Below are positions 1 through 64,000 of a stretch of DNA of 64,000 bases, piece by piece. Numbering within the stretch: the first letter of the stretch is position 1; every line of letters starts with the position of its first letter. The DNA comes from Bacillota bacterium (lineage in GTDB: Bacteria > Bacillota > Sulfobacillia > DUMF01), in the NCBI GenBank assembly GCA_049718765.1, contig JBNARI010000004.1:19967-83966 (forward strand), in the 5' to 3' direction. The notes under the pieces were generated by a model, which had not been told where the DNA came from, did no database searches, and saw nothing but the letters and a program-made list of their open reading frames with translations. The position numbers and the translations under genes were made by a program.

Positions 1-2
1 GG

Positions 3-572
3 GCAGTTTTGTGCATCAACAAGTGCGATCTTTACTCAGACGGGGAAACTGATGGGTTGGCTCGGATGTACGGGGAAATGGGCTACCGCGTGCTGGTCAC
101 CAGTGCGCACACAGGCGAGGGCATTGGCGAGCTGCTGTCCCTCCTCCGGGGGCAAATAACTGTGCTGAGCGGCCGAAGCGGAGTTGGGAAATCCAGTCTG
201 CTTAACGCCATAAACCCAGAATTCAAGCTGAGGGTTGGTGAGCTTGGAAGGTGGGACGAGGGCACCCACACCACGAGGAACGTGGAGCTTCTGAGGTTGA
301 AGGAAGGTGGGTACGTTGCGGATGCCCCCGGTTTCCAAAGATTGGAACTTGCTGGTGTGAGCAGCGGGGAGCTGCCTAAACTTTTCAAGGATATTGCTGC
401 GTACGGTGGCCAGTGCCGGTTTAGGTCTTGTCTGCACTGGAAAGAGAATGACTGTGCAGTTAAGCAGGCAGTGCGCGAGGGCAAGATAAGCCAGTCACGC
501 TATGAAAACTACCTTAACATGCTTCGGGAAATACTGGAAGTAGAGGAGAGCAAACCTTGGGAAAGGCAATAA
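3..572 (+). CDS. rsgA: Ribosome small subunit-dependent GTPase A (5' end outside window)
   Basis: NKCD, GRSGVGKSSLLN, GTHTT, DAPG and C-terminal CRFRSCLHWKENDC zinc motif; precedes rpe. Confidence 0.96.
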   Translation, partial: AVLCINKCDLYSDGETDGLARMYGEMGYRVLVTSAHTGEGIGELLSLLRGQITVLSGRSGVGKSSLLNAINPEFKLRVGELGRWDEGTHTTRNVELLRLKEGGYVADAPGFQRLELAGVSSGELPKLFKDIAAYGGQCRFRSCLHWKENDCAVKQAVREGKISQSRYENYLNMLREILEVEESKPWERQ

Positions 573-1252
573 CGATTGGTGCGTCCCTATTGTCTGCAGA
601 CTTTGCGAGGTTAGCCGAAGAAATTTCCTCAGTGGAGAGGGCAGGGGTGGACCTAATCCACGTGGACGTCATGGACGGCCATTTTGTACCGAACATCACC
701 TTTGGACCAAGCGTGGTGGAAAGTCTAAGGAAGGTCACGACGTTGCCGTTGGACGTACACCTCATGACTTACCAGCCAGAAAGGTTGGTTGAGCGGTTTG
801 CCCATGCGGGCGCAGACTGGATCACGGTACATGCTGAGGCCACACCCCATTTGCACCGTGCCATTGCTCTGGTTCAAGATTGCCATGTCAAGGTTGGGGT
901 AGCCCTCAATCCAGCCACGCCCATTTGGGCAGTAGAGGACGTGATTGAGGACATTGACCTCCTACTCGTAATGAGCGTAAACCCAGGTTTTGGCGGTCAA
1001 AAGTTCATTCCTCACACGTTAGAGAAGCTTCGCAGGCTGAGCCAGCTGTTGAAGGCCCATCCAGGCGTGGCAGAGTCGCTCCAAATTGAGGTGGACGGTG
1101 GCGTCAACTCATGCAACGCCAGAGAGCTGTGCAGTGCTGGAGCTTCGGTGCTTGTAGCAGGGTCGTCCATATTCCTCAGGGAGGACAGAGCTAAGGCAGT
1201 TCAAGAGATCAGGGAAGCAGCCCTGGCAGGGCGTGCACTGATGGTTGAATGA
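557..1252 (+). CDS. rpe: Ribulose-phosphate 3-epimerase
   Basis: SLLSADF, HVDVMDGHFVPNITFG, MSVNPGFGGQ, VDGG motifs. Confidence 0.97.
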   Translation: MGKAITIGASLLSADFARLAEEISSVERAGVDLIHVDVMDGHFVPNITFGPSVVESLRKVTTLPLDVHLMTYQPERLVERFAHAGADWITVHAEATPHLHRAIALVQDCHVKVGVALNPATPIWAVEDVIEDIDLLLVMSVNPGFGGQKFIPHTLEKLRRLSQLLKAHPGVAESLQIEVDGGVNSCNARELCSAGASVLVAGSSIFLREDRAKAVQEIREAALAGRALMVE

Positions 1253-1259
1253 GATGTGT

Positions 1260-1281
1260 GGGGACGGTGTTAGCCGTCCCC
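1260..1281. terminator. Hairpin between convergent rpe and M29-like gene
   Basis: GGGGACGG-tgttag-CCGTCCCC inverted repeat; no canonical U-tract. Confidence 0.55.
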
Positions 1282-1305
1282 AAAAACGTCAAAGGAAACT
1301 CCAGC

Positions 1306-2370
1306 TCAGTAGCCAGGGGCGCCCAGCTCCTTGCACAAAGCCACCACTTCTGGGTGGACGTAAATGCCGTCTTTCTCCAGGAGTGTGTCATCCAAGTAGA
1401 TCGTTGGGTTGAGCACTATCCCGTCAGTGTGAGATGCGGCTTTCCAACAACGGCCCCCTATGTTTGCCCCTTGGCTGCCAATTCCCATTTCGATGCACCC
1501 GAATACCCGTTCGTCCTCCACTATTCGGCCAGTGATGCGAGTCACTCCCGGGTTGAAGCCCAGAGAGAAGTGCGCCAGCAGGAACATGTTGGGGTCGCCA
1601 AAGCTCTCGAGCCATCTCTTGAAGGTGGCTGCTTCTGAACCCCCGGAAATTCGGGTGATGCGGCCCTGGTCTATCTCAAGCACGACGGGTTCCTTCAGGG
1701 CCCCCAGTTCCATTGGAGGCCAGAGCGCACCGTCAAACACCAGGCGACCCGTTATGGTTTCCTCAATGGGGCACCACGACACCTGGCCTCCAAGCATGAT
1801 TGCTTCACCCTTAGTGTCTGCGAGCTTGCCTGACTGGCGCACTTTCCTTCCTTTCTGGTAGCCCCGAAGGTCAGTTCCAGCGGGACTTGTGACCCGAACA
1901 ATGCTGGCTGCCTCGATTAACCTCTTGAGTAAGGCTCCAAGCTCGAGCATCTTGGGGTAGTTCACCTTTGCTATGGTCCTGACCATCATGTCTGCATCCA
2001 TACCGGTTAGGCAAATGTATCTGCAGCCGTTTGCTAGGGCCTTTCTGAACGCTTCGGTGTGGAGAACATAGGCCACTGCAAACTCGATCCAGACGTCCGC
2101 TGCTGCAACTGCTGCACCCACTGGCCTTGGGGGTTCCATCACGGCGGTTGGTCTGGTTTCGTACAACAGCACCGTGGGTACTGCGCCCGCAGCGTAAACC
2201 GCTTCCGCCGTGGCTTGGACAACCCTCCAGTCGCTGGCCGTGTCTGCAGTGATGGCCACATGTTCGCCTGGCTTGACCAACATCACCTGTTCTACCAGCT
2301 TCCTAGCGCCTGCTGCCACTTCAAAGCGCAGGTACTCACTTCTTGGCTCTGTGCCTAATGAGAGTATCAA
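1306..2370 (-). CDS. M29/aminopeptidase T-fold metalloenzyme with NicX-like metal site
   Basis: VKPGEHVAITAD, VTSPAGTDL, GRLVFDG, LAHFSLGFNP, VEDERVFG, SHTDG; several dinuclear ligands substituted. Confidence 0.75.
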   Translation of the reverse strand: MILSLGTEPRSEYLRFEVAAGARKLVEQVMLVKPGEHVAITADTASDWRVVQATAEAVYAAGAVPTVLLYETRPTAVMEPPRPVGAAVAAADVWIEFAVAYVLHTEAFRKALANGCRYICLTGMDADMMVRTIAKVNYPKMLELGALLKRLIEAASIVRVTSPAGTDLRGYQKGRKVRQSGKLADTKGEAIMLGGQVSWCPIEETITGRLVFDGALWPPMELGALKEPVVLEIDQGRITRISGGSEAATFKRWLESFGDPNMFLLAHFSLGFNPGVTRITGRIVEDERVFGCIEMGIGSQGANIGGRCWKAASHTDGIVLNPTIYLDDTLLEKDGIYVHPEVVALCKELGAPGY

Positions 2371-2397
2371 GGTTTGGTCCTCCTCTCTTTCTGTGGT

Positions 2398-3462
2398 TTA
2401 CACCAGGAGTTTCCCGTCCTTCATCACTACCCTCTGTCCGTCCAGCACCAGAGTTGCTCTGGGTATAACGAAGTCCTGATGGAAGTCAGCTACGTTCACC
2501 CCGCCCATGTGGGAGTTGTCCCCAATTCCAACATGCACTGTTCCCCTTATTTTCTCTGCCTCAAGCACTATGTCCGTGCGCTTGGCGTTGGGATTCGTTC
2601 CAACTCCCAGTTCACCCACTACCCTACGGGCGATAACTGTGTGAGTTGGGCTTTGTTGGGATAGCCCGAAGGTAGCAGCAAGCTCTTCGCCCACGGCACC
2701 ACCGCCAGACACATCCACTACGCGCCCTGCACTGATCCTCAGAACCATGGTTTGCTCCAGCCTTGGGTACCATCCTGGCAGAACCACGATTTGGCCTTCG
2801 GCGACCCCTTCCACGGGCGCTATGTAGGCTTCCCCTGCCGGGAGGTTTCCTGCTCTGCCAGGTGCTGCGTAAATGCCGTCATCAGCAAGACCAATCCTAC
2901 CTTTGAGGGACATGATTAGCTTTGTGCCCTCAGGGGATGTCACTTCAGCTGTGTCCGCCTCGGACAGCAACTGGGCAATTCCCTTGGTGTCCTGGGCCAC
3001 CTTATGATAGTCAACCGCCATAGGTCCGCTGCGGAAAAACATTTCGGGCATGAACCTAGGCATGCTAGCAATTCGGGCGCCGCGCTTGCAGGCGTTGCCC
3101 CGAGCCTCTGTATGGGTCAAGGAAAACGAGGTTATAGCTATAACCACGTTGGCAGCGGCCATGGCCTGGGCAACGTAGTCGGGAGGTTCAGTTCCTGACC
3201 TTCCCGTGGCAGGGAATGCAAGAAAGTCCACACTGCATTGGGGGAAAGCCTGGGATCCAATGAGCGATACTGCCTTGCCAAGGAGGCAGCGCTGTACCAT
3301 GTCCTCAAGCTCTGCCATGGTCTTGGACTTCCAATGGCTTTCCGTGGGGAAATCGGATACCACAAGCACTGATTCGCCTGGCTGCAAGCCCATATTTGTT
3401 TGGAACATGCTTATGGTCCCATCTCTAATGTCGTCCAACGTGAACACGTTGACCACCTCCAA
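2398..3462 (-). CDS. M29 (aminopeptidase T/AmpS-like) metallopeptidase
   Basis: GNLPAGEAYIAP, GELGVGTNP, EAEKIRGTVHVGIGDN, HQD: all six metal-ligand positions retained. Confidence 0.8.
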   Translation of the reverse strand: MEVVNVFTLDDIRDGTISMFQTNMGLQPGESVLVVSDFPTESHWKSKTMAELEDMVQRCLLGKAVSLIGSQAFPQCSVDFLAFPATGRSGTEPPDYVAQAMAAANVVIAITSFSLTHTEARGNACKRGARIASMPRFMPEMFFRSGPMAVDYHKVAQDTKGIAQLLSEADTAEVTSPEGTKLIMSLKGRIGLADDGIYAAPGRAGNLPAGEAYIAPVEGVAEGQIVVLPGWYPRLEQTMVLRISAGRVVDVSGGGAVGEELAATFGLSQQSPTHTVIARRVVGELGVGTNPNAKRTDIVLEAEKIRGTVHVGIGDNSHMGGVNVADFHQDFVIPRATLVLDGQRVVMKDGKLLV

Positions 3463-3525
3463 GGGAGTGAATTGGGAGCCCTGCAGGGCTCCCCCGGAAA
3501 GCGCTCGATTCCTGGTTGCAACAAG

Positions 3526-5109
3526 TTACATCGAGAAGGTCTTTATCAACGCGTCTATGAAACTGTATACTCCGTCTCCGGCAATCAGTCCAGATTCTCT
3601 GATTTCCATGAACTGCTCGGACTTCTTTCCCAGCAAGATGCGCACGATCACCGCGAGAGTTGTGCAAATTCCGTAGATTGGGTTGTTGATCAAAAGGCCT
3701 GTGGCCAGCAGTATACCCACTGCCCTATCCCCGCCAAGTGCCTGGATGACCGCGCCTGGCACAGCCCACATGATCATTTGCTGCCAGATGCTTGGCTGGA
3801 AGGCTGCCTTTATCGTGGCTGCGTAGACCTTAGTGATGGGCGGGAACAAGTTGAGCTTGAAGAACATGTTCATGGTGAAGAAAACAACCACAAACCCAAT
3901 GACCGCTCCGATGGCCTCAGCGTACAGCTGTTGCATCCTGCCCTCGCGTTCAAGCGCAGGGTTCTTGCCATTCCCACGCAGCAGCCAACCTGTGTGGAGG
4001 TCGTACCCCATGTCAGCCAGGAGAGGCCCTGTGCTAGCAGTATAGCCGACCAAGAAGGCAAGGGGAACTGCAGGGAAGCCCATGGCGATGCCGCCTAGCA
4101 TGTAAATCACTGTGATTGCAAAAGCGGGGAACCACCCAGACTGCATGGCGCAGAGGCCGACGAGGATGGTTGACGTGAGCGCTGCAAAGCCGCAGTACAG
4201 TAACCATGCCAATAGCTGGCCGAAGCTCATTTGCGCCCAAAGGCCACCTACCAGTGCCATCACGAGCGCACCAGCCGTGAACAGAACGAATTGAAGCGGG
4301 AACTCCTTCTCCACGCTTTGGCCCAAAACCACTGGCTCATATTCGTGCTGTTTTTGGAGCGCGGAAGCGTGAACCCCACGGGTCTTGTACAACACTATGG
4401 CTGCCTGGAACAGCTGCACAACGCCTGCGCCAAGCATCACCCCTTGGGGAATGTAGGTCTTGCCGAGGTCCACTCCGAACAACTGCACAGAATAGCCGCG
4501 AATGAGCAACCCGACGCCCAGAGCTATCATTGCCCAAATGTTAGCAATGTAGACAATGCCTATTGCGGACATGGGCAGCTTGAAGTACGTTCCGATGAGT
4601 CCTACGATGAAACCCTGCAGCAGCCTGCGAGCCTTCTCGCCACCCTCGTCTCCTGCTTGGATCACTCTTGCGGTCGCCACCCCTGGTGGCCATGCGCCGC
4701 ACGCTGGAAACACGGGCGTGTCGTACAGCCGATACACCAGCACGATATCAAGTACCGCTGCGAACATCGAGCCTATGAGCATGGGAACGACCAGCTGAGT
4801 TTGACCCAGCAAGTAAATGAGGCATACTGCGATGAGTGCATCGTTGGCAGCTCCGAAGGATGCGGCGGAAATGGCGGTTTGCACCAGGTTCTGCCTGTGG
4901 ATTGACCTCATGCTCCACAATCCCGCTCGGCCGATGGCCATTGCTATTACTGCGCCTATGACTGAGGTATTAGAGCTGATGCCTATGCGCGCCAGGATTT
5001 GGGTGGTGACAATGGCACCAAACACCGAGCACGCAATTACAAGGACCAGTGTCCCCGGCTCAAACACGCTCGGGTGAAGCGTTGATCGCGCTTGGTTTTT
5101 TTCTTCCAC
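3526..5109 (-). CDS. OPT/YSL-family oligopeptide or chelate transporter
   Basis: 527-aa polytopic protein; HRQNLVQTAISA, WPPGVATA, DMGYDLHTGW and GLIAGD motifs; SD AAGGAGG upstream. Confidence 0.8.
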   Translation of the reverse strand: MEEKNQARSTLHPSVFEPGTLVLVIACSVFGAIVTTQILARIGISSNTSVIGAVIAMAIGRAGLWSMRSIHRQNLVQTAISAASFGAANDALIAVCLIYLLGQTQLVVPMLIGSMFAAVLDIVLVYRLYDTPVFPACGAWPPGVATARVIQAGDEGGEKARRLLQGFIVGLIGTYFKLPMSAIGIVYIANIWAMIALGVGLLIRGYSVQLFGVDLGKTYIPQGVMLGAGVVQLFQAAIVLYKTRGVHASALQKQHEYEPVVLGQSVEKEFPLQFVLFTAGALVMALVGGLWAQMSFGQLLAWLLYCGFAALTSTILVGLCAMQSGWFPAFAITVIYMLGGIAMGFPAVPLAFLVGYTASTGPLLADMGYDLHTGWLLRGNGKNPALEREGRMQQLYAEAIGAVIGFVVVFFTMNMFFKLNLFPPITKVYAATIKAAFQPSIWQQMIMWAVPGAVIQALGGDRAVGILLATGLLINNPIYGICTTLAVIVRILLGKKSEQFMEIRESGLIAGDGVYSFIDALIKTFSM

Positions 5110-5354
5110 TGACTCAACCCTCCTTGTTCCATTGGTTTAGGGTCAAATTCGCCGCTGCGGCCTTGCATACCTGTAGTCCTATTAAACAAAAGAAGGACGT
5201 GGGTTTTGAGCAACGGGCACAAAACGAGGTGGGTAAGTGGCATCTTTGGCTTGCTGCCTTTCTGCCGCACATGGGGCACTGTAGGCATGAAGTCACAGAA
5301 CGGCGAGGAAGGATGTGCCTTGTGAAGGTTCGCGACCGTAAAGCAACTACCGGC

Positions 5355-5383
5355 TTGCCCTACAGGATGCGCTGTGGTAACAT
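5355..5383 (+). promoter_or_regulatory. Putative sigma-A promoter of rpmB
   Basis: TTGCCC-17 nt-TAACAT with extended -10 TG. Confidence 0.5.
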
Positions 5384-5406
5384 CTTTGGCGTTGGGGGTG
5401 GAGCGA

Positions 5407-5598
5407 TTGGCCAGGCGTTGTGAGATTTGTAATAAGACGGCCTCTGTTGGGCACCAGGTAAGCCATTCCAACAGGAAGACCAAGAGGCTGTGGTCGCCTA
5501 ACATTCAGAGGGTAAGGGCAGTGGTGGACGGTCGCACCAGGAGAATCAATGTATGTACCAGCTGCCTGAAGGCGGGTAAGGTGCAACGAGCATCTTAA
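5407..5598 (+). CDS. rpmB: 50S ribosomal protein L28 (zinc-binding type)
   Basis: MARRCEICNK...GHQVSHSNRKTKRLWSPNIQ...VCTSCLKAGKV; TTG start after G-rich SD. Confidence 0.97.
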   Translation: MARRCEICNKTASVGHQVSHSNRKTKRLWSPNIQRVRAVVDGRTRRINVCTSCLKAGKVQRAS

Positions 5599-5620
5599 TC
5601 CGGGCCAGATGGATCGGGAA

Positions 5621-5662
5621 GACAGAGCCCTGCCGTACACTGTGGGGTTGCAGGGCTCTGTC
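5621..5662. terminator. Bidirectional terminator hairpin between rpmB and spoVM
   Basis: GACAGAGCCCTGC...GCAGGGCTCTGTC perfect 13-bp stem between convergent genes. Confidence 0.7.
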
Positions 5663-5674
5663 CGTTGTTTGGGG

Positions 5675-5746
5675 TTACCCCCTGGACGTAATCCAAAAGA
5701 GCAACTTGGCTATGGCTCTCGGCAGCCTTATGAGTATGACCCGCAC
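5675..5746 (-). CDS. spoVM: Stage V sporulation protein M-like peptide (23 aa, absent from ORF track)
   Basis: Hand translation MRVILIRLPRAIAKLLFWITSRG*; Pro9 and IxLP[KR] as in SpoVM; SD AAGGGGAG upstream; convergent with rpmB. Confidence 0.8.
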   Translation of the reverse strand: MRVILIRLPRAIAKLLFWITSRG

Positions 5747-5831
5747 GGCTTGAGACTCCCCTTCTTAGTAACTGCTTTCTACGCGAACATTGTATTCACC
5801 AAGAGGGGCTAGTGTCCGCAAACCTGGCGGT

Positions 5832-6422
5832 TCATGTTTGCACCCTGGCTTCTTCGGGTTGCTTTACGTGACCATCGGGCACAGGCTTCAGTCCCAGCAA
5901 CACGCAAGTCTTCTTGTACAGGAGGAAGGTCAGCCCAGAGGAGATTGCGCCCTTGAGCAGGTTAAAGGGAAGTACGGCAGAAACCAGCAACTTGGTCCCC
6001 TGATCTGCAGGCACTCCCCACAGGGGTAGGAACACAAACTTGTTGGCGAGCAACATAACTGCGGTCATCGCAACTGACCCTACTGCAAGGGAGGCGACGG
6101 CGCCAGCGCGCGTGTGAAAGCGCTTGTAAATAAGGCTCGAGGTGAAGGTGAGCACGCTACCGGCAAGGAACATTGCAGAAAGCCCAACAATTCCAGTAGC
6201 GTTCTTGCCAGTCAACTGAAACACCACAGCACGCAAGCCCTGGATCGCAACTCCGGCCAGTGGTCCCATGGCGAAGCCTCCAATGAGCGCTGGTATGTCG
6301 CCTGGGTCCCATTTGAGGAAAGGCGCGCTCATCAATATGGGCGTCTCGTGGAGGGTCAATAAGCCAGCCATTGCTCCAAGGAAACCCACCCGTACCACGT
6401 TCTTCAGCGAACCCGTGAACAT
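5832..6422 (-). CDS. ribU: ECF transporter S component, riboflavin (RibU)
   Basis: PFLKWDPGDIPALIGGFAMGP and VLPFNLLKG motifs; downstream of FMN riboswitch; SD AAGGAGG. Confidence 0.9.
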   Translation of the reverse strand: MFTGSLKNVVRVGFLGAMAGLLTLHETPILMSAPFLKWDPGDIPALIGGFAMGPLAGVAIQGLRAVVFQLTGKNATGIVGLSAMFLAGSVLTFTSSLIYKRFHTRAGAVASLAVGSVAMTAVMLLANKFVFLPLWGVPADQGTKLLVSAVLPFNLLKGAISSGLTFLLYKKTCVLLGLKPVPDGHVKQPEEARVQT

Positions 6423-6516
6423 TTGTACACGTAGACCTCCTTTGCTGCGCTGAAGCCAGGTCCAGACGTAGATGCCCGGGGAAGCCCCCGGGCAGCGAAC
6501 AAGGCAAAACAAAATC

Positions 6517-6668
6517 TGCCTTCTCCCGTCCAGACTATACTGTCGGCTCTGGAATCTCACCAGATCTACCGCCCCAAGGCGGCTCGCGGGCTAGCTCTGC
6601 TAGAGCATTACCGCCGGTCAGGAATGAAGGAAACCGAAGCTTCCTCTTCACCTTGCCCCGAAGGCTTC
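6517..6668 (-). ncRNA. FMN riboswitch (RFN element)
   Basis: Minus strand CTTCGGGGCAAGGTGAA...TTCCTGACCGGCGGT...AGCCCGCGAGC...GATCTGGTGAGATTCCAGAGCCGACAGTATAGTCTGGACGGGAGAAG; possible SD-sequestering hairpin at ~6430-6470. Confidence 0.96.
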
Positions 6669-6787
6669 AGTTCTGCTTTTATTGATATCTTTGTAGGATA
6701 ATGTATCATTGAGTTCGGAAAAGATCAAGCAGGGAACTTGTTGCGGTTTTGAGGTATGATGGATGGGAAAGCTGAGGCTGATCCCGT

Positions 6788-7135
6788 TTGAGCAGGGAGA
6801 TTAAGACAGAACTTGGAATATTGCGCTTGTCAGACGAAGCGATTGCTACAATTGCAGGGGCTGCTGCAACGGAGTGCTACGGGATAGTGGGCATGTCATC
6901 TAGGCGCGTGACCGACGGGCTGGCGGAACTGTTGGGGAGGGAGAACCTCTCCAAGGGAGTGGAAGTGTCGGTCTCGGGGGACAAGGTCTACGTCACCTTG
7001 AACGTGATCGTGGCTTCAGGAGTAAGGATAAACGAAGTTGCAAGGAACGTCATCGAGAAGGTGAAGTACACTTTGGAGAAAGCCACAGGGCTGAAAGTGG
7101 CGAAGGTGAGAGTGAATGTGCAAGGCATCCGGTAA
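6788..7135 (+). CDS. Asp23/Gls24-family protein (YloU-like)
   Basis: IATIAGAAATECYGIVGM, ELLGRENLSKGVEV, VNVQGI; precedes fakA. Confidence 0.92.
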   Translation: MSREIKTELGILRLSDEAIATIAGAAATECYGIVGMSSRRVTDGLAELLGRENLSKGVEVSVSGDKVYVTLNVIVASGVRINEVARNVIEKVKYTLEKATGLKVAKVRVNVQGIR

Positions 7136-7175
7136 CACTGCAGCGCACGAAGGCAGCCCCTCTGCCGGGGAGCTG

Positions 7176-8771
7176 ATGGCACTGGACGGCACTACCATCA
7201 AGCAGCTCATGGAGCGGGCTGCTGCTCTCATGGGACAGCACGTGGATGAAGTGAATGCCCTCAACGTCTTCCCGGTGCCGGACGGGGATACTGGCACCAA
7301 CATGGCCTTGACCATAAAGTCGGCAGCTCAAGAAGCTGCCAGGGTTGAAAGCCACGCTGCTGGGGAGGTGCTCGAGGGAGCCGCTTTGGGCGCCCTGATG
7401 GGTGCCAGGGGAAACTCGGGGGTCATACTTTCCCAGGTGTTTAGGGGAATTGCCCAATCCGCAAAAGGCAAAAGCACCTTGACTCCCACCGAGTTTGCAG
7501 AAGCGCTGAAGCAAGGGGTTGCCACTGCCTATAAGGCAGTGATGAAACCGGTGGAGGGCACCATCCTGACGGTGGCCCGAGAGTCAATTGCCGCAGCAGA
7601 AGCAGCTGCTGCGAGCGGGAAAAACCTTGCTGGGATGCTCCAGGCAGCCCTTGAGGCAGGGCGTGTTTCCCTCGAGATGACCCCAAGGTTGTTACCCGTG
7701 CTGAGGGAAGCAGGCGTGGTAGATGCTGGTGGCAGGGGCTTCTTGATACTACTTGAGGGATGGTATACTGCACTCACTGGGGAGGCACTGGCTCAGCAGG
7801 GCAGCGAGCAACTGCGCGTCGCTCCCAAAGTGACGGCTGGGGAGGCCCCTGAAGGTGCTTCAGACCTTCGCTACTTGTACGATACCCAGTTCCTGGTGAG
7901 AGGCAAGGGACTGGAGGCTGAGAAGCTTCGAGCCGAGCTTGAAGAGCTTGGTGACTGTCTCTTGGTGGTGGGCTCAGACAGCGTGCTGAGGGTACATATC
8001 CATAGTGACCACCCGGGCCTGGTGTTGGAGAAGGCTTTACGTTTCGGAGAGCTGACGGACCTGGACATCCAGAACATGAGGCTTCAGTGCGAAGCCAAAG
8101 CCGAGTCCCACGTGAAGGAGATTGGCGTTGTTGCGGTGGCATCTGGCCGTGGGCTGGTAGAAGTGCTCAAAAGCCTAGGCACTGACCTCGTGCTTGATGG
8201 CGGGAAGACCATGAATCCCAGCACTCAGGAAGTGCTGGACGCAGTGAATTCGGTCAACGCCAAGAAGGTCATTTTCCTCCCCAACAACAGGAATACTTTC
8301 CTTGCTGCGAAGCAGGCCAAGAGGATGGCAAGAAAGCGCATGTACGTGGTCCCCTCTAAGAACATACCCGAAGGGGTCTGCGCGCTCCTCGCAATGAGGC
8401 CTGAGCTTGGTGTGGAAGCCAACTTGAAGCTAATGGGAAAGGCGATACGCAGGTGCATGTCGGGCGAAGTCACTTACGCAGTGCGAGAGACCGGGTTGAA
8501 CGGCCTCAAAGTCAAGAGCGGTGATGTAATTGGAATCATTAACGGAGAATTAGTAGCAGCAGGGGGGTCTCCTGAAGAGGTACTTAACCGGCTGGTGAAA
8601 GCCGCGCTGAGACCCGAGTATGAAGTGCTGACGGTATTTGTCGGGGAACTGGTGCCGCCTGGAAAAGAGCAAGACCTAGCTCAAAAGTTGAGCTCGGCCT
8701 TCCCAGGGATTGAGGTGGAAGTGCACAGGGGAGATCAGCCCCTGCACTACTACCTTTTCTTTATGGAGTGA
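7176..8771 (+). CDS. fakA: Fatty acid kinase catalytic subunit (DAK2 domain)
   Basis: NALNVFPVPDGDTGTNM, GARGNSGVILSQ, KPVEGTILTV, VVDAGG, GGKTMNPST; ATG after GGGGAG. Confidence 0.93.
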   Translation: MALDGTTIKQLMERAAALMGQHVDEVNALNVFPVPDGDTGTNMALTIKSAAQEAARVESHAAGEVLEGAALGALMGARGNSGVILSQVFRGIAQSAKGKSTLTPTEFAEALKQGVATAYKAVMKPVEGTILTVARESIAAAEAAAASGKNLAGMLQAALEAGRVSLEMTPRLLPVLREAGVVDAGGRGFLILLEGWYTALTGEALAQQGSEQLRVAPKVTAGEAPEGASDLRYLYDTQFLVRGKGLEAEKLRAELEELGDCLLVVGSDSVLRVHIHSDHPGLVLEKALRFGELTDLDIQNMRLQCEAKAESHVKEIGVVAVASGRGLVEVLKSLGTDLVLDGGKTMNPSTQEVLDAVNSVNAKKVIFLPNNRNTFLAAKQAKRMARKRMYVVPSKNIPEGVCALLAMRPELGVEANLKLMGKAIRRCMSGEVTYAVRETGLNGLKVKSGDVIGIINGELVAAGGSPEEVLNRLVKAALRPEYEVLTVFVGELVPPGKEQDLAQKLSSAFPGIEVEVHRGDQPLHYYLFFME

Positions 8772-8777
8772 GCAATA

Positions 8778-10847
8778 TTGGCTGACAAGTCCGACGTGCT
8801 TTCGCGGCCAGTTCAATACGTCAAAGGCGTAGGTCCTGTCAGGGCCAGGCTCCTTGCCCGCCTTGGCATAGTCACTGTTCGGGACCTAATTTATTTCTTC
8901 CCTCGTCGTCATGAAGACCGCACTTTGTTTACCGCCGTTGCGGCGGTGCGCTCGAATGACAGGGTAACCATATGCGGCGTTGTGAGGGACGTGGTGGAGA
9001 CCCGCTCCAGGAACAATATGACCATAACTCGCGTTGCGGTGAGCGACGGCAGCGGCACTGCTTGGGGCGTTTGGTTCAATCAGCCCTACATGAAGGAGAA
9101 ATTCAGAGTTGGCATGCGTGTGGCGCTAAGCGGCAGGGTTACTTTCCGCTACGGTAGGAAGGAGTTTAACTCACCTGATTTCGAAGAAATGGACGGCGAC
9201 AGCCCTATCCACGCTGGGAGGATGGTACCTGTTTACGCCCTCACCGAGGGCTTGAGCCAGCGGTGGCTAAGGGAAACAATGAAGTACGTTGTTGAGAGCT
9301 TTGCGCCTCTGGTTGACGAAGTGCTGCCTGAGGAAACTGTGAAAAAGTATAAGTTCCCCAGTGCTGGCGAGGCAGTTCGGGCGTTCCATTTCCCTTCGGG
9401 CCCTGAAGAGCTGGAGCGTGCCAGGCGCAGGCTTGCCTTTGAGGAGCTCTTCCTGATGCAGCTTGGCGTGGTGAGCTTCAAGCGACAAAACTCCCTCACA
9501 AAGGGCTATTCTCATAAGCCTGACCCGCCTCTTGTGGAGCAGTTAGTGGCGTCCTTGCCTTTCCAACTCACCCGTGCCCAAAAGCGGGTTTGGGATGAGA
9601 TTAGGAGAGACATGGAAGGTCCGTTCCCAATGAACCGTCTGCTCCAGGGTGACGTGGGGTCTGGGAAGACTGTAATTGCTGCCATGGCAATAGCCAAGTG
9701 CGTGCAAAGCGGCTACCAGGCGGCGTTAATGGCGCCTACAGAAATCCTTGCCGAGCAGCACTTTAATACCCTGAGGGCGTTCCTTTGTCCCCTCGGGGTG
9801 AGGGTTAGACTGCTCACGTCTTCCACTGGAGCCAAGGAGCGAGCTGAAGTCCTAGAGGGGTTGGCAGAAGGGTCCGTAGACGTAGCAGTAGGTACCCACT
9901 CCTTGCTAGAGGAAGGAGTGGTGTTCAGGCAACTGGCTCTTGCAATCACAGACGAACAACATCGTTTTGGAGTGAGACAACGGGCGAGGCTCATGTCCAA
10001 AGGGGCTTCTCCAGACACTCTAGTCATGACCGCGACTCCTATTCCCCGCACTCTTGCGTTGACCCTCTACGGTGACTTGGACATTTCCGTCATCGATGAA
10101 ATGCCTCCTGGGCGTCGTCCTGTAGAGACAGCCTGGTTCCCCCCTTCCAAGAGAGGCCAGATATACCGTTGGCTGCGGGAACAACTCAGTAGGGGAGAGC
10201 AGGCTTACGTGGTTTGCCCACTGGTGGAAGAGTCGGATGCCGTTGAGGCTGCAGCGGCCGTGGACCTGGCCGAGGAGCTCAAGGAGAAATGGCTAAGCGA
10301 CGTGGCCATTGGCGTACTGCACGGCAAGATGAAGTCAGCCGAGAAGCGAGAAGTGCTGTCGGCGTTCAAGAAAGGCAAGCTGGCAGTACTTGTTTCTACC
10401 ACTGTGGTGGAAGTTGGGATAGACGTGCCAAACGCTACCATACTGGTGGTGGAAGGGGCTGAACGCTTTGGCCTTGCCGAGCTCCACCAGCTGCGAGGGC
10501 GCGTGGGGCGGGGTAGCAAGCAGTCCTATTGTTTGCTTATTGCGGATCCCAAGAGCGAAGTGGCCCGTGCCCGTCTCGAGGTCATTACCAGAACTCACAG
10601 CGGCTTTGAAATTGCAGAGGAGGACTTGAAGTTGAGGGGCCCAGGTGAATTCCTTGGAACCCGCCAGCACGGAGAAATCCAGTTTAGAGTTGCTGACCTT
10701 GGGAAGGACCTTGATTTGCTTGTTGCAGCACGTAAGGAAGCTGAAAGGGTTCTGCAACGTGACCCCACCCTTGCCTCCCATGCCAGGCTTCGCCAAGTAC
10801 TGGAACAACGTCTTTGGGACAGGTTACCCTTTGCAACAGTTGGATAA
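8778..10847 (+). CDS. recG: ATP-dependent DNA helicase RecG
   Basis: LLQGDVGSGKT, DEQHRFG, MTATPIPRTL, QLRGRVGR, RGPGEFLGTRQHG. Confidence 0.98.
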   Translation: MADKSDVLSRPVQYVKGVGPVRARLLARLGIVTVRDLIYFFPRRHEDRTLFTAVAAVRSNDRVTICGVVRDVVETRSRNNMTITRVAVSDGSGTAWGVWFNQPYMKEKFRVGMRVALSGRVTFRYGRKEFNSPDFEEMDGDSPIHAGRMVPVYALTEGLSQRWLRETMKYVVESFAPLVDEVLPEETVKKYKFPSAGEAVRAFHFPSGPEELERARRRLAFEELFLMQLGVVSFKRQNSLTKGYSHKPDPPLVEQLVASLPFQLTRAQKRVWDEIRRDMEGPFPMNRLLQGDVGSGKTVIAAMAIAKCVQSGYQAALMAPTEILAEQHFNTLRAFLCPLGVRVRLLTSSTGAKERAEVLEGLAEGSVDVAVGTHSLLEEGVVFRQLALAITDEQHRFGVRQRARLMSKGASPDTLVMTATPIPRTLALTLYGDLDISVIDEMPPGRRPVETAWFPPSKRGQIYRWLREQLSRGEQAYVVCPLVEESDAVEAAAAVDLAEELKEKWLSDVAIGVLHGKMKSAEKREVLSAFKKGKLAVLVSTTVVEVGIDVPNATILVVEGAERFGLAELHQLRGRVGRGSKQSYCLLIADPKSEVARARLEVITRTHSGFEIAEEDLKLRGPGEFLGTRQHGEIQFRVADLGKDLDLLVAARKEAERVLQRDPTLASHARLRQVLEQRLWDRLPFATVG

Positions 10848-10859
10848 CTTTACAAGCGT

Positions 10860-10887
10860 GTATAAAGCCTGTCGATGTAACACACTA
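10860..10887 (+). promoter_or_regulatory. Putative forespore (sigma-G/F) promoter of SASP gene
   Basis: GTATA-16 nt-CACACTA just upstream of the SASP SD. Confidence 0.5.
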
Positions 10888-10917
10888 TATATGGCGAAGC
10901 CAAAGGAGGTGAATGAA

Positions 10918-11184
10918 ATGGGAGAGGGCCAGAGGTCCAACCAGGTGCTGGTGCCTCAAGCAAGACAAGTACTGGACCAATTCAAGAACGAGATTGCCAA
11001 TGAGTTGGGAATTAACCCACCGGGTGGATATTACGGAGACGTTCCCTCCAGGCAGTGCGGTGCCATTGGGGGTCACATGGTAAGGAGAATGATCCAGTTC
11101 GCTGAACAGAACCTGTCGACTGGAGCAGGATTGACGACCATGGGAACTACTAGTCCCACTGCAGGAAGGACTCCAACGCGGTAA
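10918..11184 (+). CDS. Alpha/beta-type small acid-soluble spore protein
   Basis: NQVLVPQARQVLDQFKNEIANELG...SRQCGAIGGHMVRRMIQFAEQ; SD AAGGAGGTGA; GPR site EIANE. Confidence 0.93.
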   Translation: MGEGQRSNQVLVPQARQVLDQFKNEIANELGINPPGGYYGDVPSRQCGAIGGHMVRRMIQFAEQNLSTGAGLTTMGTTSPTAGRTPTR

Positions 11185-11194
11185 TAGAAGCTCT

Positions 11195-11219
11195 TGAGGG
11201 CGGGCTCTTGCCCGCCTCA
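11195..11219. terminator. Hairpin between convergent SASP and gpr
   Basis: TGAGGGCGGGC-tctt-GCCCGCCTCA. Confidence 0.6.
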
Positions 11220-11262
11220 GATGTCTCCTCGTTTTAAAGTGCGACAACCCTTCAGCAACCTC

Positions 11263-12252
11263 TCACATGATGTACGTGGAGATTGTGTTCTGGCTGATGC
11301 CAGGGTGGAGAGTGGCATTTATGGCGCCAGCAATGATAAAGGACAAGTCCTCTATGTACACGTCAATTTCCTTGGGGGTCACCATGAGATTGGTGCCAAG
11401 GGGCTGGAGTACGTAGTCTATAAGCTGTCTCTTCTGGTCCTCGGAGAGCCCTTCGAGGAAGCTTGGCTTGTCGCCAGACTGCTCGGCGTAATCTAACAAA
11501 GCATCGATGGAATCCAGCGCAATGGTGACGGCGCTTACCACTGTGGGTACGCCAATTGCGATGACGGGTCTTCCCAAGGTCCATAAGTTTAGGCCAACCC
11601 TCCTGTTGCCCACTCCGGACCCTGGATGTATGCCTGCATTGGAGAGCTGAATGGTGGTGAGCATTCTGTCCACCCTACGGGCTGCAAGGGCGTCTACCGC
11701 AAGCACTAGATCTGGATTGAGCTTCATGCATACCCCTTCCACTATGTCCTTGGTCTCTATCCCGGTCGTACCAAGGACTCCTGGCGCCATAGCGGAAACT
11801 GACCTGAGTTTACCCTTTAGCTCTCTTGGCACGTATTCTCGAAGGTGCCTGGTCACAAGCAGCCTGCTGACCACCTTCGGCCCTAAGGAATCTGGCGTTG
11901 CTTTCCAATTGCCGAGGCCTACTACCAGCACTGATGATGTCGGTCCCAGATTCGTCAACTTGGCAAGCTCATCGGTGAGCACCCTGCTCACTTCTTCTGC
12001 CAGGGTGCGGTCCCTGCTTCTCAAATCAGGTGCCTCCAGGGTTATGTACTTCCCCATGGCTTTGCCCATGGCCTTGGCACCTTCGGGTGTAAAGACTTCC
12101 ACTTCAGTTATCTTTATCCTTCCCTGTTGACGCTGGCTAAAGGCTACTCCGGGGATCTCGCCAGTACGCCCGTAAGTCAGTTGTTCCCGCACTTCAAGGG
12201 CAAGGTCGGTATGCGAAGAGTTGTAAACTATTGACAGACTGGATCGGTTCAT
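11263..12252 (-). CDS. gpr: Germination protease GPR
   Basis: TDLALE autoprocessing site, GLGNWKATPDSLGP, AVDALAAR, GIHPGSGVGN, LMVTPKEID. Confidence 0.95.
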   Translation of the reverse strand: MNRSSLSIVYNSSHTDLALEVREQLTYGRTGEIPGVAFSQRQQGRIKITEVEVFTPEGAKAMGKAMGKYITLEAPDLRSRDRTLAEEVSRVLTDELAKLTNLGPTSSVLVVGLGNWKATPDSLGPKVVSRLLVTRHLREYVPRELKGKLRSVSAMAPGVLGTTGIETKDIVEGVCMKLNPDLVLAVDALAARRVDRMLTTIQLSNAGIHPGSGVGNRRVGLNLWTLGRPVIAIGVPTVVSAVTIALDSIDALLDYAEQSGDKPSFLEGLSEDQKRQLIDYVLQPLGTNLMVTPKEIDVYIEDLSFIIAGAINATLHPGISQNTISTYIM

Positions 12253-12269
12253 GGATATCCTCCCCGATG

Positions 12270-12299
12270 TATGTTGTCCCGACAGGCTCACCCCGATGC
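12270..12299 (-). promoter_or_regulatory. Putative sigma-F/G promoter of gpr
   Basis: Minus strand GCATC-15 nt-GGACAACATA. Confidence 0.5.
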
Positions 12300-12453
12300 A
12301 AAAAGAGAGGCGTTGATGGTTGTCAACGCCCTTCGGAGAACAAACCGGAGGAAGAGCCTATGGGGGAGGGTAATTGTTGTTCCAATCGATATTGTTCCCA
12401 CAGCGTGCTATACTATTCCTGGCTTTTGAGTAACTTTGTGAAAGGAGAAAACA

Positions 12454-12957
12454 ATGTTTACAGCTATTTACCCGGGTAGTTTCGACCCAATAACCATGGG
12501 CCACCTCGACATCATTCAGCGGGCCTCGCGCATAGTCGACCATCTTTACGTGACAGTGTTCCCAAACATAAGCAAGCAGCCATTGCTTACCGTTGAGGAG
12601 AGAGTCGAGTTAATCCGGGAGAGCGTGGGCGACCTTGCCAACGTTTCAGTTGAGCACTTCGATGGACTCCTGATCGACTACGCTAAGAGCAAGAACGTTA
12701 GGGTGATCATAAAAGGCCTGCGCGCAGTATCTGACTTTTTGTTCGAGTTTCAGATGGCACTGATGAACAAGAAAATGTATCCAGAACTTGACACCATTTT
12801 CATGATGTCTTCAGCAGAGTACTCGTATCTCAGTTCCAGCATCGTGAGGGAAATTGCTTTGCTGGGCGGCTGTATTAAAGGTCTTGTGCCGGAAAACGTC
12901 GAAAGGAAACTTAAGGAGAAAATCAGGCAGAAAGGTGGCACAAGGCAATGGACGTGA
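12454..12957 (+). CDS. coaD: Phosphopantetheine adenylyltransferase
   Basis: [35 protein letters not shown]. Confidence 0.98.
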
Positions 12958-13415
12958 CTGGCTTGATCCATAAGCTTGGCGAGCTTATCGAAAACAGTTC
13001 CCGTATACCCCTCACTGGCAAGGTGCTTGTTGATGAAGAGGACGTGTTTGAAATACTCGACGAAATCGAGACATCCTTGCCAGAAGAGCTCAAGCAGGCA
13101 AAGCTAATTGCAAGGGAAAGGGAAAGAATCCTGGAGGAAGCGAAGCAAGAAGGTGAGAGGATCCTTGCAGAGGCAAGAGAACAGATGGGAAAACTAGTGG
13201 ACGAGAGCGTCATAACCCAGCAGGCCAAAGCCAAGGCAGACGAAATAGTGGAAAAAGCACAAACTATTTCCAGGGAAATAAGGCTGGGTGCTTTGGAGTT
13301 CACCGATGAAGTGCTTGCTAGGGCCGAAGAGCAACTGGCAAGCCTTCTTCAGTCTGTGAGGGAGGCGCGCAGCCAGCTTGCAAGGGAAAAGGGAGCGGAC
13401 TTGCGACCCACGTAA
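12948..13415 (+). CDS. Conserved coiled-coil protein (DivIVA/ATPase-b-like) downstream of coaD
   Basis: [10 protein letters not shown]...LPEELKQA followed by heptad repeats; usual position after coaD in clostridia. Confidence 0.75.
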
Positions 13416-14313
13416 GGGGAGAACTGGGCTCCTGCTCGCTGGGGCGGTCTTGATGCTGGTGGTTACTTGTGTGGCGCTGTGGGCGAGCCGCCGTCAGCAG
13501 TTGGCGCCAGAAGCCCGGGAAGCTCTCAAGGAGGTGACCATCGTCAGCGTTCCCATAGCAGACGTGAGAAGGGAACCTATCGACTCGTCGGAGCTGGTGA
13601 CCCAGGGACTGTACGGTTCTTCCCTCACAGTACTTGTGAGACGACCAGGGTGGCTTGGGGTGAAGGTTGAAATCCAAGGGGGCTATATGGGGTTTGTTCA
13701 CGATAACCTCGTGGCCAACGTGAAAGTGCCAGAGGGGTCCGGCTGGATTGTGGTAGATCCCCAGGCGCCAGTGTATGTTCAGCCCAGGGAAGACGGAGAG
13801 GAACTAGTGACTCTTTACGCGGGCAGCACAGTTTACGGGGTACAGAAGGCAAGCGATTGGGTTCAGGTGGATGTCCCTCCTTTGGGGCGTGGCTGGATGA
13901 AGGCGCAATCTGTGAGTGAGCTTGGCAAGCTCGGGCCTCCCAATGGAGAGCTGCTCATTGCCACTGCTCGAAAGTTCACTGGTGTGCCGTACAAGTGGGG
14001 CGGAGTAAGCGTACGGGGGATAGACTGTTCTGGGCTCACATACATTTGTTGCTTGGTGAATGGAATACTCATTCCAAGGGACGCAGACACCCAGTTTGAG
14101 AGCATGAAAGAGCGGGGGGTAACCAGGTCTGAGCTGTTGCCAGGCGACCTTGTGTTCTTCTCAACGAATGGACAGTTTGCAACCCACGTTGGGTTCTACG
14201 AGGGTAATGGCATGTTCCTCAGTGCTTTATCGTCAGTAGGTAAAGTGCTTCCAGATCAGCTCGACAGTCCGTACTGGACCACGAGGTTCTTCGGGGCTGC
14301 ACGGCCTTACTAG
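13378..14313 (+). CDS. SH3b + NlpC/P60 peptidoglycan peptidase (YkfC-like)
   Basis: N-terminal hydrophobic anchor; VTQGLYG; PYKWGG, GIDCSGL, PRDA, HVG. Confidence 0.87.
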   Translation: MQGKRERTCDPRKGRTGLLLAGAVLMLVVTCVALWASRRQQLAPEAREALKEVTIVSVPIADVRREPIDSSELVTQGLYGSSLTVLVRRPGWLGVKVEIQGGYMGFVHDNLVANVKVPEGSGWIVVDPQAPVYVQPREDGEELVTLYAGSTVYGVQKASDWVQVDVPPLGRGWMKAQSVSELGKLGPPNGELLIATARKFTGVPYKWGGVSVRGIDCSGLTYICCLVNGILIPRDADTQFESMKERGVTRSELLPGDLVFFSTNGQFATHVGFYEGNGMFLSALSSVGKVLPDQLDSPYWTTRFFGAARPY

Positions 14314-14316
14314 CTA

Positions 14317-15525
14317 TCATTGGCGTGACCTCAAACTGTTAAGGGCAGAAACCGCCATGCACACCGCGCAAAGCAGGCCCAGGGCAGCAAGGGATTGCTT
14401 TCCAAAATAATCTAGCTTCTGGGCCCAAAAGGAAAGGGTGGGACCGAGGCCATCCTGGAAAGTAGGCATCACACTTGACTGTTCCCTTGGGATGGGAAAG
14501 CCGAGGGTGAGCACCGCTGCCAGAACTGCCTGCAATAGCCTAGACACGACATAAGGGGTCATTCTAATGTCGGTGCCCTGGATGACCGCTGCCACCTGTG
14601 CGTGTACGGAGAGGCCACTCCAGGCAATGATTGCAGAAGCAGTCATCACGTTTTGATAGAGCGGGGCGCTTGCCTGACTTGCCAATTGCGACCCCAGGGT
14701 AATTTCGAACGTGCCGCACACCAAAGCTTCCAGTGTGCCGGGGTGAAGGCCAAACCCCCCGAGCAACTTGAAGAATAAACGGGACATAAAGTCCACGACG
14801 CCTACTATGGCCAGCATTCGGATGGCCACGCTAAACAAGATTATGAACCCTCCGATGAGCAACAGGGTGGCCACTGAATTTCTAATGGAGTCACCCAGCA
14901 ACTGACCGAACGGGCGTCCATCCTTGCGCCTCGCCGTGATCAAGGCTTGTAGGGCGCGAAAGATGATAGGGCCCTTTACTTGGGAGAGAGGGGCTTCAAC
15001 CCTGTCTTGCTTGGTACCCCAGAACCTAAGGATTACCCCTAGGATTAGAGCCGACAGGTAATGGGAAGCTACCAGTGCCTTGCCCACCGCTGGGTTGCCA
15101 AACATGCCAACCGCTACGGCGCCTGTAATGAAGAGAGGGTCCGCGGTGTTTGTGAAACAGAGCAAGCGTTCTGCCTCTGTACGCGAGCAAAGCCCTTCCC
15201 TACGCATCTTGGCAGTGAGCACAGCACCACCTGGGTAGCCCGAAGCAAGGCCCATGGCCATCACAAAGGAGCCCACGCCAGGTACGTTGAAAAGGGGGCG
15301 CATCAAGGGCTCCAGAAGCACTCCAGTAAAGTGAACCACTCCCAGCGCTATAAGAAGCTCCGCGCAAATGAAGAACGGCAACAGGGCCGGGAATACGATT
15401 TCCCACCAGACCTTCAGCCCCTCTACAGCTGCTTCAAATGCCTCCCCTGGATAGAAGATCATTGCCCCGGTGACTGCTGTTGCAGCCAGCGCAGTGAAAT
15501 AGGGCCTCAGCTTCCTGACGTTCAT
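14317..15525 (-). CDS. ylbJ: Sporulation integral membrane protein YlbJ
   Basis: WWEIVFPALLPFF, SGYPGGA, NTADPLFITGAVAVG, WSGLSVHAQV. Confidence 0.92.
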   Translation of the reverse strand: MNVRKLRPYFTALAATAVTGAMIFYPGEAFEAAVEGLKVWWEIVFPALLPFFICAELLIALGVVHFTGVLLEPLMRPLFNVPGVGSFVMAMGLASGYPGGAVLTAKMRREGLCSRTEAERLLCFTNTADPLFITGAVAVGMFGNPAVGKALVASHYLSALILGVILRFWGTKQDRVEAPLSQVKGPIIFRALQALITARRKDGRPFGQLLGDSIRNSVATLLLIGGFIILFSVAIRMLAIVGVVDFMSRLFFKLLGGFGLHPGTLEALVCGTFEITLGSQLASQASAPLYQNVMTASAIIAWSGLSVHAQVAAVIQGTDIRMTPYVVSRLLQAVLAAVLTLGFPIPREQSSVMPTFQDGLGPTLSFWAQKLDYFGKQSLAALGLLCAVCMAVSALNSLRSRQ

Positions 15526-15555
15526 GTCAAAACCTCCCGGCGTCTAGCAGTACAT

Positions 15556-15584
15556 ATCTATATGCGCTGCAATGGGGGTTATGA
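15556..15584 (-). promoter_or_regulatory. Putative sigma-E promoter of ylbJ
   Basis: Minus strand TCATAA-14 nt-CATATAGAT. Confidence 0.5.
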
Positions 15585-15588
15585 GGAA

Positions 15589-15616
15589 GGAGGAAAAGGC
15601 TTCACCCATGGCGAAA
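15589..15616 (+). promoter_or_regulatory. Putative sigma-H promoter
   Basis: GGAGGAAAA-12 nt-GGCGAAA. Confidence 0.45.
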
Positions 15617-15736
15617 GTCCTTTGATTAAAGGCTCAAGCCATACGGGAGTTGCAGCACGGCAGTTGGCTATTGCGCTGGGAAAGGAGGGAAATGCCCGGT
15701 CCAGGGTAATCGACCTACAGAGACCAGGGCACAGAA

Positions 15737-16528
15737 TTGAATGGAGAATTGCGCAAGTTATTGGAGACCACTGTAATTGAGGCAGTCCGCGACCACGCTG
15801 GCCAGACTAAATACAGACAGCCCGTATTTGGCTATGCAGATGCTCATGACCCCAGATTTCTTGAACTGAAGCGTGTGCTTCCCAACCACCTTTTGCCTTC
15901 CGACTTACTTCCAGGGGCGCAAAGCGTGTTCTGCTTCTTCTTGCCTTTCCATCAGGGTATTGTAGAAGCGAACAGGAGGGCACCAATTTGTGCCAGGGAA
16001 TGGGCCATCGCCTACAAAGAGACCAACGCCTTGATTGACTATATTTGCGAGCGGCTTGGGGAAAAACTCCGGCAACTGGGCGTAGCGGCAAAGTGGCGGC
16101 CAGCTACCCTGCAGTTTGACACCGTGACTCTAGAAGCCACCTGGTCTCACAAGAGCGTTGGGGTGATTGCAGGGCTCGGTACCATGGGGCTCCACCAGAT
16201 GCTCATTACCCCACAAGGTTGCGCTGGAAGAATTGGTAGCATCGTGGTTGGGGAGAACCTGCGTGCTTGTGGTCCAGTGCGCTCGGGAGAAGCGTTGTGC
16301 GGGTACTACTTCGCCAGCGGGTGCAGGGTTTGTATGGAGCTGTGCCCAGTTGGGGCAATCCACGAGCCAGTCAACGGGATTTCGGTGGACAAGAAGAGGT
16401 GTTACGCTCATTTGCTGCAAGTTGGCAAATACTTGAACCTCGAAGTTGGCGTGGAAGGAAAACTTGATATCTGTGGCAAGTGTGCCACCGGCACCTGTGG
16501 CCTGTCGGCTGGGGCGAGACCTGCATGA
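15737..16528 (+). CDS. Epoxyqueuosine reductase-like 4Fe-4S protein
   Basis: WSHKSVGVIAGLG, G-R-GS, CRVCMELCPVGAI, CGKC motifs. Confidence 0.75.
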   Translation: MNGELRKLLETTVIEAVRDHAGQTKYRQPVFGYADAHDPRFLELKRVLPNHLLPSDLLPGAQSVFCFFLPFHQGIVEANRRAPICAREWAIAYKETNALIDYICERLGEKLRQLGVAAKWRPATLQFDTVTLEATWSHKSVGVIAGLGTMGLHQMLITPQGCAGRIGSIVVGENLRACGPVRSGEALCGYYFASGCRVCMELCPVGAIHEPVNGISVDKKRCYAHLLQVGKYLNLEVGVEGKLDICGKCATGTCGLSAGARPA

Positions 16529-17262
16529 GCAGGCTGCGCGAGGGGATTACCGGTTTCGTTCAGGCGCTGCCCGTGGGGCTCAGTGTGTTTGCTTACGGGC
16601 TAGCTTACGGATCCATGGCCAGGCAAGCAGGGCTGAGCTGTTGGGAAACAGTGCTGATGTCAGCGGCGGTGTTCGCTGGCTCTGCCCAGTTTGCCGCGAT
16701 CAATATGCTCAAGGCGGGTGCAAGTCCCGCGAGCATAGTGTTGACCACTTTCACCCTCAACAGTCGTCACTTGTTGATGGGTGCGTCGCTCCGATTCGGC
16801 ATCGGCAAAGCCACTATCCTAGAACGGTTGTTGCTGGCACACTTTCTGACAGACGAATCCTACGCCCTAGCTGTACATGACCTTTCAAGTAGGCACCACA
16901 AGGCAGCTTATTTTGTTGGAGTGGGGTCCATGATATTTGTGGCTTGGGTGAGCAGTTCTGTGCTTTCTGCTGCTCTAGGCGAGCTGCTCCCGGAAAGCCT
17001 CAAGTACGGCCTTGGGTTTTCGTTCCTCGGAGTGTTTGCCAGCTTGATTGTGGGTCACGTGAAGGACATGCACATGGCTCTAGCGTTGGTTGTGGCAGCA
17101 GCTACTGCGTTGATTGCTGGAAGGCGTTTACCTAGCGGCCTTGTGGTACTGGTGGCAACGTTAGCTGCAATCTGCGTGGGGTTGGTGATCGATAGGCGTG
17201 AAGTCTCAGACGCTTCTAGTAATAGCTTGGATGGCCCTTGTCACTTACGTCACAAGGGCTAG
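16525..17262 (+). CDS. AzlC-family branched-chain amino acid exporter subunit
   Basis: MSAAVFAGSAQF, NSRHLLMG, LTDESYA. Confidence 0.9.
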   Translation: MSRLREGITGFVQALPVGLSVFAYGLAYGSMARQAGLSCWETVLMSAAVFAGSAQFAAINMLKAGASPASIVLTTFTLNSRHLLMGASLRFGIGKATILERLLLAHFLTDESYALAVHDLSSRHHKAAYFVGVGSMIFVAWVSSSVLSAALGELLPESLKYGLGFSFLGVFASLIVGHVKDMHMALALVVAAATALIAGRRLPSGLVVLVATLAAICVGLVIDRREVSDASSNSLDGPCHLRHKG

Positions 17263-17497
17263 CTTCTTGGTGCTTCCTGACAGGCTGAAGGTACCCAAGG
17301 TGGTGGAAAGGGCCTTGCGCTACGTGCCCGTAGGGGTGCTGACTGCGCTGGTGGTCAACGGTGCAGCTCATTCCCCCCTGTTCTTGGCTGGAACGCTGGT
17401 GAGTGCGCTGGTGGCTTACAGAACTGGTAACGTCCTGGTGGCCACGGCAACTGGTACGGCGCTCGTTTCTTTGTTGCACTGGTTGGTTGGGATGTGA
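17198..17497 (+). CDS. AzlD-family subunit
   Basis: MALVTYVTR, LRYVPVGVLTALV; small membrane protein after AzlC. Confidence 0.87.
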   Translation: MKSQTLLVIAWMALVTYVTRASFLVLPDRLKVPKVVERALRYVPVGVLTALVVNGAAHSPLFLAGTLVSALVAYRTGNVLVATATGTALVSLLHWLVGM

Positions 17498-17523
17498 GAG
17501 AGAGCCCCTGGATTGGGGCTCTC
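17497..17523. terminator. Bidirectional hairpin between azlD-like gene and thiC
   Basis: GAGAGCCCC-tggatt-GGGGCTCTC. Confidence 0.6.
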
Positions 17524-18826
17524 AGCAAGAGGAATATTGACGGCCCAGGAATTCCCCCACCAGTTTCATTGCACAGTACTGGCCGCACATGGTGCACTCA
17601 CGAAGCCCCTCAGGGTTCCTTGCGGAACGGTAGGTGCGGGCACGGTCTGGGTCAATCGCCAATTGGATTTGCCGGTCCCAGTCAAGTTGCTTTCTTGCTC
17701 TGGACATATTCAAGTCCCATTCCAGGGCGCCTTTTATGCCTTTCACCAGATCTGCAGCATGGGCTGCAATCCGTGCTGCCACTACTCCATCCCACACGTC
17801 TTGTTGGGTAGGTAGTCCCAAGTGCTCGGCAGGGGTTACGTAGCAGAGGAAGTCCGCTCCAGCGGCGGCTGCTATTGCCCCTCCTATGGCTGAGGTGATG
17901 TGATCGTACCCAGGTGCTACGTCCGTTACCAGGGGGCCTAGCACGTAGAAGGGCGCTCCGTGACACAGGCGTTTTTGGAGCTTGACATTGGATTCGATTT
18001 GGTCAAGGGGCACATGGCCTGGTCCTTCAACCATGACCTGGACTCCAGCACGCCAAGCACGCTCCACAAGCTCGCCCAAGGTGATCAGTTCCTGTATTTG
18101 AGCCCTGTCAGTAGCGTCAGCAATACAGCCTGGCCTTAGGCCATCACCTAGACTCAGAGTGACATCGTGCTCCCTTGCAATTTCCAGGATGGCGTCAAAC
18201 TCTTCGTAGAGCGGGTTTTCCCTTTCATGGTGGAGCATCCATCCCAGCACCAGTGCTCCGCCCCTGCTCACCACATCTGTGACCCTGCCTTCGCCCTTGA
18301 GGCGCTCTACTGCTGATAGGGTAAGGCCGCAATGAATTGTCATGAAATCAACACCGTCTTCTGCTTGCTTGCGAATCACTCCAATGAGGTCTTCTGGAGT
18401 CATGTTGACTATGACGCCCCTGCGCTCAAGCGCTTCCACCGCGGCTTGATAGATGGGAACTGTGCCCACAGGCACTCTTGATTCGGCAAGGAAAGCACGC
18501 CTAGCTCGATCAATGTCTTCTGCTCTGCCCGTTGACAGGTCCATCACAGCGTCGGCTCCTGCCTTAACCGCAAGCTTCAGCTTTTCCAGCTCGTCACAAA
18601 TGTGGGGAAGGTAGGTGGAAGTACCGATGTTTGCATTGACCTTGGTCCTTAGTCCTTTACCAATGCCATTTGGATCAAGGTTGGTGTGAGCTGGGTTGGC
18701 TGGAATGCAAATCGTGCCTGCTGCTACACCCTCAAGCACGAACTGGGGATCAAGGCCTTCCTTCTGGGCGACCCTGACCATTTGGGGAGTGAGTTTCCCT
18801 GCTAGGGCTGCTTCTCTTTGGGTCAC
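17522..18826 (-). CDS. thiC: Phosphomethylpyrimidine synthase
   Basis: [51 protein letters not shown]; under TPP riboswitch. Confidence 0.95.
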
Positions 18827-19356
18827 GGCTGTTTACCTCCAATCTTTGATCGCGCTGTTGCGACTCCAGCCTGCAACAACGCTACTACCACGAACAAACC
18901 AATGAGAGCACCCAGGGCGCTTGAGAGGGTGAATGGCACCACGTAAGCAAGCGCTGCCACGGACTTACCCAACAGCCATTTGGCTACAGGGTACGAGAGC
19001 AGGGCTCCGAGGAAGCCTGTACCTACCACTTCGCCAATACAAGCTGCCCACGGATAGCCGGTGAACTCGTAGGCCAGGCCTGCGAGCAGCGCCCCAATCA
19101 TGCTGCCTGGGAAGGCCAGGGGCGTGCCTGTGCCCAATAGGTTCCTTAAAGTGGCAATTGCCGTAGCCACAAGCACGCTTTGGGCTGGGCCCAGGAGTAC
19201 CCCAGCGGTGACGTTGATTGCATGTTGGACTGGGAAGGCCTTGGCCCCCAATACGGGGATTGCCATCACGTGAGAAGACAGAGTACCAATGGCTACTAGG
19301 AGACCCATGAACACCAGTTGCCTGGTCTTTGCGGATGTTGTTTCCCAACGACTCAT
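18823..19356 (-). CDS. thiW: ECF S component, thiazole transporter ThiW
   Basis: [35 protein letters not shown]. Confidence 0.93.
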
Positions 19357-20018
19357 GTGACTTTCACTCCTTTCACCGTTTCCCAGCAACGCAGCAACTC
19401 TCTTACTGCCTCAGCCACATCTGGCTTAGACACTACTGCGCTTACAACAGCCACTCCATCTGCCCCCGCTTGTGCCACTTGGGGGAGGTTGGCCGTGTTG
19501 ATCCCTCCTATGGCCACGATTGGCAAAGAGGTAACCTCTCTAATTCGGGCAACTATGTCGGGACCGTAAACAGGGCCAGCGTCGGGCTTGGTTGATGTGG
19601 GGAACACAGGGCCCACTCCAAGGTAGTCGGCACCGTAAGCCTCTGCCAACATTGCTTCTTCTGGAGTTTCAACGGAGATGCCAATTACTTTGCTCTCACC
19701 AAGGATCTTCCTGGCGGCTTCAAGGGGTAAATCATCTTGGCCCAGGTGCACTCCATCGGCTCCTACTGCCATTGCAACATCGACTCTGTCGTTCACAATG
19801 AAGAGTGTGCCTGTGGCGGCAGTGATCTCGCGGATTGCCTTGGCAGCCTGGACCAGTTTTCGAGTGCTAGCGTTCTTGTCCCGGAGTTGGACTGCCTTGC
19901 AGCCGCCCTGTATGGCTAGGGCAACCACTTCTTCGTGGCTTCTGCCCAGGGACAGCTGGGGGTCCGTGATAACATACACTTTGAGTATCTCCCTAAGCTC
20001 TTCCCTTTGGCGCTCCAC
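19353..20018 (-). CDS. thiE: Thiamine-phosphate synthase
   Basis: VQLRDK, NDRVDVA, GVHLGQDD, GPVFPTSTK, AIGGI. Confidence 0.97.
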   Translation of the reverse strand: MERQREELREILKVYVITDPQLSLGRSHEEVVALAIQGGCKAVQLRDKNASTRKLVQAAKAIREITAATGTLFIVNDRVDVAMAVGADGVHLGQDDLPLEAARKILGESKVIGISVETPEEAMLAEAYGADYLGVGPVFPTSTKPDAGPVYGPDIVARIREVTSLPIVAIGGINTANLPQVAQAGADGVAVVSAVVSKPDVAEAVRELLRCWETVKGVKVT

Positions 20019-20057
20019 TTGGCATCCGCCTCCCGTTGTGCCGTTCAGGGGCAGCCC

Positions 20058-20104
20058 AATAAACCGAAGGCCGCTTCCGAAATCCTGGAAAGAAGCGGCC
20101 TTTT
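20058..20104 (-). terminator. Terminator of TPP riboswitch expression platform
   Basis: AAGGCCGCTTC...GAAGCGGCCTT stem between aptamer and thiE. Confidence 0.7.
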
Positions 20105-20111
20105 TTGTCAG

Positions 20112-20208
20112 CCGCCACTTTCCTACGCTGGTATTACCCAGATCAGGTTCAAGGGTCAGGGAATTACTTACTTCCCTTTCTCAGCCTCGAGGGCTCCCCC
20201 AGTGGCGA
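20112..20208 (-). ncRNA. TPP riboswitch
   Basis: Minus strand GGGGAGCC...GGCTGAGA...GACCCTTGAACCTGATCTGGGTAATACCAGCGTAGGAA. Confidence 0.97.
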
Positions 20209-20340
20209 CGTCAAGTTTTGGTTTTTTCAAGAAGATTATAATGCATCGACATTACAATGGTAAACTAAGGACCATGAAGGATGTTTTCCATACAACGTTG
20301 AATATTGATTTGGGTAATTGGGGATAGGGGTGATTTCATC

Positions 20341-21291
20341 GTGGCAAGGGTAGTTGTGGCTTTGGGGGGTAACGCAATCTTGCAGCCGAGACAAAGGGGT
20401 ACATACGAGGAGCAATTGGAAAACGTGCGGCTGACTTGTACCCAAATAGCATCGATGATCCAGCTTGGACATGAAGTGGTTATTACCCACGGCAATGGTC
20501 CACAGGTCGGTAACATCCTCATTCAGAACGAAGAAGCCGCTGCTATTGTTCCCCCTATGCCCCTCGACGTGTGTGGCGCCCAAAGCCAGGGATTGATCGG
20601 TTACATGATACAGCAGTGTCTCAAGTCTGAGCTGCAAAGCCGGGGTATTTCCAAGGAAGTGATCACCATAATCACTCAAGTGCTGGTGGACCCCTTCGAT
20701 GTGGCGTTTACCAACCCAACCAAGCCAATTGGACCGTTCTTCACAGAAGAACGCGCACGGCGTCTTGTAGCGGAGAAGGGATTTACCATGAAGGAAGACT
20801 CGGGAAGGGGCTGGCGAAGAGTGGTGCCCTCTCCGGATCCCAAACAGATACTGGAGAGAGATGTAATCCGTTGGGTGCTCAGCCAGGGCACTGTGGTAAT
20901 TGCTGCTGGTGGCGGCGGAATACCCGTTGTGCGTGAGGGTGAGCGGATCAGGGGGATTGAGGCAGTCATAGACAAAGACCTTGCTGGGGAGCGTCTTGCT
21001 GAAGACGTGGGGGCGGACACATTCATGATACTCACCGACGTACCAAACGTGTTCCTTGACTGGGGCAAACCAAGCCAGCGGCCTTTGCGGGAAGTGGACG
21101 TAGTGACCGCCAGGCAATACCAGAGGCAAGGGCATTTCAAGGCAGGGAGCATGGGACCCAAGGTGGAGGCAGCGTGCCGCTTTGTGGAGAACACTGGGGG
21201 TGTAGCGGTGATTGCTGGACTTCATCAGGCGATTGCAGCTATGGACGGTCAGCAAGGAACCCGGATAACCAGGGCGGGCAGTGTGGTCTAG
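20341..21291 (+). CDS. arcC: Carbamate kinase
   Basis: VALGGNA, THGNGPQVG, PTKPIGPF, RRVVPSP, EAVIDKD, GSMGPKV. Confidence 0.95.
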   Translation: MARVVVALGGNAILQPRQRGTYEEQLENVRLTCTQIASMIQLGHEVVITHGNGPQVGNILIQNEEAAAIVPPMPLDVCGAQSQGLIGYMIQQCLKSELQSRGISKEVITIITQVLVDPFDVAFTNPTKPIGPFFTEERARRLVAEKGFTMKEDSGRGWRRVVPSPDPKQILERDVIRWVLSQGTVVIAAGGGGIPVVREGERIRGIEAVIDKDLAGERLAEDVGADTFMILTDVPNVFLDWGKPSQRPLREVDVVTARQYQRQGHFKAGSMGPKVEAACRFVENTGGVAVIAGLHQAIAAMDGQQGTRITRAGSVV

Positions 21292-21338
21292 GTCAAAACC
21301 GTGGTTGGAGCGGGTGGTTTAGGTGCCGAAAGATAGGC

Positions 21339-21367
21339 TTGCAGTAAGGCACGCCATAGGATATAAA
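21339..21367 (+). promoter_or_regulatory. Putative sigma-A promoter of NCS2 permease
   Basis: TTGCAG-17 nt-TATAAA. Confidence 0.55.
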
Positions 21368-21427
21368 AGTTACGGCCACTCGCTCGGAGCGGGTGGCACT
21401 TAGCGTGGTTACAGGGGGGATGGGAGA

Positions 21428-22807
21428 GTGAGTAGCCGGAAGGGCGCCATCGGCGAGGCCCTGGTGTATGGTCTTGAGGATGTTCCAAGGCCGTTTCCAA
21501 GGGCAGTGGTATTTGGGCTTCAGCACGTACTCACAATGTTTGGAGCCACCGTGGCAGTACCTTTGCTAATGGCGCCAGCTATGAAGATGAGTGCGGCCGA
21601 GACTGCAACGCTCGTGAGCGCATGCATGCTGGCCGCGGGTTTGTCCACACTGTGCCAGGTGAACTTCGGCAGCAGGCTACCTATTATCCAGGGCACGTCC
21701 TTCTCGTTCATTGGACCCATGTTGGCCATCATTGCGGCTACTGGTGCCACCGCGGCTTCAATGCAGAGCATTCAGGGGGCAATACTGGCAGGGTCAGTTG
21801 TAGAGTTTGTGGTAGGGGCCACTGGTCTCATTGGCATGCTGCGCAGGGTGGTCACTCCAGTCGTGATAGGGCCAGTGATTGCCCTCATAGGGCTAGGACT
21901 ATTCGAGGTTGGCGCTCCCCAAGCGGGGCAGAACTGGCTTCTGTCAGGAATGTTCATTGTGTTGACCTTTGCCTTTGCCCTTGGAGGGGACAGGCGAAGG
22001 GTCACAGTGTTCAAACTGCTTCCTGTATTGCTTGCAATGACAATAACCTACTGCATTGCGATGGTGTTGAGCTTAGCAGGCGTGTTCAAGCCGGGGATGC
22101 CAGGGTACGTTGACTTTGGTGCGGTTATTTCGGCACCGTGGTTCAGGTTTAACCTGGTGTTCCCCTGGGGGCCACCCAAATTCAACCTCGCATTCTTCCT
22201 CGCAATACTGGCTGCTTACGTTTCGTCGATGATAGAGTCCTTTGGAGACTATCACTCCATATCCTCGGTGGTAGGTCTAGAGGACCCTTCGGCCCGTACC
22301 ATATCTCGGGGAATTGCCGCAGAGGGAGTGGGCTGTTTCCTGGCAGGACTGGTCGGTGCCTTTGCCAACACCAGCTACACTGAGAACATAGGTCTAGTGG
22401 GGCTGACGCGGGTGGCCAGCAGGTACGTAGTGAACGTGGCGGCAGTTCTCCTCATAGTGCTTGGCGTTGCCTCTAAGTTCGGCGCAATTGTGGCCACCAT
22501 CCCTTCGCCAATAGTAGGCGGGATGTACTGCACCCTTTTCGGACTCATTGCAGCTGTGGGCTTGTCTAACCTGATGAGGGCTGACATGACATCACAGCGG
22601 AACTTGATGATCGTTGGCTTCTCAATGTTTATGGGCTTGAGCTTGCCTGTTTACCTCAAGGCTTCGCCGGTGAGGATAGAGAGCGCACAGTGGGTGGCTG
22701 ATGTCATCAACACAGTTGGGCAAACCAGGATGGCTGTAGCCGCCATCATTGGTATGGTGCTGGACAACCTCATACCTGGTACAGACCAGGAACGGGGCAT
22801 TGCTTGA
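21428..22807 (+). CDS. NCS2/NAT-family nucleobase (xanthine/uracil/urate) permease
   Basis: GLQH in TM1, ESFGD, NAT motif TSYTENIGLVGLTRVASR. Confidence 0.92.
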   Translation: MSSRKGAIGEALVYGLEDVPRPFPRAVVFGLQHVLTMFGATVAVPLLMAPAMKMSAAETATLVSACMLAAGLSTLCQVNFGSRLPIIQGTSFSFIGPMLAIIAATGATAASMQSIQGAILAGSVVEFVVGATGLIGMLRRVVTPVVIGPVIALIGLGLFEVGAPQAGQNWLLSGMFIVLTFAFALGGDRRRVTVFKLLPVLLAMTITYCIAMVLSLAGVFKPGMPGYVDFGAVISAPWFRFNLVFPWGPPKFNLAFFLAILAAYVSSMIESFGDYHSISSVVGLEDPSARTISRGIAAEGVGCFLAGLVGAFANTSYTENIGLVGLTRVASRYVVNVAAVLLIVLGVASKFGAIVATIPSPIVGGMYCTLFGLIAAVGLSNLMRADMTSQRNLMIVGFSMFMGLSLPVYLKASPVRIESAQWVADVINTVGQTRMAVAAIIGMVLDNLIPGTDQERGIA

Positions 22808-22821
22808 CAGAGCAGGTGCAC

Positions 22822-22848
22822 AGAGGGGGCATGATAGGTGCCCCCTCT
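22822..22848. terminator. Bidirectional hairpin
   Basis: AGAGGGGGCA-tgatagg-TGCCCCCTCT between convergent genes. Confidence 0.65.
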
Positions 22849-22850
22849 TG

Positions 22851-23801
22851 TCATGCGCCTTTGGCCTGTAGATACTGGAGAAACCCCTTCACACTGTTGT
22901 CGAAGAAGTAGTCCTCCCGTTTCTTGAGGGCTGGGTCAAGGGCAAAGTACCCAGCCAGCAACGGATCGCGACGCAGCAAGAGCGTTTGAATCTCGGGAGC
23001 GCTGGCCTGGGTGTTCAGGTCAAGCTGCTCCTGAATCACTTCCCGCCACAGCAGCAGCTGTTGTCGGTGCATTGCCATGAGGTGCTCCGGGTGGCGGCTG
23101 AAGCCGCAGTGACCGTAGCAAATCAGGGAAGCTCCCAGTTTCATCAGCTGTTCTAGGGAAGACAGAGTTACCTCGAGAAAAAACCTGGGCGGGGTTGCTG
23201 GCCTCAGGTAGGCGCAACCATCGTCGATGAATATGCCTGCGGCCTCCCCCGCAAACATCACAGCTGAAGCGCCATGCCGGAATATGTAGCTCTGATGGTG
23301 CGGGGCGTGCCCTGGGGTAGGGACCACTGTGAGCGGTGCCGGCAATTCTTCCGCGCGGGCAAGGCTGTGCGGAGGGATTGGGTCTATTTGCCCATAACTA
23401 ATTGCCAAACTTCCAAGGGTCTTAACGCTGCCTTCCCAAAGGCGTGTTGGATCCACGAGATGCTGGTGCCCTTGGTGATGCGCCACCACACGCGCCTCCG
23501 GGTATTGGCGCAACAGAATGGCAGTGCCGCCAGCATGGTCAATATGGACATGGGTAAGAAGCACGTAGTGAACCCTTTCTACCCCCATTTGCGCCAGCGC
23601 CTGGAGGAGTTGGGGGATAGTAACCGCGGGCCCAGGGTCTACCACGAAAACAGGGCCTTTCCTGGGGTGACCTTGGATCAAGACCCAAGGCGTTATGAAC
23701 CCTTGGAAGCCTTCCACTTGGGGGTCCAGTTCAACCTTTACCAGAGTCACGCCGTCTGCTACGGGAATTGAAGAGATGCATGGTTGGCACGAGCTCTTCA
23801 A
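22851..23801 (-). CDS. MBL-fold metallo-hydrolase
   Basis: VDPGP, THVHIDHAGG (HxHxDH), TPGHAPHH, GH. Confidence 0.88.
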   Translation of the reverse strand: MKSSCQPCISSIPVADGVTLVKVELDPQVEGFQGFITPWVLIQGHPRKGPVFVVDPGPAVTIPQLLQALAQMGVERVHYVLLTHVHIDHAGGTAILLRQYPEARVVAHHQGHQHLVDPTRLWEGSVKTLGSLAISYGQIDPIPPHSLARAEELPAPLTVVPTPGHAPHHQSYIFRHGASAVMFAGEAAGIFIDDGCAYLRPATPPRFFLEVTLSSLEQLMKLGASLICYGHCGFSRHPEHLMAMHRQQLLLWREVIQEQLDLNTQASAPEIQTLLLRRDPLLAGYFALDPALKKREDYFFDNSVKGFLQYLQAKGA

Positions 23802-23890
23802 TCATTACACCTCCCCAAGTTAAGTGGTGAACGCCAGGGAGCAGTTCTCCAAACGGTGTGGTTTTTCCTGCTTTGTGAGATAGCGGTGCT

Positions 23891-23943
23891 ACATGCATGT
23901 ATACATAATCACCCCGAAAGGAAAAATGGCTTCAGTGTCGAAA
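23891..23943 (+). promoter_or_regulatory. GntR/FadR-like palindrome plus sigma-H-like promoter of dehydrogenase-TAXI operon
   Basis: ATGTATACAT palindrome (23897-23906); AAAGGAAAA-11 nt-GTCGAAA (23917-23943). Confidence 0.5.
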
Positions 23944-24008
23944 TCTTAGCTCGACAGTGAATTCGCGGAATTAGCTGATGCAGCAGCGAGCCACGGGGAG
24001 GGTGTCAA

Positions 24009-26003
24009 ATGCCAAGAGTGTTTGCAGCAACTAGCCTCAAAAGGATGGTCGTGGACGTGTTGACCAAGCTTGGCGTGGGGTGGGAACACGCGTCCACCGT
24101 GGCGGACGTGTTAGTGTCTGCTGATCTGAGGGGCGTAGACTCCCACGGCGTAGCCAGGTTGCCCATATATTGCAGGAGGATAAAGGCGGGGGCTATCAAC
24201 ACTAAGCCCTCGATCAGAGTAGTAAATGAGACGCCAGCTACGGCTGTCGTCGATGGAGACAACGGTTTTGGGCATGTGGCAGGTAAGTTCGCCATGGACC
24301 TGTGCATACGCAAGGCGAGGGAACATAGCGTTGCAGTAGTTGGGGTACGCAACTCCAACCATTTTGGGATCGGTGCGTATTATGCCATGATGGCTCTCGC
24401 GCATAACATGATAGGCTTTGCGGCCACCAACGCCTCGCCGCTCATGGCGCCGTTTGGAGGCTCAACTGCCATGCTAGGCACAAATCCTTTTTGTCTGGCC
24501 GTACCGGCTGGCAAGGAGCTACCACTGGTGCTGGATATGGCAACGAGCCAAGTTGCCAGGGGCAAGATTGAAATGTGTCTTCGGGAAGGCAAGAAAATCC
24601 CGCTGGATTGGGCCCTTGACCAAAGCGGGAAGCCTACAGACGATCCGGCTGAAGCCCTTAAAGGTACGTTGCTGCCCCTGGGAGGTCATAAAGGGTATGG
24701 CCTTTCCATGGCGGTGGACCTCTTGTGTGGATTGATGGTGGGTGCAGCTTACCTGAACCATGTGGGTTCTCTCTTCGGAAACCTGTCGCGGCCTCAAAAC
24801 GTTGGGCATTTGTTCATGGCTTTGGACGTAAGCAACTTCATGCCTGTCGAGGAGTTTGAGACCAAGATGGACGAGTACCTACGGGCAGTGAAGGCTTCGC
24901 CTAGGGCGCAAGGGGTAACCGAGATATTTGTGCCTGGCGAAATCGAGTTCAGGGCTACCAGAGAACGCCTTGCTCGTGGCATTCCGATAAAGGACGAAGT
25001 GATAGAGGAACTGCAGGAGCTCCTGCATTCAGAAGGGCTTGACATCAACGAGTACTGTGGAAACCCCAAGGCCGGCATGCCAGTAGCGAAGCCCAAGGTG
25101 CTGATCACTGAGCCCATCGACGAAGCGGCAATAGAGGGATTCAAGCAGTATTCGGACGTGACTTGTGCTTTCGATGCAGACCGTCAAGAAGTGATTCGCA
25201 TGCTGAAGGAGTACGACGCCATGGTAGTGAGGGTGAAGTTCAATATAGACCGTGAGATGATCGACTCAGGAAGCAGGCTTAGGGTCATAGCAATGAACGG
25301 CATCGGTCTGAACCACATTGACGTCAACTATGCTACTCTAAAGGGAATTGCAGTGCTAAACGTTCCAGACGCATCCATCGATTCGGTAGCGGAACTTGCC
25401 ATTGGACTGATGATAGCTCTTGCCCGGAAGGTGGTGCCTGCATTCGAATCCGTGCGGCGGGGTGAGTGGAATAAGCACGCATTCGTGGGCACGGAACTTG
25501 CGGGCAAAACCCTTGGCATAATTGCGCTAGGCAAAATTGGTTCGCGAGTGGCGAAGGTTGCTCAAGCCATGGGCATGAATGTTGTGGCTCACGACCCGTA
25601 CGTTTGCGCTGAAGCGGCAGCAAACCTTGGGGTGAAGCTTGCATCCCTGGATGAGCTGCTGTCGGTGGCCGACGTGATCAGCATTCATGCTCCTCTTACG
25701 CCAAGCACGTTCCATCTGATAAACAGGGAAGCGCTCTCCAAGGCCAAAAGGGGCGTACTGATTATCAACACTGGCAGGGGTGCAGTGGTGGACGAGGAGG
25801 CACTTTACGAGGCGCTCAAGGCCGGACACGTTGGGGGATTTGCGGCCGACGTGATGGAGGTTGAACCACCAGGAAAACACAAGCTTTTCGAACTGCCCAA
25901 TGTTGTGGTGACGCCCCACGTGGGTGGATCAACCAGTGAAGCGCAAAGGCGCATTGGGATGCGGTTGGTGGAGGACATCGGGAAAGTCCTTCTGGGAACA
26001 TAA
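24009..26003 (+). CDS. Fusion: Ldh_2-family (ComC/AllD-like) dehydrogenase + D-isomer-specific 2-hydroxyacid dehydrogenase
   Basis: N half: DSHGVARL, DGDNGFG, NSNHFG, GTNP, DMATS, GGHKGYGL, PGE. C half (from aa ~357): VAELA, IIALGKIG, HDPY, HAPLT, NTGRG, DVMEVEP, TPHVGG. No internal stop. Confidence 0.9.
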   Translation: MPRVFAATSLKRMVVDVLTKLGVGWEHASTVADVLVSADLRGVDSHGVARLPIYCRRIKAGAINTKPSIRVVNETPATAVVDGDNGFGHVAGKFAMDLCIRKAREHSVAVVGVRNSNHFGIGAYYAMMALAHNMIGFAATNASPLMAPFGGSTAMLGTNPFCLAVPAGKELPLVLDMATSQVARGKIEMCLREGKKIPLDWALDQSGKPTDDPAEALKGTLLPLGGHKGYGLSMAVDLLCGLMVGAAYLNHVGSLFGNLSRPQNVGHLFMALDVSNFMPVEEFETKMDEYLRAVKASPRAQGVTEIFVPGEIEFRATRERLARGIPIKDEVIEELQELLHSEGLDINEYCGNPKAGMPVAKPKVLITEPIDEAAIEGFKQYSDVTCAFDADRQEVIRMLKEYDAMVVRVKFNIDREMIDSGSRLRVIAMNGIGLNHIDVNYATLKGIAVLNVPDASIDSVAELAIGLMIALARKVVPAFESVRRGEWNKHAFVGTELAGKTLGIIALGKIGSRVAKVAQAMGMNVVAHDPYVCAEAAANLGVKLASLDELLSVADVISIHAPLTPSTFHLINREALSKAKRGVLIINTGRGAVVDEEALYEALKAGHVGGFAADVMEVEPPGKHKLFELPNVVVTPHVGGSTSEAQRRIGMRLVEDIGKVLLGT

Positions 26004-26040
26004 GGTGGTCTCAAAACATTAGACAAGGGAGGTAAAAGCT

Positions 26041-27099
26041 GTGAGGGTCAGTCGGGTGTTGGCGGGATTGATGGTGCTGTGTCTGGCTTTGTTCGTGGTA
26101 GGCTGCAGTGGAGGAGGAACGCAGCAGCAAAAGGCGGCCGAGCAACAGCAAGCCCAGCAGAAGCCAGCGGCGCCCCAGGAAATCAAGCTCAACATTGCTA
26201 CCGCGACCACTGGTGGGGTGTACTATCCCCTTGGGGGAGCTTTCGCGCAAGTGTGGAACAAGTACATCCCGGGAATGAAGGCAACTGCCCAGGCTACTGC
26301 GGGAACCCCACAGAACGTGGAGCTAATGCGTAACAAGCAGGCCGAAATCGCGTTTGGGCAGAACGGGGTGTCATATTACGCCTATAAGGGGATCGAACAG
26401 TTCCAGGGGAAACCGTACACGGACCTGAGGGCGATGACATCCTTGTATTCCAACGTGATGCACATTGTTGCGCGCAAGGCTTCCAAGATCAAGTCCGTAG
26501 CGGACTTTAAAGGCAAGAGGTTTGCGCCTGGAGCGGTGGCAAGCGCAACGGAAATCAACAGCAGGGAGATCCTGAGCATTTATGGGTTGAACTATATGAA
26601 GGATAAGGGAGAAGTGAACGTAAGAGCCGATTTCGTGGATTACAATGCGGCTGCCGACCTCATTAAGAACGGCCAAATTGACGGGTACCTCATTGCTGGT
26701 GGTATACCAACCGCTGCGGTCATGGACACCTTTGCTTCGGCAGACGTTGAACTGATTTCCCTCGAGCCCGAGAAGATCAAGGAACTCACGACCAAGTACC
26801 CATGGTATTTCGAAATAGTGATACCTCCAAATACTTACAAAGGCCAAACCAAGGAAGTCCACACTGTGGCAGTCTCTAACCTGCTGCTTTGCAGAGCTGA
26901 CTTACCTGACGACCTAGTTTATACCCTTGTGAAGACGTTGTATGACCACCACGATGAGCTTGTGGCCGCGCACAAGGCGGCGCAGGAAATGACCATCCAG
27001 AACGCCCTCAACGGAATGACCGTTCCTCTCCATCCAGGAGCTGCCAAGTTCCTCAGGGAGAAGGGCCTCAACGTAGACAAATACCTTCCACCTAAATGA
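26041..27099 (+). CDS. TAXI-family TRAP transporter solute-binding lipoprotein
   Basis: Lipobox VVGC, IATATTGGVYYPLG, TAGTPQN, VPLHPGA. Confidence 0.92.
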   Translation: MRVSRVLAGLMVLCLALFVVGCSGGGTQQQKAAEQQQAQQKPAAPQEIKLNIATATTGGVYYPLGGAFAQVWNKYIPGMKATAQATAGTPQNVELMRNKQAEIAFGQNGVSYYAYKGIEQFQGKPYTDLRAMTSLYSNVMHIVARKASKIKSVADFKGKRFAPGAVASATEINSREILSIYGLNYMKDKGEVNVRADFVDYNAAADLIKNGQIDGYLIAGGIPTAAVMDTFASADVELISLEPEKIKELTTKYPWYFEIVIPPNTYKGQTKEVHTVAVSNLLLCRADLPDDLVYTLVKTLYDHHDELVAAHKAAQEMTIQNALNGMTVPLHPGAAKFLREKGLNVDKYLPPK

Positions 27100-27117
27100 A
27101 CTAGTTGTGAAAACCAC

Positions 27118-27150
27118 TGGAGTTGCCCGGCCTGTTACCGGGCAACTCCA
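27118..27150 (+). other. Intercistronic stem-loop after SBP gene (likely mRNA stabiliser)
   Basis: TGGAGTTGCCCGG-cctgtta-CCGGGCAACTCCA, no U-tract. Confidence 0.6.
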
Positions 27151-27231
27151 AGAGGATTGGCAGTATTGGGTTTGACAGCGCGCCGCTAGTGGCGTTGTGA
27201 CTGTCGCCATCCTGGGTGGGTCAGGAAGGAG

Positions 27232-29175
27232 ATGTGTGCTAAGGTGACTCAAACTCGTGGCGAAGAGAAGGTCCTGGATGTCAACCAGATTGTGGAGAGG
27301 TTTCAAGTTGAAGCTCGGTTTAGGCAGCTTGCGGGTGCCTGGGGTAAGGTGGTTGGGTTCATTGCTATTGCCATGTCTGCATTCCAGTGGTATACGGCAG
27401 GGTTCGGGACTCTCCAGCAAATGAAGCAGCGGGGAGTACACCTTGGCTTCATGCTTGCGCTCATATTCCTGTTGTACCCAGCGAGCAAGAGGTCCCCCAA
27501 GCACAGACCCTCGTACCTAGACATACTGCTCGCGGTGGTCGGGTTCATTGGTGGTACTTACCACTTTTTTTATTACGATGCAATTGCATTGAGGGGAGGC
27601 ACTGCAAACGTCTATGACTACTTCTGGGGCGTAGTCACTCTGCTGCTGATCCTCGAGGCAACCAGACGTTGCGTGGGCAAGGAACTGTCAATCTTGGCCC
27701 TTGTGTTCCTGGCATATGGCCTGTTTGGCCACAGAATCCCAGGGATGCTTGGACACACTGGATTTACTTGGGATAGGATTGTGTACCACTTGTACATTTC
27801 CTCGGAGGGAGTGTTCGGCACAGCTCTGGGAGTGTCTGCCACCTACATTTTCATGTTCATCCTGTTTGGCGCTTTCCTGGCCGAAACTGGGATGTCCAAG
27901 TTTATCACTGAGCTCTCCATGGCTGTAGCGGGAGGCACCGCTGGCGGGCCGGCCAAGGTGGCGGTGGTTGCTAGCGCCCTGATGGGGACAATCAATGGCA
28001 GCGCAGTTGCCAACGTTGTGGGTACAGGTACCTTCACCATACCGCTGATGAAAAGCATTGGTTATGCGCCTCACTTTGCGGGTGCAGTTGAGGCTGTTGC
28101 GTCAACTGGTGGCCAGATTATGCCTCCAGTGATGGGGGCTGCTGCATTCGTCATGGCCGAGTTTCTTGGCATGCCCTACGCGAAGATCATGATTGCAGCA
28201 ATACTGCCGGCCCTGCTTTATTACCTTGCTGACTTCGTGCAGGTACATTATGAAGCAAGGAAAATCGGCTTGCTGGGCTTGCCCAGGGAGCAGTTGCCCA
28301 AGCTTGGGGTCGTAGTGCGAAACGGCTGGCACTTGTTACTTCCTTTGATCACCATCGTATACTTGCTCCTGTCTGGGAAGACCCCCCTATTTGCAGCTTT
28401 TTGGGGCACCGTGGTTACAATTGTGGCAAGCTGGTTAAAGAAGGAAACCAGATTAAGCCCTAAGGCGTTCCTGCGGGCTATGGAGTCAGGTGCAAGGGAA
28501 GCAATATCTGTGGGAATTGCGTGTGCGGTAGTGGGATTCGTCGTCGGAATCGTCACGCTAACGGGCCTTGGGTTAACTTTGGGCGACAAGATCATTGCGC
28601 TGGCAGGTGGAAGCCTGTTTGCCACCATGTTCTTTACCATGGTGCTCTGCATAATCCTGGGAATGGGACTGCCAACCACCGCTTGTTACATTGTGGCAGC
28701 TACAGTTGCAGCACCCGCGCTGATTAAGGTGGGCGTGCCCGCTCTTCCAGCTCACTTTTTTGTGTTCTACTACGCGTGCCTTGCGAACATCACGCCGCCT
28801 GTGGCGTTGGCTGCGTACGCTGGCGCAGGTCTTGCTGGTTCAAACCCCTTCAAGACTGGATGGACTGCAGTCCGCCTGGGCATTGCCGGGTTTATAGTGC
28901 CGTTCATGTTCGTGTACTCGCCCATTCTGCTGCTCCAGACCGCCAATGTGCCAGAGCTGATCCAAGCGATAATCACGTCGGTTATTGGAGTGATTTCCCT
29001 GGGCATTGGCGCGGAAGGCTTTCTCAAGGGTCACTTGTCCATCGGCGAGAGGCTCTTGTTTATCTGCGGCGCCTTGGGTCTCATGATTCCAGGCACGTTC
29101 ACTGATCTGCTGGGATTGGCGCTTGTTGCTTGCGGACTGGGCAGCCACTTGTTGCGCCATCGCACTCGGTCTTAG
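27232..29175 (+). CDS. TRAP transporter fused 4TM/12TM permease (TAXI type)
   Basis: GGPAKVAV, GSAVANV, ASTGGQIMPPVMGAAAF, GMGLPT, ITPPVALAA. Confidence 0.94.
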   Translation: MCAKVTQTRGEEKVLDVNQIVERFQVEARFRQLAGAWGKVVGFIAIAMSAFQWYTAGFGTLQQMKQRGVHLGFMLALIFLLYPASKRSPKHRPSYLDILLAVVGFIGGTYHFFYYDAIALRGGTANVYDYFWGVVTLLLILEATRRCVGKELSILALVFLAYGLFGHRIPGMLGHTGFTWDRIVYHLYISSEGVFGTALGVSATYIFMFILFGAFLAETGMSKFITELSMAVAGGTAGGPAKVAVVASALMGTINGSAVANVVGTGTFTIPLMKSIGYAPHFAGAVEAVASTGGQIMPPVMGAAAFVMAEFLGMPYAKIMIAAILPALLYYLADFVQVHYEARKIGLLGLPREQLPKLGVVVRNGWHLLLPLITIVYLLLSGKTPLFAAFWGTVVTIVASWLKKETRLSPKAFLRAMESGAREAISVGIACAVVGFVVGIVTLTGLGLTLGDKIIALAGGSLFATMFFTMVLCIILGMGLPTTACYIVAATVAAPALIKVGVPALPAHFFVFYYACLANITPPVALAAYAGAGLAGSNPFKTGWTAVRLGIAGFIVPFMFVYSPILLLQTANVPELIQAIITSVIGVISLGIGAEGFLKGHLSIGERLLFICGALGLMIPGTFTDLLGLALVACGLGSHLLRHRTRS

Positions 29176-29189
29176 TCAGGGGGCTTTGC

Positions 29190-29218
29190 TTGACACCTCC
29201 CGTAGCAGCGGGTAGAAT
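29190..29218 (+). promoter_or_regulatory. Sigma-A promoter of yceD-rpmF
   Basis: TTGACA-17 nt-TAGAAT. Confidence 0.7.
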
Positions 29219-29243
29219 TTAGCTGTCTTACGGGGGGCTTTTC

Positions 29244-29693
29244 ATGAGGATCAGTGCTCAAGAAGTGAAGAAGTGCGGTCGGGTGGCGGCGTCGTACACG
29301 ATAGCTGCCGAGGCCTTTCAACCGTACCTTGGCGAGGGAAGTACCGCCGGCCCCGGTCCTGTGGAAGTGGATGCGGAACTCATGGGTTCGGGTGTGGACG
29401 TGATCGGCAAATTCACTGCGCAGGCAAACGTGCAGCTCACGTGTGCCAGGTGCCTGGCGGCTGTGCCCTACCATCTGCGCGCTGAGTTCTGGGTTACGTT
29501 CCGACCAAGGCACGCAGCAGACCCGGAGAGCATTGCAATGTCCGGACCTTTGACTGCCGATGGCGAAGACATAGAAGTGTACTCGGGGGACGAGATAGAC
29601 CTTGACGGTGTGGTGCTTCAAAACTTGGCGCTTGCCGTGCCGTACAAGGTGGTTTGCAGCAGCGAATGCAAAGGCTTGGAGTGGAGGGATTGA
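29244..29693 (+). CDS. YceD/DUF177 family protein, short C-terminus
   Basis: CARCL, IDL...LAVPYKVVCSSECKGL; directly upstream of rpmF. Confidence 0.85.
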   Translation: MRISAQEVKKCGRVAASYTIAAEAFQPYLGEGSTAGPGPVEVDAELMGSGVDVIGKFTAQANVQLTCARCLAAVPYHLRAEFWVTFRPRHAADPESIAMSGPLTADGEDIEVYSGDEIDLDGVVLQNLALAVPYKVVCSSECKGLEWRD

Positions 29694-29696
29694 CTG

Positions 29697-29879
29697 GTGG
29701 CCGTACCTAAGAAACGCACCACTAAGTCCAAAAGGGATAAGAGAGCTGCCAATTGGAAACTTGGGCATCCCACGCTGGTAGAATGCCCACAGTGCCATGA
29801 AGCCAAGATGCCTCACAGAGTTTGTGCAAACTGTGGCTACTACGATGGCAGAGAAGTGCTCAAGCTTGAAGAGAAGTGA
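29697..29879 (+). CDS. rpmF: 50S ribosomal protein L32
   Basis: MAVPKKRTTKSKRDKR...CPQC...HRVCANCGYY. Confidence 0.98.
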   Translation: MAVPKKRTTKSKRDKRAANWKLGHPTLVECPQCHEAKMPHRVCANCGYYDGREVLKLEEK

Positions 29880-29908
29880 AGTGGCGAACTTGGAACAAAT
29901 GTAGTTCA

Positions 29909-29939
29909 GGCGTGGGCGGGTACTTTACCCGCCCACGCC
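29909..29939 (+). terminator. Strong hairpin after rpmF
   Basis: GGCGTGGGCGGGTA-ctt-TACCCGCCCACGCC. Confidence 0.65.
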
Positions 29940-30236
29940 CACATTTAGTGCGCGCTTCTGGCTGTCACTAGTGGCCTTTTCCTCTTGGGTGGAGGGAACA
30001 ATTGCCAGGCTCATTGCCGGCCTTCGGTGAGCTTGGCCGCCTGGAGCCAGGTATGAAGTAGAGATCTTACCCTATCGCTTCGTCTCCAACAAACTCGACC
30101 CGGTACGGTCAGTGTGTCGGTCGATGCCTACATTGGGTAACCAGGGGCTGGGTAGCCTTGCGTTGGCCCATTTCCTTGTGCTATACGATCCACAAGATAT
30201 GCCCGGACACGGCATTTTATCTGGCCGGACCGGCGT

Positions 30237-30307
30237 TTGTTGGTTGCGATGGCTTCTGATATAATTACTAGCAGTTCTTGGCGCTTCATCCTAATACTCT
30301 GTATTAA
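30237..30307 (+). promoter_or_regulatory. Sigma-A promoter and putative FapR operator
   Basis: TTGTTG-17 nt-TATAAT with extended TG (30237-30265); 17-bp CTAATACTCTGTATTAA (30291-30307) fits FapR box TTANTA-N5-TANTAA. Confidence 0.6.
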
Positions 30308-30334
30308 CCAATAGCTACTAAGAGGTGGGCGAAG

Positions 30335-30940
30335 TTGGGGCTCCCCAAACTAAAAAGGCAGAGAGAATTACGCAAGGTTCTCCAGGAAAACCCGTTCCTC
30401 AACGATGAAGACTTGGCGAAGATGTTCGGAGTGAGCGTGCAGACCATTCGCTTGGACAGGCTCGCGCTGGGGATAGGCGATCTAAGGCAGCGAACACGTG
30501 CCATTGCTGACAGGGTTCGAGGGATTGTGAAGTCCCTTGGAGTGAAGGAAGTAGTTGGGGAGATCATCGACATAACTCTTGGAGAAAGCGGCGTATCTAT
30601 TCTTGAAACCACCGAAGACATGGTGTTCGAAAAGACAGGAGTTGTGCGGGGTCACTACATCTTCGCTCAGGCGGATTCCCTCGCCATTGCTCTAATAGAT
30701 GCTGATGTGGTGTTGACTGGTCTGGCCAACGTAAAGTTCAAGAGGCCCGTAAAGGTTGGAGAGAGGCTTGTCGCTAAGGCAGAGGTGATCAGGAAAAAGG
30801 GCAACCGGTGGGTCGTACTTGTTGTGATCAAGAGCGGCAAGGACCAGGTGTTCCGGGGTAAGTTCGTAGTGTTTGCTTTGGACCAGGAAAGGAGCGATGA
30901 AGCTGATGCTCAAGATAGCGCTGGACGTATTGGGGGGTGA
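30335..30940 (+). CDS. fapR: Fatty acid biosynthesis regulator FapR
   Basis: ENPFLNDEDLA, VSVQTIRLDR, RGHYIFAQADSLA. Confidence 0.95.
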   Translation: MGLPKLKRQRELRKVLQENPFLNDEDLAKMFGVSVQTIRLDRLALGIGDLRQRTRAIADRVRGIVKSLGVKEVVGEIIDITLGESGVSILETTEDMVFEKTGVVRGHYIFAQADSLAIALIDADVVLTGLANVKFKRPVKVGERLVAKAEVIRKKGNRWVVLVVIKSGKDQVFRGKFVVFALDQERSDEADAQDSAGRIGG

Positions 30941-31943
30941 CCACGTGCCCCAGGCCCCGCTGGGCGCTGCGCGACAGGCCCTTCGTGCCGACTCAGAGCT
31001 CCATCTCACGTTGCTTGGTCCAGAGGACCTGATCAGTCGTCAAGTAGACAGCTGGGGCGACGTTGCCCGACGAGTGTCGGTGGTACACGCTCCCGTTGCC
31101 ATCTCCGGTTCCGAGGCTCAAGTGAAAGCAATAAGGTCGGAAAAGCAGTCCACAATCGTGAAGGGCTTCGAGCTGTTAAAAGAACAAGTGGTTGATGGGT
31201 TCGTATCAGCGGGGAGCACAGGTGCCTTGATGGCGGGTGGATTGCTAATACTGGGCAGAATACCTGGAATCGCCAGGCCGGCGTTGCCAGTGATATTGCC
31301 CCTGCGGGGCGGCAAGAAGGTGGTTCTCTTGGACGCAGGGGTGAACCCCGACGCAAGGCCTGCCCACCTGGTTCAATACGGCCTTATGGGCATTGCCTAT
31401 GCCAGGGTAGTGCTTGGCATTGACCAGCCCCGCGTCATGTTGCTCAACATTGGAGAGGAAGAGGGTAAGGGTAACGAGCTCATGCGTGCTACCTATGGTA
31501 CGATGAGGGAGAAGTTGGGGGCTTCATTCTGCGGCAACATTGAGGCGAGGGACGTGTTCACTGGCAAGGCAGACGTGGTAGTGTGCGACGGGTTCACTGG
31601 GAACGTGGTGCTCAAATGCATTGAAGGACTGGCCACGTGCCTCATGGCGATCCTGAAGGACGAAATGAAGGCCAGCCCAGTAACTATATTAGGTGGCATG
31701 TTAGCGCGTCCTGCTTTCACGAGGGCAAAGAAGCTTTTGGACTACAGCGAATACGGCGGAGTACCGTTGCTCGGGCTGAACGGTCTGTGTGTCAAGTGTC
31801 ACGGGAGCTCGAACGAGGCTGCCATTGCCAACGGAATCAAGGTTGCATGTACTTCCTTGAGGAAGCAACTCCTTGGCTGTTTGCGCGAGGCCGGGCTGGC
31901 AGCAAGGGATGAACAGTCTGTTGAGTCGCAATCTCCAGTTTGA
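30897..31943 (+). CDS. plsX: Phosphate acyltransferase PlsX
   Basis: IALDVLGGD, SAGSTGA, NIGEEEGKG, VCDGFTGNVVLK, KCHGSS. Confidence 0.96.
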   Translation: MKLMLKIALDVLGGDHVPQAPLGAARQALRADSELHLTLLGPEDLISRQVDSWGDVARRVSVVHAPVAISGSEAQVKAIRSEKQSTIVKGFELLKEQVVDGFVSAGSTGALMAGGLLILGRIPGIARPALPVILPLRGGKKVVLLDAGVNPDARPAHLVQYGLMGIAYARVVLGIDQPRVMLLNIGEEEGKGNELMRATYGTMREKLGASFCGNIEARDVFTGKADVVVCDGFTGNVVLKCIEGLATCLMAILKDEMKASPVTILGGMLARPAFTRAKKLLDYSEYGGVPLLGLNGLCVKCHGSSNEAAIANGIKVACTSLRKQLLGCLREAGLAARDEQSVESQSPV

Positions 31944-31954
31944 GGTGGTGGATC

Positions 31955-32806
31955 ATGCCGGTCAAAGTGGTGACTGACAGTACTTGTGACTTGAGTCCGC
32001 AAGTGCTTGGGGAGATGGGGGTTACGGTAGTCCCTTTAAGAGTGCACGTCGGGGACAGGACTTTTCTTGACGGGATAGACCTTGCTCCCTCCGAGTTTTA
32101 CCGGTTGCTAAGGCAGGAAAAGGTGCTACCTCGCACTTCTCAACCGTCGCCCGCAGAGTTCCTGAAAGTGTACCGGGACCTTACCAGCGATGGTTCGTCA
32201 GTAGTTTCCATTCACCTTTCTTCCAGGCTTAGCGGCACATTCCAGTCAGCAGTGATGGCCAAGGAAAACCTGCCGCAGGCAGACATCGAGGTGGTGGATT
32301 CGCGTCTTGCATCCTTGGGAATAGCGCTGGTGGTCAGGGAAGCTGCAATCATGGCAAGGCGGGGCGCATCCAAGCAGGAGGTGGTAGATGCTACTAGGCG
32401 CAACATCGAGCGGTGCCATACCCTGTTCATCGTAGATACTCTAGATTATTTGTATAAGAATGGGCGCATTGGCAAGGCCGCACACCTGGTTGGTTCCCTC
32501 TTGTCCTTGAAACCGATCCTTGCCCTCGACCGGGAGGGAGTGGTTGCGGCAAGGGACAAGGTGAGGGGCAAGAACAAAGCCCTTGAGCGTGCAGTGGAAG
32601 TTGCTTCCTGCGAGGTTCGGCCAGGGTCAAGGGTCCAGGCAGCAGTGTTGCATGCTGATTGTCCTGAAGCGGCGCTTTTCCTCAAGGAGCGCCTATGCTC
32701 CATGTACCAAGTAATGTTCTTGCTGGAAGGCGTAGTTGGCAGTGTAATCGGCAGCCACGTTGGTCCTGGGACAGCTGGGTTTATACTAATGGAGGTCGAT
32801 TCTTGA
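31955..32806 (+). CDS. DegV-family fatty acid-binding protein (FakB-like)
   Basis: VTDSTCDL, TSQPSP, SSRLSGT, L-KNGRI, LKPIL, HVGPG. Confidence 0.93.
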   Translation: MPVKVVTDSTCDLSPQVLGEMGVTVVPLRVHVGDRTFLDGIDLAPSEFYRLLRQEKVLPRTSQPSPAEFLKVYRDLTSDGSSVVSIHLSSRLSGTFQSAVMAKENLPQADIEVVDSRLASLGIALVVREAAIMARRGASKQEVVDATRRNIERCHTLFIVDTLDYLYKNGRIGKAAHLVGSLLSLKPILALDREGVVAARDKVRGKNKALERAVEVASCEVRPGSRVQAAVLHADCPEAALFLKERLCSMYQVMFLLEGVVGSVIGSHVGPGTAGFILMEVDS

Positions 32807-32949
32807 AGCGAAACTGGTGGTCTGCTAAGATTCTTGCTGGCAGCCAGCAGCTGGTGGCTGCCTGGGAGGGGGGCGCGACACTAGATTGCCGAATGGTGCC
32901 TCCCCAAGTCAGGTGTAAAGAGTAGAACACAGCGTTAGGGGGTTAAGTC

Positions 32950-33192
32950 ATGTCGCCGAAGGACGAAGTTTTCGAGAAGGTCAAGTCGATCATTGTAGAG
33001 CAATTACAAGTTGACGAAGACAGCGTTGTGCCTGAGGCCTCGTTCGTTGATGACCTCGGGGCTGATTCCCTAGACATAGTAGAGCTCATCATGGCGTTGG
33101 AAGAGGAGTTTGACATAGAGATACCAGACGAGGACGCAGAGAACATAACCACGGTTGGCGAAGCGGTCAACTACATAAAGGAAAGGATTTGA
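32950..33192 (+). CDS. acpP: Acyl carrier protein
   Basis: [21 protein letters not shown]. Confidence 0.97.
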
Positions 33193-33334
33193 CGTGGTGC
33201 CCGGTAGCTCGTTTCTCCCGTTGTGCTACCGGGCTGCTCGAGGCTGTGCGCAGGCCGTGGGGCAGGTCCGGTGGAACGGACTGTTGCCCGGAGTCCCTTG
33301 GTTTGCCCAGACTCGGCAGGGGTTGCGGTAGACC

Positions 33335-34072
33335 GTGACTGGTGGCGAGTTCAAGCAAGAACTAGAACGGCTGGCTGGTGGTGAGCTGGACGAGGAGCTC
33401 CTCCGCACAGCTTTGACCCACTCTTCTGCTTCAAACGAAGTGCAAGGCCTTCCATGCAACGAAAGGCTTGAGTTCCTAGGCGATGCAGTGCTGGAACTTG
33501 CGGTTAGTGAATGGATTTTCAGGCTGTATCCTGAGGCCTCAGAGGGGGAACTTACCAGACTTAGGGCGCGGATGGTGTGCGGGGAGCAGCTTGCTGAAGC
33601 AGCAGCCGCTCTCGGAATAGGTAGTCAGCTCCTTTTGGGCAAGGGTGAAGAGGTACGAGGAGGACGCAATAACAAGTCGATTCTGGGGTCGGCCTTTGAG
33701 GCAGTGGTAGGTGCAGTCTTCCTGAGCCTAGGGTATGAGCACGCGAGCCAGTTCGTGCGCAGGGTGCTGGTATCTCCTGAAAAGGTCAAACTGGGTCGTT
33801 TGAACGACCCCAAGTCCTTACTTCAGCAGTTGCTCCAGGCCGCTGGTGACAGTGTGTCCTACAAAGTTGTGAGCACTTTTGGCCCACCCCACCAGACCGA
33901 GTTCATGGTTGCAGCAGTCTCCAGCAAGGGAATAGTCTTGGGTGAAGGCAAGGGTCGCAGCAAGAAACAGGCGGAGCAGCGTGCTGCTGAAGATGCTCTG
34001 CGCAAGGGCAACTTGTTGCAGTCAGAAGGTGCGAACCAGTTTGGTGACACGGCCGAGAATGGTAACCTCTGA
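33335..34072 (+). CDS. rnc: Ribonuclease III
   Basis: NERLEFLGDAVL and C-terminal dsRBD (GPPH, SKKQAEQRAA). Confidence 0.96.
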   Translation: MTGGEFKQELERLAGGELDEELLRTALTHSSASNEVQGLPCNERLEFLGDAVLELAVSEWIFRLYPEASEGELTRLRARMVCGEQLAEAAAALGIGSQLLLGKGEEVRGGRNNKSILGSAFEAVVGAVFLSLGYEHASQFVRRVLVSPEKVKLGRLNDPKSLLQQLLQAAGDSVSYKVVSTFGPPHQTEFMVAAVSSKGIVLGEGKGRSKKQAEQRAAEDALRKGNLLQSEGANQFGDTAENGNL

Positions 34073-34522
34073 GCCCGGTTGGACTACCTTGGTCGGGTCT
34101 GCAATGCTGGTCAGGAGTACATGCTTATCTATCCGGTAGTATCGCATGATGGAAGAGCCCGAGGCGTGAGATACCAACACCAGATCACCGTTAGCTGGCA
34201 CTGCCAGGGGGTCCACTATCAGGATGTCGTTCTCCATGAAGTACGGAGCGTACTGTGAGGATGTCACCTTGAAAGTAAATGGGTTGCCCTTGAGTTTGTC
34301 CCGGGAGAGGACTGTGTCTTCGGAGTAGTCTGCCACGTTCGACTGCTGTCGGTCCTTTCCCAGGACGTCCCGCTTGAACTCGCGAATCCCGCTATAGCCT
34401 GCCTTCTCCAGCCAGTAATACACTGACTTTTCTTCCGAGTATCCCAGGGACGCTGCAAGCTCTGCCACTGTTATTGCTGGGTCGTGCTTTACCAGTTCTA
34501 TCAGCCTGTCAATGGGATTCAA
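34022..34522 (-). CDS. HTH regulator with degenerate S24/LexA-like C-terminal domain
   Basis: TVAELAASLGYS...GYSGIREFK HTH; FKV...DILIVDP...NGDLVLV...ILGRV S24-like fold; SD GGAGGG. Confidence 0.7.
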   Translation of the reverse strand: MNPIDRLIELVKHDPAITVAELAASLGYSEEKSVYYWLEKAGYSGIREFKRDVLGKDRQQSNVADYSEDTVLSRDKLKGNPFTFKVTSSQYAPYFMENDILIVDPLAVPANGDLVLVSHASGSSIMRYYRIDKHVLLTSIADPTKVVQPGSEVTILGRVTKLVRTF

Positions 34523-34687
34523 ACCCTTACCCCTCCAAGGTTTCAAATTAAAGCCCTCGTGTCAGGTTCCTTTACATATGGCGTGTATAAACCAATACAG
34601 GTATCGTGTATGGCTGCGAGTTCCGTTGAAGGATGACATGCCTTCGGCGTGTCTGCTAGAATCTCCATTGTTGGAGGGTGGTTCCCG

Positions 34688-37600
34688 TTGCACCTCAAGA
34701 GCATTTCCATCTGGGGGTTCAAGTCGTTTGCAGTGAGGACTAATATTCAGTTCTGTGATGGCCTGAGCGTAATTGTGGGAAGCAATGGCTCGGGCAAATC
34801 AAACATTGCTGACGCGATATGGTGGGGCTTGGGCCAACAGAACCCCCGGCTGTTGAGGGCAAGCAGGGCAGAACAACTCATCTTTTCGGGGAGCGCAACT
34901 CGCCCGCCTTTGTCTGTGGCTGAAGTGGCCCTGGTGCTTCAGGGAGACCACAGCGAGGTGGGTCTGGTTCGACGGGTGACCAGGGACGGAGATAGCGAGT
35001 ACTTTGTCAACGGGAAAAAGTGCAGACTGAAGGATTTCATCAACGCCGTCAGCAACTGCAACGTGCATCCAGACAGTCTCGTGGTGATAAGTCAGGGTAA
35101 GACAGACGAGTTCCTCTCCATGTCCCCTCAGCAGCGAAAGCAGGTTATGGAGCAAATGGCTGGCCTCACCATCTACAGGGTTCGCCGGGACGAAGCGTTG
35201 AGGCTTCTGACTGACGCTGAAGCCAAGTTGGTCAGAGTGCTTGACCTCCGTTCAGAGCTTGAAGCCAGAAAGGGCCAACTTGCCACCGCTGCTCAGACTG
35301 CTCGGCTGTACAGGGAAACCAAATACAGGCTGGACATGCTGGAAGCGGCTGCAACTGTTTATGAGCTTCGGTGCGCCAAGGAACGAAGGGAGCAGGCCCT
35401 CCTTGATGCCACGAGGATTAGAGAGAAAATGGCTGGAGTTGAGGCAGAGCTTGCTCAGCAAGAGGATGCCTTGCAAGGTTGTGAGGCAAGGAAACAGGAA
35501 ATCCAAAGCAAGTTAGAGCAGGTCAAGGTGGAACTAGGCACAGCTGAGCAACGACTGGCCCAGGTTTACAGGGATGCGGCCCTGTGCGAGCAAAAGCTGA
35601 TTGCTCTGTCTGGAGAAATCCAGCGACTGGAGGGCGAAGCTGCCTCCGAGGAAGAAGCTGCTTGTCGACTCAGCAAAGAGGTGGCAGCAGGACAGGTCAA
35701 GTTGGATTCCCTGGCCCAAGCTGCGGTTCAGAAACGCTTGGAGGCGCAGGCTTTGGAAGGCCAGGAGATTCCAACTTTGCTCGAGGCTCTGGAGGACAGG
35801 GTTAAGGCACTTGAAGGAAAGAGGAACGAGCTGTTCGACCTTTTGAACCGGCGCGCATCCCTTCGCAACTCTGCGGCAACGGCAGAGAGGGACATCGAGA
35901 GGAACGCAAAACAAGTAGCCAGATTGTGCCAGGAACTAGATGTAACTGCCCAGCGGAGGCAGAAAGTTGCGGACAGACTGGGGGCCATGGATGCAGAATT
36001 GGCTAAGCTTTCGGAAGCGCTCGCTTCTGCGGAGGAGCAACGGCAGCGTGGGGAGCAAGAGGCAGCCCAAATTGAAAGGTGCCTGGCTGAGCTTGAAAGA
36101 AAGCGGGCAGTACTGGTGAGCGAAACAACTCGACTCAAATCTAGACTTTCGGTGCTTCAGGGGGTAATTGATTCTCTTGAGGACTTTTCCCCTGGCACCA
36201 GGGCAGTGCTCAGGGCGGTTAGAGAGGGCATCCTAAAACACATCCACGGTGCCCTCGGTCAGTTGATACAGGTGAGCGATGGCTTCGAGACTGCGGTAGA
36301 CATTGGGTTGGGCTCAGCGCTCCAATTCGTTGTTGTGGACAGTGTCTCGGCTGCGGAAGCGGCAATCCAATTCTTGAAGCGAGCTGACGCTGGCAGGTGC
36401 ACGTTCCTTCCAATCGATACCGTCAAGGGCTTCCGTTTCACAAGCCGTGAGGAGGCTGCCATTGCTAAGCACCCTGAAGTGAAGCGCTTGGTAGACGTGA
36501 TCCAGGTGCCTGACCAATTCCGAGTGTGTCTTGAGCACGTGGCGGGCAGGGTTGCCGTTGTCCCCGACGTAGATACTGCCCTTGCCCTTGGGCGTGAAAC
36601 TGGGTTCACCTTCAAGATTGTCACGGTGGAAGGGGAACTCTTCAATCCAGGAGGCTCCCTAACTGGGGGCAGAGGAAGGGAATCTGGGCTCACGCAAAGG
36701 CGAGCCGAGATAAAGAGGGTACAACACGAGCTTGAGCGCAAGAAGGCAGAACTGGCGTTGCTGGAAAGCGCCTTGGCGGAAGCCAAGGCTAAAGCTCGCA
36801 CTTTGGGCGAATCCCAGTCTAAACTAGTGAGCGAAATCAGTAGCATAAAGCTACGGCTTGCCTCAGCCCGCGCCGAACTCCAGGAGGGTCGTCGCTCCCT
36901 GCACGAGCTGGAGCAGCGGGCCCTGGACCTCTCTGCAGATGCGGAAAGGTTAGGAGCCGAGAATGAAAGGTTGAAGCAGTGCTTGGAAGTGGTGAAAGAA
37001 GAGCTCAGGAGTACAGAAACAGCCGAAAGGCAGCTGCGCCGCATCATAGCCGATCTGGACAAAGATCATGCCCAGTTGCAGCAAATGCTTCAAGCCGCTT
37101 CTGCTAGGCTAGCTTCTGCAAAAGCAGAAGCCGAGTCCGTCGAGCGCCAAATTGAGCTGCTGTCTGAACGCTTTTCTTCCCTTGCGGGGCAGGCAGCTTC
37201 CCTGAGACAGTCTGCAGAAGGGAAACGCGAACGAGCCAAGGCTCTGCAAGGGGAAAGGGCATCTCTCCAGGCCTACCTGGAAGGACTGAGAAGAGAGCAA
37301 GTGGAGCTGGAATCCAAGAAGGAAGCATTGTGTGCCGAAGAGGAAGCACTTTCCAAGAGCCTGGTGGCCCTGGAGGATGAGGCGACGAGAATAAACCGCA
37401 CGTGCAGGACGCTGAGGGCGGGCCAAACAAAGCTGAGTTCCTCTCTTGCCGAGGCGGAGGTGCTGTTGAGGCAGGCAGAAATGGAAGTAGAACTGTTGGA
37501 AAGGAAGCTTTCTGCATTGCCGGCGGTCAGCGAAGGAGTACCACGGCAGCTTGTAGCAGACGAGATTGCTGACTTGGAACGGAAGATATCTGATATGGGC

Positions 37601-38176
37601 GAGGTGAATTTGCTGGCGGAAAGGGAGTACCAGGAGCTTTGTTCCCGCGTAGACGACCTGGAGCGGCAAATTGATGACATAAACTGCTCCAAGAAGGACT
37701 TGTACAAACTCTTGAACAGGATAGACGCAGAGATGGACAGGCGGTACGCGGACACCTTTGAGACTGTCAGAAACGAGTTCAGAAGCACGTTCGTGGAGCT
37801 GTTCGAGGGAGGCCATGCAGACCTGGTTCCCAGCGAGGAAGGGGTAGAACTCATCGTAGTGCCGCCTGGCAGGAAAATCAAGGAAATGGTGTCCCTCTCA
37901 GGCGGAGAGAAGGCCATGACGGGGATATCGGCGCTGTTTGCCATGGCACGGGTAAACCCTTCGCCCTTTTACGTGCTGGACGAGGTAGATGCGGCATTGG
38001 ATGACGTCAACTTGGGCAAATTTCTTCGCTATTTGACCAAAGCCAGCCAGCGCACTCAGTTCATCGTTATTACTCACCAGAAACTGCTCATGGAGGCTGC
38101 GGACGCGCTGTATGGAGTCACCTTGGAAGAGCCTGGCGTGTCCCGCTTGGTTTCCGTGCGCTTGAAGGAGGCATGA
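34688..38176 (+). CDS. smc: Chromosome segregation protein SMC
   Basis: GFKSF, GSNGSGKSN, hinge GRCTFLP and GGSLTGG, LSGGEK, LDEVDAALD. Confidence 0.96.
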   Translation: MHLKSISIWGFKSFAVRTNIQFCDGLSVIVGSNGSGKSNIADAIWWGLGQQNPRLLRASRAEQLIFSGSATRPPLSVAEVALVLQGDHSEVGLVRRVTRDGDSEYFVNGKKCRLKDFINAVSNCNVHPDSLVVISQGKTDEFLSMSPQQRKQVMEQMAGLTIYRVRRDEALRLLTDAEAKLVRVLDLRSELEARKGQLATAAQTARLYRETKYRLDMLEAAATVYELRCAKERREQALLDATRIREKMAGVEAELAQQEDALQGCEARKQEIQSKLEQVKVELGTAEQRLAQVYRDAALCEQKLIALSGEIQRLEGEAASEEEAACRLSKEVAAGQVKLDSLAQAAVQKRLEAQALEGQEIPTLLEALEDRVKALEGKRNELFDLLNRRASLRNSAATAERDIERNAKQVARLCQELDVTAQRRQKVADRLGAMDAELAKLSEALASAEEQRQRGEQEAAQIERCLAELERKRAVLVSETTRLKSRLSVLQGVIDSLEDFSPGTRAVLRAVREGILKHIHGALGQLIQVSDGFETAVDIGLGSALQFVVVDSVSAAEAAIQFLKRADAGRCTFLPIDTVKGFRFTSREEAAIAKHPEVKRLVDVIQVPDQFRVCLEHVAGRVAVVPDVDTALALGRETGFTFKIVTVEGELFNPGGSLTGGRGRESGLTQRRAEIKRVQHELERKKAELALLESALAEAKAKARTLGESQSKLVSEISSIKLRLASARAELQEGRRSLHELEQRALDLSADAERLGAENERLKQCLEVVKEELRSTETAERQLRRIIADLDKDHAQLQQMLQAASARLASAKAEAESVERQIELLSERFSSLAGQAASLRQSAEGKRERAKALQGERASLQAYLEGLRREQVELESKKEALCAEEEALSKSLVALEDEATRINRTCRTLRAGQTKLSSSLAEAEVLLRQAEMEVELLERKLSALPAVSEGVPRQLVADEIADLERKISDMGEVNLLAEREYQELCSRVDDLERQIDDINCSKKDLYKLLNRIDAEMDRRYADTFETVRNEFRSTFVELFEGGHADLVPSEEGVELIVVPPGRKIKEMVSLSGGEKAMTGISALFAMARVNPSPFYVLDEVDAALDDVNLGKFLRYLTKASQRTQFIVITHQKLLMEAADALYGVTLEEPGVSRLVSVRLKEA

Positions 38177-39060
38177 TGGTGGGTTTGTTGGAAGCCTTTC
38201 GCAAGGGACTTGCGCGCACCCGCGAAGCCATTGCCCGGGTGTTGGCCCGGCCCCAGCAGCTTGACGATCTCCTGGAGGCGTTGATTGCTGCTGACGTTGG
38301 CGTGGGAACAGCCGAAGAATTGGTTGAATCCGTGAGGAGGTCCTTGGACAAGAGCTCCCCACGCCAAGTGCTCGAACAAGAGATTGTGAAGAGGACTGCA
38401 CTGCCAAGTCGTCTTGACATTGACAAGAACGGCCTGAACGTGTTCATGTTTGTTGGAGTAAACGGTACAGGCAAGACCACAACCATTGGCAAGTTGGCCG
38501 CCAGACTCGGAAGGGACGGAAACAAAGTGCTTCTTGCGGCAGCGGACACTTTTCGGGCTGCGGCCGCTGAGCAGCTTGAGGTATGGGCAAGGCGGGCTGG
38601 AGCGGAATTGGTGCACCATGGCGAAGGCAGTGACCCCGCAGCAGTGGTGTTCGATTCAATCGGTGCTGCGCGTTCCCGTGGCTGCAATGTGGTGCTTGTG
38701 GATACCGCTGGCCGGATCCAGACAAAGGTAAATCTGATGGAAGAGCTGAAGAAAGTGAAGCGAGTGATCGCACGGGAAGCCCCAGGTCAGCCCAGGGAAG
38801 TGTTGCTGGTGTTGGATGCCACCACTGGGCAGAACACAATACAACAGGCTCGCGCGTTCAAGGACGGACTCGGGGTCACTGGCGTGGTAATCACGAAGAT
38901 GGATGGCTCGTCTAAGGGCGGGGTGGCAATTGCCATATGCAGCGAACTAGGAATACCTGTAAAGTTCGTGGGGGTTGGTGAGGGCATAGATGACCTAGTG
39001 GAGTTTGATCCGGTGCTTTACGCTAGGGCTTTACTTGACACAGACATTGCCCAGTTGTAG
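38173..39060 (+). CDS. ftsY: SRP receptor FtsY (NG domain)
   Basis: GVNGTGKTTTIGKLA, DTFRAAA, DTAGR, TKMDGSSKGG. Confidence 0.97.
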   Translation: MMVGLLEAFRKGLARTREAIARVLARPQQLDDLLEALIAADVGVGTAEELVESVRRSLDKSSPRQVLEQEIVKRTALPSRLDIDKNGLNVFMFVGVNGTGKTTTIGKLAARLGRDGNKVLLAAADTFRAAAAEQLEVWARRAGAELVHHGEGSDPAAVVFDSIGAARSRGCNVVLVDTAGRIQTKVNLMEELKKVKRVIAREAPGQPREVLLVLDATTGQNTIQQARAFKDGLGVTGVVITKMDGSSKGGVAIAICSELGIPVKFVGVGEGIDDLVEFDPVLYARALLDTDIAQL

Positions 39061-39091
39061 GATGAAACGTGTTAAGTGCTTGGCCTTAACA
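39035..39091 (+). promoter_or_regulatory. Sigma-A promoter and palindrome upstream of ylxM-ffh
   Basis: TTGACA-17 nt-TAGGAT; TGTTAAG-N8-CTTAACA at 39070-39091. Confidence 0.6.
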
Positions 39092-39112
39092 GCCTTGCGG
39101 TGAGGGGTGTGA

Positions 39113-39481
39113 TTGGTGCTGCCAGGCCTGGAGCCCTTGTACAGGAGACTCCTTTTATACGCGTTTTATGGCAACCTGCTCACCGAGAGGCAGAAGGCCC
39201 TGTTTGAAATGCGCTTTCACCAGGACTTCAGCCTTGGAGAAATAGCCGAGAACCTTCAGATAAGCAGAGCTGCTGTGTGTGACGGGCTCCACCGGGCCGA
39301 GTGCGAGCTTGAGGAAATAGAGCGAAAGCTGGGGCTGGTGGAGCAGTTCCTCCAGCAAAGGTCTGCCCTGTCGAGGCTAGAGGGGCTGCTGTCGAGTCTC
39401 ACTGTGACAGAATGTCAGCAGGGCCTCCTGGAAGAGGCACGGTCAATTGTGCGGTGGTTGCTTGAAGGGAGCAATGACTAA
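39113..39481 (+). CDS. ylxM: YlxM (UPF0122) SRP-associated HTH protein
   Basis: FYGNLLTERQ, DFSLGEIAE, ISRAAV; between ftsY and ffh. Confidence 0.92.
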   Translation: MVLPGLEPLYRRLLLYAFYGNLLTERQKALFEMRFHQDFSLGEIAENLQISRAAVCDGLHRAECELEEIERKLGLVEQFLQQRSALSRLEGLLSSLTVTECQQGLLEEARSIVRWLLEGSND

Positions 39482-40804
39482 ATGGCTTTCGAGCTTATAT
39501 CCCAGCGACTTGGCGAAGTCTTGAAAAAGCTACGGGGAAAAGGCAAGCTCACTGAGGCAGATGTTGACGAGGCACTGAGACAGATTCGTATTGCGCTGCT
39601 CGAAGCTGACGTGAATTTCAAGATAGTCAAGAACTTCCTGGCCCAGGTGAGGGCTAGGGCAGTAGGCGCTGAAGTGCTCGAAAGCCTAACGCCAGGTCTG
39701 ACTGTCACCAAAATCGTGAGGGATGAGCTCATAAACTTGCTGGGCGGTTCCCAAAAGGGCCTGCAGCTTGGACCAAACGAACCCTCAGTTATTCTTCTCG
39801 TTGGTCTGCAGGGATCCGGCAAGACAACCACTGCTGCTAAGCTTGGAAAACTCCTTGAAAAACGAGGCAGAAGGCCTTTGATGGTCTCGTGCGACGTGTA
39901 CCGCCCTGCAGCGAGGGAACAGTTGAAAAGCCTAGGTGCCAAGTCCGGTGTGCCAGTGTTTGATGAGGGACTTGGGCTGAAACCTGAGGAGATTGCTGCA
40001 GCCTCACTCAAGTTTGCCCAGGCCCGGGCGTTTGACACGGTCATAGTGGATACTGCCGGACGGTTGCACATTGACGAGGAAATGATGGCTGAAGCGGCCA
40101 GGATCAAAGAAGTACTCCAGCCAGGAGAAGTGCTGCTTGTAGCAGATGCCATGACAGGCCAGGAAGCGGTGAACGTTGCCGCAAGGTTCGATTCGGTCGT
40201 GGGCATAACCGGAGTAATACTCACCAAGATGGACAGCGATGCCCGGGGGGGCGCTGCGCTTTCAATTGTGGCTGCCACCGGCAAGCCAATCAAGTTCGTG
40301 GGTGTGGGCGAGAAGATCGACGCTTTGGAGCCGTTTCATCCTGACCGCATGGTCTCGCGGATTCTGGGGATGGGCGATGCGCTCACGCTCATCGAGAGGG
40401 CCGAAGAAGCCGTTGACCGGGCCAAGGCAATGGAATTCCAAAAGAAACTGGCAAGCCAGCAGTTTACGCTTGAGGACTTCCTTGAGCAAATGAAAAGCAT
40501 CAGGAAGATGGGGCCGCTCGAGGAGATCCTCAGCATGATCCCAGGGTTCAGTTCGCTGCCTGCTAAGGCCAAGGGGCAAATTGACGAGAAAGACTTGAAA
40601 AAGGCTGAGGCAATCGTGCTCTCAATGACCAAGGAGGAGCGACAAAACCCTGGGATTATCAACGCCAGCAGGAAGAGGCGAATTGCGGCTGGCAGTGGCA
40701 CTACTGTCCAAGATGTCAACAGAGTGCTGAGGCAGTTTGAGCAAGCCAAATCGTTCTTGAGACAAGTGTATTCAAAGAAAGATCTCGTAAAGCTATTTCA
40801 ATGA
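39482..40804 (+). CDS. ffh: Signal recognition particle protein
   Basis: GLQGSGKTT, DVYRPAA, RILGMGD, SRKRRIAAGSG. Confidence 0.98.
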   Translation: MAFELISQRLGEVLKKLRGKGKLTEADVDEALRQIRIALLEADVNFKIVKNFLAQVRARAVGAEVLESLTPGLTVTKIVRDELINLLGGSQKGLQLGPNEPSVILLVGLQGSGKTTTAAKLGKLLEKRGRRPLMVSCDVYRPAAREQLKSLGAKSGVPVFDEGLGLKPEEIAAASLKFAQARAFDTVIVDTAGRLHIDEEMMAEAARIKEVLQPGEVLLVADAMTGQEAVNVAARFDSVVGITGVILTKMDSDARGGAALSIVAATGKPIKFVGVGEKIDALEPFHPDRMVSRILGMGDALTLIERAEEAVDRAKAMEFQKKLASQQFTLEDFLEQMKSIRKMGPLEEILSMIPGFSSLPAKAKGQIDEKDLKKAEAIVLSMTKEERQNPGIINASRKRRIAAGSGTTVQDVNRVLRQFEQAKSFLRQVYSKKDLVKLFQ

Positions 40805-40819
40805 CAGGGGGATGATGCA

Positions 40820-41089
40820 TTGGCAGTCAGGATCAGGCTACGACGGATGGGAGCAAAGAAACAGCCTTTTTACAGGGTGGTGGTGGCCGACTCCCGCTCT
40901 CCTCGTGACGGAAGATTCATCGAGGAAATTGGATACTATAATCCTTGCACGGAGCCAGCTACCATATCCATCAAGGAAGACAAGGCTATCGAATGGATCA
41001 AAAAGGGAGCCCAGCCTTCCGACACTGTGAAGGCGCTGTTTGCGAAGGCTGGGATTCTCGCTAAAGTTCGCGGCACAAACGAGGGGTGA
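40820..41089 (+). CDS. rpsP: 30S ribosomal protein S16
   Basis: [11 protein letters not shown]...[12 protein letters not shown]. Confidence 0.98.
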
Positions 41090-41095
41090 GGTTGG

Positions 41096-41326
41096 ATGAC
41101 TGATCTGGTGAGCGTTTTGGTAAAGGCACTCGTGGACAATCCTGACAAGGTACAAGTAAACCAGGTTGAGGGGGAGCAATCCGCAGTTTACGAGGTAAAG
41201 GTTGCTCCGGAGGACATTGGCAAGGTGATTGGCAAGCAAGGAAGGGTAATTCGTGCGGTTCGCACTGTGGTGAAAGCAGCGGCGGCCAAGACTGGCAAGA
41301 GGGTACAGGTGGAAGTAATATCGTGA
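41096..41326 (+). CDS. khpA: KH-domain RNA-binding protein KhpA
   Basis: DIGKVIGKQGRVIRAVRT. Confidence 0.95.
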   Translation: MTDLVSVLVKALVDNPDKVQVNQVEGEQSAVYEVKVAPEDIGKVIGKQGRVIRAVRTVVKAAAAKTGKRVQVEVIS

Positions 41327-41862
41327 CTGTGGCAAACCCGGGTGAGTATATTTCCATCGGCAGGGTGGTTGCCCCGCATGGCGTCCGGGGTGGCATGGTA
41401 GTGCTGCCCCTGACCGACTTTCCCCAGAGGTTCAAACAAACGCGCCGTGTGTTCATTACCAAGCAAGGCGCGGTCATAGGGGAGGGCAACGTTAGCCGTA
41501 CCACTGTCTTGCCCGGGAAGGTTTTGGTTTGGCTTGAGTCAGTTCGCAAGCGGGAAGACGCTGCAGCGCTTGTTGGGTGCGACATAGCAGTTCTCCGCAG
41601 CGAGGCAGTGCAGATTCCTGAGGGAAGCTACTTCATTTTCCAGATAGAGGGCCTGAGGGTGGTTACCACTCGGGGCAAGGACCTTGGAACAGTCAAAGAG
41701 GTTCTGAAGCTGCCAGCCAATGACGTGTATGTTGTACGGAGGCAGGACGGCGGTGAATTGCTGATTCCAGCAATTCGGCGAGTTGTGTTGGAGATTGACC
41801 TACAGGGGGGCAAGATTGTTATCCAACCGATGCCAGGGCTGTTGGGGGACGATGGGAAGTGA
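41323..41862 (+). CDS. rimM: Ribosome maturation factor RimM
   Basis: IGRVVAPHGVRG, ANDVYVV, LLIPA. Confidence 0.95.
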   Translation: MTVANPGEYISIGRVVAPHGVRGGMVVLPLTDFPQRFKQTRRVFITKQGAVIGEGNVSRTTVLPGKVLVWLESVRKREDAAALVGCDIAVLRSEAVQIPEGSYFIFQIEGLRVVTTRGKDLGTVKEVLKLPANDVYVVRRQDGGELLIPAIRRVVLEIDLQGGKIVIQPMPGLLGDDGK

Positions 41863-42590
41863 GGTTTTACATCCTTACGCTGTTTCCAGAGTTCTTTGAC
41901 AGCGTATTTGGTTCGAGCATGCTGAAGCGAGCCATTGCAGGCGGCCTCATTGGAGTGGAACTGGTTGACATCAGGCAGTTCACCTCCGACAGGCACAGGA
42001 CCGCGGACGATTACCCTTACGGAGGCGGTTCCGGGATGGTGCTCAAGTTTCCACCGGTATCTCGGGCCATTGGATGGGTCAAGGAAAGGGAACCTGGCTG
42101 CACAGTGATATTGATGACCCCCCAGGGCGAAGTATTCAATCAGAAACTCGCTGGAGAGTTGGCATCCCAGGACTGTCTTGCCATAGTGTGCGGGCATTAC
42201 GAGGGAGTAGACGAAAGGGTAAGCAGCCTTTGTCACCGAGAGGTGTCAATTGGCGATTACGTGCTCACAGGAGGCGAGCTGGCTGCGGCAGTGGTCGTGG
42301 ATGCCGTGAGCAGGCTTGTGCCTGGTGTGCTGGGTAACGCGGACTCCGCCGCTGCGGAAAGCTTCGCCGCTAACTTGCTGGAATGGCCCCAGTACACGAG
42401 GCCCGCAGAGTGGCAGGAGATGGGGGTGCCCGAAGTGCTCTTGTCGGGGCACCACGAGAGGATCAAGGTTTGGCGCAGGACCAGTTCCCTCCAGCGAACC
42501 ATCCTGCGCAGGCCCGATTTGATGGTGGACGCAGAGCTGAGCGAAGAAGACCTTCGCTTGATAAAAGAGCTCAAGACACAGGCGGGATAG
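41859..42590 (+). CDS. trmD: tRNA (guanine37-N1)-methyltransferase
   Basis: DDYPYGGGSGM, CGHYEGVDER, SIGDYVLTGGE. Confidence 0.98.
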   Translation: MRFYILTLFPEFFDSVFGSSMLKRAIAGGLIGVELVDIRQFTSDRHRTADDYPYGGGSGMVLKFPPVSRAIGWVKEREPGCTVILMTPQGEVFNQKLAGELASQDCLAIVCGHYEGVDERVSSLCHREVSIGDYVLTGGELAAAVVVDAVSRLVPGVLGNADSAAAESFAANLLEWPQYTRPAEWQEMGVPEVLLSGHHERIKVWRRTSSLQRTILRRPDLMVDAELSEEDLRLIKELKTQAG

Positions 42591-42611
42591 ACGGAAGGGG
42601 AGGCAGTTCAA

Positions 42612-42953
42612 GTGGACTTGGTGAGTTCTATCGAAAAGGAGCAATTGAGAAGGGATATTCCGGAGTTTGGGCCTGGAGACCTCGTGAGAGTGTTCGTGAA
42701 AGTTGTGGAGGGAGGAAAGGAAAGGGTTCAAGCGTTTGAGGGCACGGTTATTGCAAGGCGAGGTAGCGGTGCCAGGGAAACGTTCACAGTGCGTAGGGTA
42801 AGCTTCGGCGTGGGCGTTGAGAGGGTTTTTCCAGTCCATTCGCCGATGCTCGAGAAGATTGAAGTGCTGCGGAAGGGCAGCGTGAGGAGGGCCAAGCTTT
42901 ATTACCTGAGGAAGCTGTCGGGTAAGGCTGCCAGGATAAAGGAAAAGAAGTGA
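42612..42953 (+). CDS. rplS: 50S ribosomal protein L19
   Basis: [23 protein letters not shown]. Confidence 0.98.
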
Positions 42954-42956
42954 TAG

Positions 42957-43469
42957 TTGTTGAGTGGGAAGCAGACCTTAAGGGAATGGGTTCCAGTAAT
43001 AGTCGTCGCAGTCATTTTGGGGCTGTTCTTGAGGACCTTTGTGGTGGAGCGGTTTGTGGTAGATGGTCCTTCCATGGAACCCACCCTGCGCAACCGTGAA
43101 GAGGTACTGGTAAACAAATTCGTGTACAGGTTTACCGCTCCAAAGCGCAACGACGTCGTTGTTTTCAGGTATCCCCTAAACCCCAACCTCGACTATATAA
43201 AGAGGGTTGTAGCAGTAGGGGGACAGACTGTTGAGGTGCGTAACGGTAAGCTCTTCGTGGACGGAGTTGCCGTGGAAGAGCCAATGGTTCGCCCCTGGAC
43301 AGGAAACCTCAACAAGGTGATTGTTCCGCAGGGGTACGTGTTCGTCATGGGAGACAACAGGCCTGTGAGCGAAGACTCGAGGGTTTTTGGGCCGATTCCT
43401 GAGTCAAGCATAAGGGGCAAGGCATTCTTGGTTTGGTGGCCCCTTAGCCGGATGAGGTTGATAAAGTAG
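42957..43469 (+). CDS. lepB: Signal peptidase I
   Basis: GPSMEPTL, YIKRV, GDNRPVSEDSR. Confidence 0.95.
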   Translation: MLSGKQTLREWVPVIVVAVILGLFLRTFVVERFVVDGPSMEPTLRNREEVLVNKFVYRFTAPKRNDVVVFRYPLNPNLDYIKRVVAVGGQTVEVRNGKLFVDGVAVEEPMVRPWTGNLNKVIVPQGYVFVMGDNRPVSEDSRVFGPIPESSIRGKAFLVWWPLSRMRLIK

Positions 43470-43470
43470 T

Positions 43471-44247
43471 GTGAACCTTCATAAGGAGCTTCTCAGAAGG
43501 TATTCCAGGGCACTCGACGTCATCCTTGAATGCGTGGACGCGCGCGTGCCCTGGTCTAGTTCCAACACTGATTACATAATGTCAATTACGTCAAAGCCAG
43601 TAGTGGTGGTGCTCACCCACTGTGACCTGGCTGAGCCAGATGTGACTGCACAGTGGTTGGGTTGGTTTAATGGGCAGGGACGCAAAGCGCTAGAGGTCAA
43701 CGTGCTGAGCGGCAAAGGTGTTGGGGGACTCTTGCGCGAACTTGAACCCTTTGCACCAAAGTCGCGTTTGCGTCCCCCCAGGTTGATGGTGGTGGGTTTG
43801 CCAAATGTGGGCAAATCCTCCCTGATAAACAGAATTGCGCGTTCTGGTGCAGCCAGGGTGGGAGCCAAGCCGGGAATTACCCGAGGACCACAGTGGGTTA
43901 AGGCGCCTCAGGGATGGGAATTGTTGGATACGCCGGGGGTACTCATGGCCAGGGACAAAAGCATGGCCACTGCTGTAAAGCTCGCCTGTGTGGGGATCCT
44001 CGGGGAGGGCACTTACCACCCGGAGGAGGCTGCGTCGTGGTTGCTTTCCTATTTGGCCTTGCGGGGGTGTACTGCCGCAGCGCAGCGCTACGGAGTGGAA
44101 GCGCCCACCCTTGAAGCCGTAGCCAGCCAGTTGGGCTTTAGACTAGCCGACGGGGACCTGGACCTGACAAGAGCTGCCAACCGAGTGATAAGCGACTTCC
44201 GCAAGGGCCAGCTGGGCAGGATCAGTCTGGAGCGGCCGGAGGGATAG
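43471..44247 (+). CDS. rbgA: Ribosome biogenesis GTPase RbgA/YlqF
   Basis: DARVP, GLPNVGKSSLIN, PGITRG, LLDTPG. Confidence 0.92.
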   Translation: MNLHKELLRRYSRALDVILECVDARVPWSSSNTDYIMSITSKPVVVVLTHCDLAEPDVTAQWLGWFNGQGRKALEVNVLSGKGVGGLLRELEPFAPKSRLRPPRLMVVGLPNVGKSSLINRIARSGAARVGAKPGITRGPQWVKAPQGWELLDTPGVLMARDKSMATAVKLACVGILGEGTYHPEEAASWLLSYLALRGCTAAAQRYGVEAPTLEAVASQLGFRLADGDLDLTRAANRVISDFRKGQLGRISLERPEG

Positions 44248-44249
44248 TT

Positions 44250-44852
44250 ACGGTCACCCTTTCCTCGATTGAAAGCCAATTGTTCCATAAGGGATACAAA
44301 GTGGTGTGTGGCGTAGATGAGGCGGGTAGGGGCCCAATAGCTGGGCCAGTAGTAGTTGGGGCTGTGGTTTTGGAGCCCTGGGACGAGATTCAAGGGGTGG
44401 ACGACTCAAAAAGGCTAACGCCGCACAGGCGAGAAGAACTGTACATGGCCATCCTGAGGCGCGCCAAATACGTAAGCGTGGGCATTTGTGGTGTTGAATA
44501 CATAGACAGATTCAACGTTTTAGAAGCTACGTACGATGCTGCTCGGCAGGCGCTGCGTGCTCTTGGCACCGAGGTGGACTGTGTGATCAGTGATGCTCTC
44601 CGGATACCCGGAATTGGATTTGAGCAGATACCCGTGATCCGGGGAGATGCAACTTGCCATTGTGTGGCGGCAGCATCGATTGTGGCAAAAGTTGTAAGGG
44701 ATAGACTCATGCTGCAGCTGGACCAGGTTTGTCCTGGTTACGGTTTGGCCCAAAACAAGGGTTACGGCACAAGGGAGCATTACGAGGCGTTGCGGAGGCT
44801 TGGGCCAAGCTTGGTGCATCGACGCAGCTTCAGAGGCGTGGTTGGCGCTTAA
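44250..44852 (+). CDS. rnhB: Ribonuclease HII (start uncertain: ACG 44250 or TTG 44280)
   Basis: GVDEAGRGP, DSKRL, AAASIVAKV, NKGYGT, HRRSF. Confidence 0.95.
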   Translation, partial: TVTLSSIESQLFHKGYKVVCGVDEAGRGPIAGPVVVGAVVLEPWDEIQGVDDSKRLTPHRREELYMAILRRAKYVSVGICGVEYIDRFNVLEATYDAARQALRALGTEVDCVISDALRIPGIGFEQIPVIRGDATCHCVAAASIVAKVVRDRLMLQLDQVCPGYGLAQNKGYGTREHYEALRRLGPSLVHRRSFRGVVGA

Positions 44853-44875
44853 GGGAAGGCCTGACCGGGGAATTA

Positions 44876-44912
44876 GCTGGCCACTTTACGCAGTCTGCGT
44901 AAGGTGGCCAGC
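44876..44912 (+). terminator. Hairpin after rnhB
   Basis: GCTGGCCACTTTACGCAG-t-CTGCGTAAGGTGGCCAGC near-perfect inverted repeat. Confidence 0.7.
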
Positions 44913-45212
44913 GTTATGAAAGGCAAACGTTTGGGCTGGAAATGATGCTATATAATAAGGCTCGTGCTCTTGGACTTAAGCCGATCCTGTGTTGGCCTGG
45001 GCTCATTCCCCAGAGGCTAGTCGGCCCGGGCGCAAGTGCAAGGCAATGGCTAGGCAAGAGCTAGGCTCGACTCGCAGTGTTGACGGGTGTATGATTCTAT
45101 AGGCATGGATTTGGGGCTCCTGCGATGACCGGCTGTGAGCAGATTTGGGCTCCACCAGCTGGCATGACGAGTTAGGAAGCGGCACTGGCTTGAGTGTACG
45201 GGGGTATGACTG

Positions 45213-47207
45213 TTGAGCAAGCCGCTGATCATCGTGGAATCTCCGGCTAAAGCCCGGACTATCCAGCGGTTTCTTGGAAAGAGGTTCTTGGTAAAGGCCA
45301 CTGTGGGCCATGTGAGGGACTTGCCCAAGAGCCAGTTTGGAGTCGACATTGAGAACGGGTTTGTACCCAAGTACATCAACATTCGGGGCAAGGGCGAAAT
45401 CATACGAGAACTCAAAGAGGCGGCCCGCAAGGCATCCAAGGTATACCTCGCTACTGATCCCGACCGGGAAGGGGAAGCCATCAGCTGGCATTTGGCTAAC
45501 ATTCTTGAGCTCGACCCCGATCAGCCTTCCCGGGTGGAGTTTCACGAAATCACAAAAAACGTTGTTGAGCAGGCTGTAAACAACCCGAGAAGAATAGACA
45601 TGAACTTGGTTGATGCCCAACAGGCACGCCGAATCATGGATCGGATAGTTGGGTATGAGCTAAGCCCTTTCCTGTGGGACAAGGTTAAGCGGGGGCTCAG
45701 TGCTGGCAGGGTGCAGTCTGCTGCCCTCAGGCTAATCTGTGACCGCGAGGAAGAAATTGCGGCGTTTCAAAGACAAGAGTATTGGACTGTAGAGGCAGTG
45801 CTGGAGCGCGCTTCTGGCGAGCGTTTCGCGGCGTCATACTACGGTAAGGACGGGACCAAAGCGAGTATTGGCAGCGAGCAAGAGGCAGACGCGCTCATAG
45901 AAGAGCTGGAGCTATGCAAGTTTGTGGTGTCTTCGGTGAAGAAAAGGCAGCGCAAAAGGCTCGCTCCCCCTCCCTTTACCACCAGCACCCTTCAGCAGGA
46001 AGCCGGCAGACGTCTCGGGTTCACCGTAAAGAAAACTATGCAACTTGCCCAGGAGCTCTATGAAGGGCTGGATGTGGGGGAAGAGGGCCCAGTGGGCCTA
46101 GTGACATACATTAGGACCGACTCGATTAGGATTGCTGATGAGGTGAGTGCTCAAGCCCGAAGTTACATTGCAGGGAAGTATGGGGATGAATACGCGAGGG
46201 GGGTAGCCCATAAGCAAAAGGGCGAGTTCGTTCAGGGTGCCCATGAAGCAATTCGGCCAACTTCAATATCCAGGGAGCCTGACTCCGTCAAACCCTATCT
46301 TAGCCGTGACCAGTGGAGACTTTACAAGCTGATTTGGGAGCGATTTGTTGCCAGCTTGATGTCTCCTGCGGTCTATGACACCGTTAGTGTGGAAATCACT
46401 GCTGGAGAGCACCAACTGCGCGCTTCTGGTTCGGTGCTCGTCTTCGATGGATTTCTGCGGGTGTACGGGGAAACGGACGACCATGCCAGCCAAGAGCAAC
46501 AAGCACTGCTACCGCCTCTAGTGGAGGGCGAGGAGCTCAAGCTTGTGGATATCAAGAAGGAGCAACATTTCACCGAACCGCCGCCCAGGTACACAGAAGC
46601 GGCCCTAGTTAAGGCACTGGAAGAGAAGGGCATTGGCAGGCCAAGCACTTATGGCCCCATAATCGACACCCTCAAGGAGAGGGAGTACGTGGTGGTGGAG
46701 GATAAGAAGCTGGTGCCCACGGAGCTTGGCAAATTGGTCGTGAACATTCTCAAGACCCATTTCCCCAATATAGTGGACATCGAATTCACCGCTAACATGG
46801 AGAAACAGTTGGACGAGATCGAGGCCGGGAGGGCCCAGCGCGTTCAGGTGCTTGGAGAGTTCTACTCGGAGTTCAAGCCTCTATTGGATCGGGCGAAGCA
46901 GGCTGCGCCCCGCGTTGAGGCCCCGGAGGAAGTCACCGACGTCAAGTGCGAGGTGTGTGGAAGGAACATGGTTGTGAAGCACTCCAGGTTCGGCAAATTC
47001 CTTGCCTGCCCTGGCTTCCCAGAGTGCAAGAATACAAAGCCCTACTTGGAGTATGCGGAAGGCTCGTGTCCCAAATGCGGTGGTAGGCTGGTAGTGCGCT
47101 ACACCAAGAAAGGGCGCAGGTTTTACGGGTGCGAGCGCTACCCCGATTGCGATTACGTGTCTTGGAAGAAGCCTGGAAAGAACGGCGATGCCCAAGACAT
47201 TAAGTAA
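45213..47207 (+). CDS. topA: DNA topoisomerase I
   Basis: IVESPAK, DPDREGE, SAGRVQ, TYIRTDS, GIGRPST, two C4 zinc ribbons. Confidence 0.98.
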   Translation: MSKPLIIVESPAKARTIQRFLGKRFLVKATVGHVRDLPKSQFGVDIENGFVPKYINIRGKGEIIRELKEAARKASKVYLATDPDREGEAISWHLANILELDPDQPSRVEFHEITKNVVEQAVNNPRRIDMNLVDAQQARRIMDRIVGYELSPFLWDKVKRGLSAGRVQSAALRLICDREEEIAAFQRQEYWTVEAVLERASGERFAASYYGKDGTKASIGSEQEADALIEELELCKFVVSSVKKRQRKRLAPPPFTTSTLQQEAGRRLGFTVKKTMQLAQELYEGLDVGEEGPVGLVTYIRTDSIRIADEVSAQARSYIAGKYGDEYARGVAHKQKGEFVQGAHEAIRPTSISREPDSVKPYLSRDQWRLYKLIWERFVASLMSPAVYDTVSVEITAGEHQLRASGSVLVFDGFLRVYGETDDHASQEQQALLPPLVEGEELKLVDIKKEQHFTEPPPRYTEAALVKALEEKGIGRPSTYGPIIDTLKEREYVVVEDKKLVPTELGKLVVNILKTHFPNIVDIEFTANMEKQLDEIEAGRAQRVQVLGEFYSEFKPLLDRAKQAAPRVEAPEEVTDVKCEVCGRNMVVKHSRFGKFLACPGFPECKNTKPYLEYAEGSCPKCGGRLVVRYTKKGRRFYGCERYPDCDYVSWKKPGKNGDAQDIK

Positions 47208-47254
47208 TTGCCCCGGCTACTTTACAGAAAGCTCCGATTTGGTATCATGGTTTC

Positions 47255-48178
47255 ATGGTTCAAATACCGTTGGCTTTGGGATTGGGCTTGTTGCTGGGCC
47301 GCAAGCGCAGCGGCATTGTGGGATTCGACAAGTTGGTGAGGGCAGGGAGCCAAGCTGGACTGTTTGTGTTGTTGTTATGCGTTGGAGTGCAGCTTGGTCA
47401 GCCTAGGATTGTTGTGGAGCTAGGGCTCATTGGCGTCAGGGCTCTTGCTACCTGCCTGGGTGCCTGTGGCCTGAGTCTGGCGTCTGTTGGTGTGCTTGAG
47501 AGCTGGATGGTGCGGCGGGGGATCTGGCCGGCCAGGGGTATGAGCTTGGTCCAGGAGGGCAGGGACTACACGCCACTGGTAGTGTGGTCAGCCTTCCTGA
47601 TTGGGATTGAGTTTTCTGGGGTGGCCAGGGATGTTTACGCAAAGGGCTACATCACTGAAGCTACCACATGGACCCTTTGTTGGCTGGTATTCCTTGCTGG
47701 CATGGACATAGCGCGCAGTGGTGCCTGGAGCACTGTTCGGGAGATGGGGTTGGCTGTACTTTTTGTGCCAGGCGCCATTGGCGCAGCTAGCATCATAGGT
47801 GCTATGGTTGGGGGAATAATCACTGGTATGGATCCTGGTGAAGCTATGGCAGTGGGCGCAGGCTTTGGTTGGTACAGCTTTTCGGGGGTTCTTCTTACAA
47901 ATGCGCGAGGCGTGGAACTGGGCGCAGTGGCGTTTAGTGCAAACTTGCTGAGGGAGCTGATTACTTTCACGGTGGCTGGATCAGTGCGGAGGAAGCGCAT
48001 CAGGCTTGCTTCAGTGGCCCTTGGTGGTGCTACCGCCATGGACAGCACTTTGCCAATGATTGTAAGATGCGATGGTCCCGAAGTTGCTGTAATTGGGTTT
48101 ATATCAGGAGTTAGCCTTACGCTTTTGGCCCCATTGGTAATTCCCGCTATTCTCAAGATGTTCCTCCCCCAACATTGA
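47255..48178 (+). CDS. LysO (YbjE/DUF340)-family exporter
   Basis: GFGWYSFSG, NLLRE, GGATAMD-TLP motifs. Confidence 0.85.
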   Translation: MVQIPLALGLGLLLGRKRSGIVGFDKLVRAGSQAGLFVLLLCVGVQLGQPRIVVELGLIGVRALATCLGACGLSLASVGVLESWMVRRGIWPARGMSLVQEGRDYTPLVVWSAFLIGIEFSGVARDVYAKGYITEATTWTLCWLVFLAGMDIARSGAWSTVREMGLAVLFVPGAIGAASIIGAMVGGIITGMDPGEAMAVGAGFGWYSFSGVLLTNARGVELGAVAFSANLLRELITFTVAGSVRRKRIRLASVALGGATAMDSTLPMIVRCDGPEVAVIGFISGVSLTLLAPLVIPAILKMFLPQH

Positions 48179-48221
48179 ACCTATTGTCACGAACACGCCA
48201 ATGTGATACAGTTAAGAATAG

Positions 48222-49193
48222 TTGGCGATTTTCCGAGAGGTGCTAAGGCCAGCTGTGGAAGAATTGCTGTTATCTTTTTGTGGTTCTCTTATTGGAGAGA
48301 AGAACGCTTCTTCCCATACGGTGAAGGCGTACATGGCTGATCTCAAACAGTTCTTGGATTTCCTAGGGCCCTGCAAGGACATTCTTGCTGAACTTCGTAC
48401 CCAAGGGCCAGCGCTCATCCGTCAGTTCACTGGACATTTGATGGACTTGGGCTATTCGCGAAAGTCAGTGGCGCGAAAGCAATCGTGCGTTAGGAGCTTT
48501 TGCAGGTTCTTGGTGAGGTCGGGTATGCTTGATGACAACCCTGGAAAGACAGTTCAAGGGCCCAAACTGGGTCGCAAACTCCCTGAGTTCCTGAGTGTGG
48601 AAGAAGTAGAGCGACTGCTTGCGGTGCCCGATGCTTCTACGCCTACGGGACTCCGGGACCTGGCGATCCTCGAGACGGTTTACTCATCGGGGCTTAGGGT
48701 TTCTGAGCTGGTTTCCCTTAACGTTGGGGACATAGATTTCTCCAATGGTTTCGTCAAGGTCATGGGCAAGGGGAGAAAGGAAAGGTACGCTCCTTTGGGA
48801 TCGGTGGCAATAGGGGTACTTGGCAGGTATCTCGAGGAAGCAAGGCCAAAGCTTTGCAGGAGGGGCAAAAAGTGCAATGCAGTGTTCCTCAATGCACGTG
48901 GGGATCGCCTGTCTGTTCGCGCGGTGCAGCACATGGTGAAGCGTTACGCTCGCAAAGCTGGCATCGACAGGCCGGTATCCCCTCATACCTTGCGCCATTC
49001 CTTTGCGACTCACTTGATGGCTGGAGGTGCTGACTTGAGGGCTGTCCAAGAAATGCTGGGCCACCAAAAGATTTCCACCACCCAGATCTACACCCATGTG
49101 ACTTTGAATAACCTTATGAGGGTTTACCGCCAATGCCATCCCAGGTCTGGGAGGGAAAGAGAGGTTTTAAGCTCAAATGAACGCATGGATTGA
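48222..49193 (+). CDS. xerC: Tyrosine recombinase XerC/CodV
   Basis: [33 protein letters not shown]; first gene of the cod cluster. Confidence 0.93.
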
Positions 49194-49716
49194 GGGCACC
49201 ACAGTTGTTGCAGTGAAGGGACGAGGCTGCGCAATGGGCGCAGACGGACAGGTGACCCTTGCTGGCAGCAACACGGTGCTGAAGCACAACGCAAGGAAGA
49301 TCCGGCGTTTGGCTTCTGGCAGGGTGCTTGCAGGCTTTGCGGGAGCTTTGGCAGACGCCCTCACGCTGTTCGACAAGTTCGAGGCGGCGCTCGAGGCTGC
49401 AAGGGGGAACTTGCCAAGGGCAGCAGTGGACCTTGCCAAAGAGTGGCGCACTGACAAGCTGCTTCGGCGGCTAGAGGCGATGCTGTTGGTCATGGACAAA
49501 GAGCACCTGCTGCTTGTTTCGGGCACGGGGGAAGTGGTTGAACCCGACGACAACGTGGCTGCAATTGGGTCGGGCGGAGCGTTTGCGCTGGCTGCTGCTA
49601 GGGCTTTGAGCAGACATACCGATATGCCAGCCAGGCAGATAGTGGAGGAATCCTTGCGTATTGCGTCAGAGATTTGTGTGTACACCAACGACAGAATAGT
49701 GGTGGAGGAGCTCTGA
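49177..49716 (+). CDS. hslV: ATP-dependent protease subunit HslV/ClpQ
   Basis: GTTVV, DGQVT, GFAG--ADA, IGSGG, ICVYTN. Confidence 0.96.
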
Positions 49717-49718
49717 TT

Positions 49719-51101
49719 ATGCTGACGCCCAAGGAAATTGTGGCTGAACTTGACAAGTACATCGTTGGCCAAACCAGGGCTAAACGGTGCGTGGCCGTGG
49801 CGCTCAGGAACATTTACCGCAGGCGGCTTGTGGAAGATGAGTTCAGGGACGAAATTGCTCCCAAGAACATCCTGATGATTGGCCCAACGGGGGTTGGCAA
49901 GACTGAGATTGCAAGGCGCCTTGCAAAGCTGGTGAACGCCCCATTCATCAAGGTTGAGGCCACGAAGTTTACCGAAGTGGGCTACGTAGGACGGGACGTG
50001 GATTCGATCATAAGGGACCTTGTGGAAACTTCCATACGAATGGTCAAGGCGGAAAAGATGGCCGAAGTGGCCCAGAAGGCTGCTGAAGCTGCGCAGCAGC
50101 GCCTTGTGGAGCTACTGGTGCCTTCGCCACGTCGAGAGACGGGAGCTAGTCCCCTTGAGATGATGCTGTTCGGCAGGACTGTTCAGTCTCAGTCTGTCGG
50201 AGGTGTAGATGCAGGCGAGGTCGAAGCCAAGCGCAGGCAAGTGGGCGAGGAGCTGCGGGCAGGGTTGCTGGAGAATGAGATGGTGGAAGTAGAGGTAGAA
50301 GATAACACCATTCCGTTCATTGAGGTGTTTGATGCCAGCGGGGCCCAGGAGATGGGCTTAAACTTGCAGGACATAATGGGCAGCTTTCTTCCCAAGCGCA
50401 GGAAAAGGCGTAAGCTCAAGGTGAGCGAGGCCAGAAGGGTATTGGAGCAGCAGGAAGCGTCCAAACTCATAGACATGGATGCGGTGATTTCTGAGGCAGT
50501 TTGGAGGGCCGAGCAGTACGGGATTGTTTTCATTGACGAGATTGATAAGATTGCGGGGAGGGAGAAAGGGATTGGCCCTGACGTGTCCAGGGAAGGCGTA
50601 CAGCGGGACTTGCTGCCTATCGTCGAGGGGTCCACTGTGATGACCAAATATGGACCCGTTCGCACAAATCACATGCTTTTCATTGCGGCGGGCGCTTTTC
50701 ACGTTGCCAAGCCGTCGGACTTAATACCCGAGCTGCAAGGAAGGTTCCCAATTCGCGTGGAGCTAGACCCTCTCACCAAAGAGGACTTCAAGCGCATCTT
50801 GGTGGAACCAGAGAACGCCTTGACCAAGCAGTACCAAAAGCTGCTCAGCACCGAGGGCGTACAACTTGAGTTTACCGAAGACGGCATTGACCGCATTGCG
50901 GAAATAGCCTACGAAGTGAACGAGCGCACAGAGAACATTGGTGCCCGGCGGCTGCACACCGTGATGGAGCGGGTACTTGAGGACATTTCGTTCGACGCGC
51001 CATATCTACAGCCCGTGAAGTTAGTGATCGACTCCAGCTACGTTATGTCCAAGCTCAAGGACGTTGTGGCTGATGTAGACATATCCAGGTATATTTTGTG
51101 A
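49719..51101 (+). CDS. hslU: ATP-dependent protease ATPase HslU/ClpY
   Basis: [38 protein letters not shown]. Confidence 0.98.
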
Positions 51102-51119
51102 CGCAGGGAGGAGAGGAAG

Positions 51120-51905
51120 ATGAGCGCAAGCTTGCTCGAGAAGACCAGACAACTCAACAAGTTGATCCAGAAGGCTGCCGGGCGTGCAGTCGACTACGAT
51201 GATATGGCAAGGGTACTGTCGAGCCTCATAAACTGCAACGTGTATTTGGTGGATCACGAAGGCAGGATCTTGGGTTATTGCCTCCTGGATGACTTCGAGT
51301 GCGACATTTTGATGCGGGAGGTGCTGGCCCACAAGAAGTTCCCTGAAGACTACAACTCGGCACTTCTTCACATCACCGACACTTCCCCCAACATAAAACA
51401 GGAGGGGCGAAAGTGCGTCTTTAAAAAGGAAGAATCCTGCATCTTCGAAGGCAAGGTGACCACAATTGTTCCAATAACCGGCGCGGGCGAAAGGCTGGGC
51501 ACGTTGCTGCTTGCTAGGTACTCGGGTAGCTTTAACGAGGACGACCTGTTACTTGCTGAGTATGGAGCAACTGTGGTTGCCATGGAGATGCTTAGGGCAA
51601 AGTCAGAACACTTGGAGGAAGAAGCTAGGAAGAAGGCTGCAGTACAGATTGCGATTGGTACTCTCTCGTATTCAGAGCTAGAAGCAGTACAGCACATATT
51701 CGATGCCCTTAACGGTTCGGAGGGCTTCCTGGTAGCCTCCAAGATTGCGGAAAAGGTGGGCATCACCCGTTCGGTGATCGTAAACGCCCTGAGGAAGTTC
51801 GAAAGTGCAGGTGTGATTGAGTCCAGGTCCTTGGGGATGAAAGGCACTTACATCAGGGTGCTCAACGACAGGCTCATAGAGGAACTCAGGAAATTGCGGC
51901 GCTAG
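51120..51905 (+). CDS. codY: GTP/BCAA-sensing regulator CodY
   Basis: LAEYGATVV, ASKIAEKVGITRSVIVNALRKFESAG, SLGMKGT. Confidence 0.98.
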   Translation: MSASLLEKTRQLNKLIQKAAGRAVDYDDMARVLSSLINCNVYLVDHEGRILGYCLLDDFECDILMREVLAHKKFPEDYNSALLHITDTSPNIKQEGRKCVFKKEESCIFEGKVTTIVPITGAGERLGTLLLARYSGSFNEDDLLLAEYGATVVAMEMLRAKSEHLEEEARKKAAVQIAIGTLSYSELEAVQHIFDALNGSEGFLVASKIAEKVGITRSVIVNALRKFESAGVIESRSLGMKGTYIRVLNDRLIEELRKLRR

Positions 51906-51924
51906 TTTTCTCTTGCGCGGCATG

Positions 51925-51966
51925 GGCCCTGGGGGAATGAAAGGTGCCTCCAGGGCCTTCGTTATT
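51925..51966 (+). terminator. Hairpin after codY
   Basis: GGCCCTGGGGG...CCTCCAGGGCC followed by TTCGTT. Confidence 0.55.
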
Positions 51967-52035
51967 GACATCATAAGCCAGCATTCCCAGCAATTCTAAT
52001 ATTTACAGGTGGATACATAAAAAGGTAGAATCCCC

Positions 52036-52683
52036 GTGAGAATACTTGGGATAGGGGGCGTTACAGTGAGGTTCAAACGTTGGGTAGCAGTGGCTACCGT
52101 GGCATTGCTTGCGTGGTTCCTGGTTGGGAAAGGACTGGCGCTTGCTGCGCCTTCCTTCACTGTGAGGGTTGTTTACGGGTACAATGGGGTTAAGCTGCAG
52201 CAGCGCACTTACTACTTCTACTACTGGGTGCCCCAAAGGGAGCCTCAGCGTACAGTCACGCCCACAGGAAGCAGCTTGGCTGAAGCCAGCACTGTCAACC
52301 TCACCCAAGAGGAAAGTGCCATGCTCCAACTTATAAACAAGGAAAGGCAGAAAGCGGGACTTCAACCACTCTCCGTAGATAGCCGGTTGGTGGAGCTTGC
52401 ACGAAAGAAGAGCCAGGACATGGTGGACAAGGGGTATTTCAGCCATCAGTCACCTACCTACGGCTCACCGTTCGACATGATGAGGGCAGCCGGAGTGACC
52501 TACAAAGTGGCAGGAGAAAACATAGCGGGAGCGCCTACAGTGGAAACTGCCCATACAGCGCTAATGAACAGCCCAGGTCACCGGAGCAACATCCTGAACC
52601 CGGGCTTCACTCGGGTTGGGATTGGGATTGTGGACGGGGGCCCATACGGCAAGACGTTTACTCAGATGTTTATTGGTACTTGA
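52036..52683 (+). CDS. Secreted CAP/SCP-domain protein (YkwD-like)
   Basis: Signal peptide; YFSHQSPTYGSPFDM, GENIA, LMNSPGHRSNIL. Confidence 0.9.
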   Translation: MRILGIGGVTVRFKRWVAVATVALLAWFLVGKGLALAAPSFTVRVVYGYNGVKLQQRTYYFYYWVPQREPQRTVTPTGSSLAEASTVNLTQEESAMLQLINKERQKAGLQPLSVDSRLVELARKKSQDMVDKGYFSHQSPTYGSPFDMMRAAGVTYKVAGENIAGAPTVETAHTALMNSPGHRSNILNPGFTRVGIGIVDGGPYGKTFTQMFIGT

Positions 52684-52704
52684 GGAAAAATTTTGTCCGG
52701 ACAA

Positions 52705-52731
52705 GAAGGATTTTGAAGAATGGTGTCGTAA
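52705..52731 (+). promoter_or_regulatory. Sigma-H-like promoter upstream of flagellar leader
   Basis: GAAGGATTT-11 nt-GTCGTAA. Confidence 0.35.
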
Positions 52732-52780
52732 TAGGACACTAGCAGTTACACAAAGAGAATATCGGGAGACGTCGAGACCC

Positions 52781-52867
52781 TTCTCGACAAAGGCAAACTC
52801 GCCGAAAGGCGAGGGCGCAAAACCACGGGTCTAAAGCGTAATGCCATGACAGCCGGGTTGCCGAAAG
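52781..52867 (+). ncRNA. c-di-GMP-I (GEMM) riboswitch
   Basis: GGCAAACTCGCC-GAAA-GGCGAGGGCGCAAAACC...TCTAA...ATG...GGGTTGCCG; tetraloop and receptor present. Confidence 0.94.
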
Positions 52868-52904
52868 TGGGGTCTGCTAGTTTCCGGGGATAGTGTCTTA
52901 GAAT

Positions 52905-52943
52905 ACCCGCTACGGCCATCAGGCTGTGGCGGGTTTGAGTTTC
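52905..52943 (+). terminator. Terminator in riboswitch expression platform
   Basis: ACCCGCTACGGCC-atca-GGCTGTGGCGGGT then T-rich tail. Confidence 0.65.
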
Positions 52944-52959
52944 TTGGGGGTGAGGGAGG

Positions 52960-53373
52960 GTGCTGCTGGACACGGTGGTATCGGATTGCCTCCAGCGTTG
53001 CATGGACCTTTGCAGCAAGAGGCACGTGCTGATTGCCAACAATATTGCCAACGTCAATACCCCTGGATACAAGAGGCTAGACCTTGAGTTCGACAAGATC
53101 ATGAGGCAGGAAGTGGGCCGCCAGCTGGGCGAGAGGTCTCCCACCGAGCTGTGGAGGACTCATCCCCAGCACCAGACCCCTGTGAGGGAACAAGGGTTTG
53201 TGGCGGTGCAGGCAGATTACGGAACGGCTCACAGGAACGACGGAAATAACGTGGATATCGATTTCGAAATGGCGCTGCTTGCGTCCAACCAGCTCACCTA
53301 CGAGGCTGCTGCCAGACTCCTCAACGGTGAGCTTGGCTTGCTATGGAAGGCAGTGTCTGAAGGGAGGCGTTGA
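52960..53373 (+). CDS. flgB: Flagellar basal-body rod protein FlgB
   Basis: IANNIANVNTPGYK, RNDGNNVDID. Confidence 0.95.
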   Translation: MLLDTVVSDCLQRCMDLCSKRHVLIANNIANVNTPGYKRLDLEFDKIMRQEVGRQLGERSPTELWRTHPQHQTPVREQGFVAVQADYGTAHRNDGNNVDIDFEMALLASNQLTYEAAARLLNGELGLLWKAVSEGRR

Positions 53374-53376
53374 GGT

Positions 53377-53805
53377 TTGTTGCTCTCGAGGAGTCTGGAA
53401 ATAAGCGGGTCTGGTCTTACTGCTGAACGGCTCAGGTTGGACGTGATTGCTGGCAACATTGCCAATGCTAACACTACCCGCACCCCTGAGGGTGGCCCGT
53501 ACCGTCGAAAGGTAGCAGTGTTTGAAGCACGCCAAAGCACCAGGTTCAGCAACGTGCTTCACGGATACGAGCCTTCTGGCGTGAGAGTTGTGAAGATAGC
53601 AGAGGACCAGAGCGAGTTTCCAGTGAGGTACGAACCTGGCCATCCCGATGCGGACGCTTCAGGCTATGTAAAGCTAAGCAACGTGAACATCGTCACCGAA
53701 ATGGTTGACATGATAACTGCCACCCGTGCCTATGAGGCCAACGCCACTGCGCTAAACGCCGCGAAATCCATGGTTCGTAAGGCGCTGGAAATTGGACGGG
53801 CTTGA
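53377..53805 (+). CDS. flgC: Flagellar basal-body rod protein FlgC
   Basis: NIANANTTR, YEPGHPDAD, EMVDMI. Confidence 0.96.
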   Translation: MLLSRSLEISGSGLTAERLRLDVIAGNIANANTTRTPEGGPYRRKVAVFEARQSTRFSNVLHGYEPSGVRVVKIAEDQSEFPVRYEPGHPDADASGYVKLSNVNIVTEMVDMITATRAYEANATALNAAKSMVRKALEIGRA

Positions 53806-53822
53806 ATCTGGGGGTGTGAGGT

Positions 53823-54125
53823 TTGCCTGGAGTAACTGGCGTTTCTCAGACTTTCAGCCCACTGGCGGCTGATCAAGCGCGACCCAATTCTGGTCAGGTT
53901 ACCAGTTCGAGTTTTGTCCAAATGCTAGGCGATTCCATAAGGGCGCTTGACAGCGCTATAAAGCAAAGCCAAGGGTCTGTACTGTCGTTCCTTACAGGGG
54001 AGGAAGTTGACGTTCACTCTGTCGTAATTGCCCAGGAGAAGGCGGCCCTGGCCCTCCAATTTGCAGTGGAAGTGCGCAACAAGGTGATCGAAGCCTACCA
54101 GGAGTTCATGAGGATGCAGGTGTAA
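53823..54125 (+). CDS. fliE: Hook-basal body protein FliE
   Basis: VRNKVIEAYQEFMRMQV. Confidence 0.95.
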   Translation: MPGVTGVSQTFSPLAADQARPNSGQVTSSSFVQMLGDSIRALDSAIKQSQGSVLSFLTGEEVDVHSVVIAQEKAALALQFAVEVRNKVIEAYQEFMRMQV

Positions 54126-54129
54126 CGGA

Positions 54130-55692
54130 GTGGAACTTGACAAACTGCTGGGACGATTCCTTAGCGCGTGGAAAGCGCTGGACAAAGCTAAACGCCAACT
54201 TCTCGCCATAGGAATGATCGCCCTGATGGGGGCGGCAGTGGTGTGGGTTGCGGTTTCGAGGAGAGGACCGCAGTATGAGGTGCTGTTTGCAGGGCTCAAG
54301 CTCAGGGACAGTGCCGAAATCGTTTCATGGCTTGACAGCCAGAAGGTACCGTACAAACTTGAAGCTTCAGGTTCGTCGATCCTCGTTCCGCAAGAGCTCG
54401 TGTACAAGCTTCGGTTGCAACTCGCATCACAGGGACTACCCAGGGGTGGGTCAGCTGGCTTCGAGCTGCTTGACCAGAGCAAGGTGACCACCACCGACTT
54501 TGAAAGGCGCACCAACTACCTCAGGGCACTTCAGGGTGAGCTAGCCCGCACCATAGAAGAGATCGATGGAGTGAGCGAGGCAAGGGTGCACATTGCGCTT
54601 CCCGAAGAAAGCGTGTTCATTTCCCGCACCAAGCTGGCGTCTGCGGCGGTCTTCCTGAAACTAAAGCCTGGGGTGGAACTGTCCAGGGCGCAGGTAACCG
54701 GGATCACGCGCTTGGTGTCCAAGAGCGTGCAAGACCTGCCTCCTGAAAACGTTGTGGTAGTAGACTACGCAGGTAGGGTGCTCAAGGGAGTTGAGGAGGA
54801 AAGCTCGGCGGCCACCGGCGGCACTCCTACCCAGGTGTTGGAGATCAGGAGACAGTTTGAGTCTACCCTTGAGGAAGGCATCAAACAAATGTTGGAAAGG
54901 GTAGTTGGGCCAGGCAACGTTTCAGTTAGGGCTAGTGCTGAGCTAAACCTGGACCGAGCCACGGTATCGAGGACAATGTTTTCCCCAGTGAGCAATCAGG
55001 AGGGAATTGCAAGGAGCATCCATCAACTGCAAGAAAGCTTCAGTGGAGCTGGCTCCGTGCCTGCGGGGCCTGCTGGAACCACGTCCAACATACCTGGATA
55101 CCAGGCACAAGGCTCGGCGCAACAATCTGATTACACCAAAACGGAAGTGACCCGCAACTTCGAGATTAACGAAGTGCGAGAGCAGGTCACCGTTGCCCCA
55201 GGGGTTGTCAAGCGCCTGAGCGTTGCAGTGCTGGTTAACAGGGAGCTTGATGCCAACCAGTCCAGAGCAATCGAATCGCTGGTAGCAGCCGCAATAGGTT
55301 TCGATGCAGCCAGGAAAGACCAAATAACTGTGGTGGGGATGCCCTTCGATACGTCCCTGACAGACATGTTACGCAAGCAAATGGAGGAAGCCAAACCTAC
55401 CACCCAGCCCAAGTACCCAGCCTGGCTGGTGCCTGCGGGCGTAGCTGCTGGCGGATTGTGTTTGATCTTGTTATTGGTGGTGTTTGCCATGGCCAGAAGG
55501 AGGAGGAGAAGGGCTGCGGAGCTGGCTGACATCATCCAAGCTGCACCGAGTCAAGCGCAGGCAGTGAGCCCGCCACCTCCGCCTGAATCAGAGGCGGAGC
55601 GCATCAGGAAAGAAATAGAGGAAATAGCTCGCACTAACCCGGAGACTGTGGCCCAGCTGATTCGCACGTGGCTTTCTGAGGAACGGAGGTGA
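54130..55692 (+). CDS. fliF: MS-ring protein FliF
   Basis: GFELLD, RALQGELARTI, ARVHI, ASAAV; two TM segments. Confidence 0.95.
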   Translation: MELDKLLGRFLSAWKALDKAKRQLLAIGMIALMGAAVVWVAVSRRGPQYEVLFAGLKLRDSAEIVSWLDSQKVPYKLEASGSSILVPQELVYKLRLQLASQGLPRGGSAGFELLDQSKVTTTDFERRTNYLRALQGELARTIEEIDGVSEARVHIALPEESVFISRTKLASAAVFLKLKPGVELSRAQVTGITRLVSKSVQDLPPENVVVVDYAGRVLKGVEEESSAATGGTPTQVLEIRRQFESTLEEGIKQMLERVVGPGNVSVRASAELNLDRATVSRTMFSPVSNQEGIARSIHQLQESFSGAGSVPAGPAGTTSNIPGYQAQGSAQQSDYTKTEVTRNFEINEVREQVTVAPGVVKRLSVAVLVNRELDANQSRAIESLVAAAIGFDAARKDQITVVGMPFDTSLTDMLRKQMEEAKPTTQPKYPAWLVPAGVAAGGLCLILLLVVFAMARRRRRRAAELADIIQAAPSQAQAVSPPPPPESEAERIRKEIEEIARTNPETVAQLIRTWLSEERR

Positions 55693-56705
55693 TCAGCTTG
55701 GCCAAGAACGTCGCTGGCAAGCAAAAGGCTGCAATACTCCTCATAACACTTGGCTCTGAGTTGTCGGCTAAGGTGTTCAGGTATCTGAGGGAGTCGGAGA
55801 TTGAATCCCTTGCCAGGGAAATAGCTGTCACTCGCAGGGTACCGCCCGAGCTGAGGGACGAGGTGCTGACCGAGTTCCGGGAATTGTGCCTGGCAAAGCG
55901 TTACATTGAGCAAGGCGGGCTCGAGTACGCCAAGGACGTGCTCGAGAAGGCAGTTGGGCTCCAAAAGGCCATGGAAATAATACACAGACTGATGGACACC
56001 ATTCAAATAAAGCCCTTTGAGTTCGTCAGGAGGGCAGATCCGGGAGAGCTAATCAATTTCCTCCAGGACGAACATCCCCAGACAATCGCACTCATCCTTT
56101 CTTACCTCGACTACGACAAGGCTGCTGCGATTTTGAGTTCACTGCCCCCTGAAGTGCAGGTCCAGGTGGCAAAGCGAGTGGCCACCATGGACCGCACTTC
56201 ACCATCTGTGATTGCTGAGGTGGAAAAGGTGCTCCAGCGCAAGATGTCCTCCCTTGTGGATAGGGAATACACCGCGCCGGGAGGCCTTACCACCATCGTT
56301 GGCATGCTCAACAAGGTTGACCGATCCACAGAAAAGCGGATTATCGAGTCTTTGGAAGCTGAGGATCCTGAGCTGGCGGAAGAAATCAAGAAGAGGATGT
56401 TCATGTTCGAGGACATAGTGTTGCTGGACGACAGGGCGGTGCAAAGGGTGTTGCGCGAAGTGGACATTGAGAAGGACCTGCCCGTGGCCCTTAAGGGTGC
56501 CAGCGAAGAGGTGAAGAGCAAGATCATGCGCAACCTGTCCACAAGAGCTCAGGAAAACCTCAAGGAGAACATGTCTTACCTTGGTCCAGTGCGACTCAAG
56601 CAGGTAGAAGAGGTGCAGCAGAAGATAGTCAGTATTATCAGGCGCTTGGAGGCAGAGGGCGAGATCGTCATCAGCCGAGGCGGAGGGGACGAGGTAATTG
56701 TATAG
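55689..56705 (+). CDS. fliG: Motor switch protein FliG
   Basis: KAAILL, EHPQTIAL, MFMFEDI. Confidence 0.97.
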   Translation: MISLAKNVAGKQKAAILLITLGSELSAKVFRYLRESEIESLAREIAVTRRVPPELRDEVLTEFRELCLAKRYIEQGGLEYAKDVLEKAVGLQKAMEIIHRLMDTIQIKPFEFVRRADPGELINFLQDEHPQTIALILSYLDYDKAAAILSSLPPEVQVQVAKRVATMDRTSPSVIAEVEKVLQRKMSSLVDREYTAPGGLTTIVGMLNKVDRSTEKRIIESLEAEDPELAEEIKKRMFMFEDIVLLDDRAVQRVLREVDIEKDLPVALKGASEEVKSKIMRNLSTRAQENLKENMSYLGPVRLKQVEEVQQKIVSIIRRLEAEGEIVISRGGGDEVIV

Positions 56706-57414
56706 GGTAGTTAAGGCAAGCCAAATAGAGTACAGCCCTGCACACACAGTCACCCTGGAGCCAAAGCTGGAGCAAGAAGATGCCAAGGCTGAAGAAGCGC
56801 CAGCGCCGGTTGAAATTGGACAGCAGGCGGATCCGCGCCTAGAGGAATTGATTCGCCAGGCCCAGCTCATAGCTGCTGAAGAGCGCAAGGCCGCTGCCGC
56901 ACAGGGGTTCGCAGAGGGCTTCAAGGAGGGCTTGGCCCAAGGCGCCCACGAGGCGCTGTGCAGACTTTCTGAGGTGCTGCGCCAGGCGGAGCAGCTGCTG
57001 GCGGAAGCAAAGCGAGCTCGGGAAACCGCTGTCAAGGACCTGGAGCCAGAAATAATATCCCTTGCGTGCAGCGTTGCTGAGCGGATCGTAAAGAAGACCG
57101 TTGAACTGGACCCCGAAACGGTGGTGAGGGTCGCCAAGCACGTCCTGGAGAGTGCCCAGCTCCAGCCGCCCGTCACCATTAAGGTGAGCGCTGAGGACCT
57201 TGAAGTGCTGAGAGAGCGCGTGGACGAGCTCAAAGCCGTGGTGGGCGGGCACGTTGATCTCAGCCCCGACGGATCAGTGTCGAGGGGGGGCTGTATTGCC
57301 GAAAGCCAGGTGGGAAGCGTGGATGGCGACCTCCTTACCCAGCTGGAGAACATCAAGAAGCAACTGTTGGAGGAAATTGGTACCGGTCAAGAAGGGGTGA
57401 AAAGAAGCCAATGA
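56698..57414 (+). CDS. fliH: Flagellar assembly protein FliH
   Basis: GxxxG repeats, GGCIAES; between fliG and fliI. Confidence 0.9.
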   Translation: MYRVVKASQIEYSPAHTVTLEPKLEQEDAKAEEAPAPVEIGQQADPRLEELIRQAQLIAAEERKAAAAQGFAEGFKEGLAQGAHEALCRLSEVLRQAEQLLAEAKRARETAVKDLEPEIISLACSVAERIVKKTVELDPETVVRVAKHVLESAQLQPPVTIKVSAEDLEVLRERVDELKAVVGGHVDLSPDGSVSRGGCIAESQVGSVDGDLLTQLENIKKQLLEEIGTGQEGVKRSQ

Positions 57415-58718
57415 TGCCTGTTGCGCAGCTTCATGAGAGCCTGGCAAAGGCAGAGCTTTACACGAGGCTGGGACGCGTGGCCCAGGTGACAGGGTTGATC
57501 ATCGAGTCCGCTGGCCCCAGGGTTAAGCTGGGAGAGTTGTGCACCGTGGAGAAGGAAGACGGAAGCGTGCTCTTGGCTGAGGCCGTGGGCTTCAGAGGGG
57601 AGAGGGTGCTTCTGACCCCCCTTGGCGAACTAGAGGGTATCAGTCCAGGGTGCGTGGTGAAAGCGGCAGGTCGTCCAATGACCGTAGGGGTTGGAATGGA
57701 GCTGCTCGGACGCGTTGTGGACGCCTTCGGACAGCCTATTGACGGGGGCAGACCAGTTCGGGCCGAGGCGTGGTACCCCGCAATGCGGCCAGCGCCAGAC
57801 CCCTTGACCCGGCTGCCAATCACTGAGCCTCTCCAGGTGGGCGTAAGGGCCATCGACGGGCTGTTGACGTGTGGGAAGGGCCAGAGAATAGGCATCTTTT
57901 CTGGCTCTGGGGTTGGCAAGAGCACCCTGCTCGGAATGATCGCAAGGAACACTTCGGCACAAGTAAACGTAGTAGCACTTGTGGGTGAACGGGGCAGAGA
58001 AGTGCGGGACTTCATCCAAAAGGACCTGGGCGAAGAGGGATTGAAGCGATCGGTGGTGGTTGTAGCCACTTCGGACAAGCCACCCATGGTACGCATAAAG
58101 GCGGCTTTTACTGCCACAGCAATTGCAGAATACTTCCGTGACCTGGGTATGGACGTCCTGCTCATGATGGATTCGGTCACGAGGTTCGCTATGGCCCAGA
58201 GGGAAGTGGGATTGGCTACTGGGGAACCTCCCACCACCAGAGGCTACACCCCTTCCGTGTTTGCTCTCCTGCCCAGGCTCTTGGAGCGCAGCGGCACAGC
58301 AGAAAGGGGTAGCATCACGGGCTTTTACACGGTGCTCGTTGATGGGGACGACATGAACGAGCCCATTGCGGATGCTGTTCGGGGAATACTGGATGGCCAC
58401 ATAGTGCTGTCCAGGCAACTTGCTTCGAAGGGCCATTATCCTCCAATAGATGTCTTGGCCAGCGTGTCCAGGCTCATGATCAGCGTAGTAAACGGGGAGC
58501 ACATGGAGCTTGCTCGCAAGGTGCGCACGGTGCTTGCCACTTATAAGGACGCTGAAGATTTGATCAACATTGGGGCGTACGTTTCAGGCAGCAACCCGGA
58601 TATAGATTACGCAGTCAAGATGATAAAGCCTGTGACAGAATTCCTGCAGCAGGGCATCAGGGAAAAAAGCAGCCTGCAGGAATGCACCCAATGGCTGCGC
58701 AGGATGTTTTCTCAGTGA
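57411..58718 (+). CDS. fliI: Flagellar export ATPase FliI
   Basis: GSGVGKST, GERGREV, DSVTRFAMAQRE, DGHIVL. Confidence 0.97.
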   Translation: MMPVAQLHESLAKAELYTRLGRVAQVTGLIIESAGPRVKLGELCTVEKEDGSVLLAEAVGFRGERVLLTPLGELEGISPGCVVKAAGRPMTVGVGMELLGRVVDAFGQPIDGGRPVRAEAWYPAMRPAPDPLTRLPITEPLQVGVRAIDGLLTCGKGQRIGIFSGSGVGKSTLLGMIARNTSAQVNVVALVGERGREVRDFIQKDLGEEGLKRSVVVVATSDKPPMVRIKAAFTATAIAEYFRDLGMDVLLMMDSVTRFAMAQREVGLATGEPPTTRGYTPSVFALLPRLLERSGTAERGSITGFYTVLVDGDDMNEPIADAVRGILDGHIVLSRQLASKGHYPPIDVLASVSRLMISVVNGEHMELARKVRTVLATYKDAEDLINIGAYVSGSNPDIDYAVKMIKPVTEFLQQGIREKSSLQECTQWLRRMFSQ

Positions 58719-58736
58719 TAGGGGGGCACCCATGGT

Positions 58737-59234
58737 ATGCGCTTTAAGTTCAGGCTGGAAAAGGTGAAGGAAGCCAAAGAGACTATCCTCGAGGTCAAGC
58801 AGGTGGAACTTGCAGCCGCTTTGAGCAACGCGCGCAGGGAAGAGCTGCAGCTCACCCAAATCGAGGGGGAAGCTCATTCGGTGGCTAGTGCGGTCGAAGG
58901 AGGACTGGCGCGGTATCTCAACGCAGACGAGCTCGAGATGTGGATGGACTGCTTCCATAGGTTGAAGCACAAGGGAAAGTTGCAGGCCCAGCGGTTAAGG
59001 GAAGCCATGAAGCGAGTGGACCAAAAGCGTGGTGAAGCCGTCGAAGCCAGGAAGGACGTCAAGACTTTGGAAAACCTCAAGGAAAAGCGATTCCAGGAGT
59101 TTCGGGCGGAGGAGCTCAAGAGGGGGCAGTACGAGCTAGATGAGCTTGGATTGAGGATGAAGGTGTCAGGGCAAGTGGAGGGGAGGGAAGGCGTTGCAGG
59201 GGGTAACGTTGTGCACGACCCAACTGGAAACTAG
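58737..59234 (+). CDS. fliJ: Flagellar export protein FliJ
   Basis: FKFRLEKV, coiled coil, LENLKE; after fliI. Confidence 0.88.
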   Translation: MRFKFRLEKVKEAKETILEVKQVELAAALSNARREELQLTQIEGEAHSVASAVEGGLARYLNADELEMWMDCFHRLKHKGKLQAQRLREAMKRVDQKRGEAVEARKDVKTLENLKEKRFQEFRAEELKRGQYELDELGLRMKVSGQVEGREGVAGGNVVHDPTGN

Positions 59235-60279
59235 CCCGGAGACAGCTCCTGGTCAAGCGGGGCTAGGCCTGGAGGGGCTCAAACGCAAATTCGAAGAGGA
59301 ACTTGCCATGCAAATGGCTACACAGCTTGCGGCATCGCTTGCGGTGATCCTCCCTCCTGTGGCAGTTGCTGGCGACAGCCCCCCCCTTCAGGTTAGCGAC
59401 CGGCTTGCTTCACCTTTGAGCTGTACCTGCGAGGGAGTGCCGCTTCAGGTGGAGGTTGCTGATGTGCCCGAGCTACCTGGGCAGGCTAAAGGCGACCTTC
59501 AGGCGTTGCAGAACCAGGGGCACACTGTGCAGCCAAGCGCAGCACAAGTAGAAGCTCGTGAGCTTGGGGACAAAGCAGCGGCACCTGCCCATCTCAATCC
59601 TGGGCCAACTGAGGTGTCACGGTTCGCGATTAACCCACCAGGTCGGGAGTTGGCCGGAAGGGTGCCAACGCGCCAAGTAGTTGAACCCCTTCTCAGGTCT
59701 GATGTGGCCAAAGGGGAACGAACCATAGAGGGGCTGGCGAGAAAAAAGGCCGAGCCCTCTGCACGCAGGCAGGCAGAGGAAAGCGAAAAGGGCCGTCCTG
59801 CAAGCCAGCAGCCGACCACAGGGGATGAACTGCTTGAGCCCACTAGGAGGCCGGAACCTAAAGCCACTGCTACCTTGCGTGAGGAGCCAGCCAGAGGTGC
59901 TCCCACCCAAGGAGCACTGGAAAAGGCTGAGGAGGTCAACTGGCCTACCTCGAGGTTGAGCGTAACGGTGGACAAAGGCGAGCCAGGCCAGGTAGTCGTG
60001 AGGCTTTCCCTGCGCAAGGACACGTTGTGGGGTAAGGTCACTGTAAGCGATGAGACCCTAAAGGTGCAGCTTCAGCGCCAGGTGGATGTGCTCAGAAGCA
60101 GGCTTTCCCAGTGGGGGCTGAGTTTGGAACAGTTGCGGGTCGACGGCAGCATGGACGGAGGAGCGAGGAGGCAATGGGATCAGCCTGACAAGCCCAGGTG
60201 GTCCAAGCACCATGGGAGATTGCTCCGCAGCGAGGGGGATTCGGGCGATGATGACTTACTGCTTGATGAGAGGGCGTGA
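59194..60279 (+). CDS. fliK: Hook-length control protein FliK (start uncertain)
   Basis: Pro/Ala/Glu-rich disordered N-terminus with FliK-like C-terminal domain; precedes flgD. Confidence 0.7.
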   Translation: MQGVTLCTTQLETSPETAPGQAGLGLEGLKRKFEEELAMQMATQLAASLAVILPPVAVAGDSPPLQVSDRLASPLSCTCEGVPLQVEVADVPELPGQAKGDLQALQNQGHTVQPSAAQVEARELGDKAAAPAHLNPGPTEVSRFAINPPGRELAGRVPTRQVVEPLLRSDVAKGERTIEGLARKKAEPSARRQAEESEKGRPASQQPTTGDELLEPTRRPEPKATATLREEPARGAPTQGALEKAEEVNWPTSRLSVTVDKGEPGQVVVRLSLRKDTLWGKVTVSDETLKVQLQRQVDVLRSRLSQWGLSLEQLRVDGSMDGGARRQWDQPDKPRWSKHHGRLLRSEGDSGDDDLLLDERA

Positions 60280-60687
60280 TTGGCGATGAGCTCAGTTTCG
60301 GGATCAACCCAGGTATCCAGCGGGACCAAAGCCATGAGCAGCACTTGGGGAAACGTGGGGCTCGGCAAGAAGGAATTCCTTCAAGTGTTGTGTGCCGAAC
60401 TGTCCAACCAGAACCCTTTGGAGCCCATGAAGAATTCGGAATTCATGGGCCAATTGGCACAGCTTGCCCAAATTGACTTCACTGACCAAATGAGGAAGGT
60501 TGAGCTGGCCACCCAGGCTTTGGGCAAGCAGGTCAGGCTGGGGCAAACATTGCAGGGGGATACGGTGGAAGGAGTGGTTGAGGCGATTTCCCTGCGCAAT
60601 GGTCAGCCTTACTTAATCGTTCAAGGGGTGGCTTTCCCCGTGGAAGCATTGTTGGAGGTAAGTTCAGCGGAGGTGAGCAAAAGATGA
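60280..60687 (+). CDS. flgD: Hook capping protein FlgD
   Basis: LGKKEFLQVL...NQNPLEPM...QLAQ. Confidence 0.9.
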   Translation: MAMSSVSGSTQVSSGTKAMSSTWGNVGLGKKEFLQVLCAELSNQNPLEPMKNSEFMGQLAQLAQIDFTDQMRKVELATQALGKQVRLGQTLQGDTVEGVVEAISLRNGQPYLIVQGVAFPVEALLEVSSAEVSKR

Positions 60688-61907
60688 TGCGCTCATTGTT
60701 TTCGGCTGTGTCAGGGCTTCGCAGCCATCAAATTGCAATGGACGTGATTGGTGAAAACATTGCCAACGTGAACACTGCAGGATATAAGGCCAGCAGGGTT
60801 ACGTTCAAGGAAATGTTCAGTCAGACCATAAGTGGCGCTTCTGCACCTACCGCTGGTAGGGGCGGAACAAACCCACAGCAAATCGGACTTGGTGTGACTT
60901 TGGGCTCAGTGGATTCCATACTCAACCAGGGCAACCTCCAACCCACGGGCAAGGTAACGGACATGGCCATCGAGGGGAATGGCTACTTCGTGCTCAGAGA
61001 GGGCAATAAAACTCTCTACACGCGTGCGGGCAGCTTCGACCTGGACGCTTCGGGCACCCTTGTGGACTCGTCAGGACGCCAGGTGATGGGCTGGATGGCC
61101 AACAACGGCGTGTTTGGGACGAGGTCGGACAGCACCCTGACCACAATTACCATTCCTATGGGCCAGTCGATCAATGCTACGCCTACCACCAGGGCGGCGT
61201 GGTACCACAACCTGGATTCCAGGGCAGAAATCGGGGAAACCCGGGTCACGTCCATGACTGTATTCGATTCCCTGGGCAACGCCCACCAGATCAGTGTGAG
61301 TTTCACCAAGACCGGAGTGAACGAGTGGGCTTGGAGCGCATCTGGGTCTGGCATCAGCGTGACTGGGAATGGGTCCCTGGTGTTTGACGACGGTGGGAAG
61401 CTGGTGTCTTCCACTGGCGGTCCTGTGGAAGTGGACCTGCGCGCTGTGGGCGCTGCTAACCTGAGCATAACCATGGACTTCAGCAATGTGACCCAGAACG
61501 CAGCTGAGTCCACGGTGGAGCTTGCTGAAAGGGATGGTTGTCCCCCTGGTTCTCTGGAAACCATCACTGTGGACGGTTCGGGGGTAATAAGTGGGGTTTA
61601 CTCCAACGGCATTTCTAGGCCGATTGCCCAAATTGCCCTTGCCACTTTTCCAAACCCAGCGGGATTGGCAAAGAGTGGCTCCGGGGTTTACGAGGAATCC
61701 AACAACTCAGGTCCCCGTCAGATTGACCAGCCTGGAACGGGTGGAAGGGGAAGGATTGTGCCATCAACGCTGGAGCTGTCCAATGTGGACCTGGCAAACG
61801 AGTTCACCTCAATGATCACAATTCAAAGGGGGTTCCAGGCCAACTCCAGGGTGATCACTGCTGCTGACGAGATGTTGCAGGAACTGGTGAACCTCAAACG
61901 AGCATGA
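60684..61907 (+). CDS. flgE: Flagellar hook protein FlgE
   Basis: MRSLFSAVSGL, NIANVNT-GYK, YTRAG, LELSNVDLA, QRGFQAN. Confidence 0.95.
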   Translation: MMRSLFSAVSGLRSHQIAMDVIGENIANVNTAGYKASRVTFKEMFSQTISGASAPTAGRGGTNPQQIGLGVTLGSVDSILNQGNLQPTGKVTDMAIEGNGYFVLREGNKTLYTRAGSFDLDASGTLVDSSGRQVMGWMANNGVFGTRSDSTLTTITIPMGQSINATPTTRAAWYHNLDSRAEIGETRVTSMTVFDSLGNAHQISVSFTKTGVNEWAWSASGSGISVTGNGSLVFDDGGKLVSSTGGPVEVDLRAVGAANLSITMDFSNVTQNAAESTVELAERDGCPPGSLETITVDGSGVISGVYSNGISRPIAQIALATFPNPAGLAKSGSGVYEESNNSGPRQIDQPGTGGRGRIVPSTLELSNVDLANEFTSMITIQRGFQANSRVITAADEMLQELVNLKRA

Positions 61908-61937
61908 GTTAAAGCTCTGTGCTGGGGGTGGCTGGAC

Positions 61938-62765
61938 GTGGATCGCGGGACTTGGCTTGGGGTAATCTCGGGGATTGTGCTGCTGTCGTGGGCGCTCACC
62001 ATGGGGGGGTCGCTTCGCGTCTTTTACGACCTAGCTTCGGTGATGATCACATTGGGTGGCACGATTGCAGCAACCCTCATTGCTTACCCCTTGCCCAAGC
62101 TAATTGGCGTGCTGAGGGTGGTCAAGAACGCCTTTGTGTCCAATGGCGATGACCCAGAACGGGTAATCGCGTTGCTGGTGCGTTTGTCAGAGCGGGCACG
62201 GCGTGAAGGTTTGCTTGCGCTAGAGGAGGAGCTGGCCAACATTCAGGACCCCTTCCTGAAAAGGGGGTTGCAGTTGGTGATCGACGGTACACCGCCAGAT
62301 GCGGTGAGGGAAATCCTCGAGGACGACATTTACTACAGTGACCAGAGGCACACCCAGGGCCAGAGCATCTTCGAGAGCATGGGTTCGGCTGCCCCTGCCT
62401 TTGGCATGCTGGGGACCATCATAGGCCTGATCCAGATGCTTCGGTTCCTGGACAAGCCCGAGAAGATTGGGCCTGCAATGGCGGTGGCCTTGGTGACCAC
62501 GTTCTACGGATCAGTGTTGGCAAACCTGGTGTTCATACCGTTAGCTGGCAAGCTCAGGGTGAGGGCTGGCGAGGAGGCATTGTTCAAGGGACTCGTCCTT
62601 CAGGGAATTCTTGCAATCCAGGCCGGCGAAAACCCGAGGCTGGTGGAAGAGAAGCTGAAGTGCTTTATTCCACCAGGCGAGAGGGAGAAGTACAAGTTCC
62701 GTCAGGCCAGAATGGAGGCGGAGACCGTTGCGTCCAGGTCGGGTGGGAGGGAAATTCGAGGTTGA
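61938..62765 (+). CDS. motA: Flagellar stator A subunit (MotA/MotP type)
   Basis: ARREGLLALE, PAFGMLGTIIGLI, ALVTTFYG. Confidence 0.94.
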   Translation: MDRGTWLGVISGIVLLSWALTMGGSLRVFYDLASVMITLGGTIAATLIAYPLPKLIGVLRVVKNAFVSNGDDPERVIALLVRLSERARREGLLALEEELANIQDPFLKRGLQLVIDGTPPDAVREILEDDIYYSDQRHTQGQSIFESMGSAAPAFGMLGTIIGLIQMLRFLDKPEKIGPAMAVALVTTFYGSVLANLVFIPLAGKLRVRAGEEALFKGLVLQGILAIQAGENPRLVEEKLKCFIPPGEREKYKFRQARMEAETVASRSGGREIRG

Positions 62766-63486
62766 CACTTCGGCACCGCGGTGGCTCACGACGTATTCTG
62801 ACCTAATGACCAACCTGCTGTGCTTCTTCGTGATGTTGTTCGCCATGTCCACTCTCAACGTTAAGAAGTTCAAAGCGGTGCTTATGTCAATCCAAGGAGC
62901 TTTCGGAGTGCTGCCTGGTCAAGGGATAACCATCGAAGAGCTGAGGGAGCAGGTGCCAGGCTTGGAAGAGAGCCTGATGGAGGAAATTGCTAGAAGGGAC
63001 ATGGAGCAACTCGAGTCTGCCCGCCAGGCACTTGAGGGGCTTATCCAACAGGAGGGGCTTGGGGCATCGGTGAGCGTCACCATGGAAAGCAGGGGGCTAG
63101 TGTTGAGGTTTGCAGACACAGTGCTTTTCGACCTGGGCAAGGCAGACCTGAAGCCCGGGGCAAGGCAGATCCTGGACAAGGTGAGCAAGGTGCTAAAAGA
63201 TTTGCCCAACCACGTGAGGGTGGAAGGTCACACCGATAACCTTCCCATTTCTACGCCCAGGTTTCCCTCTAACTGGGAGCTGTCTTGTGCCCGGGCCACA
63301 AACGTGGTTCGGTACCTGATCGAAGCCAACGGCTTGTCCCCTGAAAGGCTTTCCGCAGCTGGCTATGGCGAGTTCAGACCGGTGTCACCCAACGACTCCG
63401 AAGCTTCCAGAAGGTTAAACAGAAGGGTGGACCTGGTGGTGCTTACCCTCACTCTTTCAAGGTCGGAGACGGGGAACTGGAGGTAG
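62728..63486 (+). CDS. motB: Flagellar stator B subunit (MotB/MotS type)
   Basis: WLTTYSDLMTNLLCFFVMLFAMS; OmpA-like EGHTD, NWELS, NRRV. Confidence 0.94.
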   Translation: MRPGRVGGKFEVDTSAPRWLTTYSDLMTNLLCFFVMLFAMSTLNVKKFKAVLMSIQGAFGVLPGQGITIEELREQVPGLEESLMEEIARRDMEQLESARQALEGLIQQEGLGASVSVTMESRGLVLRFADTVLFDLGKADLKPGARQILDKVSKVLKDLPNHVRVEGHTDNLPISTPRFPSNWELSCARATNVVRYLIEANGLSPERLSAAGYGEFRPVSPNDSEASRRLNRRVDLVVLTLTLSRSETGNWR

Positions 63487-63905
63487 TGTCCTTGAGGTCA
63501 AAGAAGGTGTTGGTACTGGCAGCCGTGCTGCTTGCGGCCTTAGCCGGCGGCGGATGGTATTACGTTAGGGCAAATCCTTCCAAGTCCAAGCCGGCGCCTC
63601 AACCTACTATAATCCACGCAGGCGAGTTCGTGACAAACCTGCTGCCCAATGGCCCTTACAGGTACATCAGGGTGGAAGTTGACGTGGAAGTTGACACGAA
63701 GGAAGGAGCAACCAAGTTCGCTGAGCGCAGCTCCCAGGCGAAGGACACCATTCTCAGAGTGCTCCGTTCCAAGAAATGGGAAGACGTATTGGGTTCCCAG
63801 GGTATGGAGCAGCTGGCAAGCGAGATGAAAGAGCAGCTTTCCAAAGTGATTGCGCCCGATGGGTCGGTAACCAGGGTTTTCTTCACTCAATTCGTGGTTC
63901 AGTAG
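63486..63905 (+). CDS. fliL: Flagellar basal body protein FliL
   Basis: N-terminal TM, EFVTNL, VFFTQFVVQ. Confidence 0.9.
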   Translation: MSLRSKKVLVLAAVLLAALAGGGWYYVRANPSKSKPAPQPTIIHAGEFVTNLLPNGPYRYIRVEVDVEVDTKEGATKFAERSSQAKDTILRVLRSKKWEDVLGSQGMEQLASEMKEQLSKVIAPDGSVTRVFFTQFVVQ

Positions 63906-63917
63906 GAGGTGCTGGCG

Positions 63918-64000
63918 ATGGGTGAAGCTGAGTTCGGGGAGAAGGTGAAGGTTTACCCTGTCAAGTTCGGCAAGGTGGAGCCTCCCAAGGCCACAGCGTC
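63918..64000 (+). CDS. Next flagellar operon gene, truncated by window end (possibly FliN/FliY-like)
   Basis: SD AGGAGGTG; MGEAEFGEKVKVYPVKFGKVEPPKATA. Confidence 0.5.
   Translation, partial: MGEAEFGEKVKVYPVKFGKVEPPKATA

Follow-up and report, generated by a model that had tools for sequence, protein, structure and literature searches.

The precedent named in the initial annotation of this locus, inversion of sulfolactate by two enzymes in Chromohalobacter salexigens, is in print: (S)-sulfolactate is handled by the NAD+-dependent SlcC and then by an NADPH-dependent (R)-sulfolactate dehydrogenase, ahead of SuyAB (PMC11193023). SlcC falls within or next to the SERA clade of the 2-hydroxyacid dehydrogenases (2HADHs), a D-specific family whose SerA-type members can also reduce 2-oxoglutarate (PMC6303947). 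Enzymes of the Ldh_2 family make or use (S)-malate, (R)-sulfolactate, (S)-2-hydroxyglutarate and (S)-ureidoglycolate, and those of ComC type are reductases of sulfopyruvate, oxaloacetate and 2-oxoglutarate (PMC5695019, PMC3527362). Literature searches returned no paper on Ldh_2 together with 2-Hacid_dh or on racemization by two dehydrogenases of opposite stereospecificity, and the titles and abstract openings of papers on stereoinversion and fusion mention no natural fusion of this kind. Here we analyse such a fusion, encoded in a 64,000-nucleotide stretch of DNA from a Bacillota genome (the window). The initial annotation knew of no characterised protein with this architecture, which is real and very rare. 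Our main reading, to which we give a probability of roughly 0.5, is that the protein is a single-chain pair of NAD(H) dehydrogenases of opposite stereospecificity that acts on C2 of the same imported acid. Features of the locus are listed in Table 1.

Table 1. Features of the fusion locus, with positions counted in the window.
Feature	Position	Strand	Remarks
Operon leader	23802..24008	+	SD GGGGAGGG 7 nt before ATG
Fused dehydrogenase ORF	24009..26003	+	ATG start, 664 aa, 0 internal stops
N-half, complete Ldh_2 (LDH2/MDH2), ComC/MdhII-like, predicted L-specific	24009..25055	+	aa 1-349
Inter-domain linker CGNPKAGMPVAKP	25056..25094	+	about aa 350-362, ~14 residues
C-half, complete D-isomer-specific 2-hydroxyacid dehydrogenase, SerA-like, without regulatory domains	25095..26003	+	aa 363-664 + stop
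TAXI-family TRAP solute-binding lipoprotein (SBP)	26041..27099	+	352 aa; NMT1_3 (Pfam), lipobox FVVGC, signal peptide
Inverted repeat, 15-bp stem	27117..27151	.	spacer between binding-protein and permease genes
Fused DctQ-DctM TRAP permease	27232..29175	+	647 aa; DctM (Pfam)

The ORF list and the Pfam matches agree with the initial annotation that a single uninterrupted frame encodes two complete domains. Ldh_2 covers aa 7-336 (E 7.6e-138) and 2-Hacid_dh aa 364-662 (E 9e-29), with 2-Hacid_dh_C nested at aa 465-639 (E 3.8e-63). Every catalytic motif listed earlier is present, namely SHG (45-47, with R50), NHFG (117-120) and KGYGL (228-232) in the N-half, and NTGR (587-590), E619-P620 and TPH (635-637) in the C-half. 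The linker is bounded by the end of the alignment to PDB entry 2x06 at residue 349 and by the start of the 2-Hacid domain at about aa 361-363. It contains an internal ATG (25077-25079, Met357) which, as had been remarked, has no clear Shine-Dalgarno sequence; nothing in front of it is comparable to those at the three real starts of the operon (GGGGAGGG, GGGAGG and GGAAGGAG).

The window genome is a draft of 55 contigs, and a missed stop codon or a frameshift in assembly or sequencing could in principle have joined two genes. The frame is kept in both fused relatives, P0002 and P0391. P0002 (665 aa, encoded on a 113-kb contig) is 81% identical to the window protein over the full length, with 80% identity in the N-half and 85% in the C-half; the domains are conserved, whereas the linkers have diverged in sequence and differ by one residue in length. 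P0391 (665 aa) lies on another contig and matches P0002 at 657 of 665 positions. With three distinct fused sequences on three contigs from two sources, the fusion is, as far as these sequences tell, not an assembly artefact, and we regard the chance that it is one as negligible.

The N-half scores 459.6 bits against PF02615 (gathering score 38.8) over profile positions 3-333 of 333. Its catalytic and cofactor residues are S45, H46, R50, Y54, H118, GTNP 157-160, D176 and K228, and the invariant His44/His116, the essential Arg48 and the cofactor residues Thr156/Pro158, Asp174 and Lys224 of AllD correspond to H46/H118, R50, T158/P160, D176 and K228. A PGEIE motif at 309-313 is of the NAD(H) type; it is found in the NADH-preferring Mj ComC, whereas the NADPH-dependent DpkA has Arg-Arg instead. 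The best solved match is M. jannaschii MJ1425 (PDB 2x06, L-sulfolactate / L-2-hydroxycarboxylate dehydrogenase; E 2.7e-90, 306 bits), which aligns end-to-end, up to chain residue 342 of 344, and shares the catalytic His/Arg/His and the cofactor motif. However, the Thr-Glu of the ComC substrate shell is replaced by A142-S143, the loop at 246-266 also differs, and ComC is a free-standing dimer whereas the N-half is part of a fused chain. The best NCBIfam match, sulfolac_dhydr (NF040650, an equivalog), reaches 345.5 bits against a cut-off of 500, which places the N-half outside the L-sulfolactate dehydrogenases of ComC type as that family defines them. Scores against the (S)-ureidoglycolate dehydrogenase AllD are likewise below the cut-offs (TIGR03175, 258.4 versus 496.2 bits; NF011599, 270 versus 356), and the AllD substrate shell of S140, D141, M251 and R259 becomes A142, S143, L255 and Q263. 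On both grounds ureidoglycolate was rejected as a substrate.

In the C-half both domains exceed their gathering scores (100.3 and 212.5 bits), the triad is R590, E619 and H637, and D529 is the NAD(H)-specifying aspartate. Among 2HADH clades it matches SERA best, and its best-scoring named family is PGDH. The SerA equivalog TIGR01327 gives 361.6 bits, under its cut-off of 454, over profile positions 1-303 of 525. The phosphate site of PGDHs comprises an Arg-Ser motif (β3–α3), an arginine of the β4–α4 loop (types I and IIIH/K) and an Arg/Lys contributed by the second subunit (PMC6303947). Of these, the C-half keeps R409 and K490, with Val410 in place of the serine and Met429, within IAMNGIGLNHID, in place of the loop arginine. 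Type III (IIIH) PGDHs such as P. horikoshii 1wwk (262.6 bits), together with the SERA subfamily, are the best solved and named matches. They share the two-domain core of about 300 aa without ASB or ACT domains, the Arg-Glu-His triad and the NAD-specifying Asp, but have VRS, ARAGVGLDN and GxGxxG where the C-half has VRV, AMNGIGLNH (Arg to Met) and AxGxxG. The canonical SerA of the genome is a separate protein of 573 aa with PGDH_inter and ACT domains, encoded beside a SerC-like gene, and has VRS and GRAGVGVDN. Judged by sequence, the C-half does not belong to the canonical phosphoglycerate dehydrogenases. In the sampled tree its signature (VRV, AMNGIGLNH, AxGxxG) marks a clade of 42 rows (support 97) that lies apart from the true SerA rows.

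The two halves were docked computationally with unpaired alignments, and the prediction scored 0.65, compared with 0.01 for the best of three controls. As a rough guide, given that our own alignments were used, 58 of 80 solved complexes attained this mark, as did 2 of 110 mismatched pairs. At least 80% of contacts are common to the runs, and the pLDDT of the partner is 91 or higher. Predicted contacts involve residues 40, 127-131, 169-172 and 314-324 of the N-half and residues 425, 438-450 and 656-663 of the C-half (fusion numbering), which flank the active-site and cofactor motifs. The models support a contact between the halves.

The gene for the solute-binding protein begins 37 nt downstream of the fusion, and that for the permease 132 nt downstream of the binding-protein gene. 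Both exceed their family cut-offs (TIGR02122, 323 versus 84.35 bits; TIGR02123 TRAP_fused, 750.9 versus 320.65) and, being adjacent, make up a transporter of the TAXI-TRAP type. The fusion is best explained as being co-transcribed with this importer, and the operon in the window consists of the fusion and the transporter only. The repeat between the two transporter genes scored terminator-like on the minus strand in a scan for promoters and terminators, the counts of which were no higher than in shuffled sequence. The leader contains two overlapping perfect palindromes, TACATGCATGTA and ATGTATACAT, at 23890-23906. The idea that they form an operator was dropped; they are unique to this genome and missing from the orthologous leaders, and ATGTATACAT occurs once in the genome. 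No Rfam family matched the leader. An MBL-fold gene on the minus strand (22851-23801) was dismissed as a conserved partner, being only 22% identical to the MBL beside the orthologue in genome G058. Recent horizontal transfer was dismissed on composition, with GC flat at 52-58%. A carbamate kinase and a xanthine/uracil permease are encoded upstream of the fusion, and an OTCase and a carbamate kinase near the Ldh_2 gene of G058; these neighbours had brought ureidoglycolate into consideration.

The distribution is patchy, as orthologues of the fusion were present in none of 40 same-class relatives and, among the genomes compared, only in one other Bacillota family (f51). Identities to the parts in the window are 58% for the N-half, the most diverged of the four, 66-71% for the C-half, 80/60% for the binding protein and 75/63% for the permease. 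Neighbouring but unfused genes encode the two dehydrogenases in G222/L017, where Ldh_2 comes first, and in G408/L018, where 2-Hacid does; in G254 they lie 3 kb apart. At the place of the linker, L017 has a stop codon, a spacer of about 150 nt, and GGAGGAGG followed by GTG. Of the five f51 genomes in which an orthologue occurs, four encode the complete pair of dehydrogenases, and the orthologous TAXI-TRAP adjoins the N-half orthologue at five of six loci. Since the separate genes occur in either order beside the same importer in another family, the protein is, on the evidence of gene order, a Rosetta-stone fusion. The C-half type can work outside the pair as well, because the orthologues in G058 are 23 kb apart beside different regulators, and the metagenome locus L020 has a C-half orthologue with no Ldh_2 within 8 kb.

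The fusions group as sisters in both domain trees (support 99 and 100), and unfused orthologues make up a 14-row clade (support 100) within which the C-half falls. The N-half falls beside, not inside, a 9-row TAXI-linked clade, with a support of only 88 for the joining node. As read from both trees, there is one derived fusion event. The Ldh_2 protein of G384 belongs to the TAXI-linked clade; SucCD and an oxidoreductase are encoded next to it, but the latter is of the indolepyruvate type, not the 2-oxoglutarate type, and this context does not bear out 2-oxoglutarate. A more distant Ldh_2 to 2-Hacid pair in G081 is in frame, with a single TAA between the genes, so that a fusion could easily arise.

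The G081 arrangement also fits an accidental origin, in which loss of a stop codon joined unrelated neighbours that share no substrate and the C-half is a short (type III) PGDH or a general 2-oxoacid reductase. The PGDH match of the C-half, and the annotation of its relatives as 'D-3-phosphoglycerate dehydrogenase / 2-oxoglutarate reductase', agree with this. However, the genome already has its canonical SerA, and the C-half clade replaces the phosphate contacts of type I/III PGDHs (V410 for Ser, M429 for Arg). Moreover, the gene pair with its transporter is conserved across genomes, the fusion has been kept over at least 19% sequence divergence, and the two halves passed the docking test. We consider an accidental origin improbable.

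The initial annotation had given sulfolactate as its example, and the fusion could accordingly be a sulfolactate racemase, with ComC and SlcC in one chain working through sulfopyruvate. L-Sulfolactate dehydrogenase is the best NCBIfam and PDB match of the N-half, the C-half matches SERA, the clade that includes or borders on SlcC (PMC6303947), and the anion-pocket residues R409 and K490 are kept. Pairing of Ldh_2 with 2-Hacid_dh recurs in at least four contexts, one of which is true suyAB clusters, the setting in which such a pair is known to invert sulfolactate; unfused pairs occur there in the same-class relatives G007 and G034. The fusion halves, however, are only 36-38% identical to this suyAB-linked pair, and the domain trees proposed earlier as a check split them from it, far apart, with a support of 100. 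The signatures differ too, THGVSRL / TNSPPG and GRLGVGLDN in the suyAB-linked pair against SHGVARL / TNASPL and AMNGIGLNH in the fusion, and both equivalog scores are under their cut-offs (345.5 versus 500 and 361.6 versus 454 bits). The only GD_AH protein of the genome (95.7% complete) is 39% identical to SuyB, and the only SAF and GD_AH pair, at 39-41% to SuyAB, is a lower-tier match; this leaves the genome without SuyB. It also lacks the four sulfonate-pathway markers searched for, since sulfopyruvate decarboxylase beta (38 bits), DsrA (18), AsrC (32) and Xsc (319 versus 676) were all below cut-off. The locus thus resembles the SlcC/ComC type at the family level only, in encoding an L- and a D-specific dehydrogenase together, and has neither the linkage to SuyAB nor orthology to the suyAB-linked pair. 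That the fusion is a sulfolactate racemase is very improbable, and the earlier example is not supported here.

The binding protein points elsewhere. Its pocket has Y-T-Q-Y-N at VcGluP positions 45/75/93/123/125, and all five orthologous proteins have a glutamate-binder-like pocket with the amino-group contact E125 changed to Asn. VCA0144, which has the same Asn, binds neither Glu nor Gln, and a TAXI protein from a histidine-degradation cluster of the window genome keeps Asp at the E125 position. From these residues, the binding protein looks like a glutamate binder minus the amino-group contact, a pocket that hints at a 2-hydroxy or 2-oxo dicarboxylate. A dicarboxylic 2-hydroxy/2-oxo acid is the most likely class of substrate; we would place 2-hydroxyglutarate/2-oxoglutarate first and malate/oxaloacetate second, with sulfolactate unlikely.

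Several clusters are suggestive of a longer route, in which the halves would carry out different consecutive redox steps on different carbons or intermediates of, for example, a polyhydroxy acid or acid sugar, and fusion would couple flux and NAD(H). Downstream of the C-half orthologue in G058, G254 and L020 lies a second 2HADH that is glyoxylate-reductase-like (452 bits, cut-off 455), joined in G058 and L020 by IclR, a DUF362 protein and a kinase for four-carbon acid sugars (SBD_N/NBD_C). The G081 pair lies between a mannose-type PTS and KDPG aldolase, a sugar-acid setting, and multi-step clusters in which TAXI-TRAP, 2HADH, HMGL-like aldolases and Zn-ADHs occur together are found repeatedly in the window genome. 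On the other hand, the operon in the window has only the fusion and the transporter, and the genome has no orthologue of the DUF362 protein or the acid-sugar kinase. The binding protein of L020, with no more than 31% identity and another type of pocket, serves a different ligand. The known precedent for this pair of families is stereo-inversion (PMC11193023). We find consecutive steps doubtful.

We therefore return to the main reading, of a pair that acts on one acid. Neither half has lost a catalytic or cofactor residue, and each looks NAD(H)-type (PGEIE; D529). The recurrence of the Ldh_2 and 2-Hacid_dh pairing, the conserved place beside the importer, the single origin of the fusion and the docking result also speak for this reading. 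Opposite stereospecificity, which the initial annotation had presumed, holds at the level of the families (Ldh_2 versus 2HADH) from which it is assigned. That an L-specific and a D-specific enzyme work on one oxo-acid is plausible. An anionic acid would be imported by the TAXI-TRAP and both active sites would act on its C2. Oxidation of one enantiomer (or epimer) by one half would yield the 2-oxo acid together with NADH, and the partner half would spend that NADH on reducing the oxo acid to the opposite configuration. In this way the stereocentre would be inverted, or both enantiomers would converge on a single oxo acid, and the predicted docking of the domains would favour hand-over. Because the fusion shares an operon with an acid importer, it may be a rare natural case in which one protein flips or funnels the two mirror-image forms of the acid taken up. 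A more specific proposal, which we put forward tentatively, is a self-sufficient, NAD(H)-recycling 2-hydroxyacid racemase/C2-epimerase, whose docked halves, of unrelated folds, would pass the oxo acid and effectively a hydride, so that an imported dicarboxylic acid (2-hydroxyglutarate, malate) is inverted with no net redox change. If so, the separate orthologues in the other Bacillota family would assemble into the same complex without a covalent link. Several observations count against our best explanation: the orthologues lie apart in G058 and the C-half type is unpaired at L020, the N-half is the most diverged part and stands beside the TAXI-linked clade, the G384 context does not point to 2-oxoglutarate, the operon encodes no enzyme specific for one enantiomer, and a LarA-type racemase homologue is already present in the genome, on contig C14. 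PMC11770544 does not mention 'NPN isomerase group 22'.

As a Rosetta stone, the fusion ties together a widespread clade of short dehydrogenases with methionine in place of the phosphate-binding arginine, generically annotated as 'SerA-like', a ComC-like Ldh_2 clade and one TAXI-TRAP importer, three poorly understood families that thereby gain a common, testable substrate. Members of the C-half clade should not be annotated as phosphoglycerate dehydrogenase, nor those of the N-half clade as sulfolactate or malate dehydrogenase.

Among known systems, the fusion comes close to SlcC and ComC of C. salexigens, where a SERA-like D-2HADH and an Ldh_2 dehydrogenase invert a 2-hydroxy acid via the 2-oxo acid (Denger & Cook 2010, as cited in PMC11193023 and PMC6303947). 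What is already known is thus a two-protein, two-cofactor stereo-inversion for sulfolactate. The two proteins use NAD+ for oxidation and NADPH for reduction and are linked to SuyAB; the different cofactors make the inversion directional. The fusion, in contrast, has both dehydrogenases in a single chain, each apparently of the NAD(H) type, and is linked to a TAXI-TRAP instead of SuyAB. HpsO/HpsP of Cupriavidus pinatubonensis also invert a stereocentre, that of (S)-DHPS, by two dehydrogenases via an oxo intermediate, but they belong to other enzyme families, act on an alcohol, use two cofactors and are unfused (PMC11193023). We found hpsN/hpsO genes adjoining suyAB. Biocatalysis groups engineer the cofactor-neutral, channelled form of such inversions for deracemization; the one-chain protein, if correctly read, would be a natural form of it, built by evolution. 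The nickel-pincer LarA racemases and epimerases (malate, 2-hydroxyglutarate, lactate and others) have the same proposed net reaction and logic, with transient oxidation at C2 and return of the hydride to the other face (PMC11770544). LarA, whose fold is unrelated, does this in a single active site that carries a tethered NPN cofactor, whereas the fusion has two conventional NAD(H) sites in one chain. Should the racemase proposal prove true, it would be a third natural route of 2-hydroxyacid racemization, beside LarA and the racemases of the enolase superfamily.

One 664-aa ORF spans 24009-26003 (+) and opens with an ATG, preceded by a strong Shine-Dalgarno sequence, GGGGAGGG. As the initial annotation had proposed, it is uninterrupted, Pfam finds a complete domain in each half (see table), and all the catalytic motifs named there are present. 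The N-half aligns with M. jannaschii L-sulfolactate dehydrogenase 2x06 to the chain end (query 349 against residue 342 of 344) and the alignment of the C-half with P. horikoshii 1wwk begins at query residue ~361, which leaves only about residues 350-362 for the linker. The internal ATG at 25077, already described as lacking a clear Shine-Dalgarno sequence, encodes Met357 and indeed has none comparable to that of the real start. The leader holds two overlapping perfect palindromes at 23890-23906, TACATGCATGTA and ATGTATACAT; the latter is single copy in the genome, and neither is kept in the orthologous leaders.

Features of the fusion (aa) and the window (nt), and related gene clusters in other genomes
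Feature	Position	Strand	Remarks
Ldh_2, full domain	aa 7-336	+	Pfam, E 7.6e-138
2-Hacid_dh, full D-isomer-specific 2-hydroxyacid dehydrogenase	aa 364-662	+	Pfam
NAD-binding domain within C-half	aa 465-639	+	Pfam
TAXI-family TRAP binding lipoprotein (SBP)	26041-27099	+	37 nt downstream of fusion; far above NCBIfam cut-off
Inverted repeat, 15-bp stem	SBP-permease spacer		
Fused DctQM permease	27232-29175	+	far above NCBIfam cut-off
MBL-fold hydrolase	upstream of fusion	opposite	
FMN riboswitch aptamer	6514-6669	-	above Rfam gathering score
TPP riboswitch aptamer	20103-20210	-	above Rfam gathering score; before thiE-thiW-thiC, minus strand
c-di-GMP-I riboswitch aptamer	52783-52866	+	above Rfam gathering score
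L011 (G007:C189), same-class relative	1730-7740		SSF transporter, SAF, GD_AH, 2-Hacid_dh, Ldh_2, GntR/FCD
L012 (G034:C1), same-class relative	7474-13351		genes as in L011
L017 (G222), family f51			permease + SBP, divergent Ldh_2 then 2-Hacid_dh; same order as fusion
L018 (G408), family f51			SBP, permease, 2-Hacid_dh, Ldh_2; dehydrogenase order reversed vs fusion
G254, family f51			SBP + permease divergent from Ldh_2; 2-Hacid_dh 3 kb off, behind trkHA
G058, family f51			SBP + permease divergent from Ldh_2; 2-Hacid_dh 23 kb off

A near-length search covered 5.8 billion protein clusters; two of the best 120 of 3392 matches combine the two domain types, namely the window's protein and P0002. The latter (665 aa) is 81% identical end to end (N-half 80%, C-half 85%); the linkers have different sequences and their lengths differ by one residue. 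A second 665-aa member of its cluster, P0391, comes from another contig and shares 657 of 665 positions with P0002, two of the differences lying in the linker. The frame is thus kept across the junction in relatives whose linkers have diverged, and the chance that the fusion is an assembly or sequencing artefact is negligible. A junction-spanning search (residues 290-430) returned, among 338 candidates, only the clusters of the window's protein and P0002. The best 150 matches of an exhaustive HMMER scan (1.84 billion representatives) include no protein matching both halves; the fusion itself was not among what this library returned, which means that single-domain representatives can conceal fusions. 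The sole multi-stretch match there, P0197 (777 aa), is an Ldh_2-Ldh_2 tandem with three matched stretches. The fusion was absent from the 40 same-class relatives and the 400 other genomes of the phylum searched. On the strength of the protein-cluster, junction-spanning and genome searches, we conclude that it is a true and conserved fusion, and a very rare one.

Pattern scans and genome searches located the fusion and transporter parts as separate genes in another Bacillota family, f51, where four of the five genomes holding an orthologue have both dehydrogenases. Identity to the window's parts is 58% for Ldh_2 and 66-71% for 2-Hacid_dh; the SBP (solute-binding protein) reaches 80% in L017 and 60% in L018, and the permease 75% and 63%. 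In L017 the two dehydrogenase genes are parted by a stop codon, a spacer of about 150 nt, and GGAGGAGG with a GTG restart. The fusion is thus a Rosetta stone linking the dehydrogenase pair with the TAXI-TRAP importer. In quick IQ-TREE trees with SH-aLRT support, one per half, the two fusions are sisters (support 99 and 100). The C-half lies inside a 14-row clade of unfused orthologues (support 100), and the N-half beside, not within, a 9-row TAXI-linked clade, with a joining node support of only 88. Because the fusions are sisters in both trees and the C-half is nested among unfused orthologues, the fusion must be derived, with a single origin.

The AllD study defined a set of essential and cofactor-binding residues in this Ldh_2 enzyme, and the N-half keeps them all (S45, H46, R50, Y54, H118, GTNP, D176 and K228). 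Its cofactor-discriminating spot is PGEIE, likewise found in M. jannaschii ComC, which prefers NADH, and unlike the Arg-Arg of DpkA, which depends on NADPH. The substrate shell, A142-S143, differs from both AllD (S-D) and ComC (T-E). The motifs ATN(A/T)SPLMAPFGG and GSLFGxxxRPQNVGH mark this subfamily and are common to the TAXI-linked orthologues; the N-half reaches no NCBIfam equivalog cut-off. In the C-half, the catalytic triad of Arg, Glu and His (R590, E619, H637) is intact, as is D529, which specifies NAD. The phosphate site of PGDHs, however, is altered in it: R409-V410 replaces the Arg-Ser motif and M429, inside IAMNGIGLNHID, the Arg of the β4-α4 loop, while K490 is kept. This pattern recurs in all seven close clade members, and the wider clade (42 rows, support 97) has the consensus GMAGIGLNHID. 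In contrast, the loop Arg is retained in true SerA proteins, among them the 573-aa enzyme of the genome itself, which has ASB and ACT domains, and in the suyAB-linked 2-Hacid enzymes; the C-half is therefore neither the housekeeping PGDH nor SlcC-like. It probably still recognizes a distal anionic group.

The N-half (39-row alignment) and C-half (42-row alignment) were also folded as two chains, in three runs with three controls. The score was 0.65, against 0.01 for the best control; among solved complexes 58 of 80 attain this mark, among mismatched pairs 2 of 110, counts that hold only roughly because our own alignments were used. At least 80% of contacts agree between the three runs, with partner pLDDT of at least 91. 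The modelled contacts (N-half residues 40, 127-131, 169-172 and 314-324; C-half residues 425, 438-450 and 656-663, fusion numbering) border the D176 and PGEIE cofactor motifs as well as the β4-α4 active-site loop. The prediction supports, rather than demonstrates, binding of the halves to each other; we know of no solved Ldh_2-2HADH complex. Chance fusion of unrelated neighbours, or a PGDH, is an unlikely account of the protein.

A scan found no terminator-like site between the fusion and the transporter genes, with which its operon continues. Upstream, beyond the MBL-fold gene, lie a xanthine/uracil permease, carbamate kinase and a thiamine cluster under the TPP riboswitch. A 214-aa ORF opposite the end of the permease gene, 29172-29816 (-), is probably not a gene, since its product is Arg/His-rich, of low complexity and without family match; a near-consensus promoter-like site, TTGACA-17-TAGAAT, occurs at 29190-29218 (+).

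The nearest solved relative of the SBP is a Thermus glutamate/glutamine binder. We mapped the ligand contacts of V. cholerae GluP onto the SBP (chain-to-paper offset 28; PMC11574862, PMC12718363): Y45 and Q93 are conserved, S75 is Thr, and Asn replaces E125, which in GluP holds the α-amino group. Asn also occupies this site in V. cholerae VCA0144, to which neither Glu nor Gln binds. The pocket Y-T-Q-Y-N is common to five of five orthologous SBPs. As an internal control, the TAXI protein of the genome's formiminoglutamate/histidine cluster (L034, G000:C23, 2510-9921) keeps Asp at the amino-group position, and TAXI proteins beside its other 2HADH clusters have neutral residues there. Judged by these residues, the pocket would suit a ligand shaped like glutamate but lacking its amino group, for example 2-hydroxy- or 2-oxoglutarate. 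In L034 the TAXI-TRAP genes stand amid arginase-family (formiminoglutamase-like), glutamate formiminotransferase, formate-THF ligase and cyclodeaminase genes; a histidine-degradation intermediate or glutamate is its candidate import. A repeated design, TAXI-TRAP and/or GntR/FCD with 2HADH and an HMGL-like enzyme of aldolase/synthase type, often with Zn-ADHs or M24/M20 peptidases, occurs in the window's genome (G000) on contigs C1 (L031), C27 (L032), C14 (L016) and C17 (L033). C14 also carries a non-SuyAB SAF + GD_AH pair and a LarA homologue nearest malate racemase (315 bits, cut-off 500).

The initial annotation had cited sulfolactate inversion as precedent. C. salexigens is reported to invert (S)-sulfolactate in two steps, the first by SlcC with NAD+ and the second by an (R)-sulfolactate dehydrogenase with NADPH, after which SuyAB cleaves the product (PMC11193023); SlcC falls in or beside the SERA clade (PMC6303947). 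The precedent is thus sound, and two same-class relatives, G007 and G034, hold the pair, unfused, with SuyAB. Their SuyA-like SAF protein has 94 aa. Their GD_AH protein, a SuyB orthologue, shows 57-64% identity to plasmid-borne Paracoccus/Cupriavidus proteins that form a discrete group, which is SuyAB: the matching gene follows hpsN/hpsO in Cupriavidus pinatubonensis and adjoins a 'putative sulfate exporter family transporter' gene in Paracoccus. L011 and L012 are putative compact sulfolactate clusters with an unfused SlcC/ComC-type pair in Bacillota. On the proteobacterial plasmids of Paracoccus versutus and C. pinatubonensis (L021/L022), pntAB transhydrogenase genes adjoin suyAB, which fits a sulfolactate/DHPS inversion whose two steps use different cofactors, NAD+ and NADPH. 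For the fusion, however, sulfolactate is an unlikely substrate, and a specific sulfolactate racemase very improbable. Its halves are only 36-38% identical to the suyAB-linked pair, differ from it in signature motifs and, in the domain phylogenies, separate from it with support 100. The 95.7% complete genome has one SAF + GD_AH pair (C14), only 39-41% identical to SuyAB, and in it sulfopyruvate decarboxylase beta, Xsc, DsrA and AsrC all score far below cut-off.

Other pairs were also seen. L028 (G081:C1, 9132-11195, -) holds a distant (37-39%) Ldh_2-2-Hacid_dh pair that comes close to a fusion: both genes share one frame and only a TAA parts them. On its flanks, in a sugar-acid setting, are mannose-type PTS genes, a LevR-like sigma-54 activator, a 6PGD-like dehydrogenase and KDPG aldolase. 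In G384 the pair surrounds a LarA homologue; this cluster (L029) comprises SucCD, 2HADH, a group-22 nickel-pincer isomerase, Ldh_2 and an acid-sugar-dehydratase-like enolase-superfamily protein. Its indolepyruvate-ferredoxin-oxidoreductase alpha subunit (C5, 11058-12956) is apparently split over three consecutive ORFs, which may reflect frameshifts or a genuinely split gene.

We favour, with a probability of about one half, a model in which both halves handle an imported acid at a shared C2 with NAD(H) in common. TAXI-TRAP would bring in a 2-hydroxy or 2-oxo acid, anionic and probably dicarboxylic, on which the predicted L-specific Ldh_2 and D-specific 2HADH halves would either invert the stereocentre or draw both enantiomers into a common 2-oxo acid. 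Against this, the G058 orthologues lie 23 kb from each other, beside different regulators; a C-half orthologue (L020) accompanies a second 2HADH together with an acid-sugar kinase and a DUF362 protein, with no Ldh_2 nearby; the N-half has diverged more than any other part; and no operon product consumes one enantiomer specifically. That the halves catalyse consecutive, distinct steps of one route is a less probable alternative. Stereo-inversion by two dehydrogenases is already known. A natural single-chain version is absent from the searched literature; the initial annotation, too, named no characterized protein of such architecture. In the fusion both halves appear to be of the NAD(H) type; it is tied to a TAXI-TRAP importer and joins a distinct Met-pocket SerA-like clade to a distinct ComC-like one.
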